DNA of 64,000 nucleotides from the IMG/VR virus record IMGVR_UViG_3300045988_144476. One strand, given 5' to 3'. A program made the translations under genes and the position numbers. This document shows, piece by piece, positions 1-64,000 of the stretch. Under the pieces are notes generated by a model, which saw nothing but the letters and a program-made list of their open reading frames with translations, did not search any database and had not been told where the DNA came from. Each line of letters starts with the position of its first letter. Within the stretch, counting starts at the first letter, position 1. This stretch comes from a virus.

Positions 1-2
1 AA

Positions 3-17
3 TAATGTTTTAATCAA
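3..17 (+). repeat. 15-nt intergenic motif copy
   Basis: TAATGTTTTAATCAA, 7 nt before the SD of gene 34. Confidence 0.7.
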
Positions 18-33
18 TGAAAGGAGATAAAAT

Positions 34-264
34 ATGAAAGGCAAAATCATTCTTGGACTCACAGCATTCACATTACTTGCCGGAATCATCGGCACGATTG
101 ACATTAACACTTACAACGGAATTCATTCCGTTACCGGTTATGCAGCGAACAATAAAATCATTGCTGACAATGGAAATACTTACTCTGCTTCGAATCTCGA
201 AGGTAAAGTAAAAGTAACTTTAGATAATAACGGAAGCGTTATTGAAATCACATCACAGAATTAG
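34..264 (+). CDS. small secreted/membrane protein (hypothetical)
   Basis: 76-aa ORF; AGGAG upstream; hydrophobic N-terminus KIILGLTAFTLLAGIIG. Confidence 0.7.
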   Translation: MKGKIILGLTAFTLLAGIIGTIDINTYNGIHSVTGYAANNKIIADNGNTYSASNLEGKVKVTLDNNGSVIEITSQN

Positions 265-278
265 AGAGGGAAATAACT

Positions 279-575
279 ATGACAATCGATCCAAAAGAAA
301 TCAAAGAAAGAAAAGCAATTGATAAAAAGGTTGCAGAAGTTGAACCATTTTTTCCACTTGTTGAAAAGGAAGATGATGTAGCAGTTATTCATATGAAACA
401 TGCAATTGCAAACCTGTACTATAATTTGTTAAAAGAAATCTTTCCTCATACAGTAGCAATGTATGAAGATGAAATCATTACCACAGTAGGTCACAATGGA
501 ATGCATTATCTATATCTCACAGGCAAAATTGATTACTGTGGTTGTCCAAATGGTCACAGATTATTCATTATCTAA
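279..575 (+). CDS. hypothetical protein
   Basis: 98-aa ORF, GAGGG SD upstream, tiles after previous gene. Confidence 0.65.
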   Translation: MTIDPKEIKERKAIDKKVAEVEPFFPLVEKEDDVAVIHMKHAIANLYYNLLKEIFPHTVAMYEDEIITTVGHNGMHYLYLTGKIDYCGCPNGHRLFII

Positions 576-591
576 GGAAGGAGCAAAGCAA

Positions 592-897
592 ATGGTATCA
601 AATGAACTACAAATCAAAAACCTTAATAAGGACATCAACGGAATGTTACATCTTCTTGCTGAACTCAAGGCAAATCCAGAAACAGAGAAATCATTCTTCA
701 CAAGAGAAAAGTGTGAGACAGAGCTTGCTAAAGCTTATCACAGGAAGCTTGAACTTATGTATCCCAAGGCAGAAACTTTATACATGTCCTGTATAAAAGA
801 AGCTACATCTGCCAAAGGAATCGAATTAATGGTTAAGTACAATCTCATTGAATCTTGTGCAGTGGCAGAAGATGGAGAGAAACTATATGCATTATAG
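592..897 (+). CDS. hypothetical protein
   Basis: In-frame ATG 592 behind AAGGAAGGAG; the longer 496 start would overlap 279..575. Confidence 0.6.
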   Translation: MVSNELQIKNLNKDINGMLHLLAELKANPETEKSFFTREKCETELAKAYHRKLELMYPKAETLYMSCIKEATSAKGIELMVKYNLIESCAVAEDGEKLYAL

Positions 898-914
898 GGA
901 AAGGAGTATGGACT

Positions 915-1073
915 ATGAAACTGTGGGAACGCAAAGCAAGATCAATTATGAAAGGATTTTTGTTTAGCGAGACAAAAATTAATTCTATTATTAATTACGC
1001 AAACGAAGATCCAAAAGCAAACAATGAGTTGAAATTATATAAAGCAACTCACAAGGCAAGACAATGTTTATAA
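915..1073 (+). CDS. hypothetical small protein
   Basis: In-frame ATG 915 preceded by AAGGAG at 901-906. Confidence 0.5.
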   Translation: MKLWERKARSIMKGFLFSETKINSIINYANEDPKANNELKLYKATHKARQCL

Positions 1074-1153
1074 TCATTACAATAGATATATAAACAATTA
1101 TACAACTGAATATGGAAAATAAAATAAATAATTAAAGAAAGAGGTATGATATT

Positions 1154-2212
1154 ATGTTAAGTATTAAAAATGTAAACGAGGAACTTGTAAACGGAGTTGT
1201 ATCTGGAAATACAGTAATCAATACAGATAGATTCGGGTATAAAATGGCATACGACACAGTAATGGCGAATTATAAAGAAATAGAAGGGAAAAAGTTTGTA
1301 TCAATTCCATTGGACCTTCTGGAAATTGACGAAAGCTATCAGAGATTATTCTGTATCAATATGTCAAAGATAGATGATCTTGTGAAGAATTTTAACATGA
1401 ATAAATGTGATCCAATTCTTGTCGCTCCACATCCAGAAACATCTACATTTGCAGTAATCGATGGAACTCATAGAGTATTAGCATTTGAAATTATGAACAA
1501 GGGAAGCATTTGTGCAACAATTGCCGAGGGACTTTCTGATAATCCAGAAGAAAGAAGTAAAGAAGAAGCTGAGATATTCTGCGGACAGGGAATTAACGTT
1601 GACCGTATGGCCCCAACTCATAAACATAGAGCTTATGTAAAGATGGGTATAAAGAAATATGTAATTCTAGATGAATGTATGAAGGGAAGAAAACTCCTCC
1701 TTAATGTTCATGAATTAAAGAATCTTGACAAAGAAAAACAAGACGAATTAATTTCAGATGGATGGAGAGTGCTTTCTGGATATACAGCATTACTTGCTGC
1801 TGCTGCTCATTCAAAAGGTAAAGAAATGGTAACAACAATTTTTGATATTATTGAAAAATCAGGATGGCATTCAGCAACCAATGGATATGGAACTAATATA
1901 ATCCGTCCAGTATCAGCAATCCTTAATATGCATGATTTTGATCCAGCAGTAACACAGGCAATTATTAATATCTTTAGCACAATGGAACCAGATCTGTTCA
2001 TGTCCAAAGCACATGCAGCTTATCCAGGACGCAAGGAAAAAGAAAGACTTACAATGTGGCTTGAAAAAGCAGTAGCAAAGAAACTTGGAGTAGAACCAAT
2101 CTATACTGGTGGAGATATGAGAAAGGTAGCTTCGAAATACAATGGAGCTAAAAGAAATGCTTCAGCATCTAACAAAACAACTCCATTCCCGGAAACAGGA
2201 ACAGAAAAATAA
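1154..2212 (+). CDS. ParB/sulfiredoxin-fold nuclease-domain protein
   Basis: LEIDESYQR...PILVAP...AVIDGTHRV (DGxHR box of ParB N-terminal domain); GAGG SD. Confidence 0.75.
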   Translation: MLSIKNVNEELVNGVVSGNTVINTDRFGYKMAYDTVMANYKEIEGKKFVSIPLDLLEIDESYQRLFCINMSKIDDLVKNFNMNKCDPILVAPHPETSTFAVIDGTHRVLAFEIMNKGSICATIAEGLSDNPEERSKEEAEIFCGQGINVDRMAPTHKHRAYVKMGIKKYVILDECMKGRKLLLNVHELKNLDKEKQDELISDGWRVLSGYTALLAAAAHSKGKEMVTTIFDIIEKSGWHSATNGYGTNIIRPVSAILNMHDFDPAVTQAIINIFSTMEPDLFMSKAHAAYPGRKEKERLTMWLEKAVAKKLGVEPIYTGGDMRKVASKYNGAKRNASASNKTTPFPETGTEK

Positions 2213-2214
2213 AA

Positions 2215-2229
2215 TAATGATTTAATCAA
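2215..2229 (+). repeat. 15-nt intergenic motif copy
   Basis: TAATGATTTAATCAA. Confidence 0.7.
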
Positions 2230-2246
2230 AATTATAATAAAAATAC

Positions 2247-2275
2247 TTGATTTTTAAATAAGCAAGTGTTATATT
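2247..2275 (+). promoter_or_regulatory. sigma-A-type promoter with extended -10
   Basis: TTGATT, 17-nt spacer, TGtTATATT; motif copies at 2215 and 2288 bracket it. Confidence 0.55.
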
Positions 2276-2281
2276 ATGATT

Positions 2282-2650
2282 ATAAACTAATGTTTTAATC
2301 AACAGAAATAATAAGGTAAATACATCTATAAAGATGTTATTTATATAGCAACAAGCATTTACTATTAACCAAAGGCAAATCAGTTTTTGACTTGCTACCA
2401 AAATCTGATAAACCTAAACCCTCAACCCTTACAAATACATCCTGTATCATGATCCACTTGAACGGTATAACCTCAAGTCGAAGGTACGTTTTTCTAAATA
2501 TGGAAATTGATACAGGGTGTCATATAGTTATATAATTCAGACCTATATATAAGCGTGACAATATATGGAAGTCGTTTACCATTCTGGCGGTGTGAAACCT
2601 AGAACCGCCAACTCCTTCCAAATATGGATTTGAATTATGTAACTATAAAT
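2282..2650 (+). ncRNA. candidate structured noncoding RNA
   Basis: No ORF over 26 codons. 17-bp long-range helix 2523-2539 / 2631-2647; 8-bp helix cctgtatc (2442-2449) / gatacagg (2509-2516); inner hairpin tggcgg/ccgcca. Confidence 0.35.
2288..2302 (+). repeat. 15-nt intergenic motif copy
   Basis: TAATGTTTTAATCAA. Confidence 0.7.
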
Positions 2651-2664
2651 AATGTTTTAATGAA
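2650..2664 (+). repeat. 15-nt motif, variant
   Basis: TAATGTTTTAATGAA. Confidence 0.5.
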
Positions 2665-2677
2665 AAGGGGAAAAGTT

Positions 2678-2758
2678 ATGAACGAAAAAAAGAAAAGGAA
2701 AGTCATCTCTTGGGATGAGATTAAAGAAAAATTCAAAAGGGAAAGGAAAGAGCAATGA
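2678..2758 (+). CDS. possible 26-aa basic peptide
   Basis: ATG behind AAAGGGGAAAAG; MNEKKKRKVISWDEIKEKFKRERKEQ; stop overlaps next start (ATGA); below ORF-track cutoff. Confidence 0.3.
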   Translation: MNEKKKRKVISWDEIKEKFKRERKEQ

Positions 2759-2976
2759 CAGAGATAAAAAAGTATGACAAAGAAAAGGATATTATTGCTT
2801 ATAACGGAGTAATCGTTGTCTCATGCTTTAAAGAAAGAAACGAAATGCAGACAGAGTTTGACGAAATAATTGAGGCATGGAAAAAACAAAGAGATAAAGA
2901 AAGAAAAGAGCATTGGAACAACTTAAGAAAAAGAAAAGGCATATTTTCATTATTCAGAAGAAAGAAGGCAGCTTAA
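2755..2976 (+). CDS. hypothetical protein, basic C-terminus
   Basis: 73-aa ORF, tiles with neighbours. Confidence 0.6.
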   Translation: MTEIKKYDKEKDIIAYNGVIVVSCFKERNEMQTEFDEIIEAWKKQRDKERKEHWNNLRKRKGIFSLFRRKKAA

Positions 2977-3567
2977 ATGAAATTTATTGATAAATATAAA
3001 GAAGAACACCAAGGCGGAATTATTGGTGATATTACATGCATAAAATGTCCATCTGATTTTGGATATGAACCCGATCGAAATTGTACTTGTGGTACGGATG
3101 ATGAAGCATGTCATAGATGCTGGAATAAGGAAATGCCTGAACCTAAATTAGAACCAGCTAATGCAAATGATTTCCCAGGATTCGAAATTAATGATGTAGT
3201 ACAGTTGAGAAGTGGAAGATTATGTATCGTTCTTCCAAATAATAAGTCAAAGGATAATAAAAGTATATGCTATACAAATAAAAAACCCAGTACAGAAGAT
3301 ATTATTGGCTCGGGAATAACCTGCTTAACTCATTGCATCGATTATATAGGATATATATGTGAAAGAAATTGCCTCAATGATGTTGTTAAATTATGGAGAG
3401 CAACTCCTGAAAATGCGTTATCATTGATAGGCTATTTCTTTAACAAAAAAGAAATTCCAGATCACATCAAACCTATTTGGGTAGAGCCTACAGTACCTAC
3501 AGCAAAGAAGATGACACTCAAGGAAATTGAAAAAGAACTTGGTTATTCAATAGAAATTATTTCATAA
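2977..3567 (+). CDS. hypothetical protein, Cys-rich N-terminus
   Basis: 196-aa ORF starting at the stop of the previous gene (TAAATG). Confidence 0.7.
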   Translation: MKFIDKYKEEHQGGIIGDITCIKCPSDFGYEPDRNCTCGTDDEACHRCWNKEMPEPKLEPANANDFPGFEINDVVQLRSGRLCIVLPNNKSKDNKSICYTNKKPSTEDIIGSGITCLTHCIDYIGYICERNCLNDVVKLWRATPENALSLIGYFFNKKEIPDHIKPIWVEPTVPTAKKMTLKEIEKELGYSIEIIS

Positions 3568-3590
3568 ATAGAAAGTGAGGGAAATGAATC

Positions 3591-3881
3591 ATGAGTGCAT
3601 ATAAGCAGTTTATTACCAGACATTTTGAAAGCACTAATACATTTGTAACTCAGTTTTTCAAGGAAATTAATTCTCTCCCGGAAGTCGGAGATTTATTCGA
3701 AGGTAAAAGAGTGTTGGCTGTCACACCAATTTCAATGGATTGTGAACAGTTTTCAGATGATCATCATAATTATGAATTATATGAACTCGAATGTGGCGAG
3801 TATGAAAACAAATATAATGAGAACGGGGAAGATGAAACTACAACAGAAAGAGTATGCGTAAGAAAAGAAAATGAATTATGA
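3591..3881 (+). CDS. hypothetical protein
   Basis: 96-aa ORF, GAGGG SD. Confidence 0.65.
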   Translation: MSAYKQFITRHFESTNTFVTQFFKEINSLPEVGDLFEGKRVLAVTPISMDCEQFSDDHHNYELYELECGEYENKYNENGEDETTTERVCVRKENEL

Positions 3882-4789
3882 TAAAAAATAATAAAAATCA
3901 GCCAGTAAAAGGCTATAAAGTATTCAACCCAGATTGGACATGCCTGGGATTTCAGTATGAAGTAGGGAAGACATATGAAGAAGATGTAACACCAAAATGT
4001 TGCAACAAAGGATTTCATTTCTGCAAAGAATTGAAGGACTGCTTCAGTTATTATTCATTTGATCCTGACAACAAAGTTGCAAAGGTTATTGCATTAGGTG
4101 AAATTGATGAAAAATTAGATGATAGCAAATGTTGCACCAACAAGATTCAGATTGTTGAAGAAATCAGTTGGGAAGATGTTTTGAGAATGGTTAACCTTGG
4201 AGAAGGAAATGCAGGTTTTTGCAACGGCGGTAACTATAATACTGGTGACAGAAATACTGGTGACTATAATACTGGTTGCAAAAATACTGGTAACTATAAC
4301 ACTGGTGATTGGAACACTGGTAGCTGTAATGCTGGTAATTGGAATACTGGTTACAGAAATACTGGTGACTATAATACTGGTAATTGGAACACTGGTAGCT
4401 GTAATACTGGTAATTGGAACACTGGTGACTATAATATTATAGATGCATCTTCTGGATGCTTCTGTACAGAACATCAAAAGATCCTTATTTTCGATAAATT
4501 GTCTAACTGGACCATAAAAGACTGGTTTAGCAGTGATGCAAGATATATTCTTGATAGTATTCCAAATAATATTGTTGAGTGGATCTATGAATCAGATATG
4601 ACAGATATAGAAAAAGAAAAGAATCCAACGTACAAAACAACTGGTGGTTATTTAAAGATTCTTGATAAATCAGAAGCAGCGCAGGTCTGGTGGGATGGAT
4701 TAGATACTACAGACAAAAACATTATTAAATCAATTCCAAATTTTGATGCAGGAAAATTTCAAAAATGTACAGGTATTAAGGTTGATTAA
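3878..4789 (+). CDS. five-residue (N-T-G-x-aromatic/Cys) tandem-repeat protein, pentapeptide-repeat-like solenoid
   Basis: About 13 consecutive pentads NYNTG DRNTG DYNTG CKNTG NYNTG DWNTG SCNAG NWNTG and so on; N-terminal KGYKVFNPDW...GFHFC domain. Confidence 0.8.
   Translation: MIKNNKNQPVKGYKVFNPDWTCLGFQYEVGKTYEEDVTPKCCNKGFHFCKELKDCFSYYSFDPDNKVAKVIALGEIDEKLDDSKCCTNKIQIVEEISWEDVLRMVNLGEGNAGFCNGGNYNTGDRNTGDYNTGCKNTGNYNTGDWNTGSCNAGNWNTGYRNTGDYNTGNWNTGSCNTGNWNTGDYNIIDASSGCFCTEHQKILIFDKLSNWTIKDWFSSDARYILDSIPNNIVEWIYESDMTDIEKEKNPTYKTTGGYLKILDKSEAAQVWWDGLDTTDKNIIKSIPNFDAGKFQKCTGIKVD
4232..4435 (+). repeat. 15-nt tandem coding repeat (AAYACTGGTNNNNNN) x ~13
   Basis: Direct reading of the sequence; it also generates spurious ORFs 4197..4442(+) and 4115..4477(-). 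Confidence 0.9.
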
Positions 4790-4803
4790 AAGGAAAATGA
4801 ATT

Positions 4804-5085
4804 ATGAAAATATTTACAGGAACTATCACAGAAACCAATTCACGTAAAGTTGCTGTCATTGCAGAAACAAAAGAAGAAGCCGATGCAATCCTCTCAGATC
4901 TTTATCTCAACGGAGATATTGATGAACTTGATTATGATGATTACGATGGATGGGATTCAGAAATCAATGATGAAGTAGATATTGATAGCAGAGAACTTGA
5001 TGAAATTGAGATTTATGATGAAGAAGGAAATAAATATGAAAAAGATGATTTACCAGAAAAATATTTCGACTCTGAGGAGGTATGA
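4804..5085 (+). CDS. highly acidic small protein (possible DNA mimic)
   Basis: 93 aa; C-terminal two thirds dominated by D/E (DIDELDYDDYDGWDSEINDEVDIDSRELDEIEIYDEE). Confidence 0.7.
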   Translation: MKIFTGTITETNSRKVAVIAETKEEADAILSDLYLNGDIDELDYDDYDGWDSEINDEVDIDSRELDEIEIYDEEGNKYEKDDLPEKYFDSEEV

Positions 5086-5091
5086 TGAATT

Positions 5092-5721
5092 ATGACTAAC
5101 ATTCCTACATTCCTTGGTTGTGCTCCGGCAGATGCAAGCCAAATCATTCCATATACAGAGAAATTTGATGTTCTGTATGATGATGGCGGTGAGATGAAAC
5201 TTATTACAAAAGAAACTTATTCAACAGAAGCAGATGAGGATATGCCAGCATTTAAATACAAGTACGTGCTTAATTGTATGGATATGAAAGCATTTGGAAC
5301 ACAAGAGAAATTAATTGTTATCCAATGTTTAATGTGTCCATTACCTGAATATGTAAATAAGAAAACATTAAAAGAAATAACTGATGACATAGATTTTTAC
5401 TTTTCAGATGCAACCAGTTCTAGAGCATTACCAAATATGGGAGATGAATATATCAACTATGATGAGGTTCCGGAAGATGAAAACGGAAATCGCTGGTATG
5501 TTTACCATTATCATCTTACTGACAATAAAGATTTTGTCCAGGTGTTAAATGTAGCAGCTACAATATTTGATGATGTAAATGTTTTCCGAGGATGGAGAAT
5601 GGACCGAGTATGGAATCGGATTGGAAGTACCGGATGGGATTCACTCAGACACTTACTTCTTGGAGAGGACTGGATAAAGAAATCAATAAACAGAATATTA
5701 GAAAGCGAGGCAAATAAATAA
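5092..5721 (+). CDS. hypothetical protein
   Basis: 209-aa ORF, GAGGAGG SD. Confidence 0.7.
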   Translation: MTNIPTFLGCAPADASQIIPYTEKFDVLYDDGGEMKLITKETYSTEADEDMPAFKYKYVLNCMDMKAFGTQEKLIVIQCLMCPLPEYVNKKTLKEITDDIDFYFSDATSSRALPNMGDEYINYDEVPEDENGNRWYVYHYHLTDNKDFVQVLNVAATIFDDVNVFRGWRMDRVWNRIGSTGWDSLRHLLLGEDWIKKSINRILESEANK

Positions 5722-5722
5722 A

Positions 5723-6040
5723 ATGACAAATCCAAAAGAATACAATTTTTCAGATTATAAACTTTTATTTTACAGAGGTAAATACCAGTGTGGTTTAGGA
5801 ACTGCATTATATGCATTTCTCAGCGATGGACAACCATACGGAAGTATTTCTGTAAATCTAGGAGTAAAACTTCCAAAAAATCAGATCTTCATGGATGTGA
5901 ACAATGCATGTAATCTTTGTAATCAGATGGAAAAGGATGGATTACTTGAAAGAACTGGTTTGGCAAAGCAGAGTGGATATTGTATTTATCCGGCTGCAAG
6001 AATTACAGAGAAGTTGGAAAAGATTTTAAACGAGCTGTAA
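5723..6040 (+). CDS. hypothetical protein
   Basis: 105-aa ORF abutting previous stop. Confidence 0.65.
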   Translation: MTNPKEYNFSDYKLLFYRGKYQCGLGTALYAFLSDGQPYGSISVNLGVKLPKNQIFMDVNNACNLCNQMEKDGLLERTGLAKQSGYCIYPAARITEKLEKILNEL

Positions 6041-6041
6041 A

Positions 6042-6056
6042 TAGTGAATTAATCAA
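6042..6056 (+). repeat. 15-nt motif, variant
   Basis: TAGTGAATTAATCAA. Confidence 0.5.
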
Positions 6057-6101
6057 ATAATAATAAAAAGACAAGGTATAAGACGAAAGGATGTTGATGA
6101 A

Positions 6102-6299
6102 ATGCGAGATAGAAGCATCAAAGCAGTGAGATCTAAGAATATTGCAAGGAAATTAAGAATGGAAGGATTTAAAATCATTCGAAAGGAACCGAATATCAGA
6201 TTTCCGGAACAAGATGTATATATCTTTGAAGCTACACCGGAACTTGTGATCAGATTGAGAGAATTAGTTGAAGACAGGGAAAGGTGGAAGAAAAAATAA
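6102..6299 (+). CDS. small basic protein (hypothetical)
   Basis: 65-aa ORF, AAAGGA upstream. Confidence 0.5.
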   Translation: MRDRSIKAVRSKNIARKLRMEGFKIIRKEPNIRFPEQDVYIFEATPELVIRLRELVEDRERWKKK

Positions 6300-6300
6300 T

Positions 6301-7146
6301 ATGATAGACGAGGTTTTAGACATGGGAAGGACATTTATCAACATTGATGAAGAGTTAATTAAAGAAATGGACAAGGCTGGCATTAAAAACGGAAAGATAA
6401 TGATGTTGTATGGAAAAATATTATCATTATCTCAGAATGACCAGAATGCATGTATGGCAAGTAATAAATATTTTGCCAATGTATTATGTACCGAACCAAG
6501 AAATATACAAAGGTATATAAAAGAATTAAAAGATTTAGGATTCATAAAAACATACGAAGAAAATGATTCCTCACAGTATGCTTTTACGGTCGCCAGGTTT
6601 ATATATCCGCAATGGAAAGTTGTGAATGGCAAATTATGTCATGATGGTACGACAGATATGTCACAAGGGAACGAAAATATGTACACCACCCCACGACAAA
6701 TGATGTCGAATCCCATGACAGATAATGTCGAAAGACACGACAATTTATGTCGAGAAGTACGACAAGATCGCCATCCAAATAACAGAGAGAACAGAGAGAA
6801 AAGAATAGATAAGAATAACGTTCCGCTTCGCTGCACTGATAGTCGCTTCGCTCCTGGTGTCGCTAACGCTCCAGGCTCCGCTGACGCTACGCAATCTAAT
6901 ATGAGAGAAAGGTTTAATTACTTTAAGTCTCTTGATTATGATGCAGTTATACCTAGTGAAGAATTACCTAGGATTGTAGCTATCTCTTATGCAGAGCTTG
7001 ATCTAGATATTTATGATTCTATTGATTCTCGTAGAGAAAAACTTATTAAGGATTTTACCAGTGGATATTATAAGGCAAAAAATAAAGATAATATTATTGC
7101 ATTAATTGATGCAGTTATTGCTGGTGAGATTGTAGAAAGGAAGTAA
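6301..7146 (+). CDS. winged-HTH protein, replication-organizer-like
   Basis: ATG 6301 right after stop of 6102..6299; ...KYFANVLCTEPRNIQRYIKELKDLGFIKT wHTH-like segment; low-complexity linker carries an iteron-like array. Confidence 0.6.
   Translation: MIDEVLDMGRTFINIDEELIKEMDKAGIKNGKIMMLYGKILSLSQNDQNACMASNKYFANVLCTEPRNIQRYIKELKDLGFIKTYEENDSSQYAFTVARFIYPQWKVVNGKLCHDGTTDMSQGNENMYTTPRQMMSNPMTDNVERHDNLCREVRQDRHPNNRENREKRIDKNNVPLRCTDSRFAPGVANAPGSADATQSNMRERFNYFKSLDYDAVIPSEELPRIVAISYAELDLDIYDSIDSRREKLIKDFTSGYYKAKNKDNIIALIDAVIAGEIVERK
6636..6764. repeat. iteron-like array of alternating TGTCG / CGACA pentamers
   Basis: 10 copies at about 6637, 6650, 6659, 6694, 6704, 6715 (TGACA variant), 6726, 6738, 6748, 6760. 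Most are spaced 9-13 bp apart; there is one 35-bp gap (6659 to 6694). Confidence 0.5.
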
Positions 7147-7151
7147 TTATT

Positions 7152-7448
7152 ATGGCCTGTTATTGTTGTGACGATTGTCATGATGCAAAACATAACGGAG
7201 GTAAATGTAATAAATTTCAATATGAATGTCCGTTTGATATCCTTGAGGCTTTTGATGAGGTTGATATTAAAATTATAAGAAAAATAATAGATAATATTAA
7301 TATTCAAATAGACAATTTGAAGGCCATAGATAAGAATCATGGTGTTATGGAAGAAGATATAGAAGCTTTAAGATCTGCTTTATCTAATCTTGAAGAACGA
7401 ATAAGTATTGACTTGCAAAAAGAATGGAACGAAATAAATGAAGATTAA
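7152..7448 (+). CDS. hypothetical protein, Cys-rich N-terminus
   Basis: 98-aa ORF; MACYCCDDCHDAKHNGGKC. Confidence 0.6.
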   Translation: MACYCCDDCHDAKHNGGKCNKFQYECPFDILEAFDEVDIKIIRKIIDNINIQIDNLKAIDKNHGVMEEDIEALRSALSNLEERISIDLQKEWNEINED

Positions 7449-7590
7449 ACTTCTTATATTAATTATTGCTTTTCCGGTTGGATTCTTTCTGATCGGAAGG
7501 CACTATTCTAAGGCAGATAGATTATTGATCGTATTCACTATGTGGTTTGCGACTTGTATTGTTGAAAGAAATATTCAGAACTTTATGTAA
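7438..7590 (+). CDS. possible small membrane protein
   Basis: 50-codon ORF MKIKLLILIIAFPVGFFLIG...; fills an otherwise empty gap; below ORF-track cutoff. Confidence 0.4.
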   Translation: MKIKLLILIIAFPVGFFLIGRHYSKADRLLIVFTMWFATCIVERNIQNFM

Positions 7591-7604
7591 AGGAGTATTA
7601 AATA

Positions 7605-7829
7605 ATGACAATTGAAAAGCCGTATCAGAGAGTAAGAGATATTGAAGCTTTATCAGATCATCTTATCGAGATAGTAGAAGATAACGATGAGAGATTTTCT
7701 TTTGAATGGGGATCCTGTGGAATCAATAAAGCTAAGATGAAAATCTTTGATAAAGAAAATAAAGTTGGCTACATTGTTAAGATTGAACCTATTATTTATG
7801 ATGATAATGGAGAACCGGTCAATATTTAG
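7605..7829 (+). CDS. hypothetical protein
   Basis: 74-aa ORF, AAGGAG SD. Confidence 0.6.
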   Translation: MTIEKPYQRVRDIEALSDHLIEIVEDNDERFSFEWGSCGINKAKMKIFDKENKVGYIVKIEPIIYDDNGEPVNI

Positions 7830-7845
7830 AAAGGAAGGAGCTGTA

Positions 7846-8133
7846 ATGACAATTGGTGATATCTATGTAAACAAATTAAATAACTCAGATATTATTCAGA
7901 TTGATAGTTTTGCTTCTCATATGAATAATTTGAGAGAAAATTCTATTATAATCTACAGAAATATCGAAAGGCATAATGAGTACGAAATTGGTAGTTGTCC
8001 TAGTAATAATGGATACGGATCGCAAGAAGAGATTGAAAATAAGTACAAATTACTGATTTCCGCAAGAAAATTGAAAAACTATTCTGACTGGAATGAGATT
8101 TTTGAACTGGCTGAGGGAAAGAAAGGAAGTTGA
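7846..8133 (+). CDS. hypothetical protein
   Basis: In-frame ATG 7846 behind AAGGAAGGAG; the 7747 start would overlap the previous gene. Confidence 0.6.
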   Translation: MTIGDIYVNKLNNSDIIQIDSFASHMNNLRENSIIIYRNIERHNEYEIGSCPSNNGYGSQEEIENKYKLLISARKLKNYSDWNEIFELAEGKKGS

Positions 8134-8135
8134 TT

Positions 8136-8573
8136 ATGGATATCAATAATTTAACAAAAAAGCAGGCGATTGCAGAACATCGTAAGATGTGGAACTGGAT
8201 CGCAGATAGATTAGAGGAACATCATCCTGGTTATGATGTCTATATGTATAAAAGGGAATATATGGAAGAAAACTTTCCAAATAATAATATTAGACACTAT
8301 TGTTTTTGTTGCCAGTATGCTGTGCAAGAAAATGATGGTGATGGTTATACTAATTATTGTATTAATTGTCCATTGGTTTGGGGTACGGAGGCTGATACAG
8401 ATGACTTCTTTTGTGAGCAAGGCAATTACGATATTCCAATTGAAGATTTATCTTTGTTTGAATCTAATAAAAAATATGGATTATGGTCTTATGCACAGAG
8501 ATTAACAGAAAATCATTGTTACGATAAAGCTGCTAAGGTTGCAAGGCAGATAGCAAATTTACCAGAAAGGTAG
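8136..8573 (+). CDS. hypothetical Cys-rich protein
   Basis: ATG 8136 behind GAAAGGAAG. Confidence 0.65.
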   Translation: MDINNLTKKQAIAEHRKMWNWIADRLEEHHPGYDVYMYKREYMEENFPNNNIRHYCFCCQYAVQENDGDGYTNYCINCPLVWGTEADTDDFFCEQGNYDIPIEDLSLFESNKKYGLWSYAQRLTENHCYDKAAKVARQIANLPER

Positions 8574-8579
8574 GTTAAC

Positions 8580-8960
8580 ATGACAAGAGCAGAATTTGAT
8601 CAGATGATGAAAAGAAACTTTAAACATTTTAATGTTCCGAAAGATAGTTATGGGGGTTTACTTTTATGGATTCCAAAGTATAAAGAATTTCTTTCAATGC
8701 ATTTTGGTGACGGAACCAATGCATATGATCTTGAAGAAGGATGCGAGGATTACATTTATTATACTCAGTTCGATTTGGAAGATCCATTTGAGGCTGGAGA
8801 TGAAGAATTAACTCTTGAAGAAACTGATGGAGGCCAGATGGATATTTTGAATGCAGATGTATATAACAATGATATAAGTAAAGTGATTCCGGATTTACTT
8901 TTGTTTATTTATGATGAATTTATAGAAGTAATTCCGATTCAGTTTTATAGTGTTGAATAA
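8580..8960 (+). CDS. hypothetical acidic protein
   Basis: 126-aa ORF. Confidence 0.65.
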   Translation: MTRAEFDQMMKRNFKHFNVPKDSYGGLLLWIPKYKEFLSMHFGDGTNAYDLEEGCEDYIYYTQFDLEDPFEAGDEELTLEETDGGQMDILNADVYNNDISKVIPDLLLFIYDEFIEVIPIQFYSVE

Positions 8961-8975
8961 TAATGATTTAATCAA
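8961..8975 (+). repeat. 15-nt intergenic motif copy
   Basis: TAATGATTTAATCAA. Confidence 0.7.
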
Positions 8976-8992
8976 ACGGATGGAAAATAATT

Positions 8993-9289
8993 ATGAAAAA
9001 TACAACAGTATCATTAAGAATTTATGAAAACGTAAAGAAATATTTTGAAAAGAATAATATGCCGTATGATGTACAGGAAATTATTCCAGACAAAAGTCCA
9101 TTTAACGACTATCTCTTCATTGTGATTGCAAAACATAGAGAATATTCAGAAATTAAAAAAGCATATGGTGGTGGTCCATGGGTCGTATGGAGCAGCTGGA
9201 ATGAAAGCACGCAGTGCTTAAATCATGGTCACTTTGACATAGTGGATTATGACAAGGCATATGCACTTGCGATGGATTTGAGAGCGTAA
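8993..9289 (+). CDS. hypothetical protein
   Basis: 98-aa ORF downstream of a motif copy at 8961. Confidence 0.65.
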   Translation: MKNTTVSLRIYENVKKYFEKNNMPYDVQEIIPDKSPFNDYLFIVIAKHREYSEIKKAYGGGPWVVWSSWNESTQCLNHGHFDIVDYDKAYALAMDLRA

Positions 9290-9333
9290 GAGTTAGATTT
9301 AAGCTAGTAATCTAGGTAAAGGAGTGAGTGAGA

Positions 9334-9789
9334 ATGTGGAAGTTGGAGAGTTATATAAAAGAAGATAGGATCCCTTATATAACAAAAACAGAAATTTGTG
9401 ATGAAAAGGTTATTGTAAATACTCCAAAAAAAGTATTTAGCATGTTTAATACATATTTTAGTCTTGGACTAAGATCGGAAGAATATGTGTACATGGTTTC
9501 AATGGATACAAAGTGTAATGTTATTGGAATATTCGAAGTATCACATGGATGTATTAATCGGTCAATTCTAAGTCCAAGAGAAATTTTTATGAAAGCTTTG
9601 TTATCTGGGGCAGCTTCGATTATATTAGCACATAATCATCCAAGCGGAGATTGTTCTCCTTCACAAATGGACCGTGATTGTTGTTATAGAATACATAAAG
9701 CCGGAAAAATGTTAGGTATTGAACTAGCAGACTTTCTTGTAATAAGCGAAAAAACATACTGTTCTTTTAAAGAACAAGCATATTTGTGA
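9334..9789 (+). CDS. radC: RadC-like JAB/MPN metalloprotease-domain protein
   Basis: HNHPSGDCSPSQMD (JAMM H-x-H-P-S-G...S-x-x-D box); AAAGGAG SD. Confidence 0.85.
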   Translation: MWKLESYIKEDRIPYITKTEICDEKVIVNTPKKVFSMFNTYFSLGLRSEEYVYMVSMDTKCNVIGIFEVSHGCINRSILSPREIFMKALLSGAASIILAHNHPSGDCSPSQMDRDCCYRIHKAGKMLGIELADFLVISEKTYCSFKEQAYL

Positions 9790-9799
9790 GGTGAGTGAG

Positions 9800-9997
9800 A
9801 TGAAGGTACTTGTAACTGTAACAGAAACTTATACGCATACATATTTGGTAGAAGCTGAATCACAGGAAGATGCTATAAGATATGCAGAAGATAAAGGATT
9901 GGATTGTGATGTATTTAATGATTATTGTGAAACAGAATATGAAGCAAGATTACCTGAAGGAGAAGATCTTAGCATATATGAATTTGTGGAGGGATAA
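9800..9997 (+). CDS. hypothetical protein
   Basis: ATG 9800 behind GAGGTGAGTGAG. Confidence 0.55.
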   Translation: MKVLVTVTETYTHTYLVEAESQEDAIRYAEDKGLDCDVFNDYCETEYEARLPEGEDLSIYEFVEG

Positions 9998-9999
9998 GA

Positions 10000-10188
10000 A
10001 TGTGGAACGAACTTTATGATATTACACCTAATGAATTGAGTCAGATTATGGAGCTGTGTAGACACAGTGAGTGGATTTGTACAAGGTTTGAACCAAAAGA
10101 AACATTATATATTCTTTTTCTAAAAGTAGACGAAAATGATAATGTAATTGATAAAAGATCATTTGACTTTTTAAAATATAAATATTGA
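10000..10188 (+). CDS. hypothetical protein
   Basis: 62-aa ORF, GGAGGG SD. Confidence 0.55.
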   Translation: MWNELYDITPNELSQIMELCRHSEWICTRFEPKETLYILFLKVDENDNVIDKRSFDFLKYKY

Positions 10189-10197
10189 GGTGATCAT

Positions 10198-10890
10198 ATG
10201 GCAGTAGATATCAGAGAGAAGATCCAGAAGCTCTTAGCATTATCAAAATCATCAAATGAGCATGAAGCTTATGCAGCATTAATGAAAGCAAGGGAATTGA
10301 TTGCTAAGAACAAGCTTGATGAGAGAGAGTTTCAAAAGAAAGAAGAGAAGCAAGTGATTAAAACCATGAGCATTCAAGGATTGTCATTTAGCATGAGAAG
10401 AGATCCTTGGGTTCAATATCTTGCTCAGGTTGTTTCTGAGAACTATTGTTGTAAAACTTTCTTTGAGATGAAAAAGCGAACAAGATATGTAAATTTCTCT
10501 GGTCTTTCAGAAGATGTAGACATTTGTACTGATGTATTCAGATATGCATTGGAGTGTGCTAGATCTGGAATTGAGAAAGAGAAAAGAAAGTATTATAAAT
10601 CATCAACAAAAGAAAAAACACTTATATCAGATAGTTATGGCTGTGGTTTTGTGAAAGGGCTTAATGAAGCATTCATTAAACAGAATCAAGAAAATGAAAG
10701 AGATTGGGGATTAATATTAAAATGCCCTAAAGAAGTAAGTGATTTCATTGATAATATCACAGAAACGGTTAATACAAAGTGTAAAAAAGATGTTGATGAA
10801 TCAATATTTAATACCGGTTACGTTGAAGGCAAACAATTTACAACAAGAAAACAGTTAGGCGAAGAGAATGTCAAGATAGAAAGAAGTTAA
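10198..10890 (+). CDS. DUF2786-like protein
   Basis: N-terminus KIQKLLALSKSSNEHEAYAALMKARELIAK resembles the DUF2786 signature (recalled from memory, not searched). Confidence 0.6.
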   Translation: MAVDIREKIQKLLALSKSSNEHEAYAALMKARELIAKNKLDEREFQKKEEKQVIKTMSIQGLSFSMRRDPWVQYLAQVVSENYCCKTFFEMKKRTRYVNFSGLSEDVDICTDVFRYALECARSGIEKEKRKYYKSSTKEKTLISDSYGCGFVKGLNEAFIKQNQENERDWGLILKCPKEVSDFIDNITETVNTKCKKDVDESIFNTGYVEGKQFTTRKQLGEENVKIERS

Positions 10891-10895
10891 ATAAT

Positions 10896-11078
10896 ATGAC
10901 ACATTGCTATATATGTGATAAATCAGACATAACCAATCCAAATGTAAAAGTAACATATCATGGAAAAAGAAATGGTAAGAGGGTCCAAAAAACTATAAGG
11001 ATTTGTGGCAGCTGTGGATCCTGGATGACAGATGAGGAAATAAGAGAGCAGGTTAGAGAATGGGAAGGATGGGATTAA
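10896..11078 (+). CDS. small zinc-ribbon protein
   Basis: CYIC...CGSC pairs. Confidence 0.55.
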   Translation: MTHCYICDKSDITNPNVKVTYHGKRNGKRVQKTIRICGSCGSWMTDEEIREQVREWEGWD

Positions 11079-11079
11079 T

Positions 11080-11454
11080 ATGCAGATAATTAATCATGGG
11101 AGTATTATAGTGCCGCCAAATGCAAAGAGTTTACTTGTAACCATTTTAGATGTAGTAGGTTTTGAGTTTGTAGATGATAATATTTTAGTTGATGAAATAC
11201 AAGCTACCGTAGAAATTAACGAAGATGGAGATATTGAAGAGAAATTAAGAAAAGTAGTAGATGCATTTACTGCATTGGATATTTATATCAATGTAAGCGT
11301 TAATTATTATGGTGATTACGAAGGCAGATATATTGTAAGTGACGGAGATTTAATTGATTTAGATAAAACGGAAGTAGCCATTATGGATTCTAATGATGAT
11401 GATTTAATCAAAGAACTTGAGAACAGAGGATACAAAGTAACAAAAGAAGAGTAA
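11080..11454 (+). CDS. hypothetical acidic protein
   Basis: 124-aa ORF. Confidence 0.6.
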   Translation: MQIINHGSIIVPPNAKSLLVTILDVVGFEFVDDNILVDEIQATVEINEDGDIEEKLRKVVDAFTALDIYINVSVNYYGDYEGRYIVSDGDLIDLDKTEVAIMDSNDDDLIKELENRGYKVTKEE

Positions 11455-11485
11455 ATAATAAATTAAACAAAAGGAGATTGATATT

Positions 11486-11743
11486 ATGAAACAGATTATA
11501 AAATTTATAGATACAGATGTTGATGGTTGCGGCACAAACATAGAAATAATGATTCAAATTAAAGGTAAACATGAAATAACAAATGGGGTTATTCGAAGAA
11601 CATCAAATGTTATTGAAAAATATAAAAAAGATAATAAAGGAGAATGGGATACTGATAGCATTATCAGTACAGCATGTGAACATTTAAAAACAGAAGGTTA
11701 TACATGCTGCTATATCGCAGAAGATGCAACAATTGAATTTTAA
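11486..11743 (+). CDS. hypothetical protein
   Basis: 85-aa ORF, AAGGAG SD. Confidence 0.6.
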   Translation: MKQIIKFIDTDVDGCGTNIEIMIQIKGKHEITNGVIRRTSNVIEKYKKDNKGEWDTDSIISTACEHLKTEGYTCCYIAEDATIEF

Positions 11744-11775
11744 ATCAAAGATTTATTATAAAGGAGATTGATATT

Positions 11776-12759
11776 ATGATGACAAATTTAACTGGAGAAA
11801 GACGCACAAGTACAGTAACACATGTAGAATCCATGTTTGATGCAAGAGATACAAGAAAAAATCCGTGGGATGGACTTGGAAAAGAAATTAAAGGAGCAGT
11901 CACATCAAAGGATGCAATTAAATTGGCTGGCCTTGATTGGAATGTAGTATCAAGAGTTGTAGTTGACAAGACAACAGGAATTGAAATTCCAAACTGGAAG
12001 GCAAACGTAAGAGATATTGATGATAGTGTACTTGGTATGGTTTCAGGAAGATATCAGATTGTTCAGAATGAAGAAGCATTTGCTTTTACTGATTCTCTTC
12101 TTGGTGAAGGAGTTACATATGAAACGGCTGGTTCTCTTAACGGAGGTAAAAGAGTTTGGATGTTAGCTAGACTTGAAGGAAGAGATCTTGCCGGTGAAAA
12201 GATTGATCCGTATCTGGTATTTACAAACAGCCATGATGGAAAAGGATCTGTAAGAGTAGCAATGACTCCGATCAGAGTATGGTGTAGCAACACACTTAAC
12301 TTAGCATTAAGAAAAGCACAGAGACAGTGGAGTTGTACTCATACTGGAGATATTGGTGGCAAGCTTGAAGATGCAAGATTAACTATTATGAATTCAGAAA
12401 AATATCTTGGTGCTCTTAAAGATGAATTTGAAACATTGAAGATGCATAAAATCAGCAAAGATAAAATGTTTGATTTTACAAAGGAACTTCTTCCAATCGA
12501 TGCTGTAAAAGACACGGCTGTTAAGGTGAGAAGAATTACTGAGGAAAGAGAACTTCTCATGAATTGTTGGGATGCGCCAGATTTGCAGCAGACAGAAAAT
12601 AGCTTATTCAAGTTTGTAAATGCTGTATCTGATTTCTCAACACATAAACCAGCTAAGAGAAATACAAAAACTGGTCAGGAAAATAGATTTTATAGTGTAG
12701 TCAATGGAGATACATTGATTGATAAAGCTTATCAGATTGCTCAGAGGGAGTTGATTTAA
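11776..12759 (+). CDS. DUF932-like (phage/plasmid-associated) protein
   Basis: RYQIVQNEEAFAFTDSLLGEG...GSLNGGKRVWMLARL...VFTNSHDGKGSVRV pattern typical of the family (recalled). Confidence 0.75.
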   Translation: MMTNLTGERRTSTVTHVESMFDARDTRKNPWDGLGKEIKGAVTSKDAIKLAGLDWNVVSRVVVDKTTGIEIPNWKANVRDIDDSVLGMVSGRYQIVQNEEAFAFTDSLLGEGVTYETAGSLNGGKRVWMLARLEGRDLAGEKIDPYLVFTNSHDGKGSVRVAMTPIRVWCSNTLNLALRKAQRQWSCTHTGDIGGKLEDARLTIMNSEKYLGALKDEFETLKMHKISKDKMFDFTKELLPIDAVKDTAVKVRRITEERELLMNCWDAPDLQQTENSLFKFVNAVSDFSTHKPAKRNTKTGQENRFYSVVNGDTLIDKAYQIAQRELI

Positions 12760-13014
12760 ATGGAAATAAGTTTATATTTAGTAACATTTAGACCAACATT
12801 TACTCAGTTTCTTTGTAATGTAAATAACAAAAAAGATGCTATTGACGCAGCGATGAAAGCAAACATAGAAATGGGTAATGTTGATGGGATGAAAAATAAA
12901 GACAACTATCAAGTAGAAATTGTCGGATGGGATTTGTTAAAAGAAATCCTAAGAAGAGATTATTGCTATGGAACTATTAATAACACAGTTGTATTTGATG
13001 GGCGATCAATATGA
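12760..13014 (+). CDS. hypothetical protein
   Basis: 84-aa ORF, GAGGGAG SD. Confidence 0.55.
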   Translation: MEISLYLVTFRPTFTQFLCNVNNKKDAIDAAMKANIEMGNVDGMKNKDNYQVEIVGWDLLKEILRRDYCYGTINNTVVFDGRSI

Positions 13015-13178
13015 AGGTATTTGATAATAAAGGAAACACAATGGAAATTCAGCAGACTCCGGACCAGAAGTGGTTCGGGTTCTGTGAACAGACAAATGAA
13101 TATACACCAGCTTTTATGAGTCTGAAGAATCTTATGAGAATGATTAAAGAGAAAGGATTTGAGGTAGAAGATGTTTGA
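13011..13178 (+). CDS. possible small protein
   Basis: 55-aa ORF MKVFDNKGNTMEIQQ...; ATGA overlap with previous stop; fills a gap. Confidence 0.45.
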   Translation: MKVFDNKGNTMEIQQTPDQKWFGFCEQTNEYTPAFMSLKNLMRMIKEKGFEVEDV

Positions 13179-13749
13179 TTTAGAAGGTAAATATGTAAGG
13201 GTAAATAATTATGAAGAACTTGATTGTTTGTTTGAATATGCAAATAAACATGGATGGAAATGGGGAAATGATGGAAAGGAATTAGATGCTTCATTGTTTA
13301 GAGATGTAAAAAAATATCCATTCTCAATTTATTTCAAAAATAATAAAAAAGTGCGTTGGGATTACTCTAGTAATAGTAATACAGATTTTAAAGATATTGA
13401 AAAGTATCTTAAGCCTGAAAAAGAAATTGAAAAAGAAATGACAGCAAGAGAATTTCTTAAGAGTTTTGTAGATATACGTAGTTGCGGAGGGCGCAGATGT
13501 ACAGAATGTGTATTAAGCAAAAGGAACAGTAAGTGTGAGCTTAGTTTGTGTGATATGAATAACTGGAAAGAAAACATCGACGAATTACTCGAAATTGTGG
13601 CATCAGGCAGAACTACGGTTTTATCATCAGAAGAGAAAGCAATTGAAAATATTGAGAAGTTAATTCATGAGAAAGATTACATTAAAATGACAGACGAAAT
13701 TAAGGATTCATTAAAATTGGCGATTGAAAAATTAAAAGAGGTGAAGTAG
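13171..13749 (+). CDS. hypothetical protein
   Basis: 192-aa ORF, GAGG SD. Confidence 0.65.
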   Translation: MFDLEGKYVRVNNYEELDCLFEYANKHGWKWGNDGKELDASLFRDVKKYPFSIYFKNNKKVRWDYSSNSNTDFKDIEKYLKPEKEIEKEMTAREFLKSFVDIRSCGGRRCTECVLSKRNSKCELSLCDMNNWKENIDELLEIVASGRTTVLSSEEKAIENIEKLIHEKDYIKMTDEIKDSLKLAIEKLKEVK

Positions 13750-13986
13750 ATGCGCTTAATTGATGCGGATGCAATGAATGAAGAGTTATTTTACAAGCAA
13801 GTTGGAGGAAAAGACAGTTTAATTACGGCAGAAAGTGCGTTTAAAATGATTGATGCGCAGCCGATCGCCTATGATGTGGAAGCAGTTGTGGAGCAGTTGG
13901 ACACATACATAACAAAACTGGTCGGAAGAAATTCCGCACTATACCAGACAGTTATGCAGATCGTGAAAGGCGGTGGAGTTGAATGA
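13750..13986 (+). CDS. hypothetical protein
   Basis: 78-aa ORF, GAGGTG SD. Confidence 0.6.
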   Translation: MRLIDADAMNEELFYKQVGGKDSLITAESAFKMIDAQPIAYDVEAVVEQLDTYITKLVGRNSALYQTVMQIVKGGGVE

Positions 13987-14258
13987 ATAAATCAGTATTA
14001 GTGATGGATACACCAAGAACATGTATGAGATGCCCTTTTGGCTTGATCAGTGGCGATTATTTCTTTTGCATTATTACAATAGACAAAGACGGTGCTGCTA
14101 GGCAAATTAGAGATGATTTATATGGGGTTAAAAAACAAGATTGGTGTCCATTGAAGCCATTACCGGAGAAAATGACCGAAGTAGCTCAAACAGATCACTG
14201 GGACAGCATAAAAGCAGGTTGGAATGCTTGTATTAATAAGATTACAGGAAAATCATGA
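13983..14258 (+). CDS. hypothetical Cys-containing protein
   Basis: 91-aa ORF, ATGA overlap. Confidence 0.6.
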   Translation: MNKSVLVMDTPRTCMRCPFGLISGDYFFCIITIDKDGAARQIRDDLYGVKKQDWCPLKPLPEKMTEVAQTDHWDSIKAGWNACINKITGKS

Positions 14259-14302
14259 AAAAGCTGAGTTGTGAACACATGATTTCGTATAGGAGGTGAA
14301 AT

Positions 14303-14578
14303 ATGAGTTTTACTATAACATTCCCAGTAGATATTGGAACATTTGTAATTACAGATACAAGTGTTGATTTAAATAATCCGAATAATTTAAAAGGAAACTT
14401 AGGAAGTATATCATGTTATCAATGTGTTGATGACAAAGAAGATGATTTTATTGTTATGGTATCTGGATATAAAGATTCTTGGTGTGGTGAATATTTGCTT
14501 AGTAAATTAAAAATTGCTACAGACAAACAAGTTAAAGAATACGAAATGTTAATGGGGGATAAAGCAAATGGATATTGA
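14303..14578 (+). CDS. hypothetical protein
   Basis: 91-aa ORF, AGGAGGTG SD. Confidence 0.6.
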   Translation: MSFTITFPVDIGTFVITDTSVDLNNPNNLKGNLGSISCYQCVDDKEDDFIVMVSGYKDSWCGEYLLSKLKIATDKQVKEYEMLMGDKANGY

Positions 14579-14607
14579 TGAAATTACAGAAGGAAGAGAT
14601 GAAGTAG

Positions 14608-14829
14608 ATGATAAAAATTAGCAAAATTGCCTTTGAAGCATTAAGAGATACGGACGGAAATGTTTCAAGAAAACCAGCGGAATGGTGGAGAAGAAATAAG
14701 TTGGCATGTATTTGGTGCATATTGTGTATACTGGCAGAGATTCCAATAACAATATTAAGATTTGTACTTATGACAATTTGTTTTATTCCACATAAAATTT
14801 ATGAGCATTTAGAAGATATGTCTTTTTAA
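14608..14829 (+). CDS. small membrane protein (hypothetical)
   Basis: 73 aa; hydrophobic stretch ACIWCILCILAEIPITILRFVLMTICFI. Confidence 0.5.
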   Translation: MIKISKIAFEALRDTDGNVSRKPAEWWRRNKLACIWCILCILAEIPITILRFVLMTICFIPHKIYEHLEDMSF

Positions 14830-14841
14830 GAGGTGAAATAG

Positions 14842-15303
14842 ATGGAGAGATTAACAGAAAGATACAAAGATCCTATTGCGAACACAGTTTTAATCAAGGA
14901 ATGTGGGGATAAACTTTGCAAAAATATTTGTGACGATATTGAATATGATTGTAGCAAATGTGGATTAGAGAAAGCTCTTGAAAAACTTGCTGATTATGAG
15001 GATCTAGAAGAATGTGGCTTGCTTATGAGATTACCGTGTAAGGTTGGAGATGATGTGTATATCATTCCAAGTCCAACTGTTTACAGATTAAATATTATTA
15101 ATGGTTATGAGAAGCTCAATAAAATATGCCATCAGCATGTTGGGACTATTGTGATTACTGCTGGACATTGGTACGCGACAAGTCGTGAAGAATATGGCGT
15201 TTACAATGAAAAAGTTCTTAATGATATTGCTTTTGGAACGACATGGTTTCTCACCCGTGAAGAAGCTGAGAAGAAGTTGGAGGAGATGAAAAATGAAATT
15301 TAA
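14842..15303 (+). CDS. hypothetical protein
   Basis: 153-aa ORF, GAGGTG SD. Confidence 0.65.
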   Translation: MERLTERYKDPIANTVLIKECGDKLCKNICDDIEYDCSKCGLEKALEKLADYEDLEECGLLMRLPCKVGDDVYIIPSPTVYRLNIINGYEKLNKICHQHVGTIVITAGHWYATSREEYGVYNEKVLNDIAFGTTWFLTREEAEKKLEEMKNEI

Positions 15304-15320
15304 TTTTAAGGAGGCACAAA

Positions 15321-15530
15321 ATGGGAAGAAACATTTATTTTACGGATAGAGAATTAAGCATGGTAAGAGACTATGTGTTTGAAGCAACTGATATTTTAGG
15401 CAATGCTTCTGATACAGCAAAACAAGTAGACGAAGACATGGAGAATGGTCTTGGCTCTGCTTTGCGAAAATTATACAAAGGTTGTATTGGAGAATCAAAA
15501 TACGCAAAGTATAAAACCAAACGAGGATAA
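15321..15530 (+). CDS. hypothetical protein
   Basis: 69-aa ORF, AAGGAGG SD. Confidence 0.55.
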   Translation: MGRNIYFTDRELSMVRDYVFEATDILGNASDTAKQVDEDMENGLGSALRKLYKGCIGESKYAKYKTKRG

Positions 15531-15574
15531 AATATTATTAATCCGATAGAGAAGAAGTTAGAGGAGATAATATC

Positions 15575-15985
15575 ATGTTAAAAGAAGAATTAACATTTGA
15601 AAGAAAAACAGCAGCAGTAATTACAGTAGACTTTTCTGCACCTAAAATTGAAGGATACGCAATGGCTTGGTTAAAACTTTGCAATAATGCAAGGGAGTAT
15701 AAGAGCATTATCTGGAAGATTAAGAATGATTCAAGTAATGAAGTTTATGTTTGGTGTAATCCGGATCGTAAAGATGAAGTTATAGAATTTCTTACAGGTA
15801 TTGTGGAATTTTATGAAGGAGACAAGATTACTCCAATAGGCAAAGTAATTGATGTGTCCGAAGAAGTAATCGGTGTTCCTGTTTATGAATATAAAACCAC
15901 TTGCGACTCAGATGATGAACAATGGTATGAGGATATTGATCATGCTATTTCAAATTGGGCAGCAATACAAGAAGTTTTTGATTAA
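15575..15985 (+). CDS. hypothetical protein
   Basis: 136-aa ORF, GAGGAG SD. Confidence 0.65.
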   Translation: MLKEELTFERKTAAVITVDFSAPKIEGYAMAWLKLCNNAREYKSIIWKIKNDSSNEVYVWCNPDRKDEVIEFLTGIVEFYEGDKITPIGKVIDVSEEVIGVPVYEYKTTCDSDDEQWYEDIDHAISNWAAIQEVFD

Positions 15986-16002
15986 GGAAGGTGATATATA
16001 TC

Positions 16003-16308
16003 ATGAAGAAAATTATTAATGGTAAAAAATATGATACAGATACAGCAAAGGAAATCGGTTACTGGAACAATGGACATTTTCGTAATGATTTTTATTATGC
16101 TGAAGAAACTTTATATAAAAAGAAAACTGGAGAGTTTTTCTTATATTGTGAAGGTGGGGCGGCTAGTAATTATAGTCACAAAGAAGGAAATGTGATGATA
16201 GGTGGCTGGGAATTAAAATCAATTACAGAAGATGAAGCTAAGAAATGGGCCGAAGATCATTTAACTGTGGAAGAATATGAAGGAATATTTGGAAAGGTGG
16301 AAGAGTGA
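16003..16308 (+). CDS. hypothetical protein
   Basis: ATG 16003 behind AAGGAAGGTG. Confidence 0.6.
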   Translation: MKKIINGKKYDTDTAKEIGYWNNGHFRNDFYYAEETLYKKKTGEFFLYCEGGAASNYSHKEGNVMIGGWELKSITEDEAKKWAEDHLTVEEYEGIFGKVEE

Positions 16309-16676
16309 AATTTAATGAAAAATGTAAAATTCGATTACTTAGAGATTTTTCGAGAGATGACTTGAGAATGGGTGATGTTTTTATTGTTTATAAATATCGA
16401 AATTTTGCTGATAACATTACATATCTTAATCCGAAAACATATCTTAAGTTTAATCCAAAAGATGTAAAGGAACTTTCAGACAATGCAAAAGAATACGTTT
16501 TTAAAATATTTATTTCAGATAAATATGTCGGAAAAATGTCTGTTATAGCTGATTCGGTAGAGGATGCTTATAACACTATGCTAGAGATAATCAGACATAG
16601 ATCATATAAAGCATTTCCGGAATTAGATATTGAATATAGTGTTCAAATAATTGAAGATGGAGATGATAAAGAATGA
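16305..16676 (+). CDS. hypothetical protein
   Basis: 123-aa ORF, GTG start overlapping previous stop. Confidence 0.6.
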   Translation: MKFNEKCKIRLLRDFSRDDLRMGDVFIVYKYRNFADNITYLNPKTYLKFNPKDVKELSDNAKEYVFKIFISDKYVGKMSVIADSVEDAYNTMLEIIRHRSYKAFPELDIEYSVQIIEDGDDKE

Positions 16677-16954
16677 CATTAAAAGAATTATTTAAACAAG
16701 GAAAGCTTCATATTGGTGTAAGCGAAATAAAACAATTTTCAGCAGTTAATATTGGATTTATGAATAATGGAAAAGAAGATGAAACGCAGCTTGATGTTAC
16801 ACATAATATTCTAACAAAGTATGGACAGGAAGAGTTAAATGAATTATTTGAATGGTTTGCAAAAGAATGTAAAGTGCCAAAAGATTCTGTTACATATTGT
16901 GAAGTCGTAGCTACTGCAAATACATATAAAGAATTAATTGAAATGGGATATTGA
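16673..16954 (+). CDS. hypothetical protein
   Basis: 93-aa ORF, ATGA overlap. Confidence 0.6.
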   Translation: MTLKELFKQGKLHIGVSEIKQFSAVNIGFMNNGKEDETQLDVTHNILTKYGQEELNELFEWFAKECKVPKDSVTYCEVVATANTYKELIEMGY

Positions 16955-16963
16955 GGTGATATT

Positions 16964-17365
16964 ATGGGATCATGTTATTGGGTTAAATTAAAAGTTAAAT
17001 TAAATAACAAAGCGAAAGCAATTAAGGCTTTACAGGATAAAATATCCAGAGCTAAGGAAGAAAATGTAGATTATGGATTAACATCATATGTAAAACACAA
17101 AAATTATAATTTAAATAATTTTGATGATTTAATCAAAATATTTCTCTGTGAACATCAAGGTGATTTTGAGGTTGAGACTGTAGAAAATGGATTTACAAAG
17201 TATTCTTCTGGATTTGATGCTTCTTATGGATGGGAAAGCCTAATGATTGAGATGTTTAAAGAGATTTCTCCATATCTGGAAGACAGATCAAAATTATATA
17301 TTAATTGTGATGATGGATGGTACGAATTTGTTGTAGCAAATGGAAAATGGTATCAAACACATTGA
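16964..17365 (+). CDS. hypothetical protein
   Basis: 133-aa ORF, GAGGTG SD. Confidence 0.65.
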   Translation: MGSCYWVKLKVKLNNKAKAIKALQDKISRAKEENVDYGLTSYVKHKNYNLNNFDDLIKIFLCEHQGDFEVETVENGFTKYSSGFDASYGWESLMIEMFKEISPYLEDRSKLYINCDDGWYEFVVANGKWYQTH

Positions 17366-17374
17366 GGTGATTAA

Positions 17375-18655
17375 ATGAAAGATTACTTGTTAGAGAAGTT
17401 CTTTGAAACAAAACGATGGGAAGCAGCAATTGAAACAGGAGTTATCAAAGGAATTAATAAATCTGAGTTAAGAAGATTATGTAGTCCGGAATACAGATTA
17501 GCATTATTAAATGCGATCATTACTGATAATTACGAAATAGCCCCTCCTCATCAAGCATTGATTCCAAAAGGGAATGGAGAATTTAGAACAGTTTATGTTA
17601 ATGAAGGAATGGACCGGATCTTCTTATCAATTGTAAATGATATGTTATTTGAACTTGATCATGATTCTATTCATCCTGCTTGTAAGAGTTATCAGAAAGG
17701 AATTGGATGTGGTAAGGTTGTTCAAGAAGTTGTAAGATGGATCGAAAATACTGACAGACAAGATATTGGATTCAAGGCAGATCTAAGTAAATATTTTGAT
17801 TCAGTTCCAATTGAATTTATTGATAAAGAGTTTGATCGGATTGAAAATAAATTTGGAAAATCAAAGATTATTAATGTGTTGCGAAAATATTATCATTGTG
17901 ATTTATGTTTTGATCCGGATGGAAATCTTATTGAACATTATCAGAGTCTTAAACAGGGTTGTGCAATTGGTTCATGGCTTGCAGATCGTGTGTTATATCA
18001 TATTGACGAACGATTAGATAGTTTATGTTCGACATGGGGAACAAGAGGAACATATATAAGATATTCTGATGATATATTATTAATTTCTCGGGAATATGAA
18101 AAAGGAATGGAAATCCTTAAAGAAGAACTTGAGAAAATGAATATGAAATTAAATCCAAAGAAAGTAGAACTACTTGATAAAGATCGATGGTTTAAATTCC
18201 TCGGATTTATGATCAAGGGTGATCAGATTACATTATCCAAAAGCAGAGTGAAAGATTTTCAGAAAGAAATTGAATCTCGGACCATTAAAAAGAGAAATAC
18301 AACCAAGACAAAAGCAATAAATAGTGTAAACAGATACCTATATAAAGGTGATGGAAAATATTCTTGGGCGACATCAGTACTTCCAATCATCAATGTACAG
18401 AAAGATGTTGATACGTTGAATGAATTTGTTATGGATTGTATTAGAGCTGCAGAAACAGGGAAAAAGAAAATTGGTGGTCTTGGGTGTGTGATCGATAAAG
18501 AAAATTATACAATTCTTCGAGGAACTGGAAGAAATGTAAAAGCAAATAAAATAAAAACAGAAAAAGATATTGAAGGATATAAGAGTATCCGGTGTATGCA
18601 GAATGCATTGAATTACAGCAGGCCGTTGTATGATACTTTGGTGAGGGAGATGTGA
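17375..18655 (+). CDS. reverse transcriptase (unclassified clade)
   Basis: Ordered RT motifs: IPKGNGEFRTV, ADLSKYFDSV, LKQGCAIGSWLAD, YIRYSDDILL (YxDD), LNPKKVELL, FKFLGFMI. Confidence 0.9.
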   Translation: MKDYLLEKFFETKRWEAAIETGVIKGINKSELRRLCSPEYRLALLNAIITDNYEIAPPHQALIPKGNGEFRTVYVNEGMDRIFLSIVNDMLFELDHDSIHPACKSYQKGIGCGKVVQEVVRWIENTDRQDIGFKADLSKYFDSVPIEFIDKEFDRIENKFGKSKIINVLRKYYHCDLCFDPDGNLIEHYQSLKQGCAIGSWLADRVLYHIDERLDSLCSTWGTRGTYIRYSDDILLISREYEKGMEILKEELEKMNMKLNPKKVELLDKDRWFKFLGFMIKGDQITLSKSRVKDFQKEIESRTIKKRNTTKTKAINSVNRYLYKGDGKYSWATSVLPIINVQKDVDTLNEFVMDCIRAAETGKKKIGGLGCVIDKENYTILRGTGRNVKANKIKTEKDIEGYKSIRCMQNALNYSRPLYDTLVREM

Positions 18656-18657
18656 TT

Positions 18658-19020
18658 ATGTATATTGTACCAAGGATAGAAGTAAGAGAAGCAGAAGATA
18701 TTATTGATTTTGCTACGACAATGGATTCAGATATGAATCTATACTTTGAAGAAAAGAAAACGTTGTTAGAAGATATACCAAGAGGTGAGAATCCCGGAAC
18801 TGCATATTATTCGTTTTATCCAGCGGTAATAAATCCTAAGCTGTTTTATGCGTATATTTTGGCAATTAAGTATTTTCAAGATGGTACATGTCAATGGAAA
18901 TTATGTTTAACATCTAGGGAAAATAAAAAGTGCCATATGACATTAGGAATTATGAGAGGAACTGAAGAAGAAGCGAAAGAACGACTTGCAACAATTCTTA
19001 CTTCTGGAAGTATTAGATGA
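18658..19020 (+). CDS. hypothetical protein
   Basis: ATG 18658 behind GAGGGAG; abuts the RT stop. Confidence 0.6.
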   Translation: MYIVPRIEVREAEDIIDFATTMDSDMNLYFEEKKTLLEDIPRGENPGTAYYSFYPAVINPKLFYAYILAIKYFQDGTCQWKLCLTSRENKKCHMTLGIMRGTEEEAKERLATILTSGSIR

Positions 19021-19036
19021 GAATTGAGGTGTAATT

Positions 19037-19618
19037 ATGGGCTGGACTTCTTATCATGCAGAATTCTACAAAAACGGAACTGTTGATCGGAAAAAAGAAA
19101 TTGATAAACTTTGGACTCAGGCAGAATGTAAAAAATATCCAGAGTTAAATGTATTGAAATCAAGAATGGTTGGTTCTACATATTATGCAGCAATTGAAGA
19201 AAAAGAGAAAGGTGTCGTTAAGAATGTATTCGCTGTAGTTGTATTAACATCTATAAATATGAAAGATTATTTTAATTTTTCATATAAAGAGATGGATGAA
19301 TCGGTTGGACCATATTGTTATGATTGTCCAAAAGGAATTCTTGATTTGCTAACAGAAACGGATAATGAATATGCAATAAATTGGAGAAACAAGTGTAGAG
19401 AAAATCTTCAGAAGAAAAAAGAAAAATTAACAAAAGGAACGTTGCCGGTTGGAAGTATTATTAAGGTCAAAAAATATAATGGTGAGTACGTAATATTACA
19501 AAAAATGTCACCAATGTATCAATTCAGGAGAGCCTGGTGGTATTGTGCAGAATCTAATACATATTATCCACTCAATCATATACCAGATGAATTTGAAATT
19601 ATTAAGAAGGGAGCTTAA
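19037..19618 (+). CDS. hypothetical protein
   Basis: 193-aa ORF, GAGGTG SD. Confidence 0.65.
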   Translation: MGWTSYHAEFYKNGTVDRKKEIDKLWTQAECKKYPELNVLKSRMVGSTYYAAIEEKEKGVVKNVFAVVVLTSINMKDYFNFSYKEMDESVGPYCYDCPKGILDLLTETDNEYAINWRNKCRENLQKKKEKLTKGTLPVGSIIKVKKYNGEYVILQKMSPMYQFRRAWWYCAESNTYYPLNHIPDEFEIIKKGA

Positions 19619-19620
19619 TT

Positions 19621-20238
19621 ATGAAGTTAAATGAAAAAATTATAGAAGCCATTGAAAACAATGGATTTTGTTGTAGTGCAGTTGTGGAACAGGATAATGG
19701 ATTTTATATTGAACTTTATCAAGACACGCCTGCAGGAGAAGATTGGCATGTAACAATCTGGTTTAATGGAAGTGACAATGAATTTATAAATTCATTCAGA
19801 AAGTATGCCGAAGATTTTGATGTTGATGAAGAAGCAGAAATTTGGATTAAATCAAGAGGTGAGCATGGAGTCCCAAGCAGCATCAGCCTATTAGTTAAAG
19901 ATGCTGAATGGAAAAAAGAAAAGCTTGGATTGTTACTTAAAGATCTTGAAGATATTGAACACGCAAATTTTAACGAAGGACTACTCACATTGATTATCTT
20001 GGACAATATAGATTGTGATGAGCCAGCTTCAGTATTTATGATTCCATTGATAAAACAAATAGAAGTAGAAAATCTTGCCAAAACAATTCATGCAACAAGT
20101 ACAGATAAAATTGAAGATGAATTTGAAGATTTATTAAGAGAAAAGAGAATTAAACATGAGTGGATCGGTCGTATATATGATGCTAACAGAGAAAAAGATT
20201 GGATTGACGATAAGATCTCAAGAGTAATTGTAGGATAA
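19621..20238 (+). CDS. hypothetical acidic protein
   Basis: 205-aa ORF, GGGAG SD. Confidence 0.65.
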   Translation: MKLNEKIIEAIENNGFCCSAVVEQDNGFYIELYQDTPAGEDWHVTIWFNGSDNEFINSFRKYAEDFDVDEEAEIWIKSRGEHGVPSSISLLVKDAEWKKEKLGLLLKDLEDIEHANFNEGLLTLIILDNIDCDEPASVFMIPLIKQIEVENLAKTIHATSTDKIEDEFEDLLREKRIKHEWIGRIYDANREKDWIDDKISRVIVG

Positions 20239-20253
20239 TGATGAATTAAGCAA
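20239..20253 (+). repeat. 15-nt motif, variant
   Basis: TGATGAATTAAGCAA. Confidence 0.4.
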
Positions 20254-20265
20254 AGGAATGATAAA

Positions 20266-20352
20266 ATGGCATTTAAGATAGTAATTGGATGGTTTGTATT
20301 TATGTATGGAACTGCATTGATTATGATTATAAAAGAAAGGAAAGAGATGTAA
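20266..20352 (+). CDS. possible 28-aa membrane peptide
   Basis: MAFKIVIGWFVFMYGTALIMIIKERKEM; stop overlaps next ATG (TAATG). Confidence 0.3.
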   Translation: MAFKIVIGWFVFMYGTALIMIIKERKEM

Positions 20353-20573
20353 TGCCTGAAAATATTTGGTTATATGGATTTGATGGTTTTGAAGGAACCA
20401 AAACAGTGGGTTTTGTAATTGCAAAATCATCAACAGAAGCGGTTGATAAAGTTTGGGATATGTATAATGACTTTGCAACTGATTATAATTTGTCAGATCT
20501 TGTGGTATGGAAACCAGAAGAAGATGATAACTATAGAGAAGATTATCCTAGTGTGATGGAAATTGTTTATTAG
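20352..20573 (+). CDS. hypothetical protein
   Basis: In-frame ATG 20352 behind AAAGGAAAGAG. Confidence 0.55.
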   Translation: MPENIWLYGFDGFEGTKTVGFVIAKSSTEAVDKVWDMYNDFATDYNLSDLVVWKPEEDDNYREDYPSVMEIVY

Positions 20574-20580
20574 TTATAAT

Positions 20581-20595
20581 TAATGTTTTAATCAA
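20581..20595 (+). repeat. 15-nt intergenic motif copy
   Basis: TAATGTTTTAATCAA. Confidence 0.7.
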
Positions 20596-20656
20596 ACCAC
20601 AATTAAATAATATGCATGAACACACATGAAATATACAATATCAATGAACTTTAATT

Positions 20657-20742
20657 AAGCTGCTTTAATACCAGCAGAGAGCCTGGTTTATCACCAGGCT
20701 TACTGCTGGTACAGCAGCTTCATATGAAACTGTTAAAGAAAT
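20657..20742 (+). repeat. hairpin-plus-box unit 1
   Basis: Three stacked 8-bp helices: aagctgct/agcagctt, accagcag/ctgctggt, agcctggt/accaggct, loop ttatc. Followed by box ATATGAAACTGTTAAAGAAAT. Confidence 0.7.
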
Positions 20743-20814
20743 GTGTAGAATTGATTGAGTGTATTAGAACCGGAGTATAACGGAAGATAAATGAGATATA
20801 TTTTGTTCAAGGCT

Positions 20815-20901
20815 AGATCCGTTCACTGGATCTGAACTGAAGATAATATCTTCAGAAAGATCCAGGAATGGATCTCCACCATATGAGACTTTTATAGAAA
20901 T
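20815..20901 (+). repeat. hairpin-plus-box unit 2
   Basis: Helices agatcc/ggatct, ctggatct/agatccag, ctgaagat/atcttcag. Followed by box ATATGAGACTTTTATAGAAAT. Confidence 0.7.
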
Positions 20902-20976
20902 ATACCGGATATATGAGTTTATCTAAAAAAAATATGTAGAATAACATTTATTAACAAGGTAATTAAATTCAATAGA

Positions 20977-21061
20977 AGGCGATAGATCAGCGAGGCTGCC
21001 CGGATTATCTTCCTGGCTGCCCGCTTTCCATACGCCTCTGATATGAAACAGTTTAAGAAAT
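20977..21061 (+). repeat. hairpin-plus-box unit 3 (weaker stem)
   Basis: Outer helix aggcg/cgcct, GC-rich interior with direct repeat GGCTGCCCG x2 and the same ttatc centre. Followed by box ATATGAAACAGTTTAAGAAAT. Confidence 0.5.
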
Positions 21062-21111
21062 ATTCCAAGATTACTGAGCTAATATATAATTTTACAAAGG
21101 AGATAGATGAA

Positions 21112-21615
21112 ATGATTGAAAGAGAAGAAATGATGACTTATTATGATAACCTTATGGATTGGGTAGAAAGAGGACATGCGTTTAGGATTGATTTAAAGAC
21201 AAAATCAATGCAGTTACTTTCAAATGAAAAATGTATTGAGAATGGAGATTGGTTTCCTGATGCTGATCTGATTCATATTAATGGAATTTGTGATGAAGAA
21301 GACAAAACGAAATTCTGTTTGGACATTATTGAAGAGCTTTACCATAATTACAAATATTCAACTCCAACAGAGAAGAGTGAACGATATAAACAGAGAAATT
21401 ATTTTAAAGCTTTATCTCCAGATGAAATGACTGATGAAGAATTAGTTAACGGTGAAGACAGAAATGTTGCAAAAGCAAAACTTGAAGGATTTATTCTTTG
21501 TGCTTCATTGGCCGGTTATCTTACTTGGGATGAAAAGAAAATGGGCAAATGGTTTTATCAGGGAAAAGATAAGGATCTTGTGATTTTAAGAGAATGGGTG
21601 GAGGTAAGAAGTTAA
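21112..21615 (+). CDS. hypothetical protein
   Basis: Start placed at ATG 21112, 9 nt after AAGGAG. The ORF-track start at 21043 has no SD and coincides with box 3. Confidence 0.6.
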   Translation: MIEREEMMTYYDNLMDWVERGHAFRIDLKTKSMQLLSNEKCIENGDWFPDADLIHINGICDEEDKTKFCLDIIEELYHNYKYSTPTEKSERYKQRNYFKALSPDEMTDEELVNGEDRNVAKAKLEGFILCASLAGYLTWDEKKMGKWFYQGKDKDLVILREWVEVRS

Positions 21616-21618
21616 ATA

Positions 21619-21975
21619 ATGAAAAAGGAATTGAAGAATTATATATTCAAAACTACAACTACAATGAAAGAATACAATAATAAGAAATGGTATATTAATT
21701 CAGATGTAATTCCTGAATTTCAGGTTCAAGCAACTTCTATTAATGAAGCGTTATTGAAATATAAAGATTATGTATATAAAGAAGGTATTATTAACATATC
21801 TGATAATGCATTAAAGACTAAACAGAAAATGTATATTGATACGGTTGATGGTGTAAAACAAGTTGGATATGTAATTACCGGACAGACTGAAATTCTATGT
21901 GAAAATTACAAATGGATCAAACAATATATTGATTTATGGGTAAAAATACTTACTGTTGTTGATACGGAATTTTAA
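21619..21975 (+). CDS. hypothetical protein
   Basis: 118-aa ORF, GGAGG SD. Confidence 0.65.
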   Translation: MKKELKNYIFKTTTTMKEYNNKKWYINSDVIPEFQVQATSINEALLKYKDYVYKEGIINISDNALKTKQKMYIDTVDGVKQVGYVITGQTEILCENYKWIKQYIDLWVKILTVVDTEF

Positions 21976-21996
21976 TATAAAGGAGAGATAAATAAT

Positions 21997-23181
21997 ATGA
22001 ATAACTGGAATTATTTTGATAGCCCAGAATTATATAAAAAAGTAGAAATTCTTTTAAATGATGGTTCTGTTAGACAGGATATGATGATAAAAGGCAAGTA
22101 TGATACCAATGAATGGCGTAACTATACAAATCATAGTGTAACAGCTTGGAGATATATTGAAGAGTCTAATAATAAAGAATTAATTAAAAAGGAGAATAAA
22201 ACAATGATGAAAAACACAAGAGAAAACAGAGTAGCAACAATGCAGTCAGCAGGAATTGACACAAAGAAATATTTTAGTATCAATCTTCCAGAAGGACTTA
22301 AACCAGGATCAGTGATTTCATTAGTTATTGATGAAAATGGTAATCCTGCAATTGCTACAGAAACAGAAGAAAAAACAACTAAAAAGATAATTGATCCTGA
22401 ACTTGAACAGTATAATAGTATTATAAGTCAGATTGAGAATGGTTATGTAAGAAATTCTAAATTACATAGAAGATGGGTAATGGCACAGATGTTCAGAATG
22501 CTTAATTCTTCACTTGGATATAATGAGTGTTTGAAACGTAGATATGATTATAAGTATCAGTTTAATATGCTGATTGATGAACTGAATGCTCTTGGACATT
22601 TACAGAGGGAAGATCCTGAAGAGTTTAAAGACAGATTAAGTTTCTTCAATAAAGATGTGGTTATTGCTTTATGTAATGATTATTATGAAAAATTAAAGAA
22701 AGTAGTAGATAGTCTTCCAGAAAAGAAATGCGAAGGCAAACCGTATGTAAGAATTAGTGGAAATAATATTTTTATTGATGATTTAAATGATAAATTATAT
22801 ATTCCAATTTTAAACAGTATTATAGGTATTCAATATTGTACTTCTTATGAAGCACTTAGCAACTTATTAAAGAATTTTGTAAGGCTTTTTGTAAATAGAT
22901 ATACACTTCCTTACAACACAAGTAAATGTGCAGCATGGGTAGATGCTTATAAAGGAGCTGGAGCTTATTATACAATGATGAACATGGTTAAATTTCATAA
23001 TTGTTTTATTACTAATAATACTACCGGAGAAGTTTACATAGGAATGAAAGCAGTTGGATATCTTAAAACGTTAAATGTTGTTCATGAGGGTTATGGATAC
23101 AGAATGTTTGCCGAAATGAATAGAATGATTGAAGAAAATCATTTTGATTTTAATGGAAGAATGAGAGAAATTTATTCTTAA
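21997..23181 (+). CDS. hypothetical protein
   Basis: 394-aa ORF with AAGGAG SD; a second strong internal SD plus ATGATG near 22204 is in frame. Confidence 0.7.
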   Translation: MNNWNYFDSPELYKKVEILLNDGSVRQDMMIKGKYDTNEWRNYTNHSVTAWRYIEESNNKELIKKENKTMMKNTRENRVATMQSAGIDTKKYFSINLPEGLKPGSVISLVIDENGNPAIATETEEKTTKKIIDPELEQYNSIISQIENGYVRNSKLHRRWVMAQMFRMLNSSLGYNECLKRRYDYKYQFNMLIDELNALGHLQREDPEEFKDRLSFFNKDVVIALCNDYYEKLKKVVDSLPEKKCEGKPYVRISGNNIFIDDLNDKLYIPILNSIIGIQYCTSYEALSNLLKNFVRLFVNRYTLPYNTSKCAAWVDAYKGAGAYYTMMNMVKFHNCFITNNTTGEVYIGMKAVGYLKTLNVVHEGYGYRMFAEMNRMIEENHFDFNGRMREIYS

Positions 23182-23253
23182 AACTTTCATAATGCATAAT
23201 TAATACGAAAGCAAATATATATTGCAATTTCCATAAGGTATATTAATTTAATT

Positions 23254-23342
23254 AATCAGGCTATGTATGATGACATCTAGGAGGCGCATCGCCTCCATAT
23301 GTCATCTCCAGAGCCTGATTAATATGAAACATTTATAGAATT
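23254..23342 (+). repeat. hairpin-plus-box unit 4
   Basis: Helices aatcaggct/agcctgatt, gatgacat/atgtcatc, ggaggcg/cgcctcc. Followed by box ATATGAAACATTTATAGAATT. Confidence 0.7.
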
Positions 23343-23544
23343 ATATACGAATATACAGAATGGAAATAATTACCAGAATTTCCAGAAATTACATGTTATT
23401 CCGATTTATCGGATAGTGTATAATGGTATTATATACCAAAAACGAAAATATGTTCGATTTTTTATATTGAAAATGTTTTTGTAATATGGTATAACAATAT
23501 TAATTTAAGCAAACACATGTTCGAAAAATCGGGAGGAATGCAGC

Positions 23545-23814
23545 ATGAGAAAAAAGACAACATTCGTGGTAATAACCAAAAGTAATAGAGTAAAGGAAAT
23601 CGTGTCTTTGGAAAGTCAAGATGATGCAATAAGTTATGTTGAAGAGAAATATTTATATTACATAAAAACGGTTCCAAGATATGATTATAAAAACTCGTTT
23701 ATTAAAGATGATCGAAGTCTTGCAGTTGTATCAGCTGGAATATTTAGTGTAAAGATTATGATCTATCAGGGAAATGTTCAAAAGATAATGTCTGGATGGA
23801 AAGACAAGAAATAA
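23545..23814 (+). CDS. hypothetical protein
   Basis: 89-aa ORF, GGGAGG SD. Confidence 0.6.
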   Translation: MRKKTTFVVITKSNRVKEIVSLESQDDAISYVEEKYLYYIKTVPRYDYKNSFIKDDRSLAVVSAGIFSVKIMIYQGNVQKIMSGWKDKK

Positions 23815-23826
23815 GTTGATATTAGA

Positions 23827-23858
23827 AGATCAGTACTAATTGGTACTGGTCTTTTTTT
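23827..23858 (+). terminator. rho-independent terminator
   Basis: 10-bp stem agatcagtac/gtactggtct (one G-U), loop taattg, followed by a T7 run. Confidence 0.8.
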
Positions 23859-23882
23859 ATTACAGAAAAGGAGTTTGATAAC

Positions 23883-24551
23883 ATGATGGAAAGAGAAGTA
23901 ATAGTTTCAATTAAAGATTGTGAGAAAATTACAGGATTACATTTTACATTAAATCATCAGGGTAAGATGAAAGGTATGCAGAGCTTATCAACTAGCTGCA
24001 CATGTAATGAACATTGTAAAAGCAGATCAAAAAATACATCAACGGTATGCTCTCATTGTTATGCTCAGAGACAAATGAAAATATATAAAAATCTTGAAAA
24101 GTGTTTGATCAAGAATACGAAGATTCTTACAGAACAGGTTATCTCAAAAGAAAATTTGCCAATTATTAATGCGTTATATTTTAGACTTGAAGCATTTGGA
24201 GATTTAAATAATACAACACAAGTAATTAATTATTTTAATTTATGTAAAAAGAATCCGGATGTCAAATTTGGATTATGGAGTAAAAATTTATGGTTGATTG
24301 AAGCTGCAATTAATGATGGAAATTCCAAACCCAAAAACTTGCAGATCATTTATAGTATTCCTTTTCTAAATGATCGAAATGATAATATTTTTATTTTATA
24401 TCCTTTTGTTGATAAGATTTTTACAGTATTTGAAAAAAATTTTATTAAGAAAAATGATATAGAAATTAATTGTGGGGCTAAGAGCTGCTTATGTTGTGGA
24501 AAATGTTATAAGAAAAACAAAGTAAAGTATATAAACGAGCGTCTTAAATAA
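23883..24551 (+). CDS. Cys-rich protein of unknown function
   Basis: 222 aa; CTCNEHC...CSHCYAQ and C-terminal CGAKSCLCCGKC clusters. Confidence 0.65.
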   Translation: MMEREVIVSIKDCEKITGLHFTLNHQGKMKGMQSLSTSCTCNEHCKSRSKNTSTVCSHCYAQRQMKIYKNLEKCLIKNTKILTEQVISKENLPIINALYFRLEAFGDLNNTTQVINYFNLCKKNPDVKFGLWSKNLWLIEAAINDGNSKPKNLQIIYSIPFLNDRNDNIFILYPFVDKIFTVFEKNFIKKNDIEINCGAKSCLCCGKCYKKNKVKYINERLK

Positions 24552-24563
24552 TGATTTAATCAA
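24549..24563 (+). repeat. 15-nt intergenic motif copy
   Basis: TAATGATTTAATCAA; supplies the stop codon of the upstream gene. Confidence 0.7.
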
Positions 24564-24600
24564 ATACATTGTATTGCAATCAGAAAGGATGTATTGTATA

Positions 24601-25170
24601 ATGAAAACAGCAAAAGGATATAAATTATTTAGAATATTGAAATCACAGCCAGGTAAATTATTTCCACTTTATGTTTATGCAACAGAAGAAATCCCTATTG
24701 GAGAATGGCTTAAAGCTAAAGAAGGACAAAAGACAGAAAATGGAAAGGTTAAAAGTAAACTTGGACCATTAAGATTTAGACCTGGGTTTCATATTAATGA
24801 TATAGCTCCATATGTTTCTCATATTGGAAAGAAGGTAAATGGAAAGATTTGCTTTATGAGGCCGGATACAGTATGGGCTGAAGTTGAATATTGTATTGAT
24901 CATGATTATTGTGATGAGGCAAAACAAAATGGTTATTGGAATGATATATTTTATCCGGTAAGAGCTGATCTTGATTATATTCCTATGAATGGATTTTATC
25001 GGTATAAAACAAATCCTACAATGACTGGAGAATGGATTATTGCCGGTGAGATGAAAGTATTGAGGATTTTGAGTGATATAGAAGTGAAAGAGATTTGTGA
25101 TGAAGTTGGATCTGCTTATCTTCCAAGAGAACATGAAATTGATTTAAGAGAATATGGTTTTGCTGCGTAA
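24601..25170 (+). CDS. hypothetical protein
   Basis: ATG 24601; N-terminus AKGYKLF resembles the KGYKVF start of the 3878 protein. Confidence 0.6.
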   Translation: MKTAKGYKLFRILKSQPGKLFPLYVYATEEIPIGEWLKAKEGQKTENGKVKSKLGPLRFRPGFHINDIAPYVSHIGKKVNGKICFMRPDTVWAEVEYCIDHDYCDEAKQNGYWNDIFYPVRADLDYIPMNGFYRYKTNPTMTGEWIIAGEMKVLRILSDIEVKEICDEVGSAYLPREHEIDLREYGFAA

Positions 25171-25270
25171 TATAATGAAGAACGACAAATGGAGATTATA
25201 GATTTTATTTAATACCGGAGAAGGAATTTACGCAGCATGACAATGAAATAATAGTTTTGAGGTGAAAAAT

Positions 25271-25450
25271 ATGAAGCAATTATATATTGTTGTAGATATT
25301 CCAAGATATCCAGAGGATAATCCATCTTATAAATATGTTGTAAGAGCAAATGATTATAAAGAAGCAATTGAAATAGTGAAAAGAAAAACTGGACGAGAAT
25401 CATGGGAGTTTGATGCGGATTTAGCGGAAAATGATGAAGTGTGGGAGTAG
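25271..25450 (+). CDS. hypothetical protein
   Basis: ATG 25271 behind GAGGTG. Confidence 0.5.
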   Translation: MKQLYIVVDIPRYPEDNPSYKYVVRANDYKEAIEIVKRKTGRESWEFDADLAENDEVWE

Positions 25451-25458
25451 ATGATTTT

Positions 25459-25722
25459 ATGGAACATGTGAATATATTTGAGACAAAAACAGATGAAGAA
25501 CTGTTAACATTGTATGATCAGTTTCTTGAAGCAGAGAAATGTGGTAGATTTTTCGATGGTAATGAACTTGGAAAAATTAAAAGAGAGTATAAAACTGATT
25601 TTGGTGCAAATACAGTATTAATGCTACAAATAGAACTGACACATACCATAGCGGATAGATGGTACAAAAATAATTCAAAATGTACCGGAATGTGTTGCAT
25701 GGAAAATATTGATGAAATTTGA
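25459..25722 (+). CDS. hypothetical protein
   Basis: In-frame ATG 25459 behind GGGAG. Confidence 0.5.
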   Translation: MEHVNIFETKTDEELLTLYDQFLEAEKCGRFFDGNELGKIKREYKTDFGANTVLMLQIELTHTIADRWYKNNSKCTGMCCMENIDEI

Positions 25723-25741
25723 CTTTTGATGGAGAAATTAT

Positions 25742-25894
25742 ATGTATGATAGAAATGAAATCAAACGGATAATCGATGAATCAGTATTTATGGCAAAGTA
25801 TACTTGTATGATAAAAGATGATCATAAAAGAGAAACTATTGCAATTGAAGAAGTGAAAACACGATTGTATGACGCATTTGGAATCGAGGAATAA
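25742..25894 (+). CDS. possible small protein
   Basis: 50-aa ORF MYDRNEIKRIIDES...; GGAGA upstream; fills a gap. Confidence 0.45.
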   Translation: MYDRNEIKRIIDESVFMAKYTCMIKDDHKRETIAIEEVKTRLYDAFGIEE

Positions 25895-25897
25895 AAT

Positions 25898-26086
25898 ATG
25901 ACAGAGCAAGAGAAAACAATATTAAAATATTTAGAAGAATCGTATTCCGGTGCAAAAATAATGCACGATGAAGAGTGTATGATCAGGATTGCAAGAGCTA
26001 TGGATGCATTCAAAACAGATCCTAATGTTGATGTAACGGAATATTTTACACAGAAATTTTTGAACGAGATTTATTCATTAAACTAA
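25898..26086 (+). CDS. hypothetical protein
   Basis: 62-aa ORF, GAGGA SD. Confidence 0.55.
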   Translation: MTEQEKTILKYLEESYSGAKIMHDEECMIRIARAMDAFKTDPNVDVTEYFTQKFLNEIYSLN

Positions 26087-26099
26087 AGGTGGTTACAGT

Positions 26100-26324
26100 A
26101 TGCAAAATCCATATAATTCAATGTCAAATGGTGATCTTTATATAATTTATAAAGATTATTTTCATTCAAAAGAGACTGGAAATAGATGTGAAAGTTTTGT
26201 ACCATACGCAAAAGAAATCAAAGAAAACATTGGTGGTGATTATACGCTGCGAGAAGGGATAGAAGAAGCTAAAAAAGATTTCTTTGAAGAAGTATGCAGA
26301 AGATTTTTTGAAAATATGAGATGA
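26100..26324 (+). CDS. hypothetical protein
   Basis: 74-aa ORF, AAGGTGG SD. Confidence 0.55.
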   Translation: MQNPYNSMSNGDLYIIYKDYFHSKETGNRCESFVPYAKEIKENIGGDYTLREGIEEAKKDFFEEVCRRFFENMR

Positions 26325-26348
26325 TTAAAATAAAAGGAGCGTGATTAA

Positions 26349-26561
26349 ATGGCAGGAAGAAGAGATTGGTATAATATTTCAACGTTTGTTTGCCCAGAGT
26401 GCGGTACGGAAATGCCGATTCCGAGATGGCATGGACATAGAAGAGAGAAAGGACATATTAAAGATTTATATTGTCCGAAATGTAAAAAGACACAGAAATT
26501 TAAGGAATTTAATAATAAACAGTTTTATAAGACACTTGATGGTGAATTAATTAGTGCGTGA
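26349..26561 (+). CDS. zinc-ribbon protein
   Basis: CPECG...CPKC; AAGGAG SD; preferred over the overlapping frame 26341..26550. Confidence 0.55.
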   Translation: MAGRRDWYNISTFVCPECGTEMPIPRWHGHRREKGHIKDLYCPKCKKTQKFKEFNNKQFYKTLDGELISA

Positions 26562-26575
26562 GGAGGTAGGGAAAT

Positions 26576-27559
26576 ATGAGTTTTGTCAAAAAGAAGATCT
26601 GGTATACATGTGAAGAAGATCATAAATCTTTTCCTATTACGGAAGATTCTTTGCTACGATATAAAATAAATACACCGAAGGATATTTCGAAAGAAGGAAA
26701 AATTCTTATTGAAAATTATCTTGGTGGAGTACATACAAGGTGGATATGTAGACCTTTCAATCCAGAAACTGATAAGAAGCCTGAACCCAATTATTATGTC
26801 CCGTTAAATCGTACAATATCAAATAGAATCAAGGCAAAAATAGATCAGATGACTGAAGAAGAAAGGCAAAAAAATAATTGTTTTGCATGTTGTACAGAAG
26901 GTGAAGCAGCAGATGATTTTCTAGAATATGTTAAAGAACAAGAAGAGTACTTTGCTAAAGAAAAATATATGTCATGTTATACTCCTCGTTCGACTTATGA
27001 TAAAAAAGATTACAATTTAGAAGAAAGGATATATGCCTGTGCTCTTGGAGTAAGAGAGTCTTGTGATAGAAATCATGTAACTTTACCTATGTGTGGCACA
27101 CCGGCATTTAATGAACTTGAAGAAATAATCAAAGATTACGATCCAAGATATCTTCATCCTAAGACAGATGATGATAGGTATAGCAAACTCTATAGAGATG
27201 CAAAGAAAGAAGCAATAGCGAAAGGCAAAGATCCACAGAAAATTGATGTCATTCAGGAATATCAGAAAGATCGGAAACCGCAGACATCATTATCACCGGA
27301 AATGATTAGCAGGTTTGATAGAATGAGTGATTCTACATTAGCAATGTGGTGTAATTTCAGTAAGAACTGGGCTTGGGTAGTACCATGTTTATTCTTGTGC
27401 TTGTTCGTTAATAAGGGACTTATATCTGCAATTGTACTTATTGTATTAATGATTGCTGGCGAAGTTTATTCTTCAATGGTAAATGAATATGTCTCTGTGA
27501 TTATTCCATGGTATAAGAAATCAGGACAGATGATGGAAAAGAGGATATTGAAAAAATGA
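26576..27559 (+). CDS. hypothetical protein with C-terminal membrane segments
   Basis: 327 aa; GAGGAGG SD; WAWVVPCLFLCLFVNKGLISAIVLIVLMIAG. Confidence 0.7.
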   Translation: MSFVKKKIWYTCEEDHKSFPITEDSLLRYKINTPKDISKEGKILIENYLGGVHTRWICRPFNPETDKKPEPNYYVPLNRTISNRIKAKIDQMTEEERQKNNCFACCTEGEAADDFLEYVKEQEEYFAKEKYMSCYTPRSTYDKKDYNLEERIYACALGVRESCDRNHVTLPMCGTPAFNELEEIIKDYDPRYLHPKTDDDRYSKLYRDAKKEAIAKGKDPQKIDVIQEYQKDRKPQTSLSPEMISRFDRMSDSTLAMWCNFSKNWAWVVPCLFLCLFVNKGLISAIVLIVLMIAGEVYSSMVNEYVSVIIPWYKKSGQMMEKRILKK

Positions 27560-28536
27560 ATGGAAGATTAGAACATGAATTACAGACAAATGAACGTACA
27601 AAAAAATTATTAAAAGAATTGCCTGATTATGTTACATCATATTATATGCATATTCAATCTTCAAAAAGTGCTAATACTTGTTATACATATGTTAATACAG
27701 TAAAAAGATTTATGGAATATATTGGAAATATGAATATTAATAATGTAACAGAAGATACTGTGCAAAAGTTCTTAGAATCTATTAAGTATATAAACAATAA
27801 TGGAAAACTGCATAGATCTTCAGTATCATATACAAAATTATCATGCAGTTCGCTTAGTTCATTTTTCTTATTTCTATATCGAAAGGGAATTATAGATAAT
27901 AATCCAATGGAATTTATTGAAATGCCAATAAGAAAGGATTCTGTAAAAAGAGTTTTTTTCTCAATGGATGATCTTCGTAGCCTTTTATTTACTGTAACAG
28001 ATTCAAATAGAGGTACATATACATGGTTATTAAGAGATTATACAATTTTATATTTATTTATGGTTACAGGAATGAGAAAGACTGCATTAAGTGAAATAAA
28101 CGTAGAAGATCTTGATTTAAATAACAATATATTAAAAATTATTGACAAGCGAGATAAAGAACATATTTATATTCTTCCGGACGATGTAAAGAAAGTTCTT
28201 GCTAAATGGTTAGTATATAGACGTAGATATATGAATGAACAGAATTTTGAAATAGATGCATTATTTATTTCAAAAAAGCATAATAGATTAAGTCCTAATG
28301 CAATATATAAAACTGTAAGATATTATACTGAAAAAGCTTTTGGTAAAGCATACAGCCCTCATAAATTAAGAGCGGCTTTTGTCTCACTATATTATGAAGA
28401 AACACATGATATTGAAGCAGTAAGAGACGCTGTAGGACATGCTGATACACAAACAACCAGTCGATATATTGTTAAAAATAATAATCCAAGAAAAGAGGCA
28501 GCCAAGTTTATTTCAAATGGTATACGAGGGAAATAA
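27556..28536 (+). CDS. tyrosine recombinase / integrase
   Basis: TGMRKTALSEINVEDLD (Arg-I box), HKLRAAF (H-x-x-R), GHADTQTTSRY (His/Tyr box). Confidence 0.9.
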   Translation: MNGRLEHELQTNERTKKLLKELPDYVTSYYMHIQSSKSANTCYTYVNTVKRFMEYIGNMNINNVTEDTVQKFLESIKYINNNGKLHRSSVSYTKLSCSSLSSFFLFLYRKGIIDNNPMEFIEMPIRKDSVKRVFFSMDDLRSLLFTVTDSNRGTYTWLLRDYTILYLFMVTGMRKTALSEINVEDLDLNNNILKIIDKRDKEHIYILPDDVKKVLAKWLVYRRRYMNEQNFEIDALFISKKHNRLSPNAIYKTVRYYTEKAFGKAYSPHKLRAAFVSLYYEETHDIEAVRDAVGHADTQTTSRYIVKNNNPRKEAAKFISNGIRGK

Positions 28537-28549
28537 TGAATCAGTAAGC

Positions 28550-28564
28550 TGATGAATTAATCAA
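28550..28564 (+). repeat. 15-nt intergenic motif copy
   Basis: TGATGAATTAATCAA. Confidence 0.65.
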
Positions 28565-28577
28565 ATAGTTGTTTCTC

Positions 28578-28606
28578 TTGACTTTTAAAAATATTACGTA
28601 TATAAT
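28578..28606 (+). promoter_or_regulatory. sigma-A/sigma-70-type promoter
   Basis: TTGACT, 17-nt spacer, TATAAT; motif copy 14 nt upstream of the -35. Confidence 0.6.
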
Positions 28607-28638
28607 TAATCCATCATAAGAAAGAGGTGACATTTAAA

Positions 28639-29895
28639 ATGTTAGTAGAAAGGTCAATAGTTGAGAAATATTTAAGAAGAGAATTTAATAAGCTCATTGT
28701 TTCTAATGTTAATCCTGTGGTTTTAATTAAATATGCTGAAAATAAATATAATATGAGAGGTGAAGATTTTTCTGATTATTATTCTGGAAGACTCTCTTTA
28801 GATCATGCAACAGAATTTGAGCTTTATGTTATGGTTGATTCTCTACAAACGTATATGTCATCTATGGATAAACTTCCAAAATGGTTTACGAAAAGAGAAA
28901 TAGATAACTTTAGTGTTACAAAATTCTCAAAAGAAAAACTTATTGAGTTTCCAATAACATTTGATATGTGCCAAATTGAAGATGATCAATGGGTTGGAAG
29001 AATTAATACGGATATGATCAATAAATTGAGAATGGCTGCATTAATTAACTATAATGTTGATACTCAGAGAACTATGCAAAAAGTAATTAGGCATGGAAAC
29101 ACATTTTATCAAATTAAAGTTAATAAAAATGCAGTTAATGCTATCAAAGATGATTTTAAAGAAGGAACATATATTCCAAATACAATCACATTAAATATTT
29201 CACCTTCTGATGAAAAGGCAGATTTTTATTATGATAATAAAAATCATGAATTAGTAATCAATGATATTAGTGCTTTTGATATTATTGACGGATACCATAG
29301 ATATTTGGCAATAGCCCAAGAGAAACTTGAGAATTCTGATTTTGATTATCCAATGGAATTACGAATTACAAATTTTGATATTGATAAAGCACAGAGATTT
29401 ATTTTCCAGGAAGATCAGAAGACTAAGATGAAAAAAACGGATTCTGATTCTTATAATAATGCTTCGCCTCAAAACACAGTAGTTAATAGGCTCAATACAA
29501 ATAGTGATTCAAATATCAGAGGAATGATATCCCGTAATGATGGACTGATTAACTTTGGTGTTTTAGCGGATGCTATTAAAGCTATATATATTAGCAATTG
29601 TAATAAAAAAGATGAAAGAATCAAGGTAATCAATGTAACTAAAGAGCTTATTGAAGATTTTAATTTATTAACAGAAACAGATTTGTCATTTTTAAAAAGA
29701 AAATATACAAATGCTGATATTTGTATAATACTTACATTATTTAAATATTATTCTGGCAAAGATAAATCTGATATGGTTGATACAATAAAATATGTATTAG
29801 ATCATGTAGACGATTTTAACAGAACAATGTTTTATGGAAGAATGACAGTAAGGTCGCAAAATATAATTATAAAAAAGGCTATGGAAAGGAGTTAA
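28639..29895 (+). CDS. DGQHR-type (DndB/ParB-like) domain protein
   Basis: FDIIDGYHRYLAI box; ATG 28639 behind GAGGTG. Confidence 0.7.
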   Translation: MLVERSIVEKYLRREFNKLIVSNVNPVVLIKYAENKYNMRGEDFSDYYSGRLSLDHATEFELYVMVDSLQTYMSSMDKLPKWFTKREIDNFSVTKFSKEKLIEFPITFDMCQIEDDQWVGRINTDMINKLRMAALINYNVDTQRTMQKVIRHGNTFYQIKVNKNAVNAIKDDFKEGTYIPNTITLNISPSDEKADFYYDNKNHELVINDISAFDIIDGYHRYLAIAQEKLENSDFDYPMELRITNFDIDKAQRFIFQEDQKTKMKKTDSDSYNNASPQNTVVNRLNTNSDSNIRGMISRNDGLINFGVLADAIKAIYISNCNKKDERIKVINVTKELIEDFNLLTETDLSFLKRKYTNADICIILTLFKYYSGKDKSDMVDTIKYVLDHVDDFNRTMFYGRMTVRSQNIIIKKAMERS

Positions 29896-29898
29896 AAT

Positions 29899-30837
29899 AT
29901 GTATAACGAACAGCAAAAGTCAAGATATTTAAAATTCCTTGAAAAAAATGAATCCGGTTCTGTTAATATGTATGAGTCGTGGCTATTTGTCAAAACTGAA
30001 AATTTTGAAATCAAGCTAAATAAGGATGTATATGATTTTACATTTGAAGAAATAATTTATATGTATAAAATGTTAAATTTTAGAAATATTAATACACTTT
30101 CTACTATAAATGTAATGCTAAATCAATATACTAAATGGGCTATATCAGAAGGTTTAGTAAAGATTAATCAGAATGTTCCAGGATTAATGACCAGATATAA
30201 TCTTGAAGAATGCATAAATAAAGCATTATTACAACTTAAAATTCTTTCACGCAAAGACATACTTGATATTGTTAATGAACTACAAAATCCAAGAGATCAG
30301 TTTATGATTTTAGGTGTATTTGAGTTCGGAAGAGGTCCTAATTTTTGCGATATAGCATTAACGGGATTAGATTCTATTGATTATAAAGATCAGACAATGA
30401 AGCTTTATAGTGGACGCATAGTAAAGGTGTCAGATAAACTAATAAATTATGCATATTCTGCTTCTGAAGCAGATGAGTATTTTAAGGAGGTAAACGGATG
30501 TTTAAGACACTATACTCTTTATGACAATGGAACCATAATTAAAAGTATATCAGATACTAATGATACAGAAAGGTTTTCTACCAATGCTTACAGAAGTGTT
30601 GCATATAATTTACGTGATGTAGATCCGAATTTATCTATAAAGAATATAATTGAATCTGGAAAAATTCAGTTTATTAAAGACGATATGGAAAGATTAGGCA
30701 TTGATGATTTAGAAGAGTATTTTTCTTCTCCTAAAAGTGCGGATAGAACAGAACGGATAGCAAGAATAGAAAATCAGTTTATGTGCTCTAAAATTATTGT
30801 CAAGAGATTTATAAAAACATATGGTGATTGTTTTTGA
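29899..30837 (+). CDS. tyrosine-recombinase-like protein lacking catalytic boxes (candidate DNA-binding regulator)
   Basis: NPRDQFMILGVFEFGRGPNFCDIALTGLDSIDY resembles the Arg-I region, but no H-x-x-R or terminal Tyr box could be found by eye. Confidence 0.55.
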   Translation: MYNEQQKSRYLKFLEKNESGSVNMYESWLFVKTENFEIKLNKDVYDFTFEEIIYMYKMLNFRNINTLSTINVMLNQYTKWAISEGLVKINQNVPGLMTRYNLEECINKALLQLKILSRKDILDIVNELQNPRDQFMILGVFEFGRGPNFCDIALTGLDSIDYKDQTMKLYSGRIVKVSDKLINYAYSASEADEYFKEVNGCLRHYTLYDNGTIIKSISDTNDTERFSTNAYRSVAYNLRDVDPNLSIKNIIESGKIQFIKDDMERLGIDDLEEYFSSPKSADRTERIARIENQFMCSKIIVKRFIKTYGDCF

Positions 30838-30850
30838 TCACCATATGTTT
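30815..30850 (+). terminator. 14-bp hairpin spanning the stop codon (terminator uncertain)
   Basis: aaacatatggtgat / atcaccatatgttt, 8-nt loop; no real U-run follows. Confidence 0.3.
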
Positions 30851-30861
30851 AAAAAGATATA

Positions 30862-30876
30862 TAATGATTTAATCAA
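30862..30876 (+). repeat. 15-nt intergenic motif copy
   Basis: TAATGATTTAATCAA followed by AAGGAG. Confidence 0.7.
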
Positions 30877-30890
30877 AAGGAGAGAATAAA

Positions 30891-31172
30891 ATGGGAAGTG
30901 TAAAGAAAATTGAAAAAATTCTTGAGGAAGCGATTGAAGGAGAAACAAAGATGTCTCTATCAGTTTCTTTAAATGATGATTTTAATAGTCATATGATTTT
31001 AAATGCAGATGAAATTGAAATCATTAACGGAAATTTATTACAAATAAGTACCGATTATACAGAATGCTCGTTAAATTTAAATAATGCAAGTATTAATACA
31101 TATAAAGAGCTGGATAATGAAATAGTTGATATTGTGTTTGATAATTTAGTGGTATCATTGGGTATTCTGTAA
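30891..31172 (+). CDS. hypothetical protein
   Basis: 93-aa ORF flanked by motif copies at 30862 and 31173. Confidence 0.6.
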   Translation: MGSVKKIEKILEEAIEGETKMSLSVSLNDDFNSHMILNADEIEIINGNLLQISTDYTECSLNLNNASINTYKELDNEIVDIVFDNLVVSLGIL

Positions 31173-31187
31173 TGATGAATTAATCAA
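31173..31187 (+). repeat. 15-nt intergenic motif copy
   Basis: TGATGAATTAATCAA followed by TAAGGAG. Confidence 0.65.
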
Positions 31188-31200
31188 TAAGGAGAAAGAA

Positions 31201-34200
31201 ATGAATAAGACTATAAGAATTAAAGAATTAGTAAGAATGTTAAATATGTATTGTGATGCATATTACAACAGAAATGAAAGTATTATCTCAGATAAGGAGT
31301 TTGATAAATTATATGATGAATTATTAGACTTGGAAAAGGAAACTGGGATTATATTAAGTAATTCCCCAACGCAGCACGTTGGATATGAAGTTAAGAGCGA
31401 ACTGCAGAAGGTAAAACATAGCCATCTTATGATGTCTTTGGATAAGACTAAAGATGTTAATGAATTAATTAAATTTATTGGGAACCATGAATGTGTGCTG
31501 ATGAATAAGATGGATGGGTGTTTTATTGGAGACACTAGAATTACCATGGCAAATTATAAAACAAAGAAAATCAAAGATATTAAAATAGGAGATGAAGTAT
31601 TGTCGTATGATTTAAATGGAAAAATATGTACGTCAAAAGTTAAAAATATATATAATAATGGACTCAAAACATTTGATGAGTGGGTCGATTTACAATTGTA
31701 TGATTATTTATTAAAATCAAATAAATATCATGTTACATGTACAAAAAATCATAAAATTTATACACCAAATGGATATAAAGAAGCCGGTAATTTAAATGTG
31801 GGAGATTATGTTTATGTGCATAATAAAAAAATATCACAAGATCAATCAGATATTTTATTAGGAATTTTATTAGGAGATGGTTGGTTTGTAAATAGATCAA
31901 AATTAAAAGAAAAATCTCTTAAAAATAAATTAGAAATTCATTATTCTAAAACAAAGTCAAAACATTATGATGATTTAATATATCAATTACAAAAGAAGTT
32001 TATTACATTCAATTCAACAATATCATATAGAACTTCTGGATATTCAAGTAAAGAAAATAATATGGTTAATTTAAATTTGGGAGTAATTGATGTACCAGAT
32101 TATTTCTGTAACTCTAAAAATCATTTAAGATGTGGTTTTACTTTTACTGAAGAGATATGCAAACATTTATCACCATTAGCTCTTGCAATGTTTTATTTGG
32201 ATGATGGAAGTAAAATACAATGTCAAAATGATGGTTTTGACGTTTATAATGTAAAAAATACATGTTTATTACATACGAATAGACATAAAAAAGAAAGTGT
32301 AAAAATTTTAAGTGATTATTTAAAATCTATTGGTGTATCAAATAATATAAGATTTGAAAAATGTTTAAAAAATTATGATTTTGGTGATGGATATATTATA
32401 TATATTGATGCAGAAGGTACAGAAGTATTTTTTGATATGATTGCTAAATATATTCCAAAAGAATTCCGGAAGATTAAATTAGGATTAAAGGATAAATGGC
32501 AAAATTGCGAATGTTTTAATTTCGAAGATGACGATAGTAATTATTCATTAATAGAAACTCAAATTACAAATATCAAAAATGGATTTAGAAGAAGTCCATC
32601 ACAATCACATATAACTAGAAAAACTGCGTATGATTTAGAAATTGAAAATACACATTGTTATTTTGCAAATGGATTTGCTGTTCATAATTGTACAATGCTT
32701 TTAACATATGAAAATGGAGAATTAATTCAAGCTGAAACGAGGGGAAATGCTACAGTTGGTGAACTTGTCACCCATAATGCGAAAGTGTTTGAAAATATTC
32801 CGCTTCATATTGATTACTCTGGTTATCTTGAAGTTGAAGGTGAAGCAATCATTACATATAATGATTTTGACAATATTAACGATACAATCAAAGATCCGGA
32901 TAAAAAATATAAGAATCCGCGAAATCTTGCGGCAGGATCTGTACGGCAGCTTAATAGTGAAATTGCAAAAGGAAGACATCTTAAGTTTATTCTATGGAAA
33001 GTTCCAACTGGGATGAATCATATTAATAGCTTTAAAGAAAGACTCGAAAATGCAAGAGAAGTAGGATTTGACATTGTTCCTTTTGTAACTGTAGATTCAG
33101 CAGAAGATATAAATGGAGCAATTGATGGGTTGAAGAATGTAGCTAAGAATTTGTCTTATCCTATCGATGGCATGGTAATCACTTATGAAGATATTGATTA
33201 TGGTTTATCTCTTGGCGTAACGGATAAATTTCCAAGGCATTCATTTGCATTTAAATTTTATGATGAGGAATACGAAACTACACTGCAGGATGTTGAATGG
33301 ACCATTGGAAAAAGTGGACAACTTACACCAACCGCAGTATTTGAACCGGTAGAAATCGATGGAACAGAAGTATCCAGAGCGAGCCTTCATAATGTAAGTA
33401 TTTTTAAAGCATTTGATATGCATGTTGGAGATACTATTATGGTGTATAAAGCCAACCAGATAATACCGCAAATTAAAGAGAATTTATCAAAGGGAAGTAA
33501 TACCGGTACAAAATTAAGTATTCCACAGAAATGTCCGTATTGTGGAGAACCTACTATAGTTGTTAAAGAAAATGATTCTGAAGTATTAATGTGTTTGAAT
33601 GCTCAATGCCAGGGTAAGTTGCTTGGTGAATTATGTGCTTTTGTAGGAAAAAAAGCTCATGATATTAAAGGGTTATCAGAAGCTACACTATCTCTTATGA
33701 TTCATACAGGAATGGTACATTCTCCAATTGATTTGTATCATCTGGAAGATAAGAGAAAGGAATTAACTTATTTTCCAAAAATGGGATCTAAAAAAGTAGA
33801 TAATATCCTTAAAGCAATTGAAGAAAGTAGAAATACTACTTTAGAGAAATTTATTGTAGGACTTAATATTCCTTTGATTGGAAGTCGTGCTGCAAAAGAT
33901 ATTGCTAAACATGAAGAGATAAGAACAAAAGAAGCGAAATTAGTTAAACCTATTAATACATTTATAGTAGATGCAGCAGAAAATTATGATTTCACACATA
34001 TTGAAGGATTAGGTATAGAAAGAAATAATTCTATTCATAACTATTTTAAAGAAAATTATGATTATGTTTGCGCTATGGCATCATTATTTAAATTTCCTGA
34101 GATGAATTTAGAAACAGAAAACATTTCTACTTCAACATCTTTAGAAGGAAAAAAATTCTGTATTACAGGGAAATTACAGAAATTTGCAAATCGTGATGCT

Positions 34201-34368
34201 CTTGTAGCTGATATTGAAGCAAAAGGAGGTAAAGTTGTGTCCGGAGTAACTAAGGCAACAGATTATCTTATTACAAATGATAAGACAAGTGGATCCAGTA
34301 AGAATAAAAAAGCTGCTGAATTAAGTATTCCTATTATTAGCGAAGAAGAATATATTAATTTATCATAA
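31201..34368 (+). CDS. ligA: NAD-dependent DNA ligase LigA, intein-containing precursor
   Basis: N-terminal Ia-like DKEFDKLYDEL, MMSLDK, KMDG adenylation motif. After the intein: TRGNATVGE, Cys4 zinc finger CPYCG...CLNAQC, HhH region, C-terminal BRCT (GKKFCITG). Confidence 0.92.
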   Translation: MNKTIRIKELVRMLNMYCDAYYNRNESIISDKEFDKLYDELLDLEKETGIILSNSPTQHVGYEVKSELQKVKHSHLMMSLDKTKDVNELIKFIGNHECVLMNKMDGCFIGDTRITMANYKTKKIKDIKIGDEVLSYDLNGKICTSKVKNIYNNGLKTFDEWVDLQLYDYLLKSNKYHVTCTKNHKIYTPNGYKEAGNLNVGDYVYVHNKKISQDQSDILLGILLGDGWFVNRSKLKEKSLKNKLEIHYSKTKSKHYDDLIYQLQKKFITFNSTISYRTSGYSSKENNMVNLNLGVIDVPDYFCNSKNHLRCGFTFTEEICKHLSPLALAMFYLDDGSKIQCQNDGFDVYNVKNTCLLHTNRHKKESVKILSDYLKSIGVSNNIRFEKCLKNYDFGDGYIIYIDAEGTEVFFDMIAKYIPKEFRKIKLGLKDKWQNCECFNFEDDDSNYSLIETQITNIKNGFRRSPSQSHITRKTAYDLEIENTHCYFANGFAVHNCTMLLTYENGELIQAETRGNATVGELVTHNAKVFENIPLHIDYSGYLEVEGEAIITYNDFDNINDTIKDPDKKYKNPRNLAAGSVRQLNSEIAKGRHLKFILWKVPTGMNHINSFKERLENAREVGFDIVPFVTVDSAEDINGAIDGLKNVAKNLSYPIDGMVITYEDIDYGLSLGVTDKFPRHSFAFKFYDEEYETTLQDVEWTIGKSGQLTPTAVFEPVEIDGTEVSRASLHNVSIFKAFDMHVGDTIMVYKANQIIPQIKENLSKGSNTGTKLSIPQKCPYCGEPTIVVKENDSEVLMCLNAQCQGKLLGELCAFVGKKAHDIKGLSEATLSLMIHTGMVHSPIDLYHLEDKRKELTYFPKMGSKKVDNILKAIEESRNTTLEKFIVGLNIPLIGSRAAKDIAKHEEIRTKEAKLVKPINTFIVDAAENYDFTHIEGLGIERNNSIHNYFKENYDYVCAMASLFKFPEMNLETENISTSTSLEGKKFCITGKLQKFANRDALVADIEAKGGKVVSGVTKATDYLITNDKTSGSSKNKKAAELSIPIISEEEYINLS
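31519..32688 (+). mobile_element. intein with LAGLIDADG homing-endonuclease domain
   Basis: Begins CFIGDT directly after KMDG and ends AVHN followed by +1 Cys (CTMLLTYENG); LLGILLGDGWF and LAMFYLDDGS dodecapeptide motifs; 390 codons. Confidence 0.88.
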
Positions 34369-34380
34369 TGTTTTAATCAA
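34366..34380 (+). repeat. 15-nt intergenic motif copy
   Basis: TAATGTTTTAATCAA; includes the ligA stop. Confidence 0.7.
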
Positions 34381-34387
34381 AAAGATA

Positions 34388-34416
34388 TTGACATACGAAG
34401 AAATGTGTGATATAGT
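34388..34416 (+). promoter_or_regulatory. sigma-A-type promoter with extended -10
   Basis: TTGACA, 17-nt spacer, TGaTATAGT; motif copies on both sides (34366, 34435). Confidence 0.65.
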
Positions 34417-34434
34417 AACATCAACAAATGCAAA

Positions 34435-34449
34435 TAAAGTTTTAATCAA
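34435..34449 (+). repeat. 15-nt motif, variant
   Basis: TAAAGTTTTAATCAA. Confidence 0.6.
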
Positions 34450-34462
34450 AAGGAAATAAAAA

Positions 34463-35182
34463 TTGAAAAAGAAGAAAAAGCAATATTACATTGCAAATCA
34501 TAAAGATACCAAGTTTTTATGTTCAACAAATATAGATATATCTTCAATTACACATGAATTTGACAAAGCGATGATTTTTCAGAATGCAACTAGGCCAGGT
34601 CAAATCATAAGGATGCTACCTAAAGCAGTGCAAAAATATGGTCCTTTTGAAATTCATGTTGTTAAAGATATTTCGCAGCCTGATCTATTAACAGCAGAAG
34701 ATATAACTAAAATTTTAAGTGAAAATAAAACTAGTGTTGATTTGCAAGAGAAAACAGAAGTAAAAGTAGAATGTAAAAAAGAATTTGATTTTCAAGAAAT
34801 AAAAGATGAGTTGAATTCTTTTGCACCAAAACTCAAATCTATGCTTGATCAGCAGGAAATGTTGAAACTTGAATTATCTAATATTGATCTTGAAATATCA
34901 GATATTCTTCATTATATAGAATTTCATAGATTTTCAGCATGTGAAGGATATAAACTTGCTAAAATGATACAGGTTGCTAGTGATAAAAGGAGAGAAATAA
35001 AAAAACAGCTGGAAGTAATAAATATATTTAAAACGAGTACCTGCACATCAATATCATCAGGACATCTTATAAATAAAATTGATAATGTAGATGATAAAAT
35101 ATATAGACCAAGAATTCTTAATAATTTATTTGAGAATGGAAAGAATAAAGAAAGAGAAAATATTAAAGTTAATTATAATTAA
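34463..35182 (+). CDS. hypothetical coiled-coil protein
   Basis: 239-aa ORF, TTG start 9 nt after AAAGGA. Confidence 0.55.
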   Translation: MKKKKKQYYIANHKDTKFLCSTNIDISSITHEFDKAMIFQNATRPGQIIRMLPKAVQKYGPFEIHVVKDISQPDLLTAEDITKILSENKTSVDLQEKTEVKVECKKEFDFQEIKDELNSFAPKLKSMLDQQEMLKLELSNIDLEISDILHYIEFHRFSACEGYKLAKMIQVASDKRREIKKQLEVINIFKTSTCTSISSGHLINKIDNVDDKIYRPRILNNLFENGKNKERENIKVNYN

Positions 35183-35194
35183 TGATTTAATCAA
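35180..35194 (+). repeat. 15-nt intergenic motif copy
   Basis: TAATGATTTAATCAA followed by AAGGAG. Confidence 0.7.
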
Positions 35195-35208
35195 AAGGAG
35201 AGACAGAA

Positions 35209-37281
35209 ATGAATTTTAACGATTTTAACAAAGCAATCACAGATCATTTTGAAGAAATGACAAAAGATGTCAAAAGAGTATTTGAAGTTGAATTTGATTA
35301 TGAGGAAATGAATAATCTTTATCTTGATTCTTTTCCGTCAGGCACAAATGAAATTTATCGAAAGAGAAGAGAATATGATTGTAGTTGTTGTAGACATTTT
35401 ATTCGTGATATTGGTAATGCAGTAGTAATTAAAGATGGAAAACTTCATACAATCTGGGAATTGGATATTGATGATAAAGTTTATTCTGTAGTAGCAAAAG
35501 CTCTCGATCAGTATATTCGAGAGAAAGCAATTAAAGGTGTATATCTCAGAAAAGAAAAAAGAATTGGAACCGCTATTAGCAGAGAAATACTTCCAACTGG
35601 TGAAATTCATAAATATGATCATTTCTATATTGATCTTCCGAAAATTTGCATTTATGAGGAAAGATATAGTTCTACTTTAGATGGAGAAAAAGGGAAATTT
35701 AGAGATACAAGAAATGTGTTTAAAAGATCGCTTGATGAAATTGATCCGGAAGCTGTTGATACAGTTCTTGAATTGATTGGACAGAATTCATTATACAAAG
35801 GATCTGAATGGAAAGCAGTTCTGCAGGAATTCAAGAAATATCAGAAAGAATACAAGAAACTTACAGATATAGAAAAAGAACTTTGGACCTGGGAAAAATC
35901 AATTGACATTGGAATGACAGTTGGTCGAATTAGAAATCACAGTATGGGAACATTACTTGTTAACCTGTCTGAAGGAATGGAACTTGATACTGCGGTAAAG
36001 AAATACGAACAGATTGTAGCTCCTGCAAATTATAAGAGGCCAAAGGCAATCTTTACTAAGAAGATGCTTGAGGATGCAAAGAAAACAATTTCCGAACTTG
36101 GTTATATGGATTCTCTTCAGAGAAGATTTGCAACTCTTGATGATATTACAGTAAATAACATTCTATTCTCTAATAAAGATGCTACTAAGAGAATTTCTGG
36201 TGCAGATGATCTATTTGGAGAGATGGAAAAAGATGTTGCAATCAATCCGAAAAAGTTCTCTAAGGTAGAAGAAATTAGTGTAAGAGACTTTATTAATAAT
36301 GTTCTTCCTACAGCAAAAGAACTCGAAGTGTTCTTAGAGAACAAACATGAGAAAAACATGGTATCACTCATTGCTCCGGAAAATAAAGAAGCGAAATCAA
36401 TGTTCAAGTGGAATAATTCATTCTCATGGGCTTATACAGGTAATATTACTGATTCTGATATTAGAGAAAATGTAAAGGCTGCAGGTGGATCTGTAACAGG
36501 TGTACTTAGATTTTCTATTCAGTGGAATGATGGTGGAAGAGATAATTCAGATCTTGATGCACATTGTATTGAGCCAAACGGAACAGAAATTTATTATGCT
36601 ACTTATAAAAAACCAAGAATGACAGATATGGGCGGTCAGCTTGATATTGATATTATGGAACCATTTTCACAGTGTAAAGCATCAAATGGAGTAGCAGTAG
36701 AGAACATTACATATGCTACAAAATCAAGAATGAAACCTGGTACATATAAATTCTTTGTAAATCAGTATTGTTCAAGAGGATCTAAAGGCTTTAAAGCAGA
36801 GATTGAAGCAGATGGCGAAGTTCATTCTTATAAATATGATAAGCCGGTACGTAGAAACGTTCAGGTCGCTGAAGTTATTATGGATGAAAATGGTAACTTC
36901 AAGATTGTTGATAAACTCGATGGAAATAGTGCGATGACAAGTAAAGATGTATGGAAAGTTAAAACAAACCAGTTTATGCCGGTATCTGTTGTATGCTATT
37001 CTCCAAACTATTGGGACGAACAGAAGGGAATTGGACATCAGCATTTGTTCTTTATGCTTAAAGATTGTGTGAATCCGGAAGAGCCGAATGGATATTACAA
37101 TGAATTCTTAAAACCGGAACTTGAGCAGCATAAGAGAGTATTTGAAGCTCTCGGAGCTAAAGCACATGTAAAAGATGTAGATGATCAGCTTTCTGGTATT
37201 GGATTTAGCCTTACTAAGAGAAATGATTTGATTGTTAAAGTCAAAGGTGCAACTGAAAGGGTATTGAAGATTAAATTTTAA
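35209..37281 (+). CDS. large protein of unknown function
   Basis: 690 aa; YDCSCCRHFIRD cluster near N-terminus; C-terminal domain with acidic dyads SDLDAHCIEPNG...GGQLDIDIMEP. Confidence 0.8.
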   Translation: MNFNDFNKAITDHFEEMTKDVKRVFEVEFDYEEMNNLYLDSFPSGTNEIYRKRREYDCSCCRHFIRDIGNAVVIKDGKLHTIWELDIDDKVYSVVAKALDQYIREKAIKGVYLRKEKRIGTAISREILPTGEIHKYDHFYIDLPKICIYEERYSSTLDGEKGKFRDTRNVFKRSLDEIDPEAVDTVLELIGQNSLYKGSEWKAVLQEFKKYQKEYKKLTDIEKELWTWEKSIDIGMTVGRIRNHSMGTLLVNLSEGMELDTAVKKYEQIVAPANYKRPKAIFTKKMLEDAKKTISELGYMDSLQRRFATLDDITVNNILFSNKDATKRISGADDLFGEMEKDVAINPKKFSKVEEISVRDFINNVLPTAKELEVFLENKHEKNMVSLIAPENKEAKSMFKWNNSFSWAYTGNITDSDIRENVKAAGGSVTGVLRFSIQWNDGGRDNSDLDAHCIEPNGTEIYYATYKKPRMTDMGGQLDIDIMEPFSQCKASNGVAVENITYATKSRMKPGTYKFFVNQYCSRGSKGFKAEIEADGEVHSYKYDKPVRRNVQVAEVIMDENGNFKIVDKLDGNSAMTSKDVWKVKTNQFMPVSVVCYSPNYWDEQKGIGHQHLFFMLKDCVNPEEPNGYYNEFLKPELEQHKRVFEALGAKAHVKDVDDQLSGIGFSLTKRNDLIVKVKGATERVLKIKF

Positions 37282-37295
37282 TCTTTAATAATAAA

Positions 37296-37310
37296 TAATG
37301 ATTTAATCAA
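37296..37310 (+). repeat. 15-nt intergenic motif copy
   Basis: TAATGATTTAATCAA followed by AAGGAG. Confidence 0.7.
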
Positions 37311-37323
37311 AAGGAGTAGAAAA

Positions 37324-37701
37324 ATGGAATTAACAAACGTATTTGAAAGGGCAGCTATGAATAAGTACAGATTTCCTTATAAGGGACAGATTTCTGTAGA
37401 AGATCTTTGGGATCTATCTCTTCCAGGACTTGATTCTGTATTCAAACAGCTTAACAAGCTGAAAAAGGTAAATGAAGAAGAAAGTCTTCTTGAAGTAAAA
37501 TCTGCAGAAGATGTAGAAGTAGAAGATAAGATTGCTATTGTGAAATTTATTGTTAAATATAAACAGGACGCAGCACTTGCAAGACTTACCGAAAAAGAAA
37601 ATAAAGAATACAATCAGAAAATTATGGCTATTATTGAAAAGAAACAGGATCAGGCACTTGAAAATATGTCTGTAGAAGAACTTCAGAAACATTTAAGATA
37701 A
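37324..37701 (+). CDS. hypothetical protein
   Basis: 125-aa ORF, AAGGAG SD. Confidence 0.65.
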   Translation: MELTNVFERAAMNKYRFPYKGQISVEDLWDLSLPGLDSVFKQLNKLKKVNEEESLLEVKSAEDVEVEDKIAIVKFIVKYKQDAALARLTEKENKEYNQKIMAIIEKKQDQALENMSVEELQKHLR

Positions 37702-37718
37702 ATAAAGGAGAGAAACAA

Positions 37719-40343
37719 ATGAACGGATTAAGTAGTAAAGAAGTTTCTCAGAGTAGGGCTTTACATGGGAGCAATAAGCTCCCTGAGCCTAAAATGAAGA
37801 AATGGTATCATTTTGCAAAGGAAGCATTAACAGAGTCAATTACAATGATTCTTATTGCAATTGCAGTATTTCAGATAATTCTTGGAGTTATTGGCGTAGC
37901 AGAAATTTCTGAACCAATTATGATTCTTGTGGTACTTTCAATTGTAACAGGAATTGCAATTAAAACAGGTCTTGGTGTACAGAAATCAGCGGCAGAATTA
38001 AAAGCGAAAACATCTCTTAGGTACTGTGATGTAATTCGAGATGGAAAATTACAGACAATTAATAAAGATGATCTTGTAGTTGGTGATATTGTAATCATTA
38101 GAACTGGTCAGGAAATATTCGCTGATGGATATATTGTTGAAGGAAAAATTTCTGTAAACAATGCAGCTATTAATGGAGAATCAAAGGAATGCAAAAAGAC
38201 TCCGATTGATGGATATAAACATGTAAAAACTACATCAACAGATGCATATACAAATCAGAACTGCTTATTTGCCGGTACAACTGTAATGTCTGGAGAAGGT
38301 AAGATGATTGTAACGGAAGTTGGTGTTAATACAGTAAATGGTGATACTCTTGTAAAGATGCAGACACTTGAAGCACCTAAAACAGCACTTGATATTGCTC
38401 TTGATAATCTGTGTGATTTTATTTCTAAATGGGGAACAATTGCAGCAGTATTAGCATTTGTGATCATGACAGTTTCTGGAATTATGCAGGCCGGTGGTAT
38501 GTCGCAGTATTTCAATGGAGGTATTCTTGAAAATATCCAGAAGATTGCTACTAATTTCTCAATTGCATTGACTATTATTGTTGCAGCTGTTCCGGAAGGA
38601 TTACCGCTTATTGTAAAACTGGTAACGAAACAGAATGTAAGTACAATGGAAAAATTTAATATCCTTGCTAAGAATCCAGGAAAAATTCCTGAGCTTGCAT
38701 ATGTAAATCTTATTTGTACTGATAAAACAGGGACGCTTACAACAGGTATTATGACACCAAAAGTAATGGTGAATGGTGCTTGCGAAGATATTATGAATGA
38801 TAAAGATTCTGTTGCTGCAGGTCTTATTAAGAATAATGTATGTTTAAATAATAGTGCTGATTATGATGCTGACGGAAATATTACTGGTGGTAACTCAATT
38901 GATCGAGCAGTATTAGGATTATATTCAAAGGGAGATTGTAGAATCGTTAAAGAATCATTTGCAGTAAAAAACAGACTTCCTTTTAGTAGCGAGAATAAGT
39001 ATTCTGCTATAGAAGTTGCTAGTTTAACAGCTGATGCACAGATGACTTTATATAAAGGTGCTCCTGAAAAACTTATTCAGAGATGTTCTTACTACATTGC
39101 AAACAGTGGAGAAGTAAAACAGTTTACAGATTCTGATAGAAAAGCAATGGAAAGTTATATTAAAGGACTTACAGAAAAAGCAATGAGATGTATTGCTCTT
39201 ACAATGTCTGATTTCTTTAAGGAAGACGAACTTCCGAAAGATATGACATTACTTGGAGTAATCGGTGTTGTTGATCCACTTAGAGAAGAAGTTCCAGATG
39301 CTGTAAAGACTGCAAATAAAGCGGGGATCCAGGTAATTGAAATTACTGGTGATTGTCTTGAAACAGCAAAAGCAGTAGCAGCAGAAGCTGGTATTTATCA
39401 TCCTTGGGATAAGGCAATTACAAATGATGAATTTGAAGCTATGTCAGATAACGAAGTAAAAGAAATCATTCCTAAATTAAGAGTTATTTCCAGATGTTCA
39501 CCTAATACAAAACTTAGGTTAGTAACTCTTGCTCAGGAAATTGGAATGTCTGTTGCTATGACAGGCGATGGTGTTAATGATTCCCCAGCATTAAAAAAAG
39601 CTGATGTAGGATTTGGAATGGAATCTGGATCTGATGTTGCGAAAGAAGCAAGTGATATTATTCTTACAGATAATAACTTTGCATCAACTGTAAAAGCAAC
39701 GGAACTTGGTAGAACATTTATGCACAATATTATGATGTTCCTTGAGTTTCAGCTGCCAATTAACATTTCATTACTTATCTTAAGTATGATTTATCCGGTA
39801 ATTTCTGGTGGAGCTGCATTACTTGCATCGGTACAGATTCTAATTGTGAATATTATCATGGACTCTCTCAACTCACTGAGTTTTGGTGGCGAGCCTCCAA
39901 AAGCGGAATATATGAAAGAGAAACCAATTAAAAAGGGATCTGGATTATTTATTCGTGGTGCTAAAAAGAGAATTGCTTTATCAACAATCGTATTTATTGT
40001 TTTGTTTGGTGCGATTACATATGGTCCAATTGCGGCAATATTTGCTACACCAGAACTGGCTATTACAGCAAGATTTGCATTACTTTGTTTTATGGCTGTA
40101 TTTAATGGATTTACAATTAGAACGGAAAGCATAAATCTTTTCAATGGCCTTGGTAAGAATAAAGCTTTTTCAGTAATTGCTGTTGGAATTATAGCTATGA
40201 CATTGTTTTTATGTAATATTGCAGGAAGTCTTGTGCAGACAACACCTCTTGATTTAAGACATTGGATTACGGTAATTGTTGTGGCATTTATGATTGTACC
40301 GGTTGATATTATTAGAAAAGGAATTAAAAAGATTAAAAAATAA
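37719..40343 (+). CDS. P2-type cation-transporting P-type ATPase (Ca2+-ATPase-like)
   Basis: ICTDKTGTLT phosphorylation site, AAVPEGLP (TM4), YKGAPE, EITGD, TGDGVNDSPALKKADVG; multiple TM segments. Confidence 0.93.
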   Translation: MNGLSSKEVSQSRALHGSNKLPEPKMKKWYHFAKEALTESITMILIAIAVFQIILGVIGVAEISEPIMILVVLSIVTGIAIKTGLGVQKSAAELKAKTSLRYCDVIRDGKLQTINKDDLVVGDIVIIRTGQEIFADGYIVEGKISVNNAAINGESKECKKTPIDGYKHVKTTSTDAYTNQNCLFAGTTVMSGEGKMIVTEVGVNTVNGDTLVKMQTLEAPKTALDIALDNLCDFISKWGTIAAVLAFVIMTVSGIMQAGGMSQYFNGGILENIQKIATNFSIALTIIVAAVPEGLPLIVKLVTKQNVSTMEKFNILAKNPGKIPELAYVNLICTDKTGTLTTGIMTPKVMVNGACEDIMNDKDSVAAGLIKNNVCLNNSADYDADGNITGGNSIDRAVLGLYSKGDCRIVKESFAVKNRLPFSSENKYSAIEVASLTADAQMTLYKGAPEKLIQRCSYYIANSGEVKQFTDSDRKAMESYIKGLTEKAMRCIALTMSDFFKEDELPKDMTLLGVIGVVDPLREEVPDAVKTANKAGIQVIEITGDCLETAKAVAAEAGIYHPWDKAITNDEFEAMSDNEVKEIIPKLRVISRCSPNTKLRLVTLAQEIGMSVAMTGDGVNDSPALKKADVGFGMESGSDVAKEASDIILTDNNFASTVKATELGRTFMHNIMMFLEFQLPINISLLILSMIYPVISGGAALLASVQILIVNIIMDSLNSLSFGGEPPKAEYMKEKPIKKGSGLFIRGAKKRIALSTIVFIVLFGAITYGPIAAIFATPELAITARFALLCFMAVFNGFTIRTESINLFNGLGKNKAFSVIAVGIIAMTLFLCNIAGSLVQTTPLDLRHWITVIVVAFMIVPVDIIRKGIKKIKK

Positions 40344-40356
40344 AGGAGAATTTAAA

Positions 40357-41142
40357 ATGGGACTGTTTAATAAACTTTTTGGAGCTAAAGAGAAATCAGA
40401 TTCAGTAGTTACGCAGCAGCCGTTTACAGGAGTAAAAGAAAATACTCCTGTGAACACCTTAAATTCATCTGCGGCTGTAATCGATATGTCAAAATCAAAA
40501 GAAAATCTGAATACTGTTCTGATTGATATGTCAAAGGGAAGCAAAATTGATATGACAAAACATGTTGCCAGAGTAGCACTTGCAATGGATTATTCCGGAT
40601 CTATGGATCGTTTATTTGCTAACGGATCTGTACAGAAAACAATTTCAAGATTACTTCCTATTGCTCTTAAATTCGATGATAATGGTGAGCTTGAATCTTG
40701 GTTATTCTCTACCGATTACAAACGTCTTGATACTGTTACAGAAAATAATTTCGAAAATTATGTCAAAAGAGTAATGCAGAGATCTGGAATGTATATGGGA
40801 GGCACATATTATGAACCGGTTTTAAGCGATATGGTTAATTATTATAAAAACATTGAACCAAGCGAAATTCCAGCATTTATAATTTTTATTACTGATGGAG
40901 AGAACATGGATAAGAGTAATACAAATCGTATTATTCGAGAGCTATCTGAGTATAATATTTTTGTTCAGTTTATTGGAATCGGAAATGAAGATTTTGATTA
41001 TTTGAAATCACTTGATAAGCTTGAAGGAAGAAAGCATGACAATACTGGATTTACAGCTGTAAAAGATATGAATAAACTTGATGACCAGCAGCTTTATACG
41101 GAAATTCTTCGTCAGTATAAAGACTGGTTAAATAAGAAATAA
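40357..41142 (+). CDS. von Willebrand factor A (vWA) domain protein, TerY-like
   Basis: MIDAS box LAMDYSGSM and IIFITDGEN; start at ATG 40357 behind AAGGAG (the 40294 start lies inside the ATPase gene). Confidence 0.85.
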   Translation: MGLFNKLFGAKEKSDSVVTQQPFTGVKENTPVNTLNSSAAVIDMSKSKENLNTVLIDMSKGSKIDMTKHVARVALAMDYSGSMDRLFANGSVQKTISRLLPIALKFDDNGELESWLFSTDYKRLDTVTENNFENYVKRVMQRSGMYMGGTYYEPVLSDMVNYYKNIEPSEIPAFIIFITDGENMDKSNTNRIIRELSEYNIFVQFIGIGNEDFDYLKSLDKLEGRKHDNTGFTAVKDMNKLDDQQLYTEILRQYKDWLNKK

Positions 41143-41193
41143 ATTGAAATGCATATAGTATATTGTTAAATAATTGTAAAAGGAGAATGAATA

Positions 41194-41832
41194 ATGGCAG
41201 TAATTAATATGAGCAAGAATCAGAAGATTAGTATGACAAAGGAAGATGGATCCGCAGTAAAAACTTTCTTTATTGGGGTTAATTGGGAAGAAAATAGATA
41301 TGCAGGAGAGTCTGATATTGACTTTGATATTAATGGATTCATTACAAATTCTGATAGAAAAGTAATCTTTCCACAAGATGTCATTAATTATGCTACATAT
41401 GGAAATGGATCTGATTATCCTTGGATTGAGTATTCTGGAGATAATAGAACCGGTGATGATGCAGAAGGAATTACATTTAATGGAAAACATTTTGATGAAT
41501 ATTTTATTATTCATGATGATACTTTCCCTACTGATCGAACTGATTTTACTATCTGCCTTACAATTTTCAGAGCTATTCAGAGAAAACAGAATTTTGGTAT
41601 GGTTAGAAATGCTACGATGACTATTTGTGATTATGATAATCCGAATGGAGATAAGTATGAGTTTGATCTTTCTGAGGATGAAAATTTTGAAAATCTGAAT
41701 GCAGTTGAAATGGGTAGACTGTATAAATACGGAAATGGATTTAAGTTTCAGGCTCTTGGTACCGGTTATATGGGTGGAATGACAGAGCTGTTTAAAAACT
41801 TTGGACTTGATATTGATGAAGGGAGAGATTAA
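41194..41832 (+). CDS. TerD-domain protein
   Basis: GVNWEEN, DIDFDINGF, YSGDNRTGDDAEG, QNFGMVRNATMTI, YEFDLSED, YKYGNGFKFQALGTGY. Confidence 0.9.
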   Translation: MAVINMSKNQKISMTKEDGSAVKTFFIGVNWEENRYAGESDIDFDINGFITNSDRKVIFPQDVINYATYGNGSDYPWIEYSGDNRTGDDAEGITFNGKHFDEYFIIHDDTFPTDRTDFTICLTIFRAIQRKQNFGMVRNATMTICDYDNPNGDKYEFDLSEDENFENLNAVEMGRLYKYGNGFKFQALGTGYMGGMTELFKNFGLDIDEGRD

Positions 41833-41835
41833 TTT

Positions 41836-42582
41836 ATGAATCTTACAGCAGGCGCAGTAATTGTTATTGCAGCGATTGTAATTGTTGGTATTTTAATCTT
41901 TTGTACTAAATCAGGAAAGCGTGTCAGACTTAGAATGTCTGGCACTGCTGATGAAGTAATTTCAAAAGATGCATCTACTCCAGAAGGAGCAAAAGCATAT
42001 TATAATGTTGCAATCGAAAAGAAACAGAATGATTATAATACTGCTAATAATCTTTTAAAACAGATTGAAGGTAAAAAGGCAGGATTTGAAGATCAGCTTC
42101 ATCAGTTGCAGAAAAATAGATTTGATTGTGTAGAAAAACTTAATCAATGTATTGATTCAAATAATGATGATGGAGCAAAGCTTTATATTAAAGAGCAGCA
42201 GAATATTGATGATAAAGTAAAAACTTTAAAAGCGGCAATTAAGGATCTTGAGAAAAATGAACAACTTCAGAAAGAAACTGTTGAATCATTAGAAGCAGAG
42301 TTAAATGATCTTAAGGCCGAAAAAGACAATGCTATCTTTACTTTATCAACAGCGCAGGTTACACAGTCTCTTCAGGCAAACCCAGGAACATCTTCTAATG
42401 AAGAAGATAAAATGCTTGAAAAAGTTCGTGATGGGATTCAGAAAAAGAAAGAAGAAGCTGATGGAAATAGAATTATGTATGAGAATTCTACATATGTACA
42501 GAAGCAGCGTCTTGAAAAGAAAATGAAAGATGATGAAGTTGATAGAAAATTACAGGAGCTTAAAGCGAAGAAAGGAAAATAA
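41836..42582 (+). CDS. membrane-anchored PspA/IM30-like coiled-coil protein
   Basis: N-terminal TM AGAVIVIAAIVIVGILIF. The long helical region has layout and C-terminal segment (LEAELNDLKAEKDNAIFTLSTAQVTQSLQ...MLEKVRDGI) that parallel PspA by eye. Confidence 0.6.
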   Translation: MNLTAGAVIVIAAIVIVGILIFCTKSGKRVRLRMSGTADEVISKDASTPEGAKAYYNVAIEKKQNDYNTANNLLKQIEGKKAGFEDQLHQLQKNRFDCVEKLNQCIDSNNDDGAKLYIKEQQNIDDKVKTLKAAIKDLEKNEQLQKETVESLEAELNDLKAEKDNAIFTLSTAQVTQSLQANPGTSSNEEDKMLEKVRDGIQKKKEEADGNRIMYENSTYVQKQRLEKKMKDDEVDRKLQELKAKKGK

Positions 42583-42583
42583 T

Positions 42584-42667
42584 ATGATTGTTATTAGAAT
42601 ATGGGTATTTCTTTTGGTTATGCTTATGGCTTTTGTAGTTGGATTTGTTATAGGGAGGATTGAATAA
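42584..42667 (+). CDS. possible 27-aa membrane peptide
   Basis: MIVIRIWVFLLVMLMAFVVGFVIGRIE; stop overlaps next ATG. Confidence 0.3.
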   Translation: MIVIRIWVFLLVMLMAFVVGFVIGRIE

Positions 42668-43104
42668 TGGTTGATATTAAGAAATTGAAAATTGATGATG
42701 TTTTAATTAATAAAATTAATAAAGATAAAAAACGTGTAAAGTTTATTGCGTCAAATTATATTATTGTAGAGGATTGCAAAAATGGAAAACCTGCAATTAT
42801 GCTAAAAGAGTGTTTTACATTATATACAAAATGTCAAAAATATATTTGGACGGATTGGGAAGAATGCATGTTGTATTTTAATGATCCGTTTGATCGATGT
42901 GGTGATTGTATAACTAGAATTAAATGTAGAGTACGTAGTAATGGAAAAAGAATTCAGGTTAGATCTGGAGCTTTATCTGCAATAGCTTCTTGCAATGAAG
43001 ATTGTGGAGACAAATTTAATTTTGATAAAGGAGTAGAAATAGCAGGTAAGAGATTAATTTTAAAATGGTTATCAAATAGACTTGAAGCAGAAGTAAGAGG
43101 ATAA
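42667..43104 (+). CDS. hypothetical protein
   Basis: 145-aa ORF, GGGAGG SD. Confidence 0.6.
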   Translation: MVDIKKLKIDDVLINKINKDKKRVKFIASNYIIVEDCKNGKPAIMLKECFTLYTKCQKYIWTDWEECMLYFNDPFDRCGDCITRIKCRVRSNGKRIQVRSGALSAIASCNEDCGDKFNFDKGVEIAGKRLILKWLSNRLEAEVRG

Positions 43105-43108
43105 TATT

Positions 43109-43504
43109 ATGAAACCTATTATTAATCCATGGATCATGTATGTTATTGGGTTAGTCAATAATATAAGTTTTATATTTGCAGTAGTTATATTTTTTTTATT
43201 AAGTGCAATAATTATAGTTGCAGCAACTGGGTTTGTTAAGTTTGTTGAAAATTATGATAATTTTGATGAATTTTTAGAGGATAATCATACTGCGGTTAAA
43301 TGGTTTAAAAAAGGATGTATAAGTTTAATTATCGCAGGAATAGTAATGATTTTGATACCGTCTGAGAAAACATTGTATTCTATGGTCGTTCTTGAGAATG
43401 TAACTCCTAACAATATTGAAATTGCAGGTAATACAGGAAAAGATGTTATTGATTATTTATTTGATAAAATTGATCAAATGAATGACGAAGAGGAAGATAA
43501 ATAA
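43109..43504 (+). CDS. membrane protein (hypothetical)
   Basis: 131 aa, two or three hydrophobic segments. Confidence 0.6.
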   Translation: MKPIINPWIMYVIGLVNNISFIFAVVIFFLLSAIIIVAATGFVKFVENYDNFDEFLEDNHTAVKWFKKGCISLIIAGIVMILIPSEKTLYSMVVLENVTPNNIEIAGNTGKDVIDYLFDKIDQMNDEEEDK

Positions 43505-43884
43505 TGCAAAAAGGATTTATACGAAAAGAAATTATTCCTATCAGCGAAGTGGAAAACGCTGTAAAAGATGTAATGTTTTGTAAAAATAAGCGAGATTCTT
43601 ATGTTAATATTCGTGGAGATATTATTAAGGGAAACAGTCAACGCTTTCAGACATTTTTTACAAAAGGATTAAAATGTTCATGTTGTGGAATAGAGGGAAA
43701 ATATTTTGCAAAAGAAAAAGATCCGAATGCAGCAAGATATCATTTAAATTTATATGCCATTGATGATGACGGAGAAGAAGTATTGATGACAAAAGAACAT
43801 ATTATTCCGTTATATAAAGGCGGGGAAAATGATGTGATCAATTTTCAGACTATGTGTGAAAAATGTAATAAAAGGAATCCATAA
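43504..43884 (+). CDS. HNH endonuclease
   Basis: CSCCG...KEHIIPLYKGGENDVINFQTMCEKCNKRN. Confidence 0.8.
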   Translation: MQKGFIRKEIIPISEVENAVKDVMFCKNKRDSYVNIRGDIIKGNSQRFQTFFTKGLKCSCCGIEGKYFAKEKDPNAARYHLNLYAIDDDGEEVLMTKEHIIPLYKGGENDVINFQTMCEKCNKRNP

Positions 43885-43885
43885 A

Positions 43886-43900
43886 TAATGTTTTAATCAA
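43886..43900 (+). repeat. 15-nt intergenic motif copy
   Basis: TAATGTTTTAATCAA. Confidence 0.7.
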
Positions 43901-43915
43901 TATGTGAAAAAAGTG

Positions 43916-43944
43916 TTGACATTTGAAATGAAGTGTGGTATAAT
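43916..43944 (+). promoter_or_regulatory. sigma-A-type promoter with extended -10
   Basis: TTGACA, 17-nt spacer, TGgTATAAT. Confidence 0.7.
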
Positions 43945-43962
43945 ACATACATAGTCAAGAGA

Positions 43963-44001
43963 GGGAATGCGGAACTGTGAAAGCAGTTCCACTAAATTCC
44001 C
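43963..44001 (+). other. nested leader hairpin between promoter and tRNA-Gln
   Basis: gggaat/attccc enclosing ggaactg/cagttcc. Confidence 0.4.
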
Positions 44002-44007
44002 AGTAAC

Positions 44008-44022
44008 TAATGATTTAATCAA
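44008..44022 (+). repeat. 15-nt intergenic motif copy
   Basis: TAATGATTTAATCAA, 13 nt before tRNA-Gln. Confidence 0.7.
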
Positions 44023-44035
44023 TTAGACACAATAA

Positions 44036-44109
44036 TGGGCATTCGCCAAGCGGTAAGGCTCAGCACTTTGACTGCTGCATTTTCGTTGGTTCGAATCCAA
44101 CATGCCCAG
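44036..44109 (+). tRNA. tRNA-Gln (anticodon TTG)
   Basis: Acceptor tgggcat/atgccca, anticodon arm cagca-cTTTGAc-tgctg, T arm gttgg-ttcgaat-ccaac; close to Bacillus-type tRNA-Gln from memory. Confidence 0.9.
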
Positions 44110-44135
44110 CTTATTAAAAACAAAGGAGAGAAAAA

Positions 44136-45242
44136 ATGAAAGTAGTACAGATTGATGATACATTTAGAATTTATGGTGATGATCTTAAGAGTTTTGATAA
44201 GTTACCGGCGCAGACTTATTCAGTAAGATTCTCAAAGAATTCTGGATGGTATCTTGAAAAACATGCTGATATAGAGATCAAAGAATCTAAAATCTATGGC
44301 GTACATATGGAAAAAGTAAACAAGGTTTTAAATGCTTTTAATGAGTTTAACAAGAATCTTGGAATTATACTTTCCGGAAATAAAGGAATTGGAAAATCAT
44401 TATTTGCTAAAGAATTAAGTATTCAGGCAATTGGATACGGAATTCCTGTAATTATTGTTGATACTTATATCCCTGGAATTGCTGATTATCTTGAAAGTAT
44501 TAGACAAGAAGTAGTAATATTGTTTGATGAATTTGATAAAACATTTGGCGGTGTAAAAGCACCAGATGGAATGGCAGATCCTCAAACTGAATTGCTTACA
44601 TTATTTGATGGTTTGAGTACAGGTAAGAAGTGTTTTGTAATTACATGTAATAATATGAGGAGCTTAAATGAATTCCTTATAAATAGACCTGGTAGATTTC
44701 ATTATCATTTTAGATTTGAATATCCTACAGCTGAAGAGATTACAGAATATCTTCATGATAAACTGAATGAAAAATACTATGATCAGATTGCAGCAGTTAT
44801 AAGTTTTGCTAATAAAGTTAATCTGAATTATGATTGCTTAAAAGCGATTGCTTATGAATTAAATCATGGAGATGAATTTAAAGAAGCGATTAAAGATCTA
44901 AATATTATCAATGTAAATGATATTAACTATGTCGTTACATTATACTTAAAAGATGGAAGACATGCAAATGTAACACGTTCGGTTGATATGTTTGATAAGT
45001 CTGGAGAATTTAGTTGTGATAATTTTTATATTGGAAATACTTATGTAGAAGCATCTTGTAAAATTATGGATGTTACATATGATAAGAAAAGATATGTTGA
45101 TATTGTCAATGGAGAATTTGTTTCGCTTAAACCATCATATTATGATGATGACGATGACAGTAAAAAAGAAGTTGAGAAAATGGAAGCAGATTATATGACT
45201 TTTGTTAGAGAAACAGATAAGAATATTCATTATATGGTGTAG
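44136..45242 (+). CDS. classical-clade AAA+ ATPase
   Basis: Walker A GNKGIGKS, Walker B ILFDEFD, RPGRFHYHF second region of homology. Confidence 0.85.
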   Translation: MKVVQIDDTFRIYGDDLKSFDKLPAQTYSVRFSKNSGWYLEKHADIEIKESKIYGVHMEKVNKVLNAFNEFNKNLGIILSGNKGIGKSLFAKELSIQAIGYGIPVIIVDTYIPGIADYLESIRQEVVILFDEFDKTFGGVKAPDGMADPQTELLTLFDGLSTGKKCFVITCNNMRSLNEFLINRPGRFHYHFRFEYPTAEEITEYLHDKLNEKYYDQIAAVISFANKVNLNYDCLKAIAYELNHGDEFKEAIKDLNIINVNDINYVVTLYLKDGRHANVTRSVDMFDKSGEFSCDNFYIGNTYVEASCKIMDVTYDKKRYVDIVNGEFVSLKPSYYDDDDDSKKEVEKMEADYMTFVRETDKNIHYMV

Positions 45243-45298
45243 TATAATGTATAATTAATAAAAACAACAATTAAAGTTTATATAAAAGGAGAAAAATT

Positions 45299-45940
45299 AT
45301 GACAACAGAAAAAATGACAGTACATAAGGCATTGGCTGAGATTAAGGTTATGGATAATCGAATTAATTCTGCAATTTATAGTGGTGTTTATTGTTTAGCA
45401 AATAAACATTCCAATGAAAAAGTAAAGGGAATTGCAGTTGAAGATTATAAAAAGGTAATGCAGGGTTATTATGACAAAACTAATGATTTAATTAAACGTA
45501 ATGAAGCTATTAAAAAGGCAGTAGTTCTTTCTAATGCTATAACAAAGGTAAAGATTGGAGAGAATGAATACACTGTAGCTGAAGCAATTTGGATGAAGAA
45601 TCATGGCATTGATAATAAAGATGAGCTTCTTGTAAAATTACAGCAGCAGTACAACAAAGCTCAGGCAGAGATTCTTAAGAATAACGGAGAAGAACTTGAT
45701 AAGAGAGCTGAACAGTATGTAATTGGTATTTATGGTTCAAAAGAAGGAAAGGCTGACACAGAAGCTTTTGAAAAGACTAAAAAGGAATTCATTAAAGCAA
45801 ATCAGTATGAACTTCTGGATCCGATTGGAATTCTTAAAGTGATTGAAGATCTTGAAAAAGAGATTGATACATTCAAAGCAGAAGTAGATGCAGCACTTTC
45901 TACAAGTAATGCGATCACTGAGATCGAAGTAACTTATTAA
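45299..45940 (+). CDS. hypothetical helical protein
   Basis: 213-aa ORF, AAGGAG SD. Confidence 0.65.
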   Translation: MTTEKMTVHKALAEIKVMDNRINSAIYSGVYCLANKHSNEKVKGIAVEDYKKVMQGYYDKTNDLIKRNEAIKKAVVLSNAITKVKIGENEYTVAEAIWMKNHGIDNKDELLVKLQQQYNKAQAEILKNNGEELDKRAEQYVIGIYGSKEGKADTEAFEKTKKEFIKANQYELLDPIGILKVIEDLEKEIDTFKAEVDAALSTSNAITEIEVTY

Positions 45941-46425
45941 TCTTAATGATTGATAGTTAACTATAAATATTCACTGTTTACTGAAAACTTTAAACTACAA
46001 CTCATCAGACTTTTTGCAGATAATAGCCTAATGTAAAATAATAAAGAAAATCTGCTTCTAATAAAACAAAATGGAAAAAGTATACAGTACTTTTTATTGA
46101 ATAATGGTGCTTACATTATTATTAATAAGATGAGTATATGTTTTCAGAATACAAGCATCAGAAATAAACAATATAGGATATCGTAGATACCTGGTTTATA
46201 AGAATGCTCGTGGATGTCTGAGTATACATATAATACGAACTGTAAAGCTTAAAGTTGTAAAGATCAAATAGTAAAACTCAAAATTCAAAGTTTATTTATT
46301 AGATCAAAGTTCAAACAGTAAATATCAAAGGTAAAAGTTTTATAAAATCCTTGAATTACAGTTTTGTGTATAGTTGTACTTGACACTAAGTATCTGCAAG
46401 GCTGGTAAATGGTGAATATTCTTAA

Positions 46426-46507
46426 GCGGATATGACGGAATTGGCAGACGTAGGAGACTCAAACTCTCTGGACATAAGTCGTAAGGGTTCAAATCCCTTT
46501 ATCCGTA
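46426..46507 (+). tRNA. tRNA-Leu (anticodon CAA), class II
   Basis: gcggata/tatccgt acceptor, GGAATTGGCAGACG D arm, anticodon loop cuCAAac, long variable arm, aaggg-ttcaaat-ccctt T arm. Confidence 0.9.
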
Positions 46508-46947
46508 TCAGGCTGATATATTATAAAGTAAATACGCTGAAGGCCAAGGTGTATTGAACATGATAATTAGACCTGAAGGTTATAACCTATAAGCACTTCA
46601 CGGCTTTGAGCGTGAACCGTTAATAAACTAATGATTCGAATAACTGGAATTGTTAAACTGGAGCCTGTTGATTTTGGAGAACACAGTGTATTGGCTGAAT
46701 GGTTTGGATACACAAAAACATTTATATAGATGGATCTATCATGACGAGGATGGGTAGAGGCGAGGTAAGCTATATGTGATGTAAGTAGCTGTGTAGTTAT
46801 GATTGATCAAAATGGATTTCTTTCTTAAGTTACTTTCTTAAGATTTCTGTAGTGAGGTAAGTGATTAGCTAAATCAGTAGGTGAACGAAGCGGTAAATTG
46901 AAAGATATTTATGGCATTGTGGTTGTGGGTAGCTACAGAAATCAAAA

Positions 46948-47021
46948 GGGAACTTAGTTCAGTTGGTTAGAGCAACCGGCTCATAACCGGTAAGTCCTGG
47001 GTTCGAATCCCAGAGTTCCCA
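46948..47021 (+). tRNA. tRNA-Met (anticodon CAT; could be a lysidine-type Ile)
   Basis: gggaact/agttccc, gttc-agttggtta-gagc, accgg-cuCAUaa-ccggt, ctggg-ttcgaat-cccag; 74 nt. Confidence 0.9.
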
Positions 47022-47022
47022 T

Positions 47023-47056
47023 TCTCCTTATTGTAGATAATAAGGAGATTTAATTT
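47023..47056 (+). terminator. hairpin plus T-rich tail after tRNA-Met
   Basis: tctccttatt / aataaggaga 10-bp stem, loop gtagat, then tttaatttcctttc. Confidence 0.55.
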
Positions 47057-47088
47057 CCTTTCTTGTGATGTTTTAACGAGTTACAAAG

Positions 47089-47164
47089 TGATATGTAGTT
47101 TAACTGGCAAAACAATCTGATTAGCGAATCAGATAGATTATTGGTTCGACTCCGATCATATCAC
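47089..47164 (+). ncRNA. tRNA-like element with closed anticodon arm
   Basis: Good acceptor (tgatatg/catatca), D arm (gttt...aaac with GG) and T arm (attgg-ttcgact-ccgat). The anticodon arm is an 8-bp helix atctgatt/aatcagat capped by AGCG (or 6 bp plus an 8-nt loop). Confidence 0.55.
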
Positions 47165-47441
47165 ATCAGGAGCTACAATCCTTAAATTATTCTAGATCCA
47201 AAACAAATTGGTGTGAGTAATTTTAAATATGTGTGACTTTCTAAGGCTTAAAGGTTTCAAGAGAAAATCAGCCGTTGCAGTGAGGTCGATAAACTGATGG
47301 CGAGTGGGAACCAGACCAGTGACATTTTGAGATTGTTTCGAAAGAGAAACGTACTGTTTTAGAGAAAATGTAGGGAATTGAGCGGCTTCAAAGAACACAT
47401 AATCCTGGTGTACTGCAGACATTCAGGTAGGATCCTTAAGG

Positions 47442-47528
47442 TGGCATGTAAGCTTTTACAAAAGATATAGTATCTGTAAGAGATGGTCTTGAGTTTAAAA
47501 ACTGTCGGTTCGATTCCGGCCATGTCAA
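47442..47528 (+). ncRNA. tRNA-like element / degenerate class-II tRNA
   Basis: Acceptor tggcatg/catgtca with G3:U70; T arm gtcgg-ttcgatt-ccggc; D region lacks GG; no clean 7-nt anticodon loop (CUGUAAG or UGUAAGA possible). Confidence 0.4.
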
Positions 47529-47573
47529 TTTGCAATGGAAACATTGTAAAATAATATTAAAGGAGAAAGTTAA

Positions 47574-47948
47574 ATGATAGCAAATGTATTAGCAGAATTA
47601 AGAACTGGTGATATTGTTCTTTCTACAAAGGGCAGTTATGGAATGGTTCTTAGAGGAACTCCAAGTGGAGATATTGTTAAATGGTATGTAAATAGTAAAG
47701 GAAAGTGTATTGATAAATTCAGAAGCTTGAATATGATCAATTCTGATTTTACTTTTAGATTTGATGAAGAAAACAGAATTGTAAAAGTTTGGAGAACAAA
47801 AGATAAACATTATCTTGGTGATAAAGCAGTTACAAAATATACTGTTGCAGATAGTTTTGAACTTATCTATGAAGATAAAGTAAAAGAAGTAACAATGGAT
47901 GAAGTTGAAGAAAAGTTTGGCTGTAAAGTCAAAATTAAAAATAGTTAA
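47574..47948 (+). CDS. hypothetical protein
   Basis: 124-aa ORF, AAGGAG SD. Confidence 0.65.
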   Translation: MIANVLAELRTGDIVLSTKGSYGMVLRGTPSGDIVKWYVNSKGKCIDKFRSLNMINSDFTFRFDEENRIVKVWRTKDKHYLGDKAVTKYTVADSFELIYEDKVKEVTMDEVEEKFGCKVKIKNS

Positions 47949-47951
47949 AAC

Positions 47952-47966
47952 TAATGAATTAATCAA
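47952..47966 (+). repeat. 15-nt intergenic motif copy
   Basis: TAATGAATTAATCAA. Confidence 0.65.
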
Positions 47967-48068
47967 ATACATGAGAAAAGAGAAATAATTATTGAAGCAC
48001 TGTAACATAGCAGTGCAAAGTTGTCAGAGTGACAAACATTATTCTGCTTCGGAAAGTGAGGTGGAATA

Positions 48069-48986
48069 ATGGAACATAAGAAATTTATGGATATTCAAAG
48101 ATTGAAAGAAGGATTTGCAGATGGATTTCGTCCTGGAGATGAGATCGTAGTGCAGGAAAAGTTTGATGGGAGCTGTGCTTCTTGTAGATATGATGTAGAA
48201 ACAGGTAAGTTAGTAGCTTTTTCAAGAAGACAAATCCTTGATCCTCTCAGTAATACACTAAGTGGTTTCTATAACTATATACAGTCTTTGAATGCAGATG
48301 AATTTAAGGATTATCCAGACTATGTAGTATTTGGAGAATGGTCTGGAGCAAGAAATGCAATTATTTATTATCCTGAAAATACTAAAAAATGGTATGTGTT
48401 CGATATTTATGATGTAAGTAAACAAGGATATTTACCACAGTCTGAAGTAAAGAGATTTGCTGAGGAACATGGATTGGATTACATCAATACATATTATATT
48501 GGACCATTTATCAGTTGGGAACATGTCATGAGCTTTATGGGTACTTCAGCATATGGAGATACGCAGGAAGGTATTGTTGTAAAGAATCAGACAAGACTTA
48601 ATGATCCTAATTCAAGATTACCATTTGTAGTAAAAATCGTTGGCGAAAAGTTTCATGAGATTGCAAAAACAAATCACGTAAGAAAAGTTGCTGATCCTCA
48701 AAAATTACAGGAAAGAGCAGTTGCACAAGAATTAACCGAGTCTATTGTTACAAGACGAAGAGTTGAAAAAGAATTATATAAGATGCGTGATGAAGGCATT
48801 ATTCCAGCTGACTGGTGTGAGCAAGACATGAAGACAGTCGCAAGAGAATTGCCTAGTAGAATATATCATGATTGTGTAAAAGAAGAACCGGAAACAGTAA
48901 CCGAAATCGGACAATATTTTGGAAAGTTTTGTTCTTCAACTGCAATGCGATATGCACGTAACATCATTCTGGGAGATCCGGCCTGA
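48069..48986 (+). CDS. RNA-ligase-family nucleotidyltransferase (Rnl2-like)
   Basis: EKFDGS (KxDG), FGEWSG, EGIVVKN, VVKIVGEKF motif order. Confidence 0.7.
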   Translation: MEHKKFMDIQRLKEGFADGFRPGDEIVVQEKFDGSCASCRYDVETGKLVAFSRRQILDPLSNTLSGFYNYIQSLNADEFKDYPDYVVFGEWSGARNAIIYYPENTKKWYVFDIYDVSKQGYLPQSEVKRFAEEHGLDYINTYYIGPFISWEHVMSFMGTSAYGDTQEGIVVKNQTRLNDPNSRLPFVVKIVGEKFHEIAKTNHVRKVADPQKLQERAVAQELTESIVTRRRVEKELYKMRDEGIIPADWCEQDMKTVARELPSRIYHDCVKEEPETVTEIGQYFGKFCSSTAMRYARNIILGDPA

Positions 48987-49022
48987 TTATTGAGATATAA
49001 GAAGAAAGGAGGACTTGAATGA

Positions 49023-49238
49023 GTGGGACAATTAAAGAGTATAGAATGCAGCAGTTGCCATAACATGTATATGTATGATGATTCAGAAACATTTTTTGAT
49101 GATCATGGATATGGTTATTCTACAAAATTAGTGAAATGCAAATGCTGCGGAAAGATAAATATTGTTCGGTATTATCAAGATCGAGCAATGAAATTAAATA
49201 ATGACAGTAGATTTTATGATTACAGGAGAAATAAATAA
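49023..49238 (+). CDS. zinc-ribbon protein
   Basis: GTG start 10 nt after AGGAGG; CSSC...CKCC. Confidence 0.5.
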   Translation: MGQLKSIECSSCHNMYMYDDSETFFDDHGYGYSTKLVKCKCCGKINIVRYYQDRAMKLNNDSRFYDYRRNK

Positions 49239-50455
49239 TGGCAAAAGTAAAAGAAAAAAAAGCTTTAGAGAAGAAAAATTGGACACAGAGTTTTATTCTT
49301 GTTGGTAAAGCGTGTGTTAATGATTATACATTTAAAATTGATGAAAGATCCAATAAGAGTGATTGGATTTACAATATGATCAATCTTGATGTTGATTGTG
49401 GTGAGAAATACGGAAAAGTTCGTTGTGAATTAATGGGTGGTTATGGACTTGAAAGAGATAATTGTCCAATTTGGGTTCATGGTAAAGACGAAAATGGACG
49501 TGATGATTTTAAAAATACTTATCAGATTGCATTTGAAGATAGATTTAACGAAGAGTATTTAGAAGATATTGGTAGTCTCTGTTTCTTATATGCTGGCATT
49601 GAAAGAGATGTCAAAGAAGAAGTGGCAGAATATAAATTTCTTCATGCTTATGATTATATTAAATATTTATCTGAACATCTCGAAAATGGAATGGAGATTA
49701 GAGTAACTGGTCAGCTGCGTTATTCAGTATATAATGGCAATGTACAGGTCAAAAAAGAGATTTCCAAAATCTATTTTAAGAGAGAAAAAGATGATTATGG
49801 TGCAACATTTAAACAGACAATTCTTATTAATAAGGATTCTGTAGGAAAAGCAGATAAAGATAAATGTATTTTCCCTGTTACTGGATTTGTACTTGAGAAG
49901 TTTAAAGAATATAACGGAAATGATCTTACTGAAGGTGGAGCAGTCAAAGGTGGAAAATTTGTTCCTTTGAGAAAAATGTTTGAGTATGAATTCTCTCCGG
50001 AGGTTGAACCTGAAGCACTTAAGAGAGCACTTAATCTTATGTTTAAGGTTAAAAAGGGTTATAACCAGGTTACATATGAAGGTGTATTTGTTGAAGGTGG
50101 GGCAGTTATTAAGACTACTTATGATGATCTTACCGATGAGATTAAAGAGCTTGTTGATGCAAACATCTATACATTAGAAGAAGCTCTTGCTACTTGTACT
50201 GAAAACACCGGGAAAGAAAGACGAATGATTCTGAGAAAACCGATTATTGAATTGGTGGGCGAAGAAGGATCTAAAGTTGCTCAGGTACGTAAAATTGAAA
50301 ATATTTATTCTGACGAAGATTTTATGCTGGATTATCTGATTGCTCATGAAGAGGAAGAATATGAGGAAGATCCGGAGATTGAAGCTACTGAGAGAACAGA
50401 AGAGGCTGCAGATGAAGTAGCAGATCTGTCATGGATGGAAAATCTTGGTGTCTAA
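49238..50455 (+). CDS. possible ssDNA-binding protein (acidic C-terminal tail)
   Basis: 405 aa at the head of the replication module; C-terminus EEEEYEEDPEIEATERTEEAADEVADLSWMENLGV. The function call is positional inference. Confidence 0.4.
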   Translation: MAKVKEKKALEKKNWTQSFILVGKACVNDYTFKIDERSNKSDWIYNMINLDVDCGEKYGKVRCELMGGYGLERDNCPIWVHGKDENGRDDFKNTYQIAFEDRFNEEYLEDIGSLCFLYAGIERDVKEEVAEYKFLHAYDYIKYLSEHLENGMEIRVTGQLRYSVYNGNVQVKKEISKIYFKREKDDYGATFKQTILINKDSVGKADKDKCIFPVTGFVLEKFKEYNGNDLTEGGAVKGGKFVPLRKMFEYEFSPEVEPEALKRALNLMFKVKKGYNQVTYEGVFVEGGAVIKTTYDDLTDEIKELVDANIYTLEEALATCTENTGKERRMILRKPIIELVGEEGSKVAQVRKIENIYSDEDFMLDYLIAHEEEEYEEDPEIEATERTEEAADEVADLSWMENLGV

Positions 50456-50459
50456 TAGA

Positions 50460-50474
50460 TAATTCTTTAATCAA
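50460..50474 (+). repeat. 15-nt motif, variant
   Basis: TAATTCTTTAATCAA. Confidence 0.45.
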
Positions 50475-50504
50475 TTAATAATAAATTACAGGGAGAATAT
50501 ATAA

Positions 50505-51650
50505 ATGGGATACGGAAAAAAGAATGTAATTAAAATTGATCCACTTTCATACAATATTGGTCTTATTGGAGAAAGTGGTATTGGAAAGACAACAATTATC
50601 AAAGAAATGTGTGAAAAGCTTGCCGGAGAAGACGGATATATCTTTCTTGAATGTGGGAAAGAAGATGGTGCCGATGGCATCAATGGAATCAATTATCTGA
50701 ATTGTCCTGAATGGTCAATGGATTATGATGAATTAACAAACAGTATTGGGTTTGAAGATTTTGTTGATGATGTAGTTGAAAATAAAACAACAGAATATCC
50801 GGATTTAAAAACTGTAGTAATTGATACGTATGATCAGCTTTTGGAAATTTCAAAACCAGAAGTAATCAGAATGCATAATTCTGAAAACCCAGATAAGCCA
50901 GTAAAATCTATTAAAGCAGCTTTTGGTGGATATATGGCTGGAGAAGATAAAGCTACAGAAATTGTGTTAGATAAATTATGGGAGCTGAAAACTGTTGGTG
51001 TACATTTCATTATCATCGGACATGTCAAACAGCGTCAACAGGATGATGTAGTTACCGGACAGACATACACTTCACTGACTACAAATATGTCAATGAGAGA
51101 TTTTAATGCAATTAAAACAAAACTTCATTTTCTTGGGGTTGCTTCTATTGATAGAGAAATTGTTCAAGAAAAAACAGGAAAGACAAAAAAGGAAAAAGGT
51201 AAAGATGTAAACATAATGAAGGGCGTTATTACAAAAGAGAGTAGAAAAATTACTTTCCGTGATGATTCCTATTCGATTGATTCTAAATCACGTTTTGCTG
51301 ATATTGTTCCGGAGATTCCTTTTGATGTTGATGAATTAATCAAAGCTCTTACAGATGCAATTAAAACAGAAGCTTCTAAAGGTTCTAAATCTATTTCGGA
51401 TCTTGAAAAAGAGCAGAAAGCTTCTGAGGCTGAACGCATGAGACATATTGCAGAAGTAGAAGCTGCAAATAAAGTAAAAAAGGAACTTGATGAGATTAAC
51501 TCTAAAATCAAAGAATTCTGTACAGTTAATAAATCTAAACCGGCAGCACTGAAACCACTAATCGAAGCTGCAAAAGCATGTGGACTTAAAAATCCAATGG
51601 CAGCAGAAGATGTTGAGACAGCGAAGAAAATCCTTTCTGCGGTTGCATAA
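50505..51650 (+). CDS. RecA-fold P-loop ATPase (AAA_24/Sak4-like)
   Basis: Walker A GESGIGKTT, Walker B VVIDTYD. Confidence 0.65.
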   Translation: MGYGKKNVIKIDPLSYNIGLIGESGIGKTTIIKEMCEKLAGEDGYIFLECGKEDGADGINGINYLNCPEWSMDYDELTNSIGFEDFVDDVVENKTTEYPDLKTVVIDTYDQLLEISKPEVIRMHNSENPDKPVKSIKAAFGGYMAGEDKATEIVLDKLWELKTVGVHFIIIGHVKQRQQDDVVTGQTYTSLTTNMSMRDFNAIKTKLHFLGVASIDREIVQEKTGKTKKEKGKDVNIMKGVITKESRKITFRDDSYSIDSKSRFADIVPEIPFDVDELIKALTDAIKTEASKGSKSISDLEKEQKASEAERMRHIAEVEAANKVKKELDEINSKIKEFCTVNKSKPAALKPLIEAAKACGLKNPMAAEDVETAKKILSAVA

Positions 51651-51656
51651 ATATAA

Positions 51657-51681
51657 TTCCCAGGGCTTAATGCTCTGGGAA
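51657..51681 (+). other. intergenic GC-rich hairpin
   Basis: ttcccagggc / gctctgggaa, loop ttaat; no U-run. Confidence 0.35.
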
Positions 51682-51710
51682 AACTTCTAAGGATTGGAGT
51701 AAAAGAAAAA

Positions 51711-52220
51711 ATGGCTAAAAAGATGACTAGAAGTAAAGTTAAGAAAGATAAGACACCAAAAGAAGATGAGATTTTTTCTAGGAAAGACGCTGAGTTTCGT
51801 GCGATGTGTGCTTGGATTGAAAGAGAGTTATTTAATTATAATGGGACAGATCAGCATTTACATACGAAAGCTTGTTTAAGATTGCAAGGTCTTAGAAAAG
51901 GTCAGAATATAGCAAATAATAAACATGATAAGTATGGTAATTATTCTGTAGAATGTGTATTCAATACATTTAAGGCCAATAAACTTATTATTCAAAATGC
52001 AATCAAAGGAAAAGATTTTACAGATGAATATAAAAAAATGGCTTATATATGTGCAATCATTGAAGTAAGAATCAATGAGATGTACCTCAGAATGAAAAAT
52101 GCAGAACTCAGTAAGCAGAAACAGGAGTCTATTGATACTAAGGCACAAGATAATGATACAGCAGAATATAAAAGACAGACAGATGAAAGCACTAATTCTG
52201 TATTCGAGGATATTTGGTAA
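51711..52220 (+). CDS. hypothetical protein
   Basis: 169-aa ORF. Confidence 0.6.
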   Translation: MAKKMTRSKVKKDKTPKEDEIFSRKDAEFRAMCAWIERELFNYNGTDQHLHTKACLRLQGLRKGQNIANNKHDKYGNYSVECVFNTFKANKLIIQNAIKGKDFTDEYKKMAYICAIIEVRINEMYLRMKNAELSKQKQESIDTKAQDNDTAEYKRQTDESTNSVFEDIW

Positions 52221-62506: not shown

Positions 62507-63268
62507 ATGAATGTATACTTAACTGAAATACACTCAATTCAAGATGCAATTAGAACTATGTATATGAGCAAGAGATCATGGACGCTTGAACTTGAGAATG
62601 AAATTAGAGAAGTTGTTAGTCATTGTACTGACAGATACGGTAAACCAATTGACTTACCTGTAGACGATCCACTCAAAATCAAGTTTGATGATATGGTCCG
62701 AAAGCTTTTTAAGTGGGGCAGGATGCATATTACAATGCTGAGATTTCTCGATGTGTCTGTAGTCATTGAAGGACTTCATAGAGGTGGAACAGATGATCTT
62801 GATGCTCATGCAAAAAGAATGGAGAACAGAATTATTCGTTCAAGTACAAGACTTGCCAATTATTCAACCGCAGAAGTTTCTGAATGGTATAGTGATAAGA
62901 TTATTCCTACAGATGTAGCTTTATCAGTTTTAGGTATTAAAACACCGGACGAAATTGAATTTGAAGGTAAGACATATGTAAGAGCAGAGAATGGTTATAT
63001 TGTAAAAGGTATGGAGAATGACAAAGATGTAAAACGTGGTTTATATATGCTTTCGCTTCCTATGACTTTTACATTTAAAATTAACATTACTGAATTAGCA
63101 CATGTATATATTGAGCGTGGTAAATCTAAGAAAAATGGTGGACTTGCTCATGGAACAGCAGCTCCAGAATTACAGATTGCTATGGAAGATCTGATTGATC
63201 AGATTGAAGAATGGTATCCTGGAATCACCAGAGAATTTCTTTTAGAGGTCGAAAACAATAATGTATGA
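62507..63268 (+). CDS. divergent ThyX-like (flavin-dependent thymidylate-synthase fold) protein
   Basis: Layout FLDVSVVIEGLHRGGTDDLDAHAKR...IIRSSTRLANY loosely parallels the ThyX RHR...S...S-x-R-Y region; not canonical. Confidence 0.45.
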   Translation: MNVYLTEIHSIQDAIRTMYMSKRSWTLELENEIREVVSHCTDRYGKPIDLPVDDPLKIKFDDMVRKLFKWGRMHITMLRFLDVSVVIEGLHRGGTDDLDAHAKRMENRIIRSSTRLANYSTAEVSEWYSDKIIPTDVALSVLGIKTPDEIEFEGKTYVRAENGYIVKGMENDKDVKRGLYMLSLPMTFTFKINITELAHVYIERGKSKKNGGLAHGTAAPELQIAMEDLIDQIEEWYPGITREFLLEVENNNV

Positions 63269-63470
63269 TAATATATATTATTGCAGAAACGCTGAAAATA
63301 CATGTCCAAAGAAAGATACTTGTTTAAGATATTTGGATGCAACCGATCAACCTGTTGCTACATTATTTAAATGTTCTTGTACCGACAAAAATAATTATCA
63401 GTTATATATCTTAAAAGAACAGGAGAAAGAAAATGCAGAAACAGACAATACAGAACAATCTTCCAATTAA
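63261..63470 (+). CDS. small Cys-rich protein
   Basis: 69-aa ORF overlapping both neighbours. Confidence 0.5.
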   Translation: MYDNIYYCRNAENTCPKKDTCLRYLDATDQPVATLFKCSCTDKNNYQLYILKEQEKENAETDNTEQSSN

Positions 63471-64000
63471 ATTTCTTGTAGCCGGAAGAACGGCATCTGG
63501 AAAATCTACAATTGTAAAAGCAGTATGTGAAAGACTTGGATTAAAACAAGTAAAAAGCTTAACAACAAGACCTCCAAGAAAAGAGGAATTAAATAATTCT
63601 AATTGTGATCATTATTTTGTATCTAATGCAGAATTTGATGAAAAAGAGAAAAATGGTCTTGCGGCTTATACTGAAATTAATGGATATAAATATGCTACTA
63701 CATTTGATGAATTAGACAGATCTGATATTTATGTAATTGATCCTATTGGTATTAAAACGCTAAAAGACAATTGTGGAGATAAATATAGATTTATTGAAAT
63801 TTATATCAGAACTCCATACTCAATTAATCGTAAAAGATATATTGAACGTGGTGGCACAGGTACTGAATTTGAAAAACGGTACAATAAAGAAAGTGAACAA
63901 TTTAAAGAGTATGAAAATAATCAAATGTTTGATTATCATATTTTAAATGATGGAACTATTGAAGATAGTATTGATAAAATGAGTAAAATTATTTTGAATA
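63433..64000 (+). CDS. guanylate/dNMP-kinase-like P-loop kinase (3' end outside window)
   Basis: AGGAG SD; GRTASGKST P-loop; SLTTRPPRKEE; open frame runs to the window edge. Confidence 0.7.
   Translation, partial: MQKQTIQNNLPIKFLVAGRTASGKSTIVKAVCERLGLKQVKSLTTRPPRKEELNNSNCDHYFVSNAEFDEKEKNGLAAYTEINGYKYATTFDELDRSDIYVIDPIGIKTLKDNCGDKYRFIEIYIRTPYSINRKRYIERGGTGTEFEKRYNKESEQFKEYENNQMFDYHILNDGTIEDSIDKMSKIILN

Follow-up and report, generated by a model that had tools for sequence, protein, structure and literature searches.

The RT gene at positions 17375-18655 (+ strand) of a 64,000-nucleotide viral DNA (IMG/VR record IMGVR_UViG_3300045988_144476, whose full length is called the window here) raised the question of what a phage reverse transcriptase (RT) could copy when no template RNA lies beside it. 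The original prediction, made from the DNA letters alone, described the gene as an orphan and as unusual for a lytic-type phage module, which could make cDNA from structured loci elsewhere in the window or act as a stand-alone DRT/Abi-like enzyme. The answer reached here is that the RT belongs, with a probability of roughly 90%, to a complete UG27 retroelement in split form and serves as its polymerase; in this element the RT and two accessory proteins, sORF and bORF, would copy the hairpins of four non-coding RNA (ncRNA) units.

UG27 RTs are Class 2 UG/Abi RTs, common in gut phages, and their two associated gene clusters and intergenic ncRNA have been known since 2022 (Mestre 2022, PMC9226505). 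A recent preprint described the system as RT, sORF, bORF and an ncRNA array which gives RT-dependent cDNA hairpins; five systems were tested, including a Blautia hansenii locus, and all three proteins were required (Li 2026, bioRxiv 10.64898/2026.09.22.753630). In that work AUC-N7-UANAG was mapped as the initiation motif and UUYA as the termination motif, and the units were about 135-167 nt long, with structure kept and sequence varied. The reference loci used here were two systems already studied by experiment, in the prophages of Alistipes putredinis DSM 17216 (L082) and Phocaeicola coprophilus DSM 18228 (L056), together with that of Bacteroides phage BS-TP1 (L007).

Family assignment of the reverse transcriptase

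The 426-aa ORF carried all the palm motifs that had been quoted for it, in order (IPKGNGEFRTV, ADLSKYFDSV, LKQGCAIGSWLAD, YSDD, LNPKKVELL and FKFLGF). Its length was within the canonical UG27 range (380-450 aa), the YSDD active site was intact, and D136 and Y230-S231-D232-D233 were invariant among 10 diverse UG27 members, which speaks against a pseudogene with non-conserved catalytic residues. The C-terminal part of about 150 aa was conserved from Firmicutes phages to Bacteroides phages, and identity to Bacteroidota UG27 members was 57-63%.

Placement in profile sets, which had been proposed with the original prediction, assigned the RT to UG27. The PADLOC profile RT_UG27 matched with 693 bits (E 3.5e-209) over profile positions 1-420 of 420, and the second PADLOC profile was RT_UG26 with 117.7 bits. 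Other UG/Abi profiles of PADLOC gave 73 bits (Drt9), 49 bits (Drt2) and 48 bits (Drt3a). The sole Pfam domain was RVT_1 (83.8 bits, residues 63-280), and neither a maturase nor an endonuclease domain was found by Pfam, as had been stated.

The RT classes with known genomic contexts were considered in turn. For a DGR, no A-biased TR/VR repeat pair was present in the window by sensitive self-BLAST, which returned internal repeats of a pentapeptide gene and three other pairs (two direct, one inverted), none of them A-biased; DGR RT profiles were absent among the listed best matches in every library scanned. A group II intron was rejected since no intron RNA family was detected in the window, the RT lacked a maturase (X) domain, and its TIGR04416 score of 92.7 bits was below the cutoff of 300. 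For a retron there was no non-coding space beside the gene, because the ORF 5' of it stopped at 17365 and the RT stop overlapped the GTG start of the ORF at 18652..19020; retron profiles were far below cutoff (PADLOC RT_Ec107-like, 45.6 bits; NCBIfam retron_St85, 60 bits with a cutoff of 235), and Rfam at gathering thresholds returned neither intron nor retron RNA in the whole window. The observations that the gene abuts its neighbours without adjacent template RNA, that A-mismatch repeat pairs are lacking and that DGR, intron and retron contexts are missing were therefore all upheld. The reading as a DRT/Abi defence RT was rejected, with Drt9 as the best DRT profile at 73 bits against 693 for UG27 and with the gene borne by a phage.

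Judged from its sequence, the RT is a genuine enzyme related to UG/Abi/DRT RTs, predicted to be catalytically intact, and is of non-DGR, non-intron and non-retron type. It is a typical UG27 RT and, with the partner genes and RNA units described below, not an orphan; as this family is common in gut phages (Mestre 2022, PMC9226505), the gene is less unusual than had been supposed.

Locus organization and phage context

All components were encoded on the + strand in the order RT, about 1.9 kb of cargo, three tandem ncRNA units, sORF, a 118-aa ORF, bORF and unit 4. Counted from the first base of the RT gene through unit 4, the locus covered 6.0 kb (17375-23374), and all its components thus lay on one contig within the 20 kb by which the preprint defines a UG27 system operationally. 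The template units and partner genes were located 2-6 kb downstream of the RT.

The intervening cargo (18652..20573, + strand) consisted of ORFs of 122 aa (18652-19020), 193 aa (19037-19618, DUF6927 by Pfam), 205 aa (19621-20238) and 94 aa (20289-20573). In tblastn searches these ORFs matched 2-12 of about 91 UG27 loci, mostly those of the window's own clade, and sORF and bORF matched 76-77 of them, adjoining the RT; the cargo was not a conserved component of the system. In relatives the interval between RT and array carried other genes, including P22_AR_N antirepressors. A covariance model of the units (R1, see below) detected no UG27 unit within the cargo interval of the window. The 118-aa ORF between sORF and bORF (21619..21975, + strand) was not a conserved component either: by tblastn among loci L001-L091 it matched only the window itself, and it had no similarity to the BS-TP1 gene at the equivalent position, and an ORF of equal length and position was called in relative L092.

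A copy of an intergenic motif, TAATGTTTTAATCAA, was found at 20581..20595 (+ strand), about 20 nt 5' of unit 1. Genome-wide the motif had 28 copies at no more than two mismatches, against 3.75 expected, with 27 of the 28 on the + strand, and this copy may be a promoter or other regulatory element of the array. Scans with promoter and terminator consensus sequences gave nothing above chance inside the locus. Beyond unit 4, the stretch 23375-23544 (the second half of gap 2) resembled a conserved promoter/operator region and not a fifth unit, and a terminator-like hairpin was observed at 23824-23855.

A tyrosine integrase was encoded at 27556-28536; the phage is therefore temperate, and the description as a lytic-type module was mistaken. 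It belongs to an abundant clade of Lachnospiraceae-type gut phages, with relatives in the genomes of Blautia intestinalis, Ruminococcus sp. and Eubacterium ventriosum and in IMG/VR contigs. No deposited phage was matched by megablast of the region 16-20 kb, and the search had to be made in protein mode. The split layout of RT and array was common to the whole clade, in which RTs were 69-98% identical over many contigs.

Accessory proteins

The small accessory protein, sORF (167 aa, 21112..21615, + strand), was identified by homology to UG27 sORFs. It shared 32% identity with gp80 of Bacteroides phage BS-TP1 (E 4e-24), 38% with the protein of the A. putredinis system (E 4e-26) and 39% with that of P. 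coprophilus (E 4e-27). Its start was an internal ATG with AAAGGAGA just before it, and gene callers gave the same 167 aa in relatives L001 and L092. The 190-aa ORF called mechanically in this place began at an artefactual ATG at 21043, which was overlapped by ncRNA unit 3.

The large accessory protein, bORF (394 aa, 21997..23181, + strand), was likewise assigned by homology to UG27 bORFs, with 30% identity to gp82 of BS-TP1 (E 1e-44), 33% to the A. putredinis protein (E 7e-54) and 34% to the P. coprophilus protein (E 9e-53). More than 1000 bORF homologues were found, almost none of them with a Pfam domain. Neither sORF nor bORF fell into a Pfam or PHROG family, and sequence profiles gave no match in the PDB for either; the lack of a Pfam/PHROG match for sORF is the same in published UG27 work. 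The AF2 model of bORF was confident at residues of about 160-394, and a search of the PDB with it returned no structural neighbour (best E 0.26, TM at most 0.15), so that none of these comparisons pointed to a mechanism. In-frame fusions of RT and sORF occurred in loci L018 and L062, and these natural fusions support a physical interaction between the two proteins.

With these partners in place, a stand-alone RT could be weighed. It would be a DRT/Abi-like (anti-)defence polymerase with no dedicated template or partners, one that makes DNA, for example, without a template or from a protein primer. A gene which abuts its neighbours, with no ncRNA alongside, is what such an enzyme would have; the RT has weak similarity to the Drt9, Drt2 and Drt3a profiles (47-73 bits), and in the wider UG/Abi family AbiK and DRT9 make untemplated or homopolymeric DNA. 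However, the UG27 profile reached 693 bits against at most 118 for any other group, and both accessory genes and four template units were situated within 6 kb, in a synteny kept across the clade. In addition, RT alone yields no product in the tested UG27 systems (bioRxiv 10.64898/2026.09.22.753630), and UG27 is not enriched in defence islands (PMC9226505). A solitary enzyme is thus extremely unlikely, and a UG27 system with its own template units is the preferred reading.

The ncRNA units

Four units were identified on the + strand. In each of them two basal helices covaried, and the central hairpin of 60-70 nt was hypervariable and specific to the unit. Unit 1 (158 nt, 20616..20773) had a predicted template at 20654-20726 (73 nt) and the tail AUAUGAAACUGUUAAAG. 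Unit 2 (158 nt, 20774..20931) had its predicted template at 20810-20885 (76 nt) and the tail AUAUGAGACUUUUAUAG. Unit 3 (158 nt, 20935..21092), with a predicted template at 20972-21045 (74 nt) and the tail AUAUGAAACAGUUUAAG, was the orthologue of the third unit in L001 and L092, yet its 3' flank was like that of unit 4. Unit 4 (162 nt, 23213..23374; predicted template 23251-23326, 76 nt; tail AUAUGAAACAUUUAUAG) was a solitary unit 3' of bORF, and such a unit was present in nearly all UG27 loci examined.

The internal loops carried the conserved motifs UUYAAU on the 5' side and AUAUGARAC..UUANAG on the 3' side. UUYA was found in all four units of the window and N7-UANAG in three, with UUAAG in its expected place in the tail of unit 3. 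The trinucleotide of the 3' motif was AUG, not AUC, in 31 of 31 units of the clade; apart from this change at the mapped start nucleotide, the motifs followed the published scheme in arrangement and spacing. The published motif in its DNA form, ATC-N7-TANAG, showed no enrichment, with 13 matches in the window where 12 were expected. The motif ATATGARACNNTTANAGAA, by comparison, occurred 6 times against 0.67 expected; four of the six were located in two gaps, and the motif occupied the equivalent syntenic gaps in every relative.

Two models were used to search for units. R1 was a covariance model, and since its training set included the four units of the window, their high scores (unit 1, 101.3 bits, E 4.6e-17; unit 2, 87.4 bits, E 1.9e-14; unit 3, 99.5 bits, E 9.8e-17; unit 4, 101.8 bits, E 3.6e-17) follow by construction, and the independent evidence lies in the absence of other matches and in the untrained units. 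With filters off and on both strands of the whole window, R1 returned only the four units (87-102 bits), the next match having 15.6 bits. Untrained units in L003, L004 and L092-L094 were recovered with 84-130 bits. R1 also gave matches in the A. putredinis array, where the best E was 1e-3, and in BS-TP1 and L013, and it detected none of the P. coprophilus units. R2, trained on Bacteroidota only, was a sequence-only model, as RNAalifold could derive no consensus pairing from the MAFFT alignment. It ranked units 1 and 2 at the top of the window (E 3.8e-5 and 1.1e-3); unit 3 was weak (E 0.43), and neither it nor unit 4 was significant. Similarity of the RNAs between phyla was weak, and so was their structural comparison between clades. 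The large gap at 25.2-26.6 kb was also considered and was rejected as a site of UG27 units.

The structure of the units was supported by covariation. Compensatory (double) changes were seen at 13 of 13 pairs of the basal helices, and the paired share of basal-helix cells was 94%, where shuffles had 67% and slid controls 33-52%; none of 500 shuffles reached the observed values. The template and cDNA hairpins folded far better than shuffles, with z from -3.9 to -9.9 (template hairpin of unit 1, -42.1 kcal/mol, z -7.9; hairpins of units 2, 3 and 4, z -7.9, -3.9 and -7.3). The predicted template lengths of 73-76 nt were inside the published range of 50-100 nt. Elsewhere in the window the only candidate target of a hairpin was one 14-mer at 50909-50922, judged not significant, and such matches are not reported in the preprint either (bioRxiv 10.64898/2026.09.22.753630).

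It could be asked if the units are instead regulatory RNAs of the downstream genes, such as terminators, attenuators or sRNAs, with the RT copying another RNA, for example from the loci at 2.3 kb or 46-47 kb. Unit 3 ended directly before the ribosome-binding site of sORF, and other gaps were structured as well, with a RAGATH-27 RNA and tRNAs at 44-47 kb. Against this reading, neither R1 nor R2 matched anything at 2.3 kb or 46-47 kb, which were rejected as UG27 units; the hairpins were hypervariable in sequence yet always paired, unlike terminators; and in size, architecture, synteny and motif grammar the units matched those with proven reverse-transcribed hairpins. A purely regulatory role is almost certainly wrong. 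The earlier suggestion of cDNA from structured loci was thus very probably right for 20.7 kb and 23.3 kb, which are predicted UG27 template units, and failed for 2.3 kb and 46-47 kb.

Units were gained and lost whole within the clade. The array of the window was one unit short of that of its relative with 98% identity, and the hairpin of unit 3 differed sharply between phages with 98% identical RTs. The missing unit, the deviant UUAAG of unit 3 and an RT 2 kb away from its array, against about 130 nt in characterised loci, could be taken as signs of decay, in which insertion of the cargo broke the operon and left the RT, the array or both as relics. Loss of a single unit is normal array turnover (bioRxiv 10.64898/2026.09.22.753630), though, and the split layout was clade-wide, with catalytic residues, accessory proteins, unit flanks and basal-helix pairing all kept. 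As all parts were maintained across the clade, purifying selection would act on every one of them, and decay is very unlikely; a maintained, split-form UG27 system is favoured.

Comparison with known systems

The locus shared with known UG27 systems the RT family, the sORF and bORF homologues, the order array-sORF-bORF and the phage or prophage context. Its units were likewise about 160 nt long, with a hypervariable hairpin between 5' UUYA and 3' AU(N)-N7-UANAG (UUAAG in unit 3 of the window), and the solitary unit after bORF and the gain or loss of single units were also seen in its clade. In the characterised Bacteroidota systems the array begins about 130 nt past the RT stop, the 3' motif is AUC and arrays have 4-9 + 1 units, whereas in the clade of the window 2-4 kb of variable cargo lies between RT and array, the motif is AUG and arrays have 3-4 + 1 units. 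As a further difference, small additional genes may lie between sORF and bORF in this clade.

By analogy, the system would resemble retrons in needing accessory proteins and in having a dedicated structured ncRNA, part of which is copied into ssDNA that forms a short, stable hairpin; its RT is also weakly similar to retron RTs. Retrons, however, have msr-msd beside the RT; in the window no such RNA was adjacent, the template was a multi-unit array and the accessory proteins were unrelated, and the system was phage-borne and had no link to defence islands. With DRT2, DRT9 and AbiK the RT superfamily is in common, and DRT2 and DRT9 also need a nearby ncRNA; these are host defence genes, whereas the RT of the window is a phage gene. 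The DNA they make is long and either concatemeric or homopolymeric, in contrast to short hairpins (bioRxiv 10.64898/2026.09.22.753630).

Proposed mechanism

By homology to the five tested systems, RT, sORF and bORF would act jointly on each unit. Since 2 kb separate the RT gene from the array, the RT would have to work on the transcript of the array in trans. By analogy, synthesis of cDNA would begin at the AU(G) of the 3' motif, copy the central hairpin and end after the 5' UUYA, and the products would be four distinct ssDNA hairpins of 73-76 nt. AUG is a predicted start site for these units, the mapped motif being AUC.

For the biological role only a low-confidence guess can be offered: the products may benefit the phage in conflict with the host or in establishing infection or lysogeny, for example as ssDNA decoys or ligands. 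This guess was made because the system is phage-borne, the early region is rich in anti-restriction-like genes and the hairpins diverge fast, with quick turnover between near-identical phages. A bolder proposal, which we hold to be rather unlikely, is that in this clade a cargo island uncoupled the RT from its array and made it fully trans-acting with an altered start rule (AUG), and that the hairpin cDNAs would be fast-evolving specificity determinants if their turnover reflects selection.

Significance

The main value of the analysis is corrective, as the RT looks like an orphan when taken gene by gene and becomes part of a full UG27 system once its neighbourhood is compared with relatives. 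Annotation pipelines miss such systems, as seen in the RT of BS-TP1, deposited as 'tail protein', and in the ORF called across unit 3. UG27 is widespread in phages of the human gut, and its cDNA-hairpin output was described only recently. The particulars of this clade, a common one among Firmicutes phages, are an RT apart from its array, a one-base difference in the motif and arrays that vary between near-identical phages. They could aid the design of trans-acting or reprogrammable versions and tests of the start-site determinant, and if the turnover of the hairpins is indeed under selection, the clade would be a natural handle on the function of UG27.

The UG27 reverse transcriptase and its system

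The reverse transcriptase (RT) gene could be assigned to a complete UG27 system with a probability of about 90%, in which the RT goes with two accessory proteins, one small (sORF) and one large (bORF), and with four ncRNA units. The gene encoded 426 aa at 17375..18655 on the + strand, the ORF of the original prediction, and each palm motif quoted there was found in the translation. Among PADLOC profiles it matched RT_UG27 with 693 bits (E 3.5e-209, profile positions 1-420 of 420), followed by UG26 with 118 bits, Drt9 with 73 bits and retron RTs with about 45 bits, and all scores against the NCBIfam group II, retron and Drt models were far under the cutoffs. The C-terminal extension of about 150 aa, which had seemed puzzling, was strongly conserved and lay within the UG27 family profile. 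D136 and Y230-S231-D232-D233 were invariant in Firmicutes- and Bacteroides-phage members. More than 4,600 homologues were found at E<=1e-10, among them proteins recorded under genomes of Blautia intestinalis and Eubacterium ventriosum. The nearest solved structures by sequence were group II intron and retron-type RTs (E 1e-8 to 1e-7), with no UG27 structure among these matches.

The gene was tightly placed, as predicted, with the preceding ORF stopping at 17365 and its own stop overlapping the GTG of the ORF 18652..19020. Pfam gave RVT_1 alone (83.8 bits, residues 63-280), with no maturase or endonuclease domain; sensitive self-BLAST of the window revealed no DGR-type A-biased repeat pair; and Rfam at gathering thresholds found no intron or retron RNA in the window, the matches being one RAGATH-27 RNA and four tRNAs at 44-47 kb. 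The RT was nevertheless no orphan as had been claimed, since sORF and bORF homologues and the four units were present downstream in the window.

Nor was it unusual, because the UG27 family itself is already described. UG27 was defined by Mestre et al. 2022 (PMC9226505) as a Class 2 UG/Abi RT. In that work it had no enrichment in defence islands, was common among the Bacteroidetes and Firmicutes phages of the human gut, and was accompanied by an intergenic ncRNA and two functionally uncharacterised gene clusters. Li et al. (September 2026, bioRxiv 10.64898/2026.09.22.753630) give the locus content as RT, sORF, bORF and ncRNA array, with variable gene order, possible extra units in nearby intergenic regions, and units of about 135-167 nt whose structure is kept while the sequence varies.

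Accessory genes and synteny

The sORF (21112-21615, +, 167 aa) was homologous to gp80 of the isolated Bacteroides phage BS-TP1 (E 4e-24) and to the sORFs of two loci that the preprint names, those of Alistipes putredinis DSM 17216 (E 4e-26) and Phocaeicola coprophilus DSM 18228 (E 4e-27). The bORF (21997-23181, +, 394 aa) matched BS-TP1 gp82 (30% identity, E 1e-44) and the bORFs of A. putredinis (33%, E 7e-54) and P. coprophilus (34%, E 9e-53). Each of the two adjoined the RT in 76-77 of about 91 loci. No Pfam or PHROG domain was found in either protein, in agreement with the preprint, and a PDB sequence-profile search gave no match. The AF2 model of the bORF had a mean pLDDT of 75, above 90 over most of residues ~160-394, and no structural neighbour of it was found in the PDB. 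In two independent Bacteroidales MAG loci (L018:2432-4018, 529 aa; L062:8001-9614, 538 aa) the RT was joined in frame, by a linker of about 20 aa, to the conserved C-terminal half of the sORF, and these naturally fused proteins support the view that RT and sORF interact physically.

For the sORF, a mechanical ORF call of 190 aa began at ATG 21043, the AUG of the unit 3 tail motif, while the gene in the relatives L001 and L092 was called at 167 aa after a AAAGGAGA ribosome-binding site; by comparison with these two loci the true start is 21112. The ncRNA array may be partly swallowed by gene callers at 21043-21111. In the public record of BS-TP1 (GenBank PQ571274.1, L007) the UG27 RT at 10001-11263 was misannotated as 'tail protein', and the array of about 8 units at 11264-12612 carried no annotation.

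Relatives with RTs 69-98% identical to that of the window (L001-L006, L009-L012, L092-L094) all shared a common layout after the RT: a few variable genes, a non-coding gap of 0.5-0.9 kb, a gene of ~160 aa, a gene of ~400 aa, a gap of ~0.35 kb and a GP88-like gene. The equivalent gaps in the window were 20574-21111, holding the array, and 23182-23544, holding unit 4. The ORFs of 122, 193, 205 and 94 aa between RT and array, and of 118 aa between sORF and bORF, had matches in 1-12 loci only, mostly of the window's clade, and are therefore regarded as cargo; the RT-array interval forms a cargo slot whose content varies within the clade. The slot (18652-20573) contained DUF6927 and unknown ORFs in the window, and P22_AR_N antirepressor-like genes in some relatives (L003:12556-13752, L005:11939-13135).

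Structure and detection of the ncRNA units

Both gaps folded far better than shuffled sequence (z -9.7 and -8.3). Each unit was built of a 5' element ACAAGG..AATTYAAT, a near-perfect hairpin of 60-70 nt whose sequence was different in each copy, and a conserved tail ATATGARAC..TTANAGAAAT. At up to 2 mismatches the tail pattern occurred 6 times in the window against 0.67 expected, with 4 of the 6 within the two gaps; in every relative it was confined to the matching gaps with ~160-nt spacing. Alignment of 31 units of the clade revealed two closing basal helices of 7 and 6 bp, with compensatory double changes at all 13 pairs, and 94.1% of cells were paired, compared with 67.2% in shuffles (0 of 500 as high) and 33-52% with slid partner columns.

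A covariance model (R1) made from this alignment was run with filters off on both strands of the whole window, and exactly four units were found on the + strand, unit 1 (20616-20773), unit 2 (20774-20931), unit 3 (20935-21092) and unit 4 (23213-23374), at 87-102 bits; these four were in the training set, so that the independent evidence consists of the lack of any other window match (next 15.6 bits, E 0.64) and of the untrained and cross-clade units. Untrained units in L003, L004 and L092-L094 were recovered at 84-130 bits, and across clades R1 reached E 5e-5 in BS-TP1, 1e-13 to 3e-6 in L013 (a Prevotella MAG) and at best 1e-3 in the A. putredinis array. As a non-circular test, a profile of Bacteroidota units only, including A. 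putredinis and P. coprophilus (R2), had unit 1 (E 3.8e-5) and unit 2 (E 1.1e-3) as its best two window matches; it was weak on unit 3 (E 0.43) and not significant on unit 4. This profile came out sequence-only.

Among 383 distinct candidate units from all loci the apical loops were rich in UAUC, and also UAAC and UACC. The apex carried TATC in 26% of units as compared with 6.8% of control windows, and the share rose to 48% among AUG-clade units; the window apices were TTTATCA (unit 1), ATAATATC (unit 2) and GATTATCTT (unit 3). No mention of this enrichment was found in the available text of the UG27 literature (PMC9226505; bioRxiv 10.64898/2026.09.22.753630). Apical UAUC may be a recognition element or merely a stable loop.

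Predicted templates

In the preprint, five UG27 systems in E. coli gave YSDD-dependent ssDNA of 50-100 nt, which was lost on deletion of either accessory ORF in both of the systems used for this test; the cDNA starts at the AUC of AUC-N7-UANAG and ends after UUYA, across the central hairpin. With these published boundaries, from just past UUYA through AU(N) of the tail motif, templates were predicted at 20654-20726 (unit 1, 73 nt; RNA z -7.9, DNA complement z -9.9), 20810-20885 (unit 2, 76 nt; -7.9 and -6.7), 20972-21045 (unit 3, 74 nt; -3.9 and -4.1) and 23251-23326 (unit 4, 76 nt; -7.3 and -7.8), all inside the published length range. The cDNA products of the four units are thus predicted by homology. 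The original proposal that the RT copies structured loci of the window could be kept for 20.7 and 23.3 kb, where these UG27 units lie, and was given up for 2.3 and 46-47 kb, where neither R1 nor R2 had a match.

Differences from other UG27 loci

Spacing, array size and motif type were tabulated over all loci. In Bacteroidota-type loci, including A. putredinis and P. coprophilus, the first unit motif lay 125-150 nt past the RT stop, and arrays had 4-9 units plus one after the bORF, of ATC type. In the window's clade, by contrast, it lay 1.95-4.2 kb past the stop with variable coding cargo between, and arrays had 3-4 units plus one, with ATG in 31/31 units. The split layout and the ATG motif are separable, since in L013 ATG-type units directly adjoined the RT. 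The locus is a slightly atypical UG27 member through its split layout and AUG motif, not a new kind.

One extra unit each was present in L092 (RT 98% identical) and L001 (87%), and was cleanly absent in the window. Compared with L092:11184-11517 and L001:13430-13771, unit 3 consisted of a unit-3-like hairpin and a unit-4-like 3' flank, and this chimera suggests that a unit was deleted when neighbouring units recombined at their conserved motifs. Unit 3 also had UUAAG at the consensus UANAG. Units 1 and 2 were essentially identical to those of L092 and the unit 3 hairpin was sharply diverged; the arrays turn over quickly.

Phage context and regulatory motifs

All genes of the region were on the + strand. 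The phage, called lytic-type in the original prediction, carried a tyrosine integrase (27556-28536), and relatives were located in the chromosomes of bacteria (Blautia, Ruminococcus and Eubacterium); it is therefore a temperate Lachnospiraceae-type phage. Upstream of the RT were genes of a DUF7666/pentapeptide-repeat protein (3878-4789, with internal DNA repeats at 4192-4436), RadC (9328-9789), DUF2786/DUF7168 (10198-10890), DUF932 (11776-12759) and an HTH protein. The set resembles those that mobile elements carry in their leading or anti-restriction regions, and given where these domains usually occur it may be an early, anti-restriction-like accessory region.

The motif TAATG(A/T)TTTAATCAA had 28 window copies when up to 2 mismatches were allowed, where 3.75 were expected; 27 copies were on the coding strand, and most lay just past stop codons or before genes (e.g. 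3-17, 2215-2229, 2288-2302, 8961-8975, 20581-20595, 24549-24563, 30862-30876, 34366-34380, 35180-35194, 37296-37310, 43886-43900, 44008-44022, 61629-61643, 62425-62439). The copy at 20581-20595 was ~20 nt upstream of unit 1, and a 1-mismatch copy at 17122 preceded the RT start by ~240 nt. The motif is probably a promoter or regulatory element specific to the phage. In each of two diverged intergenic direct-repeat pairs, 34366-34455 with 62425-62511 (73% identity) and 35139-35215 with 37255-37331 (70% identity), at least one copy contained the motif; these pairs had no A-bias and were not DGR-like.

Past unit 4, the conserved non-coding stretch 23375-23544 contained the promoter-like hexamers TTGAAA and TGGTATAAC spaced by 17 nt, with two flanking ATGTTCGA repeats, followed by an RBS and the ATG of an 89-aa gene; it was kept in L001, L009 and L005, and has the appearance of a regulated promoter of the next operon. 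The RAGATH-27 RNA (45970-46055, 89.6 bits, above the gathering score) lay within a tRNA cluster (Gln, Leu, Met; 44036-47165), where ARAGORN called a further tRNA, at 47088-47165, with an unusual anticodon of 4 nt, 'agcg'. These features at 44-47 kb are unrelated to the UG27 units.

Possible role of the products

In the best-supported account, transcription of the array, by read-through or driven by a signal of its own, would be followed by folding of each unit; an RT-sORF-bORF complex would then recognise the conserved internal-loop motifs and make a short ssDNA hairpin with the central hairpin as template. The hairpins had no significant complementarity to the rest of the window; likewise, the preprint reports no such complementarity to phage or host genomes. 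As the system is carried by a phage, lies in such a gene neighbourhood and has hairpins that turn over rapidly, it might be guessed, with low confidence, that the cDNA benefits the phage in conflict with its host or in establishment.

Follow-up and report, generated by a model that had tools for sequence, protein, structure and literature searches.

A Ca2+-pump-like ATPase, a von Willebrand factor A (vWA) protein, a TerD-domain protein and a PspA-like protein are encoded side by side on a 64,000-nucleotide stretch of viral DNA (IMG/VR record IMGVR_UViG_3300045988_144476; hereafter the window). P2-type Ca2+-ATPases carry Ca2+ out of the cytosol, TerD domains are Ca2+ binders, and PspA and Vipp1 steady damaged membranes; phage inhibition is the classical phenotype of bacterial ter clusters. 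The locus raises the question of whether an ion pump and Ter and Psp components form a single module, which genes belong to it, and what it would do during infection. A first-pass annotation had proposed an eight-gene operon behind one strong promoter.

Locus layout and predicted transcription unit

The features of the locus are as follows.

34388..34416, + strand: sigma-70-type promoter TTGACA-17-(TG)TATAGT with extended -10, 11/12 positions matching consensus
34463..35182, + strand: g239, 239-aa protein with a TTG start; partial phrog_32601 match (3e-13)
35209..37281, + strand: g690, 690-aa protein of the phrog_1735 family (1e-262)
37324..37701, + strand: g125, 125-aa partner of g690 (phrog_2018), always after the g690 homologue
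37719..40343, + strand: cassette gene 1, P2B (PMCA-type), predicted Ca2+-exporting P-type ATPase, 874 aa (Pfam, TIGR01517, PDB relatives, motifs)
40357..41142, + strand: cassette gene 2 (variant A only), TerF-type/copine-like vWA protein, 261 aa (PF10138, 1e-59)
41194..41832, + strand: cassette gene 3, TerD-domain protein, 212 aa (PF02342, 5e-32)
41836..42582, + strand: cassette gene 4, PspA/IM30 (ESCRT-III superfamily)-fold protein, 248 aa (PF04012, 6e-8, and fold)
42584..42667, + strand: cassette gene 5, 27-aa single-pass membrane peptide (MIVIRIWVF...), with conserved homologues beside the PspA-like stop
42667..43884, + strand: three small genes (145-aa Cys-rich, 131-aa, 126-aa HNH endonuclease) with overlapping or near-abutting starts and stops
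43916..43944, + strand: next strong promoter, 12/12, likely end of the unit
44036..44110, + strand: tRNA-Gln, marking with the 43916 promoter the likely end of the unit

The strong promoter claimed at 34388 is borne out: within 30.5-46.5 kb it ranks among the best three sites, and from 34.3 to 37.7 kb no other + strand site reaches 10/12. Promoter-like sites across the region number 87 against 91.8 expected from shuffles, so this site counts for its quality and position, not for any regional excess. It is likely the start of the transcription unit, as judged from its sequence, and is context outside the conserved cassette. No terminator lies between this near-consensus promoter and the cassette. 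The eight genes are all on the + strand with intergenic gaps of -1 to 51 nt, as the first-pass annotation had described. Since neither a + strand terminator nor a strong promoter was found downstream of the operon before 43916, the predicted unit probably extends through the three small genes, which would share a transcript with the cassette and are not conserved together with it. The sequence features of the proposed operon are thus present, but the transcription unit probably spans about 11 genes rather than eight, and the conserved unit only five.

Motif copies had been reported at 35180 and 37296. They are real (35181 and 37297) but not operon-specific, belonging to a window-wide AATGWTTTAATCAAAA family whose 15 copies at ≤1 mismatch all lie on the + strand (0.16 expected). 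Genes for a ligase, a DnaB-like helicase, a DNA polymerase and a RecD-like exonuclease neighbour the cassette. The region is an accessory-gene-rich stretch of a mosaic genome.

A five-gene cassette conserved among gut phages

Gene order was compared across 75 related IMG/VR loci with enough downstream sequence. The ATPase, TerD and PspA-like genes are adjacent and in the same order in 74 of them, so that the lack of synteny against which the first-pass annotation had cautioned did not appear. Two variants were found: variant A (pump-vWA-TerD-PspA; 34 loci), and variant B (pump-TerDx3-PspA; 40 loci), in which two extra TerD genes take the place of the vWA gene. The order holds at ATPase identity as low as 46% (loci L096 and L097) and amid differing flanks on 50-400-kb contigs, whereas g239, g690 and g125 genes lie upstream, downstream or elsewhere relative to the cassette. 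The genes are linked and move as a unit; judged by sequence conservation, the functional unit is the five genes at 37719-42667, namely the pump, the vWA/TerD gene(s), the PspA-like gene and the micropeptide. The proposed union of ion pump, Ter and Psp components stands, without the three upstream genes.

The phages that carry the cassette, on contigs of about 100-400 kb, make up a large clade from the gut with Bacillota hosts. Both the cassette and the phage backbone have close relatives in cultured Ruminococcus sp. isolates (AM36-2AA, AF25-28AC), on 357-499-kb contigs, and in MAGs. Among nine genome-contig matches, no bacterial locus with the same gene set was found, and all nine share one phage-type gene context. 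Relatives whose flanks differ showed no sigma-70 promoter immediately ahead of the pump, so expression timing may vary between phages.

The ATPase is a PMCA-type pump

The first-pass assignment of a P2 Ca2+-pump-like ATPase can be refined to PMCA-type P2B. The protein matches E1-E2_ATPase (1e-33) and Cation_ATPase_C (2e-29) in Pfam and scores 503.8 bits against TIGR01517, about 3 below the equivalog cut-off of 507; its closest PDB relatives are ACA8, SPCA1 and LMCA1. The expected motifs are present (PEGLP at residue 292, DKTGT at 335, KGAPE at 446, GDGVND at 616), and PEGLP, QLPIN, VNIIMD, DKTGT and GDGVND are conserved among about 87 relatives. The A-domain motif is NGES/NGET (NGES in the window), not TGES, and the pump has no autoinhibitory or calmodulin-binding extension. 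The residues of a single Ca2+ site II (E293, N682, N711, D715) are conserved, and M5/M6 are PMCA-like. These features point to Ca2+ as the substrate; SPCA pumps have the M6 motif NIIMD too, however, so Mn2+ or another cation is possible.

The vWA and TerD proteins

The vWA protein carries the intact MIDAS that had been noted (DYSGS at residue 78 ... GGT ... TDG) and also matches Copine at 1e-8. Its start is most likely ATG 40357, with AGGAGA 7 nt ahead, against which TTG 40294 is disfavoured. The TerD-domain protein, correctly recognised in the first pass, is of a divergent subtype with an insertion of ~9 residues within the canonical GDNRTG-x-GDGDDE Ca2+-binding loop; Ca2+ binding by the variant-A TerD is therefore not assured. 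Invariant in the alignment are D43, D45, G82, D83, T86, G87 and E102. The variant-B TerDs share 56-63% identity with TerDs from Bacillus phage and bacterial-type contigs.

A membrane-anchored PspA-like protein and its micropeptide

The PspA-like protein scores 32.9 bits against PspA_IM30, 1 bit short of the gathering score of 33.9. Its family profile matches Vipp1/PspA chains in the PDB at 3e-4. The AF2 model has a mean pLDDT of 76, exceeding 90 across the hairpin, and the best 19 Foldseek matches are all Vipp1, PspA or CdvB. The family assignments of this protein and of the vWA protein, either of which might have failed, both hold (profile, AF2, Foldseek). An N-terminal TM helix (residues 3-23) replaces the amphipathic helix alpha-0, in agreement with the membrane anchor proposed earlier. 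No PspB, PspC, PspF or LiaI-type partner of this protein is present.

The PspA-like gene lies 3 nt from the TerD gene and 1 nt from the micropeptide gene. In almost all sequence-distinct loci examined, of both variants, a 27-39-aa homologue of the micropeptide (MIVLNIGVF..C...F..G..GK/R) starts ≤4 nt from the PspA-like stop. This conservation marks the 27-aa TM peptide of the first-pass annotation as a real gene, and its start so close to the PspA-like stop indicates translational coupling between the two.

The upstream genes belong elsewhere

Membership of the three upstream genes in the module did not survive comparison. For g239, no match was found in Pfam, NCBIfam or PADLOC; its relatives are only 26-39% identical and lie at varying positions, marking it as a fast-evolving gene outside the cassette. 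The g690 family is labelled PF26675 in precomputed annotation and 'YfaP family' by NCBI. Its homologues occur in 533 phage records, nearly all without a pump, vWA, TerD or PspA gene nearby; phages with g690 and g125 but without the cassette partners include Ackermannviridae, Bastillevirinae and Vibrio phages. Synteny of the two genes is seen in TsarBomba, phiMAM1, a Vibrio phage, a Clostridioides phage, MT835544 and ME3, and this distribution identifies the pair as a separate two-gene phage module. Relative to the pump, g690 is upstream in 10 of the 75 loci, downstream in 11 and beyond the 8-kb flanks in 54. As g690, g125 and an AAA gene (g368) are contiguous in TsarBomba and MT835544, the cassette is an insertion in the window.

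The acidic DLD/LDID motifs noted in g690 are present, within what is probably a TerD-like beta-sandwich spanning about residues 430-570 (RFSIQW..DLDAH..LDIDI..VENIT). Foldseek with the AF2 model (mean pLDDT 64) gave 2qng and the TerD homologue 2qz7 as the best two PDB matches (E 5e-4 and 3e-3); the alignment from hhalign is collinear without reaching significance (P=0.046).

Comparison with known systems

In 2021, Iyer et al. described phage Ter operons (TerD, TerC, TerF-vWA, TelA) and proposed that sub-membrane Ter components serve inter-phage conflict (PMC7824862). Examples are TelA-vWA-DUF475/TerC-TerD in Caulobacter phage CcrColossus (gp222-219), vWA-DUF475/TerC-TerD in Acinetobacter phage ME3, and TerD-TerD-TerC in LysYB1 and YungSlug; in all four, TerD adjoins a cation-transporter-family membrane protein. 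In ME3, g690 and g125 homologues directly follow the Ter cluster (38% identity, E 3e-143); no g690-sized gene is annotated within 14 kb of the CcrColossus quartet. Like these operons, the cassette is phage-borne and co-directional, with the same four component types: a helical sub-membrane protein, a TerF-type vWA, a polytopic transporter-family protein and TerD. In contrast, a P2B Ca2+-ATPase fills the TerC/DUF475 slot and a TM-anchored PspA-like protein the TelA slot, a conserved micropeptide is added, PRTase/HAD 'signal-synthesis' genes are missing, and the hosts are gut Bacillota. By this analogy, the cassette represents a new version of the abbreviated Ter operons known from large phages rather than a wholly new system.

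The Jug (jumbo gut) phages reported in 2025/26 (PMC12880540; preprint 10.1101/2025.08.10.669567) carry Ca2+ P-type ATPases and terD beside a pspA-like gene. According to the main text, the Ca2+-ATPase and the terD-pspA-like operon are highly transcribed in vivo, modulation of host Ca2+ is proposed, and ATPases also occur in other huge phages and in four 159-197 kb phages with Bacillota-like pumps (PMC12880540). As described there, these are likewise gut phages with TerD genes and a Ca2+ pump without regulatory domains. Their pumps, however, are Bacteroides-like and have an operon of their own, shared with a 77-91-aa protein encoded upstream, and terD-pspA forms an independent transcript, whereas in the window phage the pump, vWA/TerD, PspA-like and micropeptide genes form one contiguous cassette. 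We found no description of a fused pump-TerD-PspA cassette, and the main text of PMC12880540 has none; the novelty suggested in the first pass has in part been pre-empted by the 2021 and 2025/26 reports.

The cassette shares with bacterial ter/yce clusters (terZABCDEF; Bacillus yceCDEFGH) tandem TerD paralogues (three in variant B, as in yceCDE), a TerF-type vWA, a membrane transporter and a helical protein. It lacks TerB, TerC, TelA, YceG, StiP and PRTase, unlike the bacterial-type cluster on MT836648 (PRTase, StiP, lyase, YceG, TelA, TerDx3). With Psp/Lia systems (PspA-PspBC-PspF; LiaH-LiaI) it has in common an ESCRT-III-fold effector (hairpin alpha1-3, alpha4, alpha5) and an adjacent small-membrane-protein gene; here, however, the effector is itself TM-anchored, a PspF-type regulator and PspB, PspC or LiaI homologues are missing, and the partners are TerD, vWA and the pump. 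Two comparative surveys of Psp partners do not mention a Ter, Ca2+ or P-type ATPase link. The pump resembles the PMCA/ACA (P2B), LMCA1/SPCA and chlorovirus Ca2+-ATPases in its catalytic motifs, its single site-II-type Ca2+ site (E of PEGLP, N/D of VNIIMD) and its PMCA-like M5; it differs in lacking a calmodulin-binding autoinhibitory domain and in NGES/NGET for TGES.

When a eukaryotic plasma membrane is wounded, Ca2+-triggered ESCRT-III repair brings together Ca2+-binding adaptors, a polymer of the ESCRT-III family and Ca2+ extrusion at the wound. The component types are alike, and the vWA here is copine-like. The parallel is an analogy only: the adaptors are non-homologous (ALG-2/ALIX versus TerD/vWA) and the cassette has no Vps4-type ATPase.

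Alternative explanations and proposed role

That the genes are unrelated morons, juxtaposed by chance without shared function, is extremely improbable. The surroundings are rich in accessory genes and the flanks differ between relatives, but order and adjacency persist in 74 of 75 loci, across two compositional variants and down to 46% ATPase identity, and starts and stops overlap or nearly abut (3 nt for TerD-PspA, 1 nt for PspA-peptide); the synteny survey effectively refutes this explanation. It is also unlikely that all eight genes from g239 to the peptide form one functional system with g690 as an extra Ter-type component. Their probable co-transcription in the window, the acidic motifs in the TerD-like sandwich of g690, the ME3 arrangement and the 21 loci with g690 ≤8 kb to either side would fit. 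They are outweighed by the 533 records where the pair mostly lacks cassette partners, the 54 relatives with g690 farther away, the CcrColossus quartet, the poor conservation of g239, and the dependence of the TerD-likeness of g690 on a model of pLDDT 64 and an hhalign P of 0.046.

There are two further possibilities. The cassette may chiefly be a device for superinfection exclusion or inter-phage competition, as in plasmid ter phage inhibition, where an altered sub-membrane layer and ion status would stop a second phage's DNA from entering or establishing; we consider this a minority possibility of some weight. The architecture matches the phage Ter operons for which such a role was proposed (PMC7824862), the promoter is host-type with presumably early expression, and the components are predicted to be membrane-associated. 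That role is itself only a hypothesis, however, no cassette protein matches any PADLOC defence model, and the need for a Ca2+ export pump is not obvious; the idea addresses benefit rather than mechanism and is compatible with our preferred explanation. Rather improbably, the cassette could be a host-benefit (conversion) module in lysogeny, pseudolysogeny or a carrier state, giving the bacterium tolerance to Ca2+/Mn2+ or gut envelope stress. The relatives on 357-499-kb Ruminococcus contigs and in MAGs, the resemblance of variant-B TerD triplets to bacterial yceCDE-type TerDs, and the modulation of host Ca2+ proposed in the Jug-phage main text (PMC12880540) speak for it. Yet no sign of lysogeny was obtained, replication genes surround the cassette and neither an integrase nor a repressor was seen close by, and cassette contigs of ~400 kb have phage-like flanks, so that long contigs need not be bacterial chromosomes.

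The explanation we favour, with about even confidence in the whole, is a Ter-operon-variant cassette controlling Ca2+ and membrane integrity of the infected cell, most likely early in infection. From the host-type promoter, the cassette would be transcribed along with early/replication genes. The unregulated pump would expel Ca2+ entering the cell, while Ca2+-binding TerD(s) and the MIDAS-bearing copine-like vWA may act as binders or sensors of Ca2+ at the membrane. The PspA-like protein, tethered by its TM helix, could polymerise on the inner membrane face and seal or stiffen the membrane, and the coupled micropeptide, much as regulins or PspB/LiaI do, may partner either the pump or the PspA-like protein; these physical interactions, like the timing of expression and the benefit to the phage, we infer. 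Membrane integrity, proton-motive force and low cytosolic Ca2+ would thereby be upheld over a long infection cycle. For the phage, this would mean protection against superinfecting phages, membrane-targeting abortive-infection effectors or premature lysis, and roles in superinfection exclusion, in countering membrane-damaging defence and in lysis timing are all plausible.

A conserved five-gene cassette within a longer, predicted transcription unit

The first-pass annotation described an eight-gene operon combining a Ca2+ pump, a vWA protein, TerD and a PspA-like protein. All the sequence features that it listed are present, including a promoter at 34388 (TTGACA-17-TATAGT with a TG extension) and eight co-directional, tightly spaced ORFs with gaps of -1 to 51 nt.

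34463-35182, +, g239, upstream gene
35209-37281, +, g690, upstream gene
37324-37701, +, g125, upstream gene
37719-40343, +, P-type ATPase (pump)
40357-41142, +, vWA protein
41194-41832, +, TerD protein
41836-42582, +, PspA-like protein
42584-42667, +, TM peptide of 27 aa
44136-45242, g368, AAA gene

For the vWA gene, the ATG at 40357, behind AGGAGA, is a likelier start than the overlapping TTG at 40294, and the 27-aa peptide starts 1 nt past the stop codon of the PspA-like gene. Neither a terminator nor a strong promoter was found on the + strand up to 43916, where a 12/12 promoter precedes tRNA-Gln and the AAA gene; the predicted transcript probably also spans three more small genes (42667-43884). 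An HNH endonuclease gene at 43504-43884 occurs in only some relatives (e.g., the related loci L027, L028, L031 and L033; 73% identity); it probably inserted as a mobile element, at the unit's downstream end. Ahead of the pump, no riboswitch (e.g., Mn2+/yybP-type) was matched by Rfam in the window or in the 540-nt leader of L036, a locus with three TerD genes, and no convincing sigma-70 promoter lies directly ahead of the pump in 14 relatives.

To define the conserved unit, IMG/VR was scanned with the pump, giving 146 loci at 68-99% identity; 80 were retrieved, and the 75 with at least 3 kb downstream were counted. The order pump, TerD, PspA-like was kept in 74 of the 75. Thirty-four loci, including the window, have the arrangement pump-vWA-TerD-PspA (variant A), and 40 have pump-TerD-TerD-TerD-PspA (variant B), with canonical TerDs scoring ~250 bits. 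The order persists at a pump identity to the window of only 46%, and on ~400-kb contigs with different flanks. In both variants, the PspA-like gene is followed by a hydrophobic peptide of 27-39 aa with the conserved start MIVLNIGVF, whose start codon usually overlaps the PspA-like stop codon or lies within 4 nt of it. From the kept gene order and the micropeptide common to both variants, we conclude that the conserved unit comprises five genes, 37719-42667. The original observation is confirmed and its interpretation supported in part, the real entity being the five-gene cassette and not an eight-gene operon. Its genes are identified by fold and motif, are tightly linked and move as a unit, and in the window they stand behind a host-type promoter in the replication region.

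A separate faecal contig labelled 'Bacteriophage sp.' (MT840059.1, locus L105) encodes a P-type ATPase 34% identical to that of the window, followed by tandem TerD genes. This is a hint of adjacent pump and TerD genes beyond this phage clade, possibly in bacteria.

The repeated motif noted in the first-pass annotation is real, and is one instance of a window-wide intergenic element. The 16-mer AATGWTTTAATCAAAA occurs in 15 copies in the window, all on the + strand, where 0.16 would be expected, and is usually preceded by ATAAAT.

2216, 8962, 30863, 34367, 35181, 37297, 43887, 61630, 62426, +, example copies of AATGWTTTAATCAAAA

Every copy lies just past a stop codon and directly ahead of an RBS (GGAG) or a TTGACA promoter. 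The element includes the near-palindrome TGATTTAATCA, and may be a regulator-binding or RNA-processing site of the phage.

The pump resembles PMCA-type Ca2+-ATPases

All P-type Pfam domains are present in the pump, with the phosphorylation motif DKTGT at residue 335, the nucleotide-site motif KGAPE at 446 and the hinge motif GDGVND at 616; among relatives, DKTGT is kept in 86 of 87 and GDGVND in 85 of 88. The PMCA-type model TIGR01517 is by far the best match at 503.8 bits, ~3 bits short of its equivalog cut-off of 507.05, compared with 399 for the PMR1-type and 326 for the SERCA-type model; Mg2+ models also score far lower. Among solved structures, its best relatives are plant ACA8, SPCA1 and Listeria LMCA1. 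In the alignment with ACA8 (8qmp), the corresponding segments are VAAVPEGLPL/VVAVPEGLPL, FQLPINIS/FQLTVNVA and VNIIMDSL/VNLIMDTL. M5 and M6 are of the PMCA kind, and as in PMCA the acidic residues of site I are missing. The ligands of the single Ca2+ site (site II) are the Glu of M4 PEGLP, the Asn of M5 (QLPIN), and the Asn and Asp of M6 (VNIIMD), all kept in ~87 relatives. Since the alignment begins only at ACA8 residue 141, the pump is without the autoinhibitory domain.

The A-domain dephosphorylation motif, near-universally TGES in P-type ATPases, is NGES in the pump (residue 152) and NGET in 75 of 87 relatives, with retention of the catalytic Glu. These forms resemble the DGET of P4 flippases. 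The ensemble of motifs and profile scores points to a P2B (PMCA-type) Ca2+-ATPase, with ion-site residues suggestive of Ca2+; Mn2+ is a possible substrate.

The vWA and TerD proteins

The vWA protein matches PF10138 (vWA-TerF-like) at 202.4 bits (gathering score 29.4; 1e-59) and contains a complete MIDAS, with DYSGS at residue 78, GGT at 148 and TDG at 178. By these features it is assigned a TerF-type/copine-like domain. The TerD protein matches PF02342 at 111.4 bits (gathering score 25.3), and the variant-B paralogues score 228-280 bits. Relative to the canonical Ca2+-binding loops (DxDxD/DLDAS and GDNRTGEGDGDDE), which are present in the variant-B TerDs, the window subtype keeps DIDFD and GDNRTG, has ~9 inserted residues, and carries GKHFDE in place of GDGDDE. 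The window TerD is accordingly classed, from its residues, as a divergent subtype with a Ca2+ loop that is altered in variant A.

A PspA-like protein with a transmembrane anchor

The PspA-like protein (248 aa) scores 32.9 bits against PF04012, below the gathering score of 33.9, and two relatives score 26.0 and 31.3; the same domain appears in the precomputed annotation of several close homologues. A profile of 15 family members matched Vipp1/PspA chains (3e-4). The AF2 model (mean pLDDT 76, hairpin >90) has helices at 49-107, 111-180, 188-216 and 219-246, and shows a TM helix followed by the α1-α2/3 hairpin, α4 and α5. In a Foldseek search of the PDB with this model, the best 19 matches were Vipp1, PspA or archaeal CdvB (4whe: TMt 0.75, rmsd 2.0). 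The amphipathic helix α0 is absent, and a hydrophobic TM helix (residues 3-23), kept in all relatives, is found instead. Because the family profile, AF2 model and Foldseek search agree, we assign the protein a PspA/ESCRT-III fold with a TM helix substituting for α0; the original PspA assignment holds on these grounds despite the 1-bit shortfall against PF04012.

A tblastn search of phages with E. coli PspA found only two unverified faecal contigs, and classical PspA is, as judged by such matching, rare in deposited phage genomes. The nearest deposited relative of the PspA-like family is gp247 of phage G, with 30% identity. A search of 185,579 species genomes for a cellular counterpart of the TM-anchored protein gave nine matches, all in the same phage context. 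A search of 5.8 billion proteins gave at least 120 matches, and all those listed were close relatives of the cassette protein.

Two of the upstream genes form an independent pair

The inclusion of the three upstream genes in the system was not borne out: g690 and g125 are mostly found elsewhere, the cassette is kept without them, and g239 is poorly conserved among relatives. Homologues of g690 occur in 533 phage records from very different lineages (Ackermannviridae, Bastillevirinae, phiCbK-like and Vibrio phages), always with a g125 homologue directly after, and in nearly all cases with neither a pump nor a Ter gene nearby. The pair corresponds to phrog_1735/phrog_2018 and PF26675, under the name 'YfaP family'. 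Of the 75 loci, 10 have it upstream of the cassette, 11 have it downstream, and in 54 it is not within the flanks. g690 and g125 are thus an independent, very widespread pair. TsarBomba and MT835544 have g690-g125-AAA (g368) in succession; the window has an insertion between g125 and g368, made up of the cassette and a few small genes.

Searches with g239, g690 and g125 found nothing in Pfam (even with E up to 5), NCBIfam or PADLOC, and a phmmer search of PDB sequences with g690 brought up no meaningful match. The AF2 model of g690 has a mean pLDDT of 64, with 65-89 over residues 430-570, the region carrying the acidic dyads noted at first reading (RFSIQW..DLDAH..LDIDI..VENIT). The two best PDB matches to this model by Foldseek were 2qng (E 5e-4) and 2qz7, a TerD homologue (E 3e-3). 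By hhalign, full-length g690 gave no hit to TerD, and the domain alone aligned collinearly with P 0.046, which is not significant; the TerD-like call therefore rests mainly on Foldseek. The model makes a TerD-like β-sandwich in g690 probable. In Acinetobacter phage ME3 (L098, 16072-18514), the g690 and g125 homologues directly follow a Ter cluster, and a functional tie of g690 to Ter genes is possible.

Genomic setting and hosts

The window is AT-rich (~31% G+C), with essentially all long ORFs on the + strand. It encodes a family-A-like DNA polymerase, a DnaB-like helicase, a RecD-like exonuclease, HNH endonucleases, tRNAs, many PHROG families and an NAD-ligase split by a LAGLIDADG intein; this replication-type content identifies it as the replication/early region of a large phage. 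The ligase with its intein (31201-34368) has Pfam matches to Intein_splicing, Hint and LAGLIDADG_2 (LAGLIDADG homing endonuclease), and the different splitting of ligase matches in some relatives suggests presence/absence polymorphism of the intein. A 426-aa ORF at 17375-18655 matches a reverse-transcriptase PHROG (phrog_1423, 9e-20), and could be of the group II intron, retron or DGR type. A RAGATH-27 RNA (Rfam RF03100) at 45970-46055 is a full-length match, with 89.6 bits against a gathering score of 76.1, and sits in an ORF-poor stretch together with tRNAs. One of the tRNAs, called by ARAGORN at 47088-47165 (Rfam tRNA 45.6 bits), has an unassignable 4-base anticodon (agcg) and may have an anticodon loop of 8 nt; its neighbours tRNA-Leu(CAA) and tRNA-Met are normal, and tRNA-Gln is encoded at 44036.

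Taken whole, the region had no megablast match among GenBank phages. The closest relative found was the IMG/VR contig IMGVR_UViG_3300045988_167206 (172.7 kb), with the ATPase 99%, g690 87% and g239 34% identical, and this uneven identity indicates mosaic genomes. Isolates of Ruminococcus sp. carry relatives on contigs of 357-499 kb, and others are found in Oscillospiraceae and Lachnospiraceae MAGs, which points to Oscillospiraceae-type Bacillota as hosts. The very long contigs include L090 (Ruminococcus sp. AM36-2AA scaffold, 499 kb), P0235 (Ruminococcus sp. AF25-28AC, 357 kb) and the metagenome contigs L100/L103 (395-405 kb). Such contigs may represent prophages of unusual size, phages in a carrier state whose sequence was scaffolded with that of the host, or ~400-kb jumbo phages. 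Two variant-A cassettes (L014 and L028) lie ~190 kb apart with differing flanks on IMGVR_UViG_3300029402_000234 (250 kb); either this contig was assembled chimerically from two related phages, or the duplication is real.

Comparison with phage Ter operons and Jug phages

Phage Ter operons were described in 2021, with a proposed role in competition with superinfecting phages (Iyer et al., PMC7824862). We verified the arrangements TelA-vWA-DUF475-TerD in CcrColossus and vWA-DUF475/TerC-TerD, followed by PRTase and HAD genes, in ME3; LysYB1 and YungSlug have TerD-TerD-TerC. An 856-aa 'ATPase domain protein' near TerD in YungSlug and LysYB1 was considered as a P-type pump and rejected, since neither Pfam nor tblastn gave a match for it. 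TerD alone is common in phages (138 records). Like these operons, the cassette has four parts: a transporter, a vWA protein, TerD and a helical sub-membrane protein. Unlike them, it has a Ca2+ pump at the position of TerC/DUF475 and a PspA-like protein at that of TelA. Searches of the genes at 34463-43884 and of g368 (44136-45242) brought up no TerC, TerB or TelA domain. With TerD and a TerF-type vWA but no TerC, TerB or TelA, the cassette is set apart from the Ter operon proper. The PADLOC defence models matched none of the cassette proteins. A bacterial-type Ter cluster (PRTase, StiP, lyase, YceG, TelA and three TerD genes) was seen in L104, another 'Bacteriophage sp.' faecal contig (MT836648.1).

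The text of the paper on the jumbo gut phages termed Jug phages (preprint 2025, Science Advances 2026; PMC12880540) presents phage Ca2+ P-type ATPases as not detected previously, and reports them in Jug phages, 81 other huge gut phages and four phages of 159-197 kb. There, the pump forms an operon with a conserved 77-91-aa upstream protein, and terD-pspA is a separate operon. In contrast, the gene upstream of the cassette pump is g125 (125 aa, the partner of g690), or other genes in relatives, and the TerD and PspA-like genes come directly after the pump. Two large comparative surveys of Psp partners make no mention of Ter, Ca2+ or P-type ATPases. In the text of the Jug paper and the other literature covered, we found no description of a contiguous pump-Ter-PspA cassette. 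The parts of the cassette and close analogues are already in the literature, and the novelty initially claimed is reduced to that extent; the claimed linkage of pump, vWA, TerD, PspA-like protein and peptide stands, and the eight-gene unit does not. What appears to be new to the literature is the fused arrangement, together with the conserved micropeptide and the apparent replacement of TerC/TelA by a Ca2+ pump and a TM-anchored PspA-like protein.

Proposed function of the cassette

In analogy to the respective families, we propose that the pump, probably constitutively active, would export Ca2+ from the cytoplasm, that TerD and the MIDAS vWA protein would bind divalent cations, that the PspA-like protein would assemble on the inner face of the membrane, and that the micropeptide would be a partner of the pump or of the PspA-like protein. 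The most economical reading would be that, early in infection, the phage sets up a Ca2+ and membrane-integrity module of its own. The pay-off may lie in excluding other phages, in resisting abortive infection that targets the membrane, in timing lysis, or in the fitness of the host during a carrier state.

A more specific reading, which we consider improbable, is that the cassette is a self-contained Ca2+-gated repair machine. Ca2+ entering at a membrane lesion would be bound by TerD (and the copine-like vWA), recruiting or activating the tethered PspA polymer there, with the pump resetting cytosolic Ca2+ meanwhile. Under this scheme of Ca2+-gated repair, the sensing layer could also include g690, by way of its probable TerD-like domain. 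If true, the cassette would be a bacterial/viral counterpart of eukaryotic Ca2+-triggered ESCRT-III repair, and the TerD/Ter family, long enigmatic, would be given a concrete function, that of sensing membrane damage through Ca2+.

Outside Jug phages, the Ca2+-ATPases lately described from phages belong to a larger module, and g690 (PF26675), a very widespread phage family, is flagged as a probable carrier of a TerD-like domain. The function of TerD/Ter has been a puzzle for decades, and here TerD is locked to a pump and an ESCRT-III-family membrane protein in a large, abundant clade of gut phages. The cassette offers a compact five-gene system for asking whether Ter biology concerns Ca2+ and membrane integrity, and a handle on how phages manage the host envelope during infection and on whether bacteria have a Ca2+-linked PspA response.
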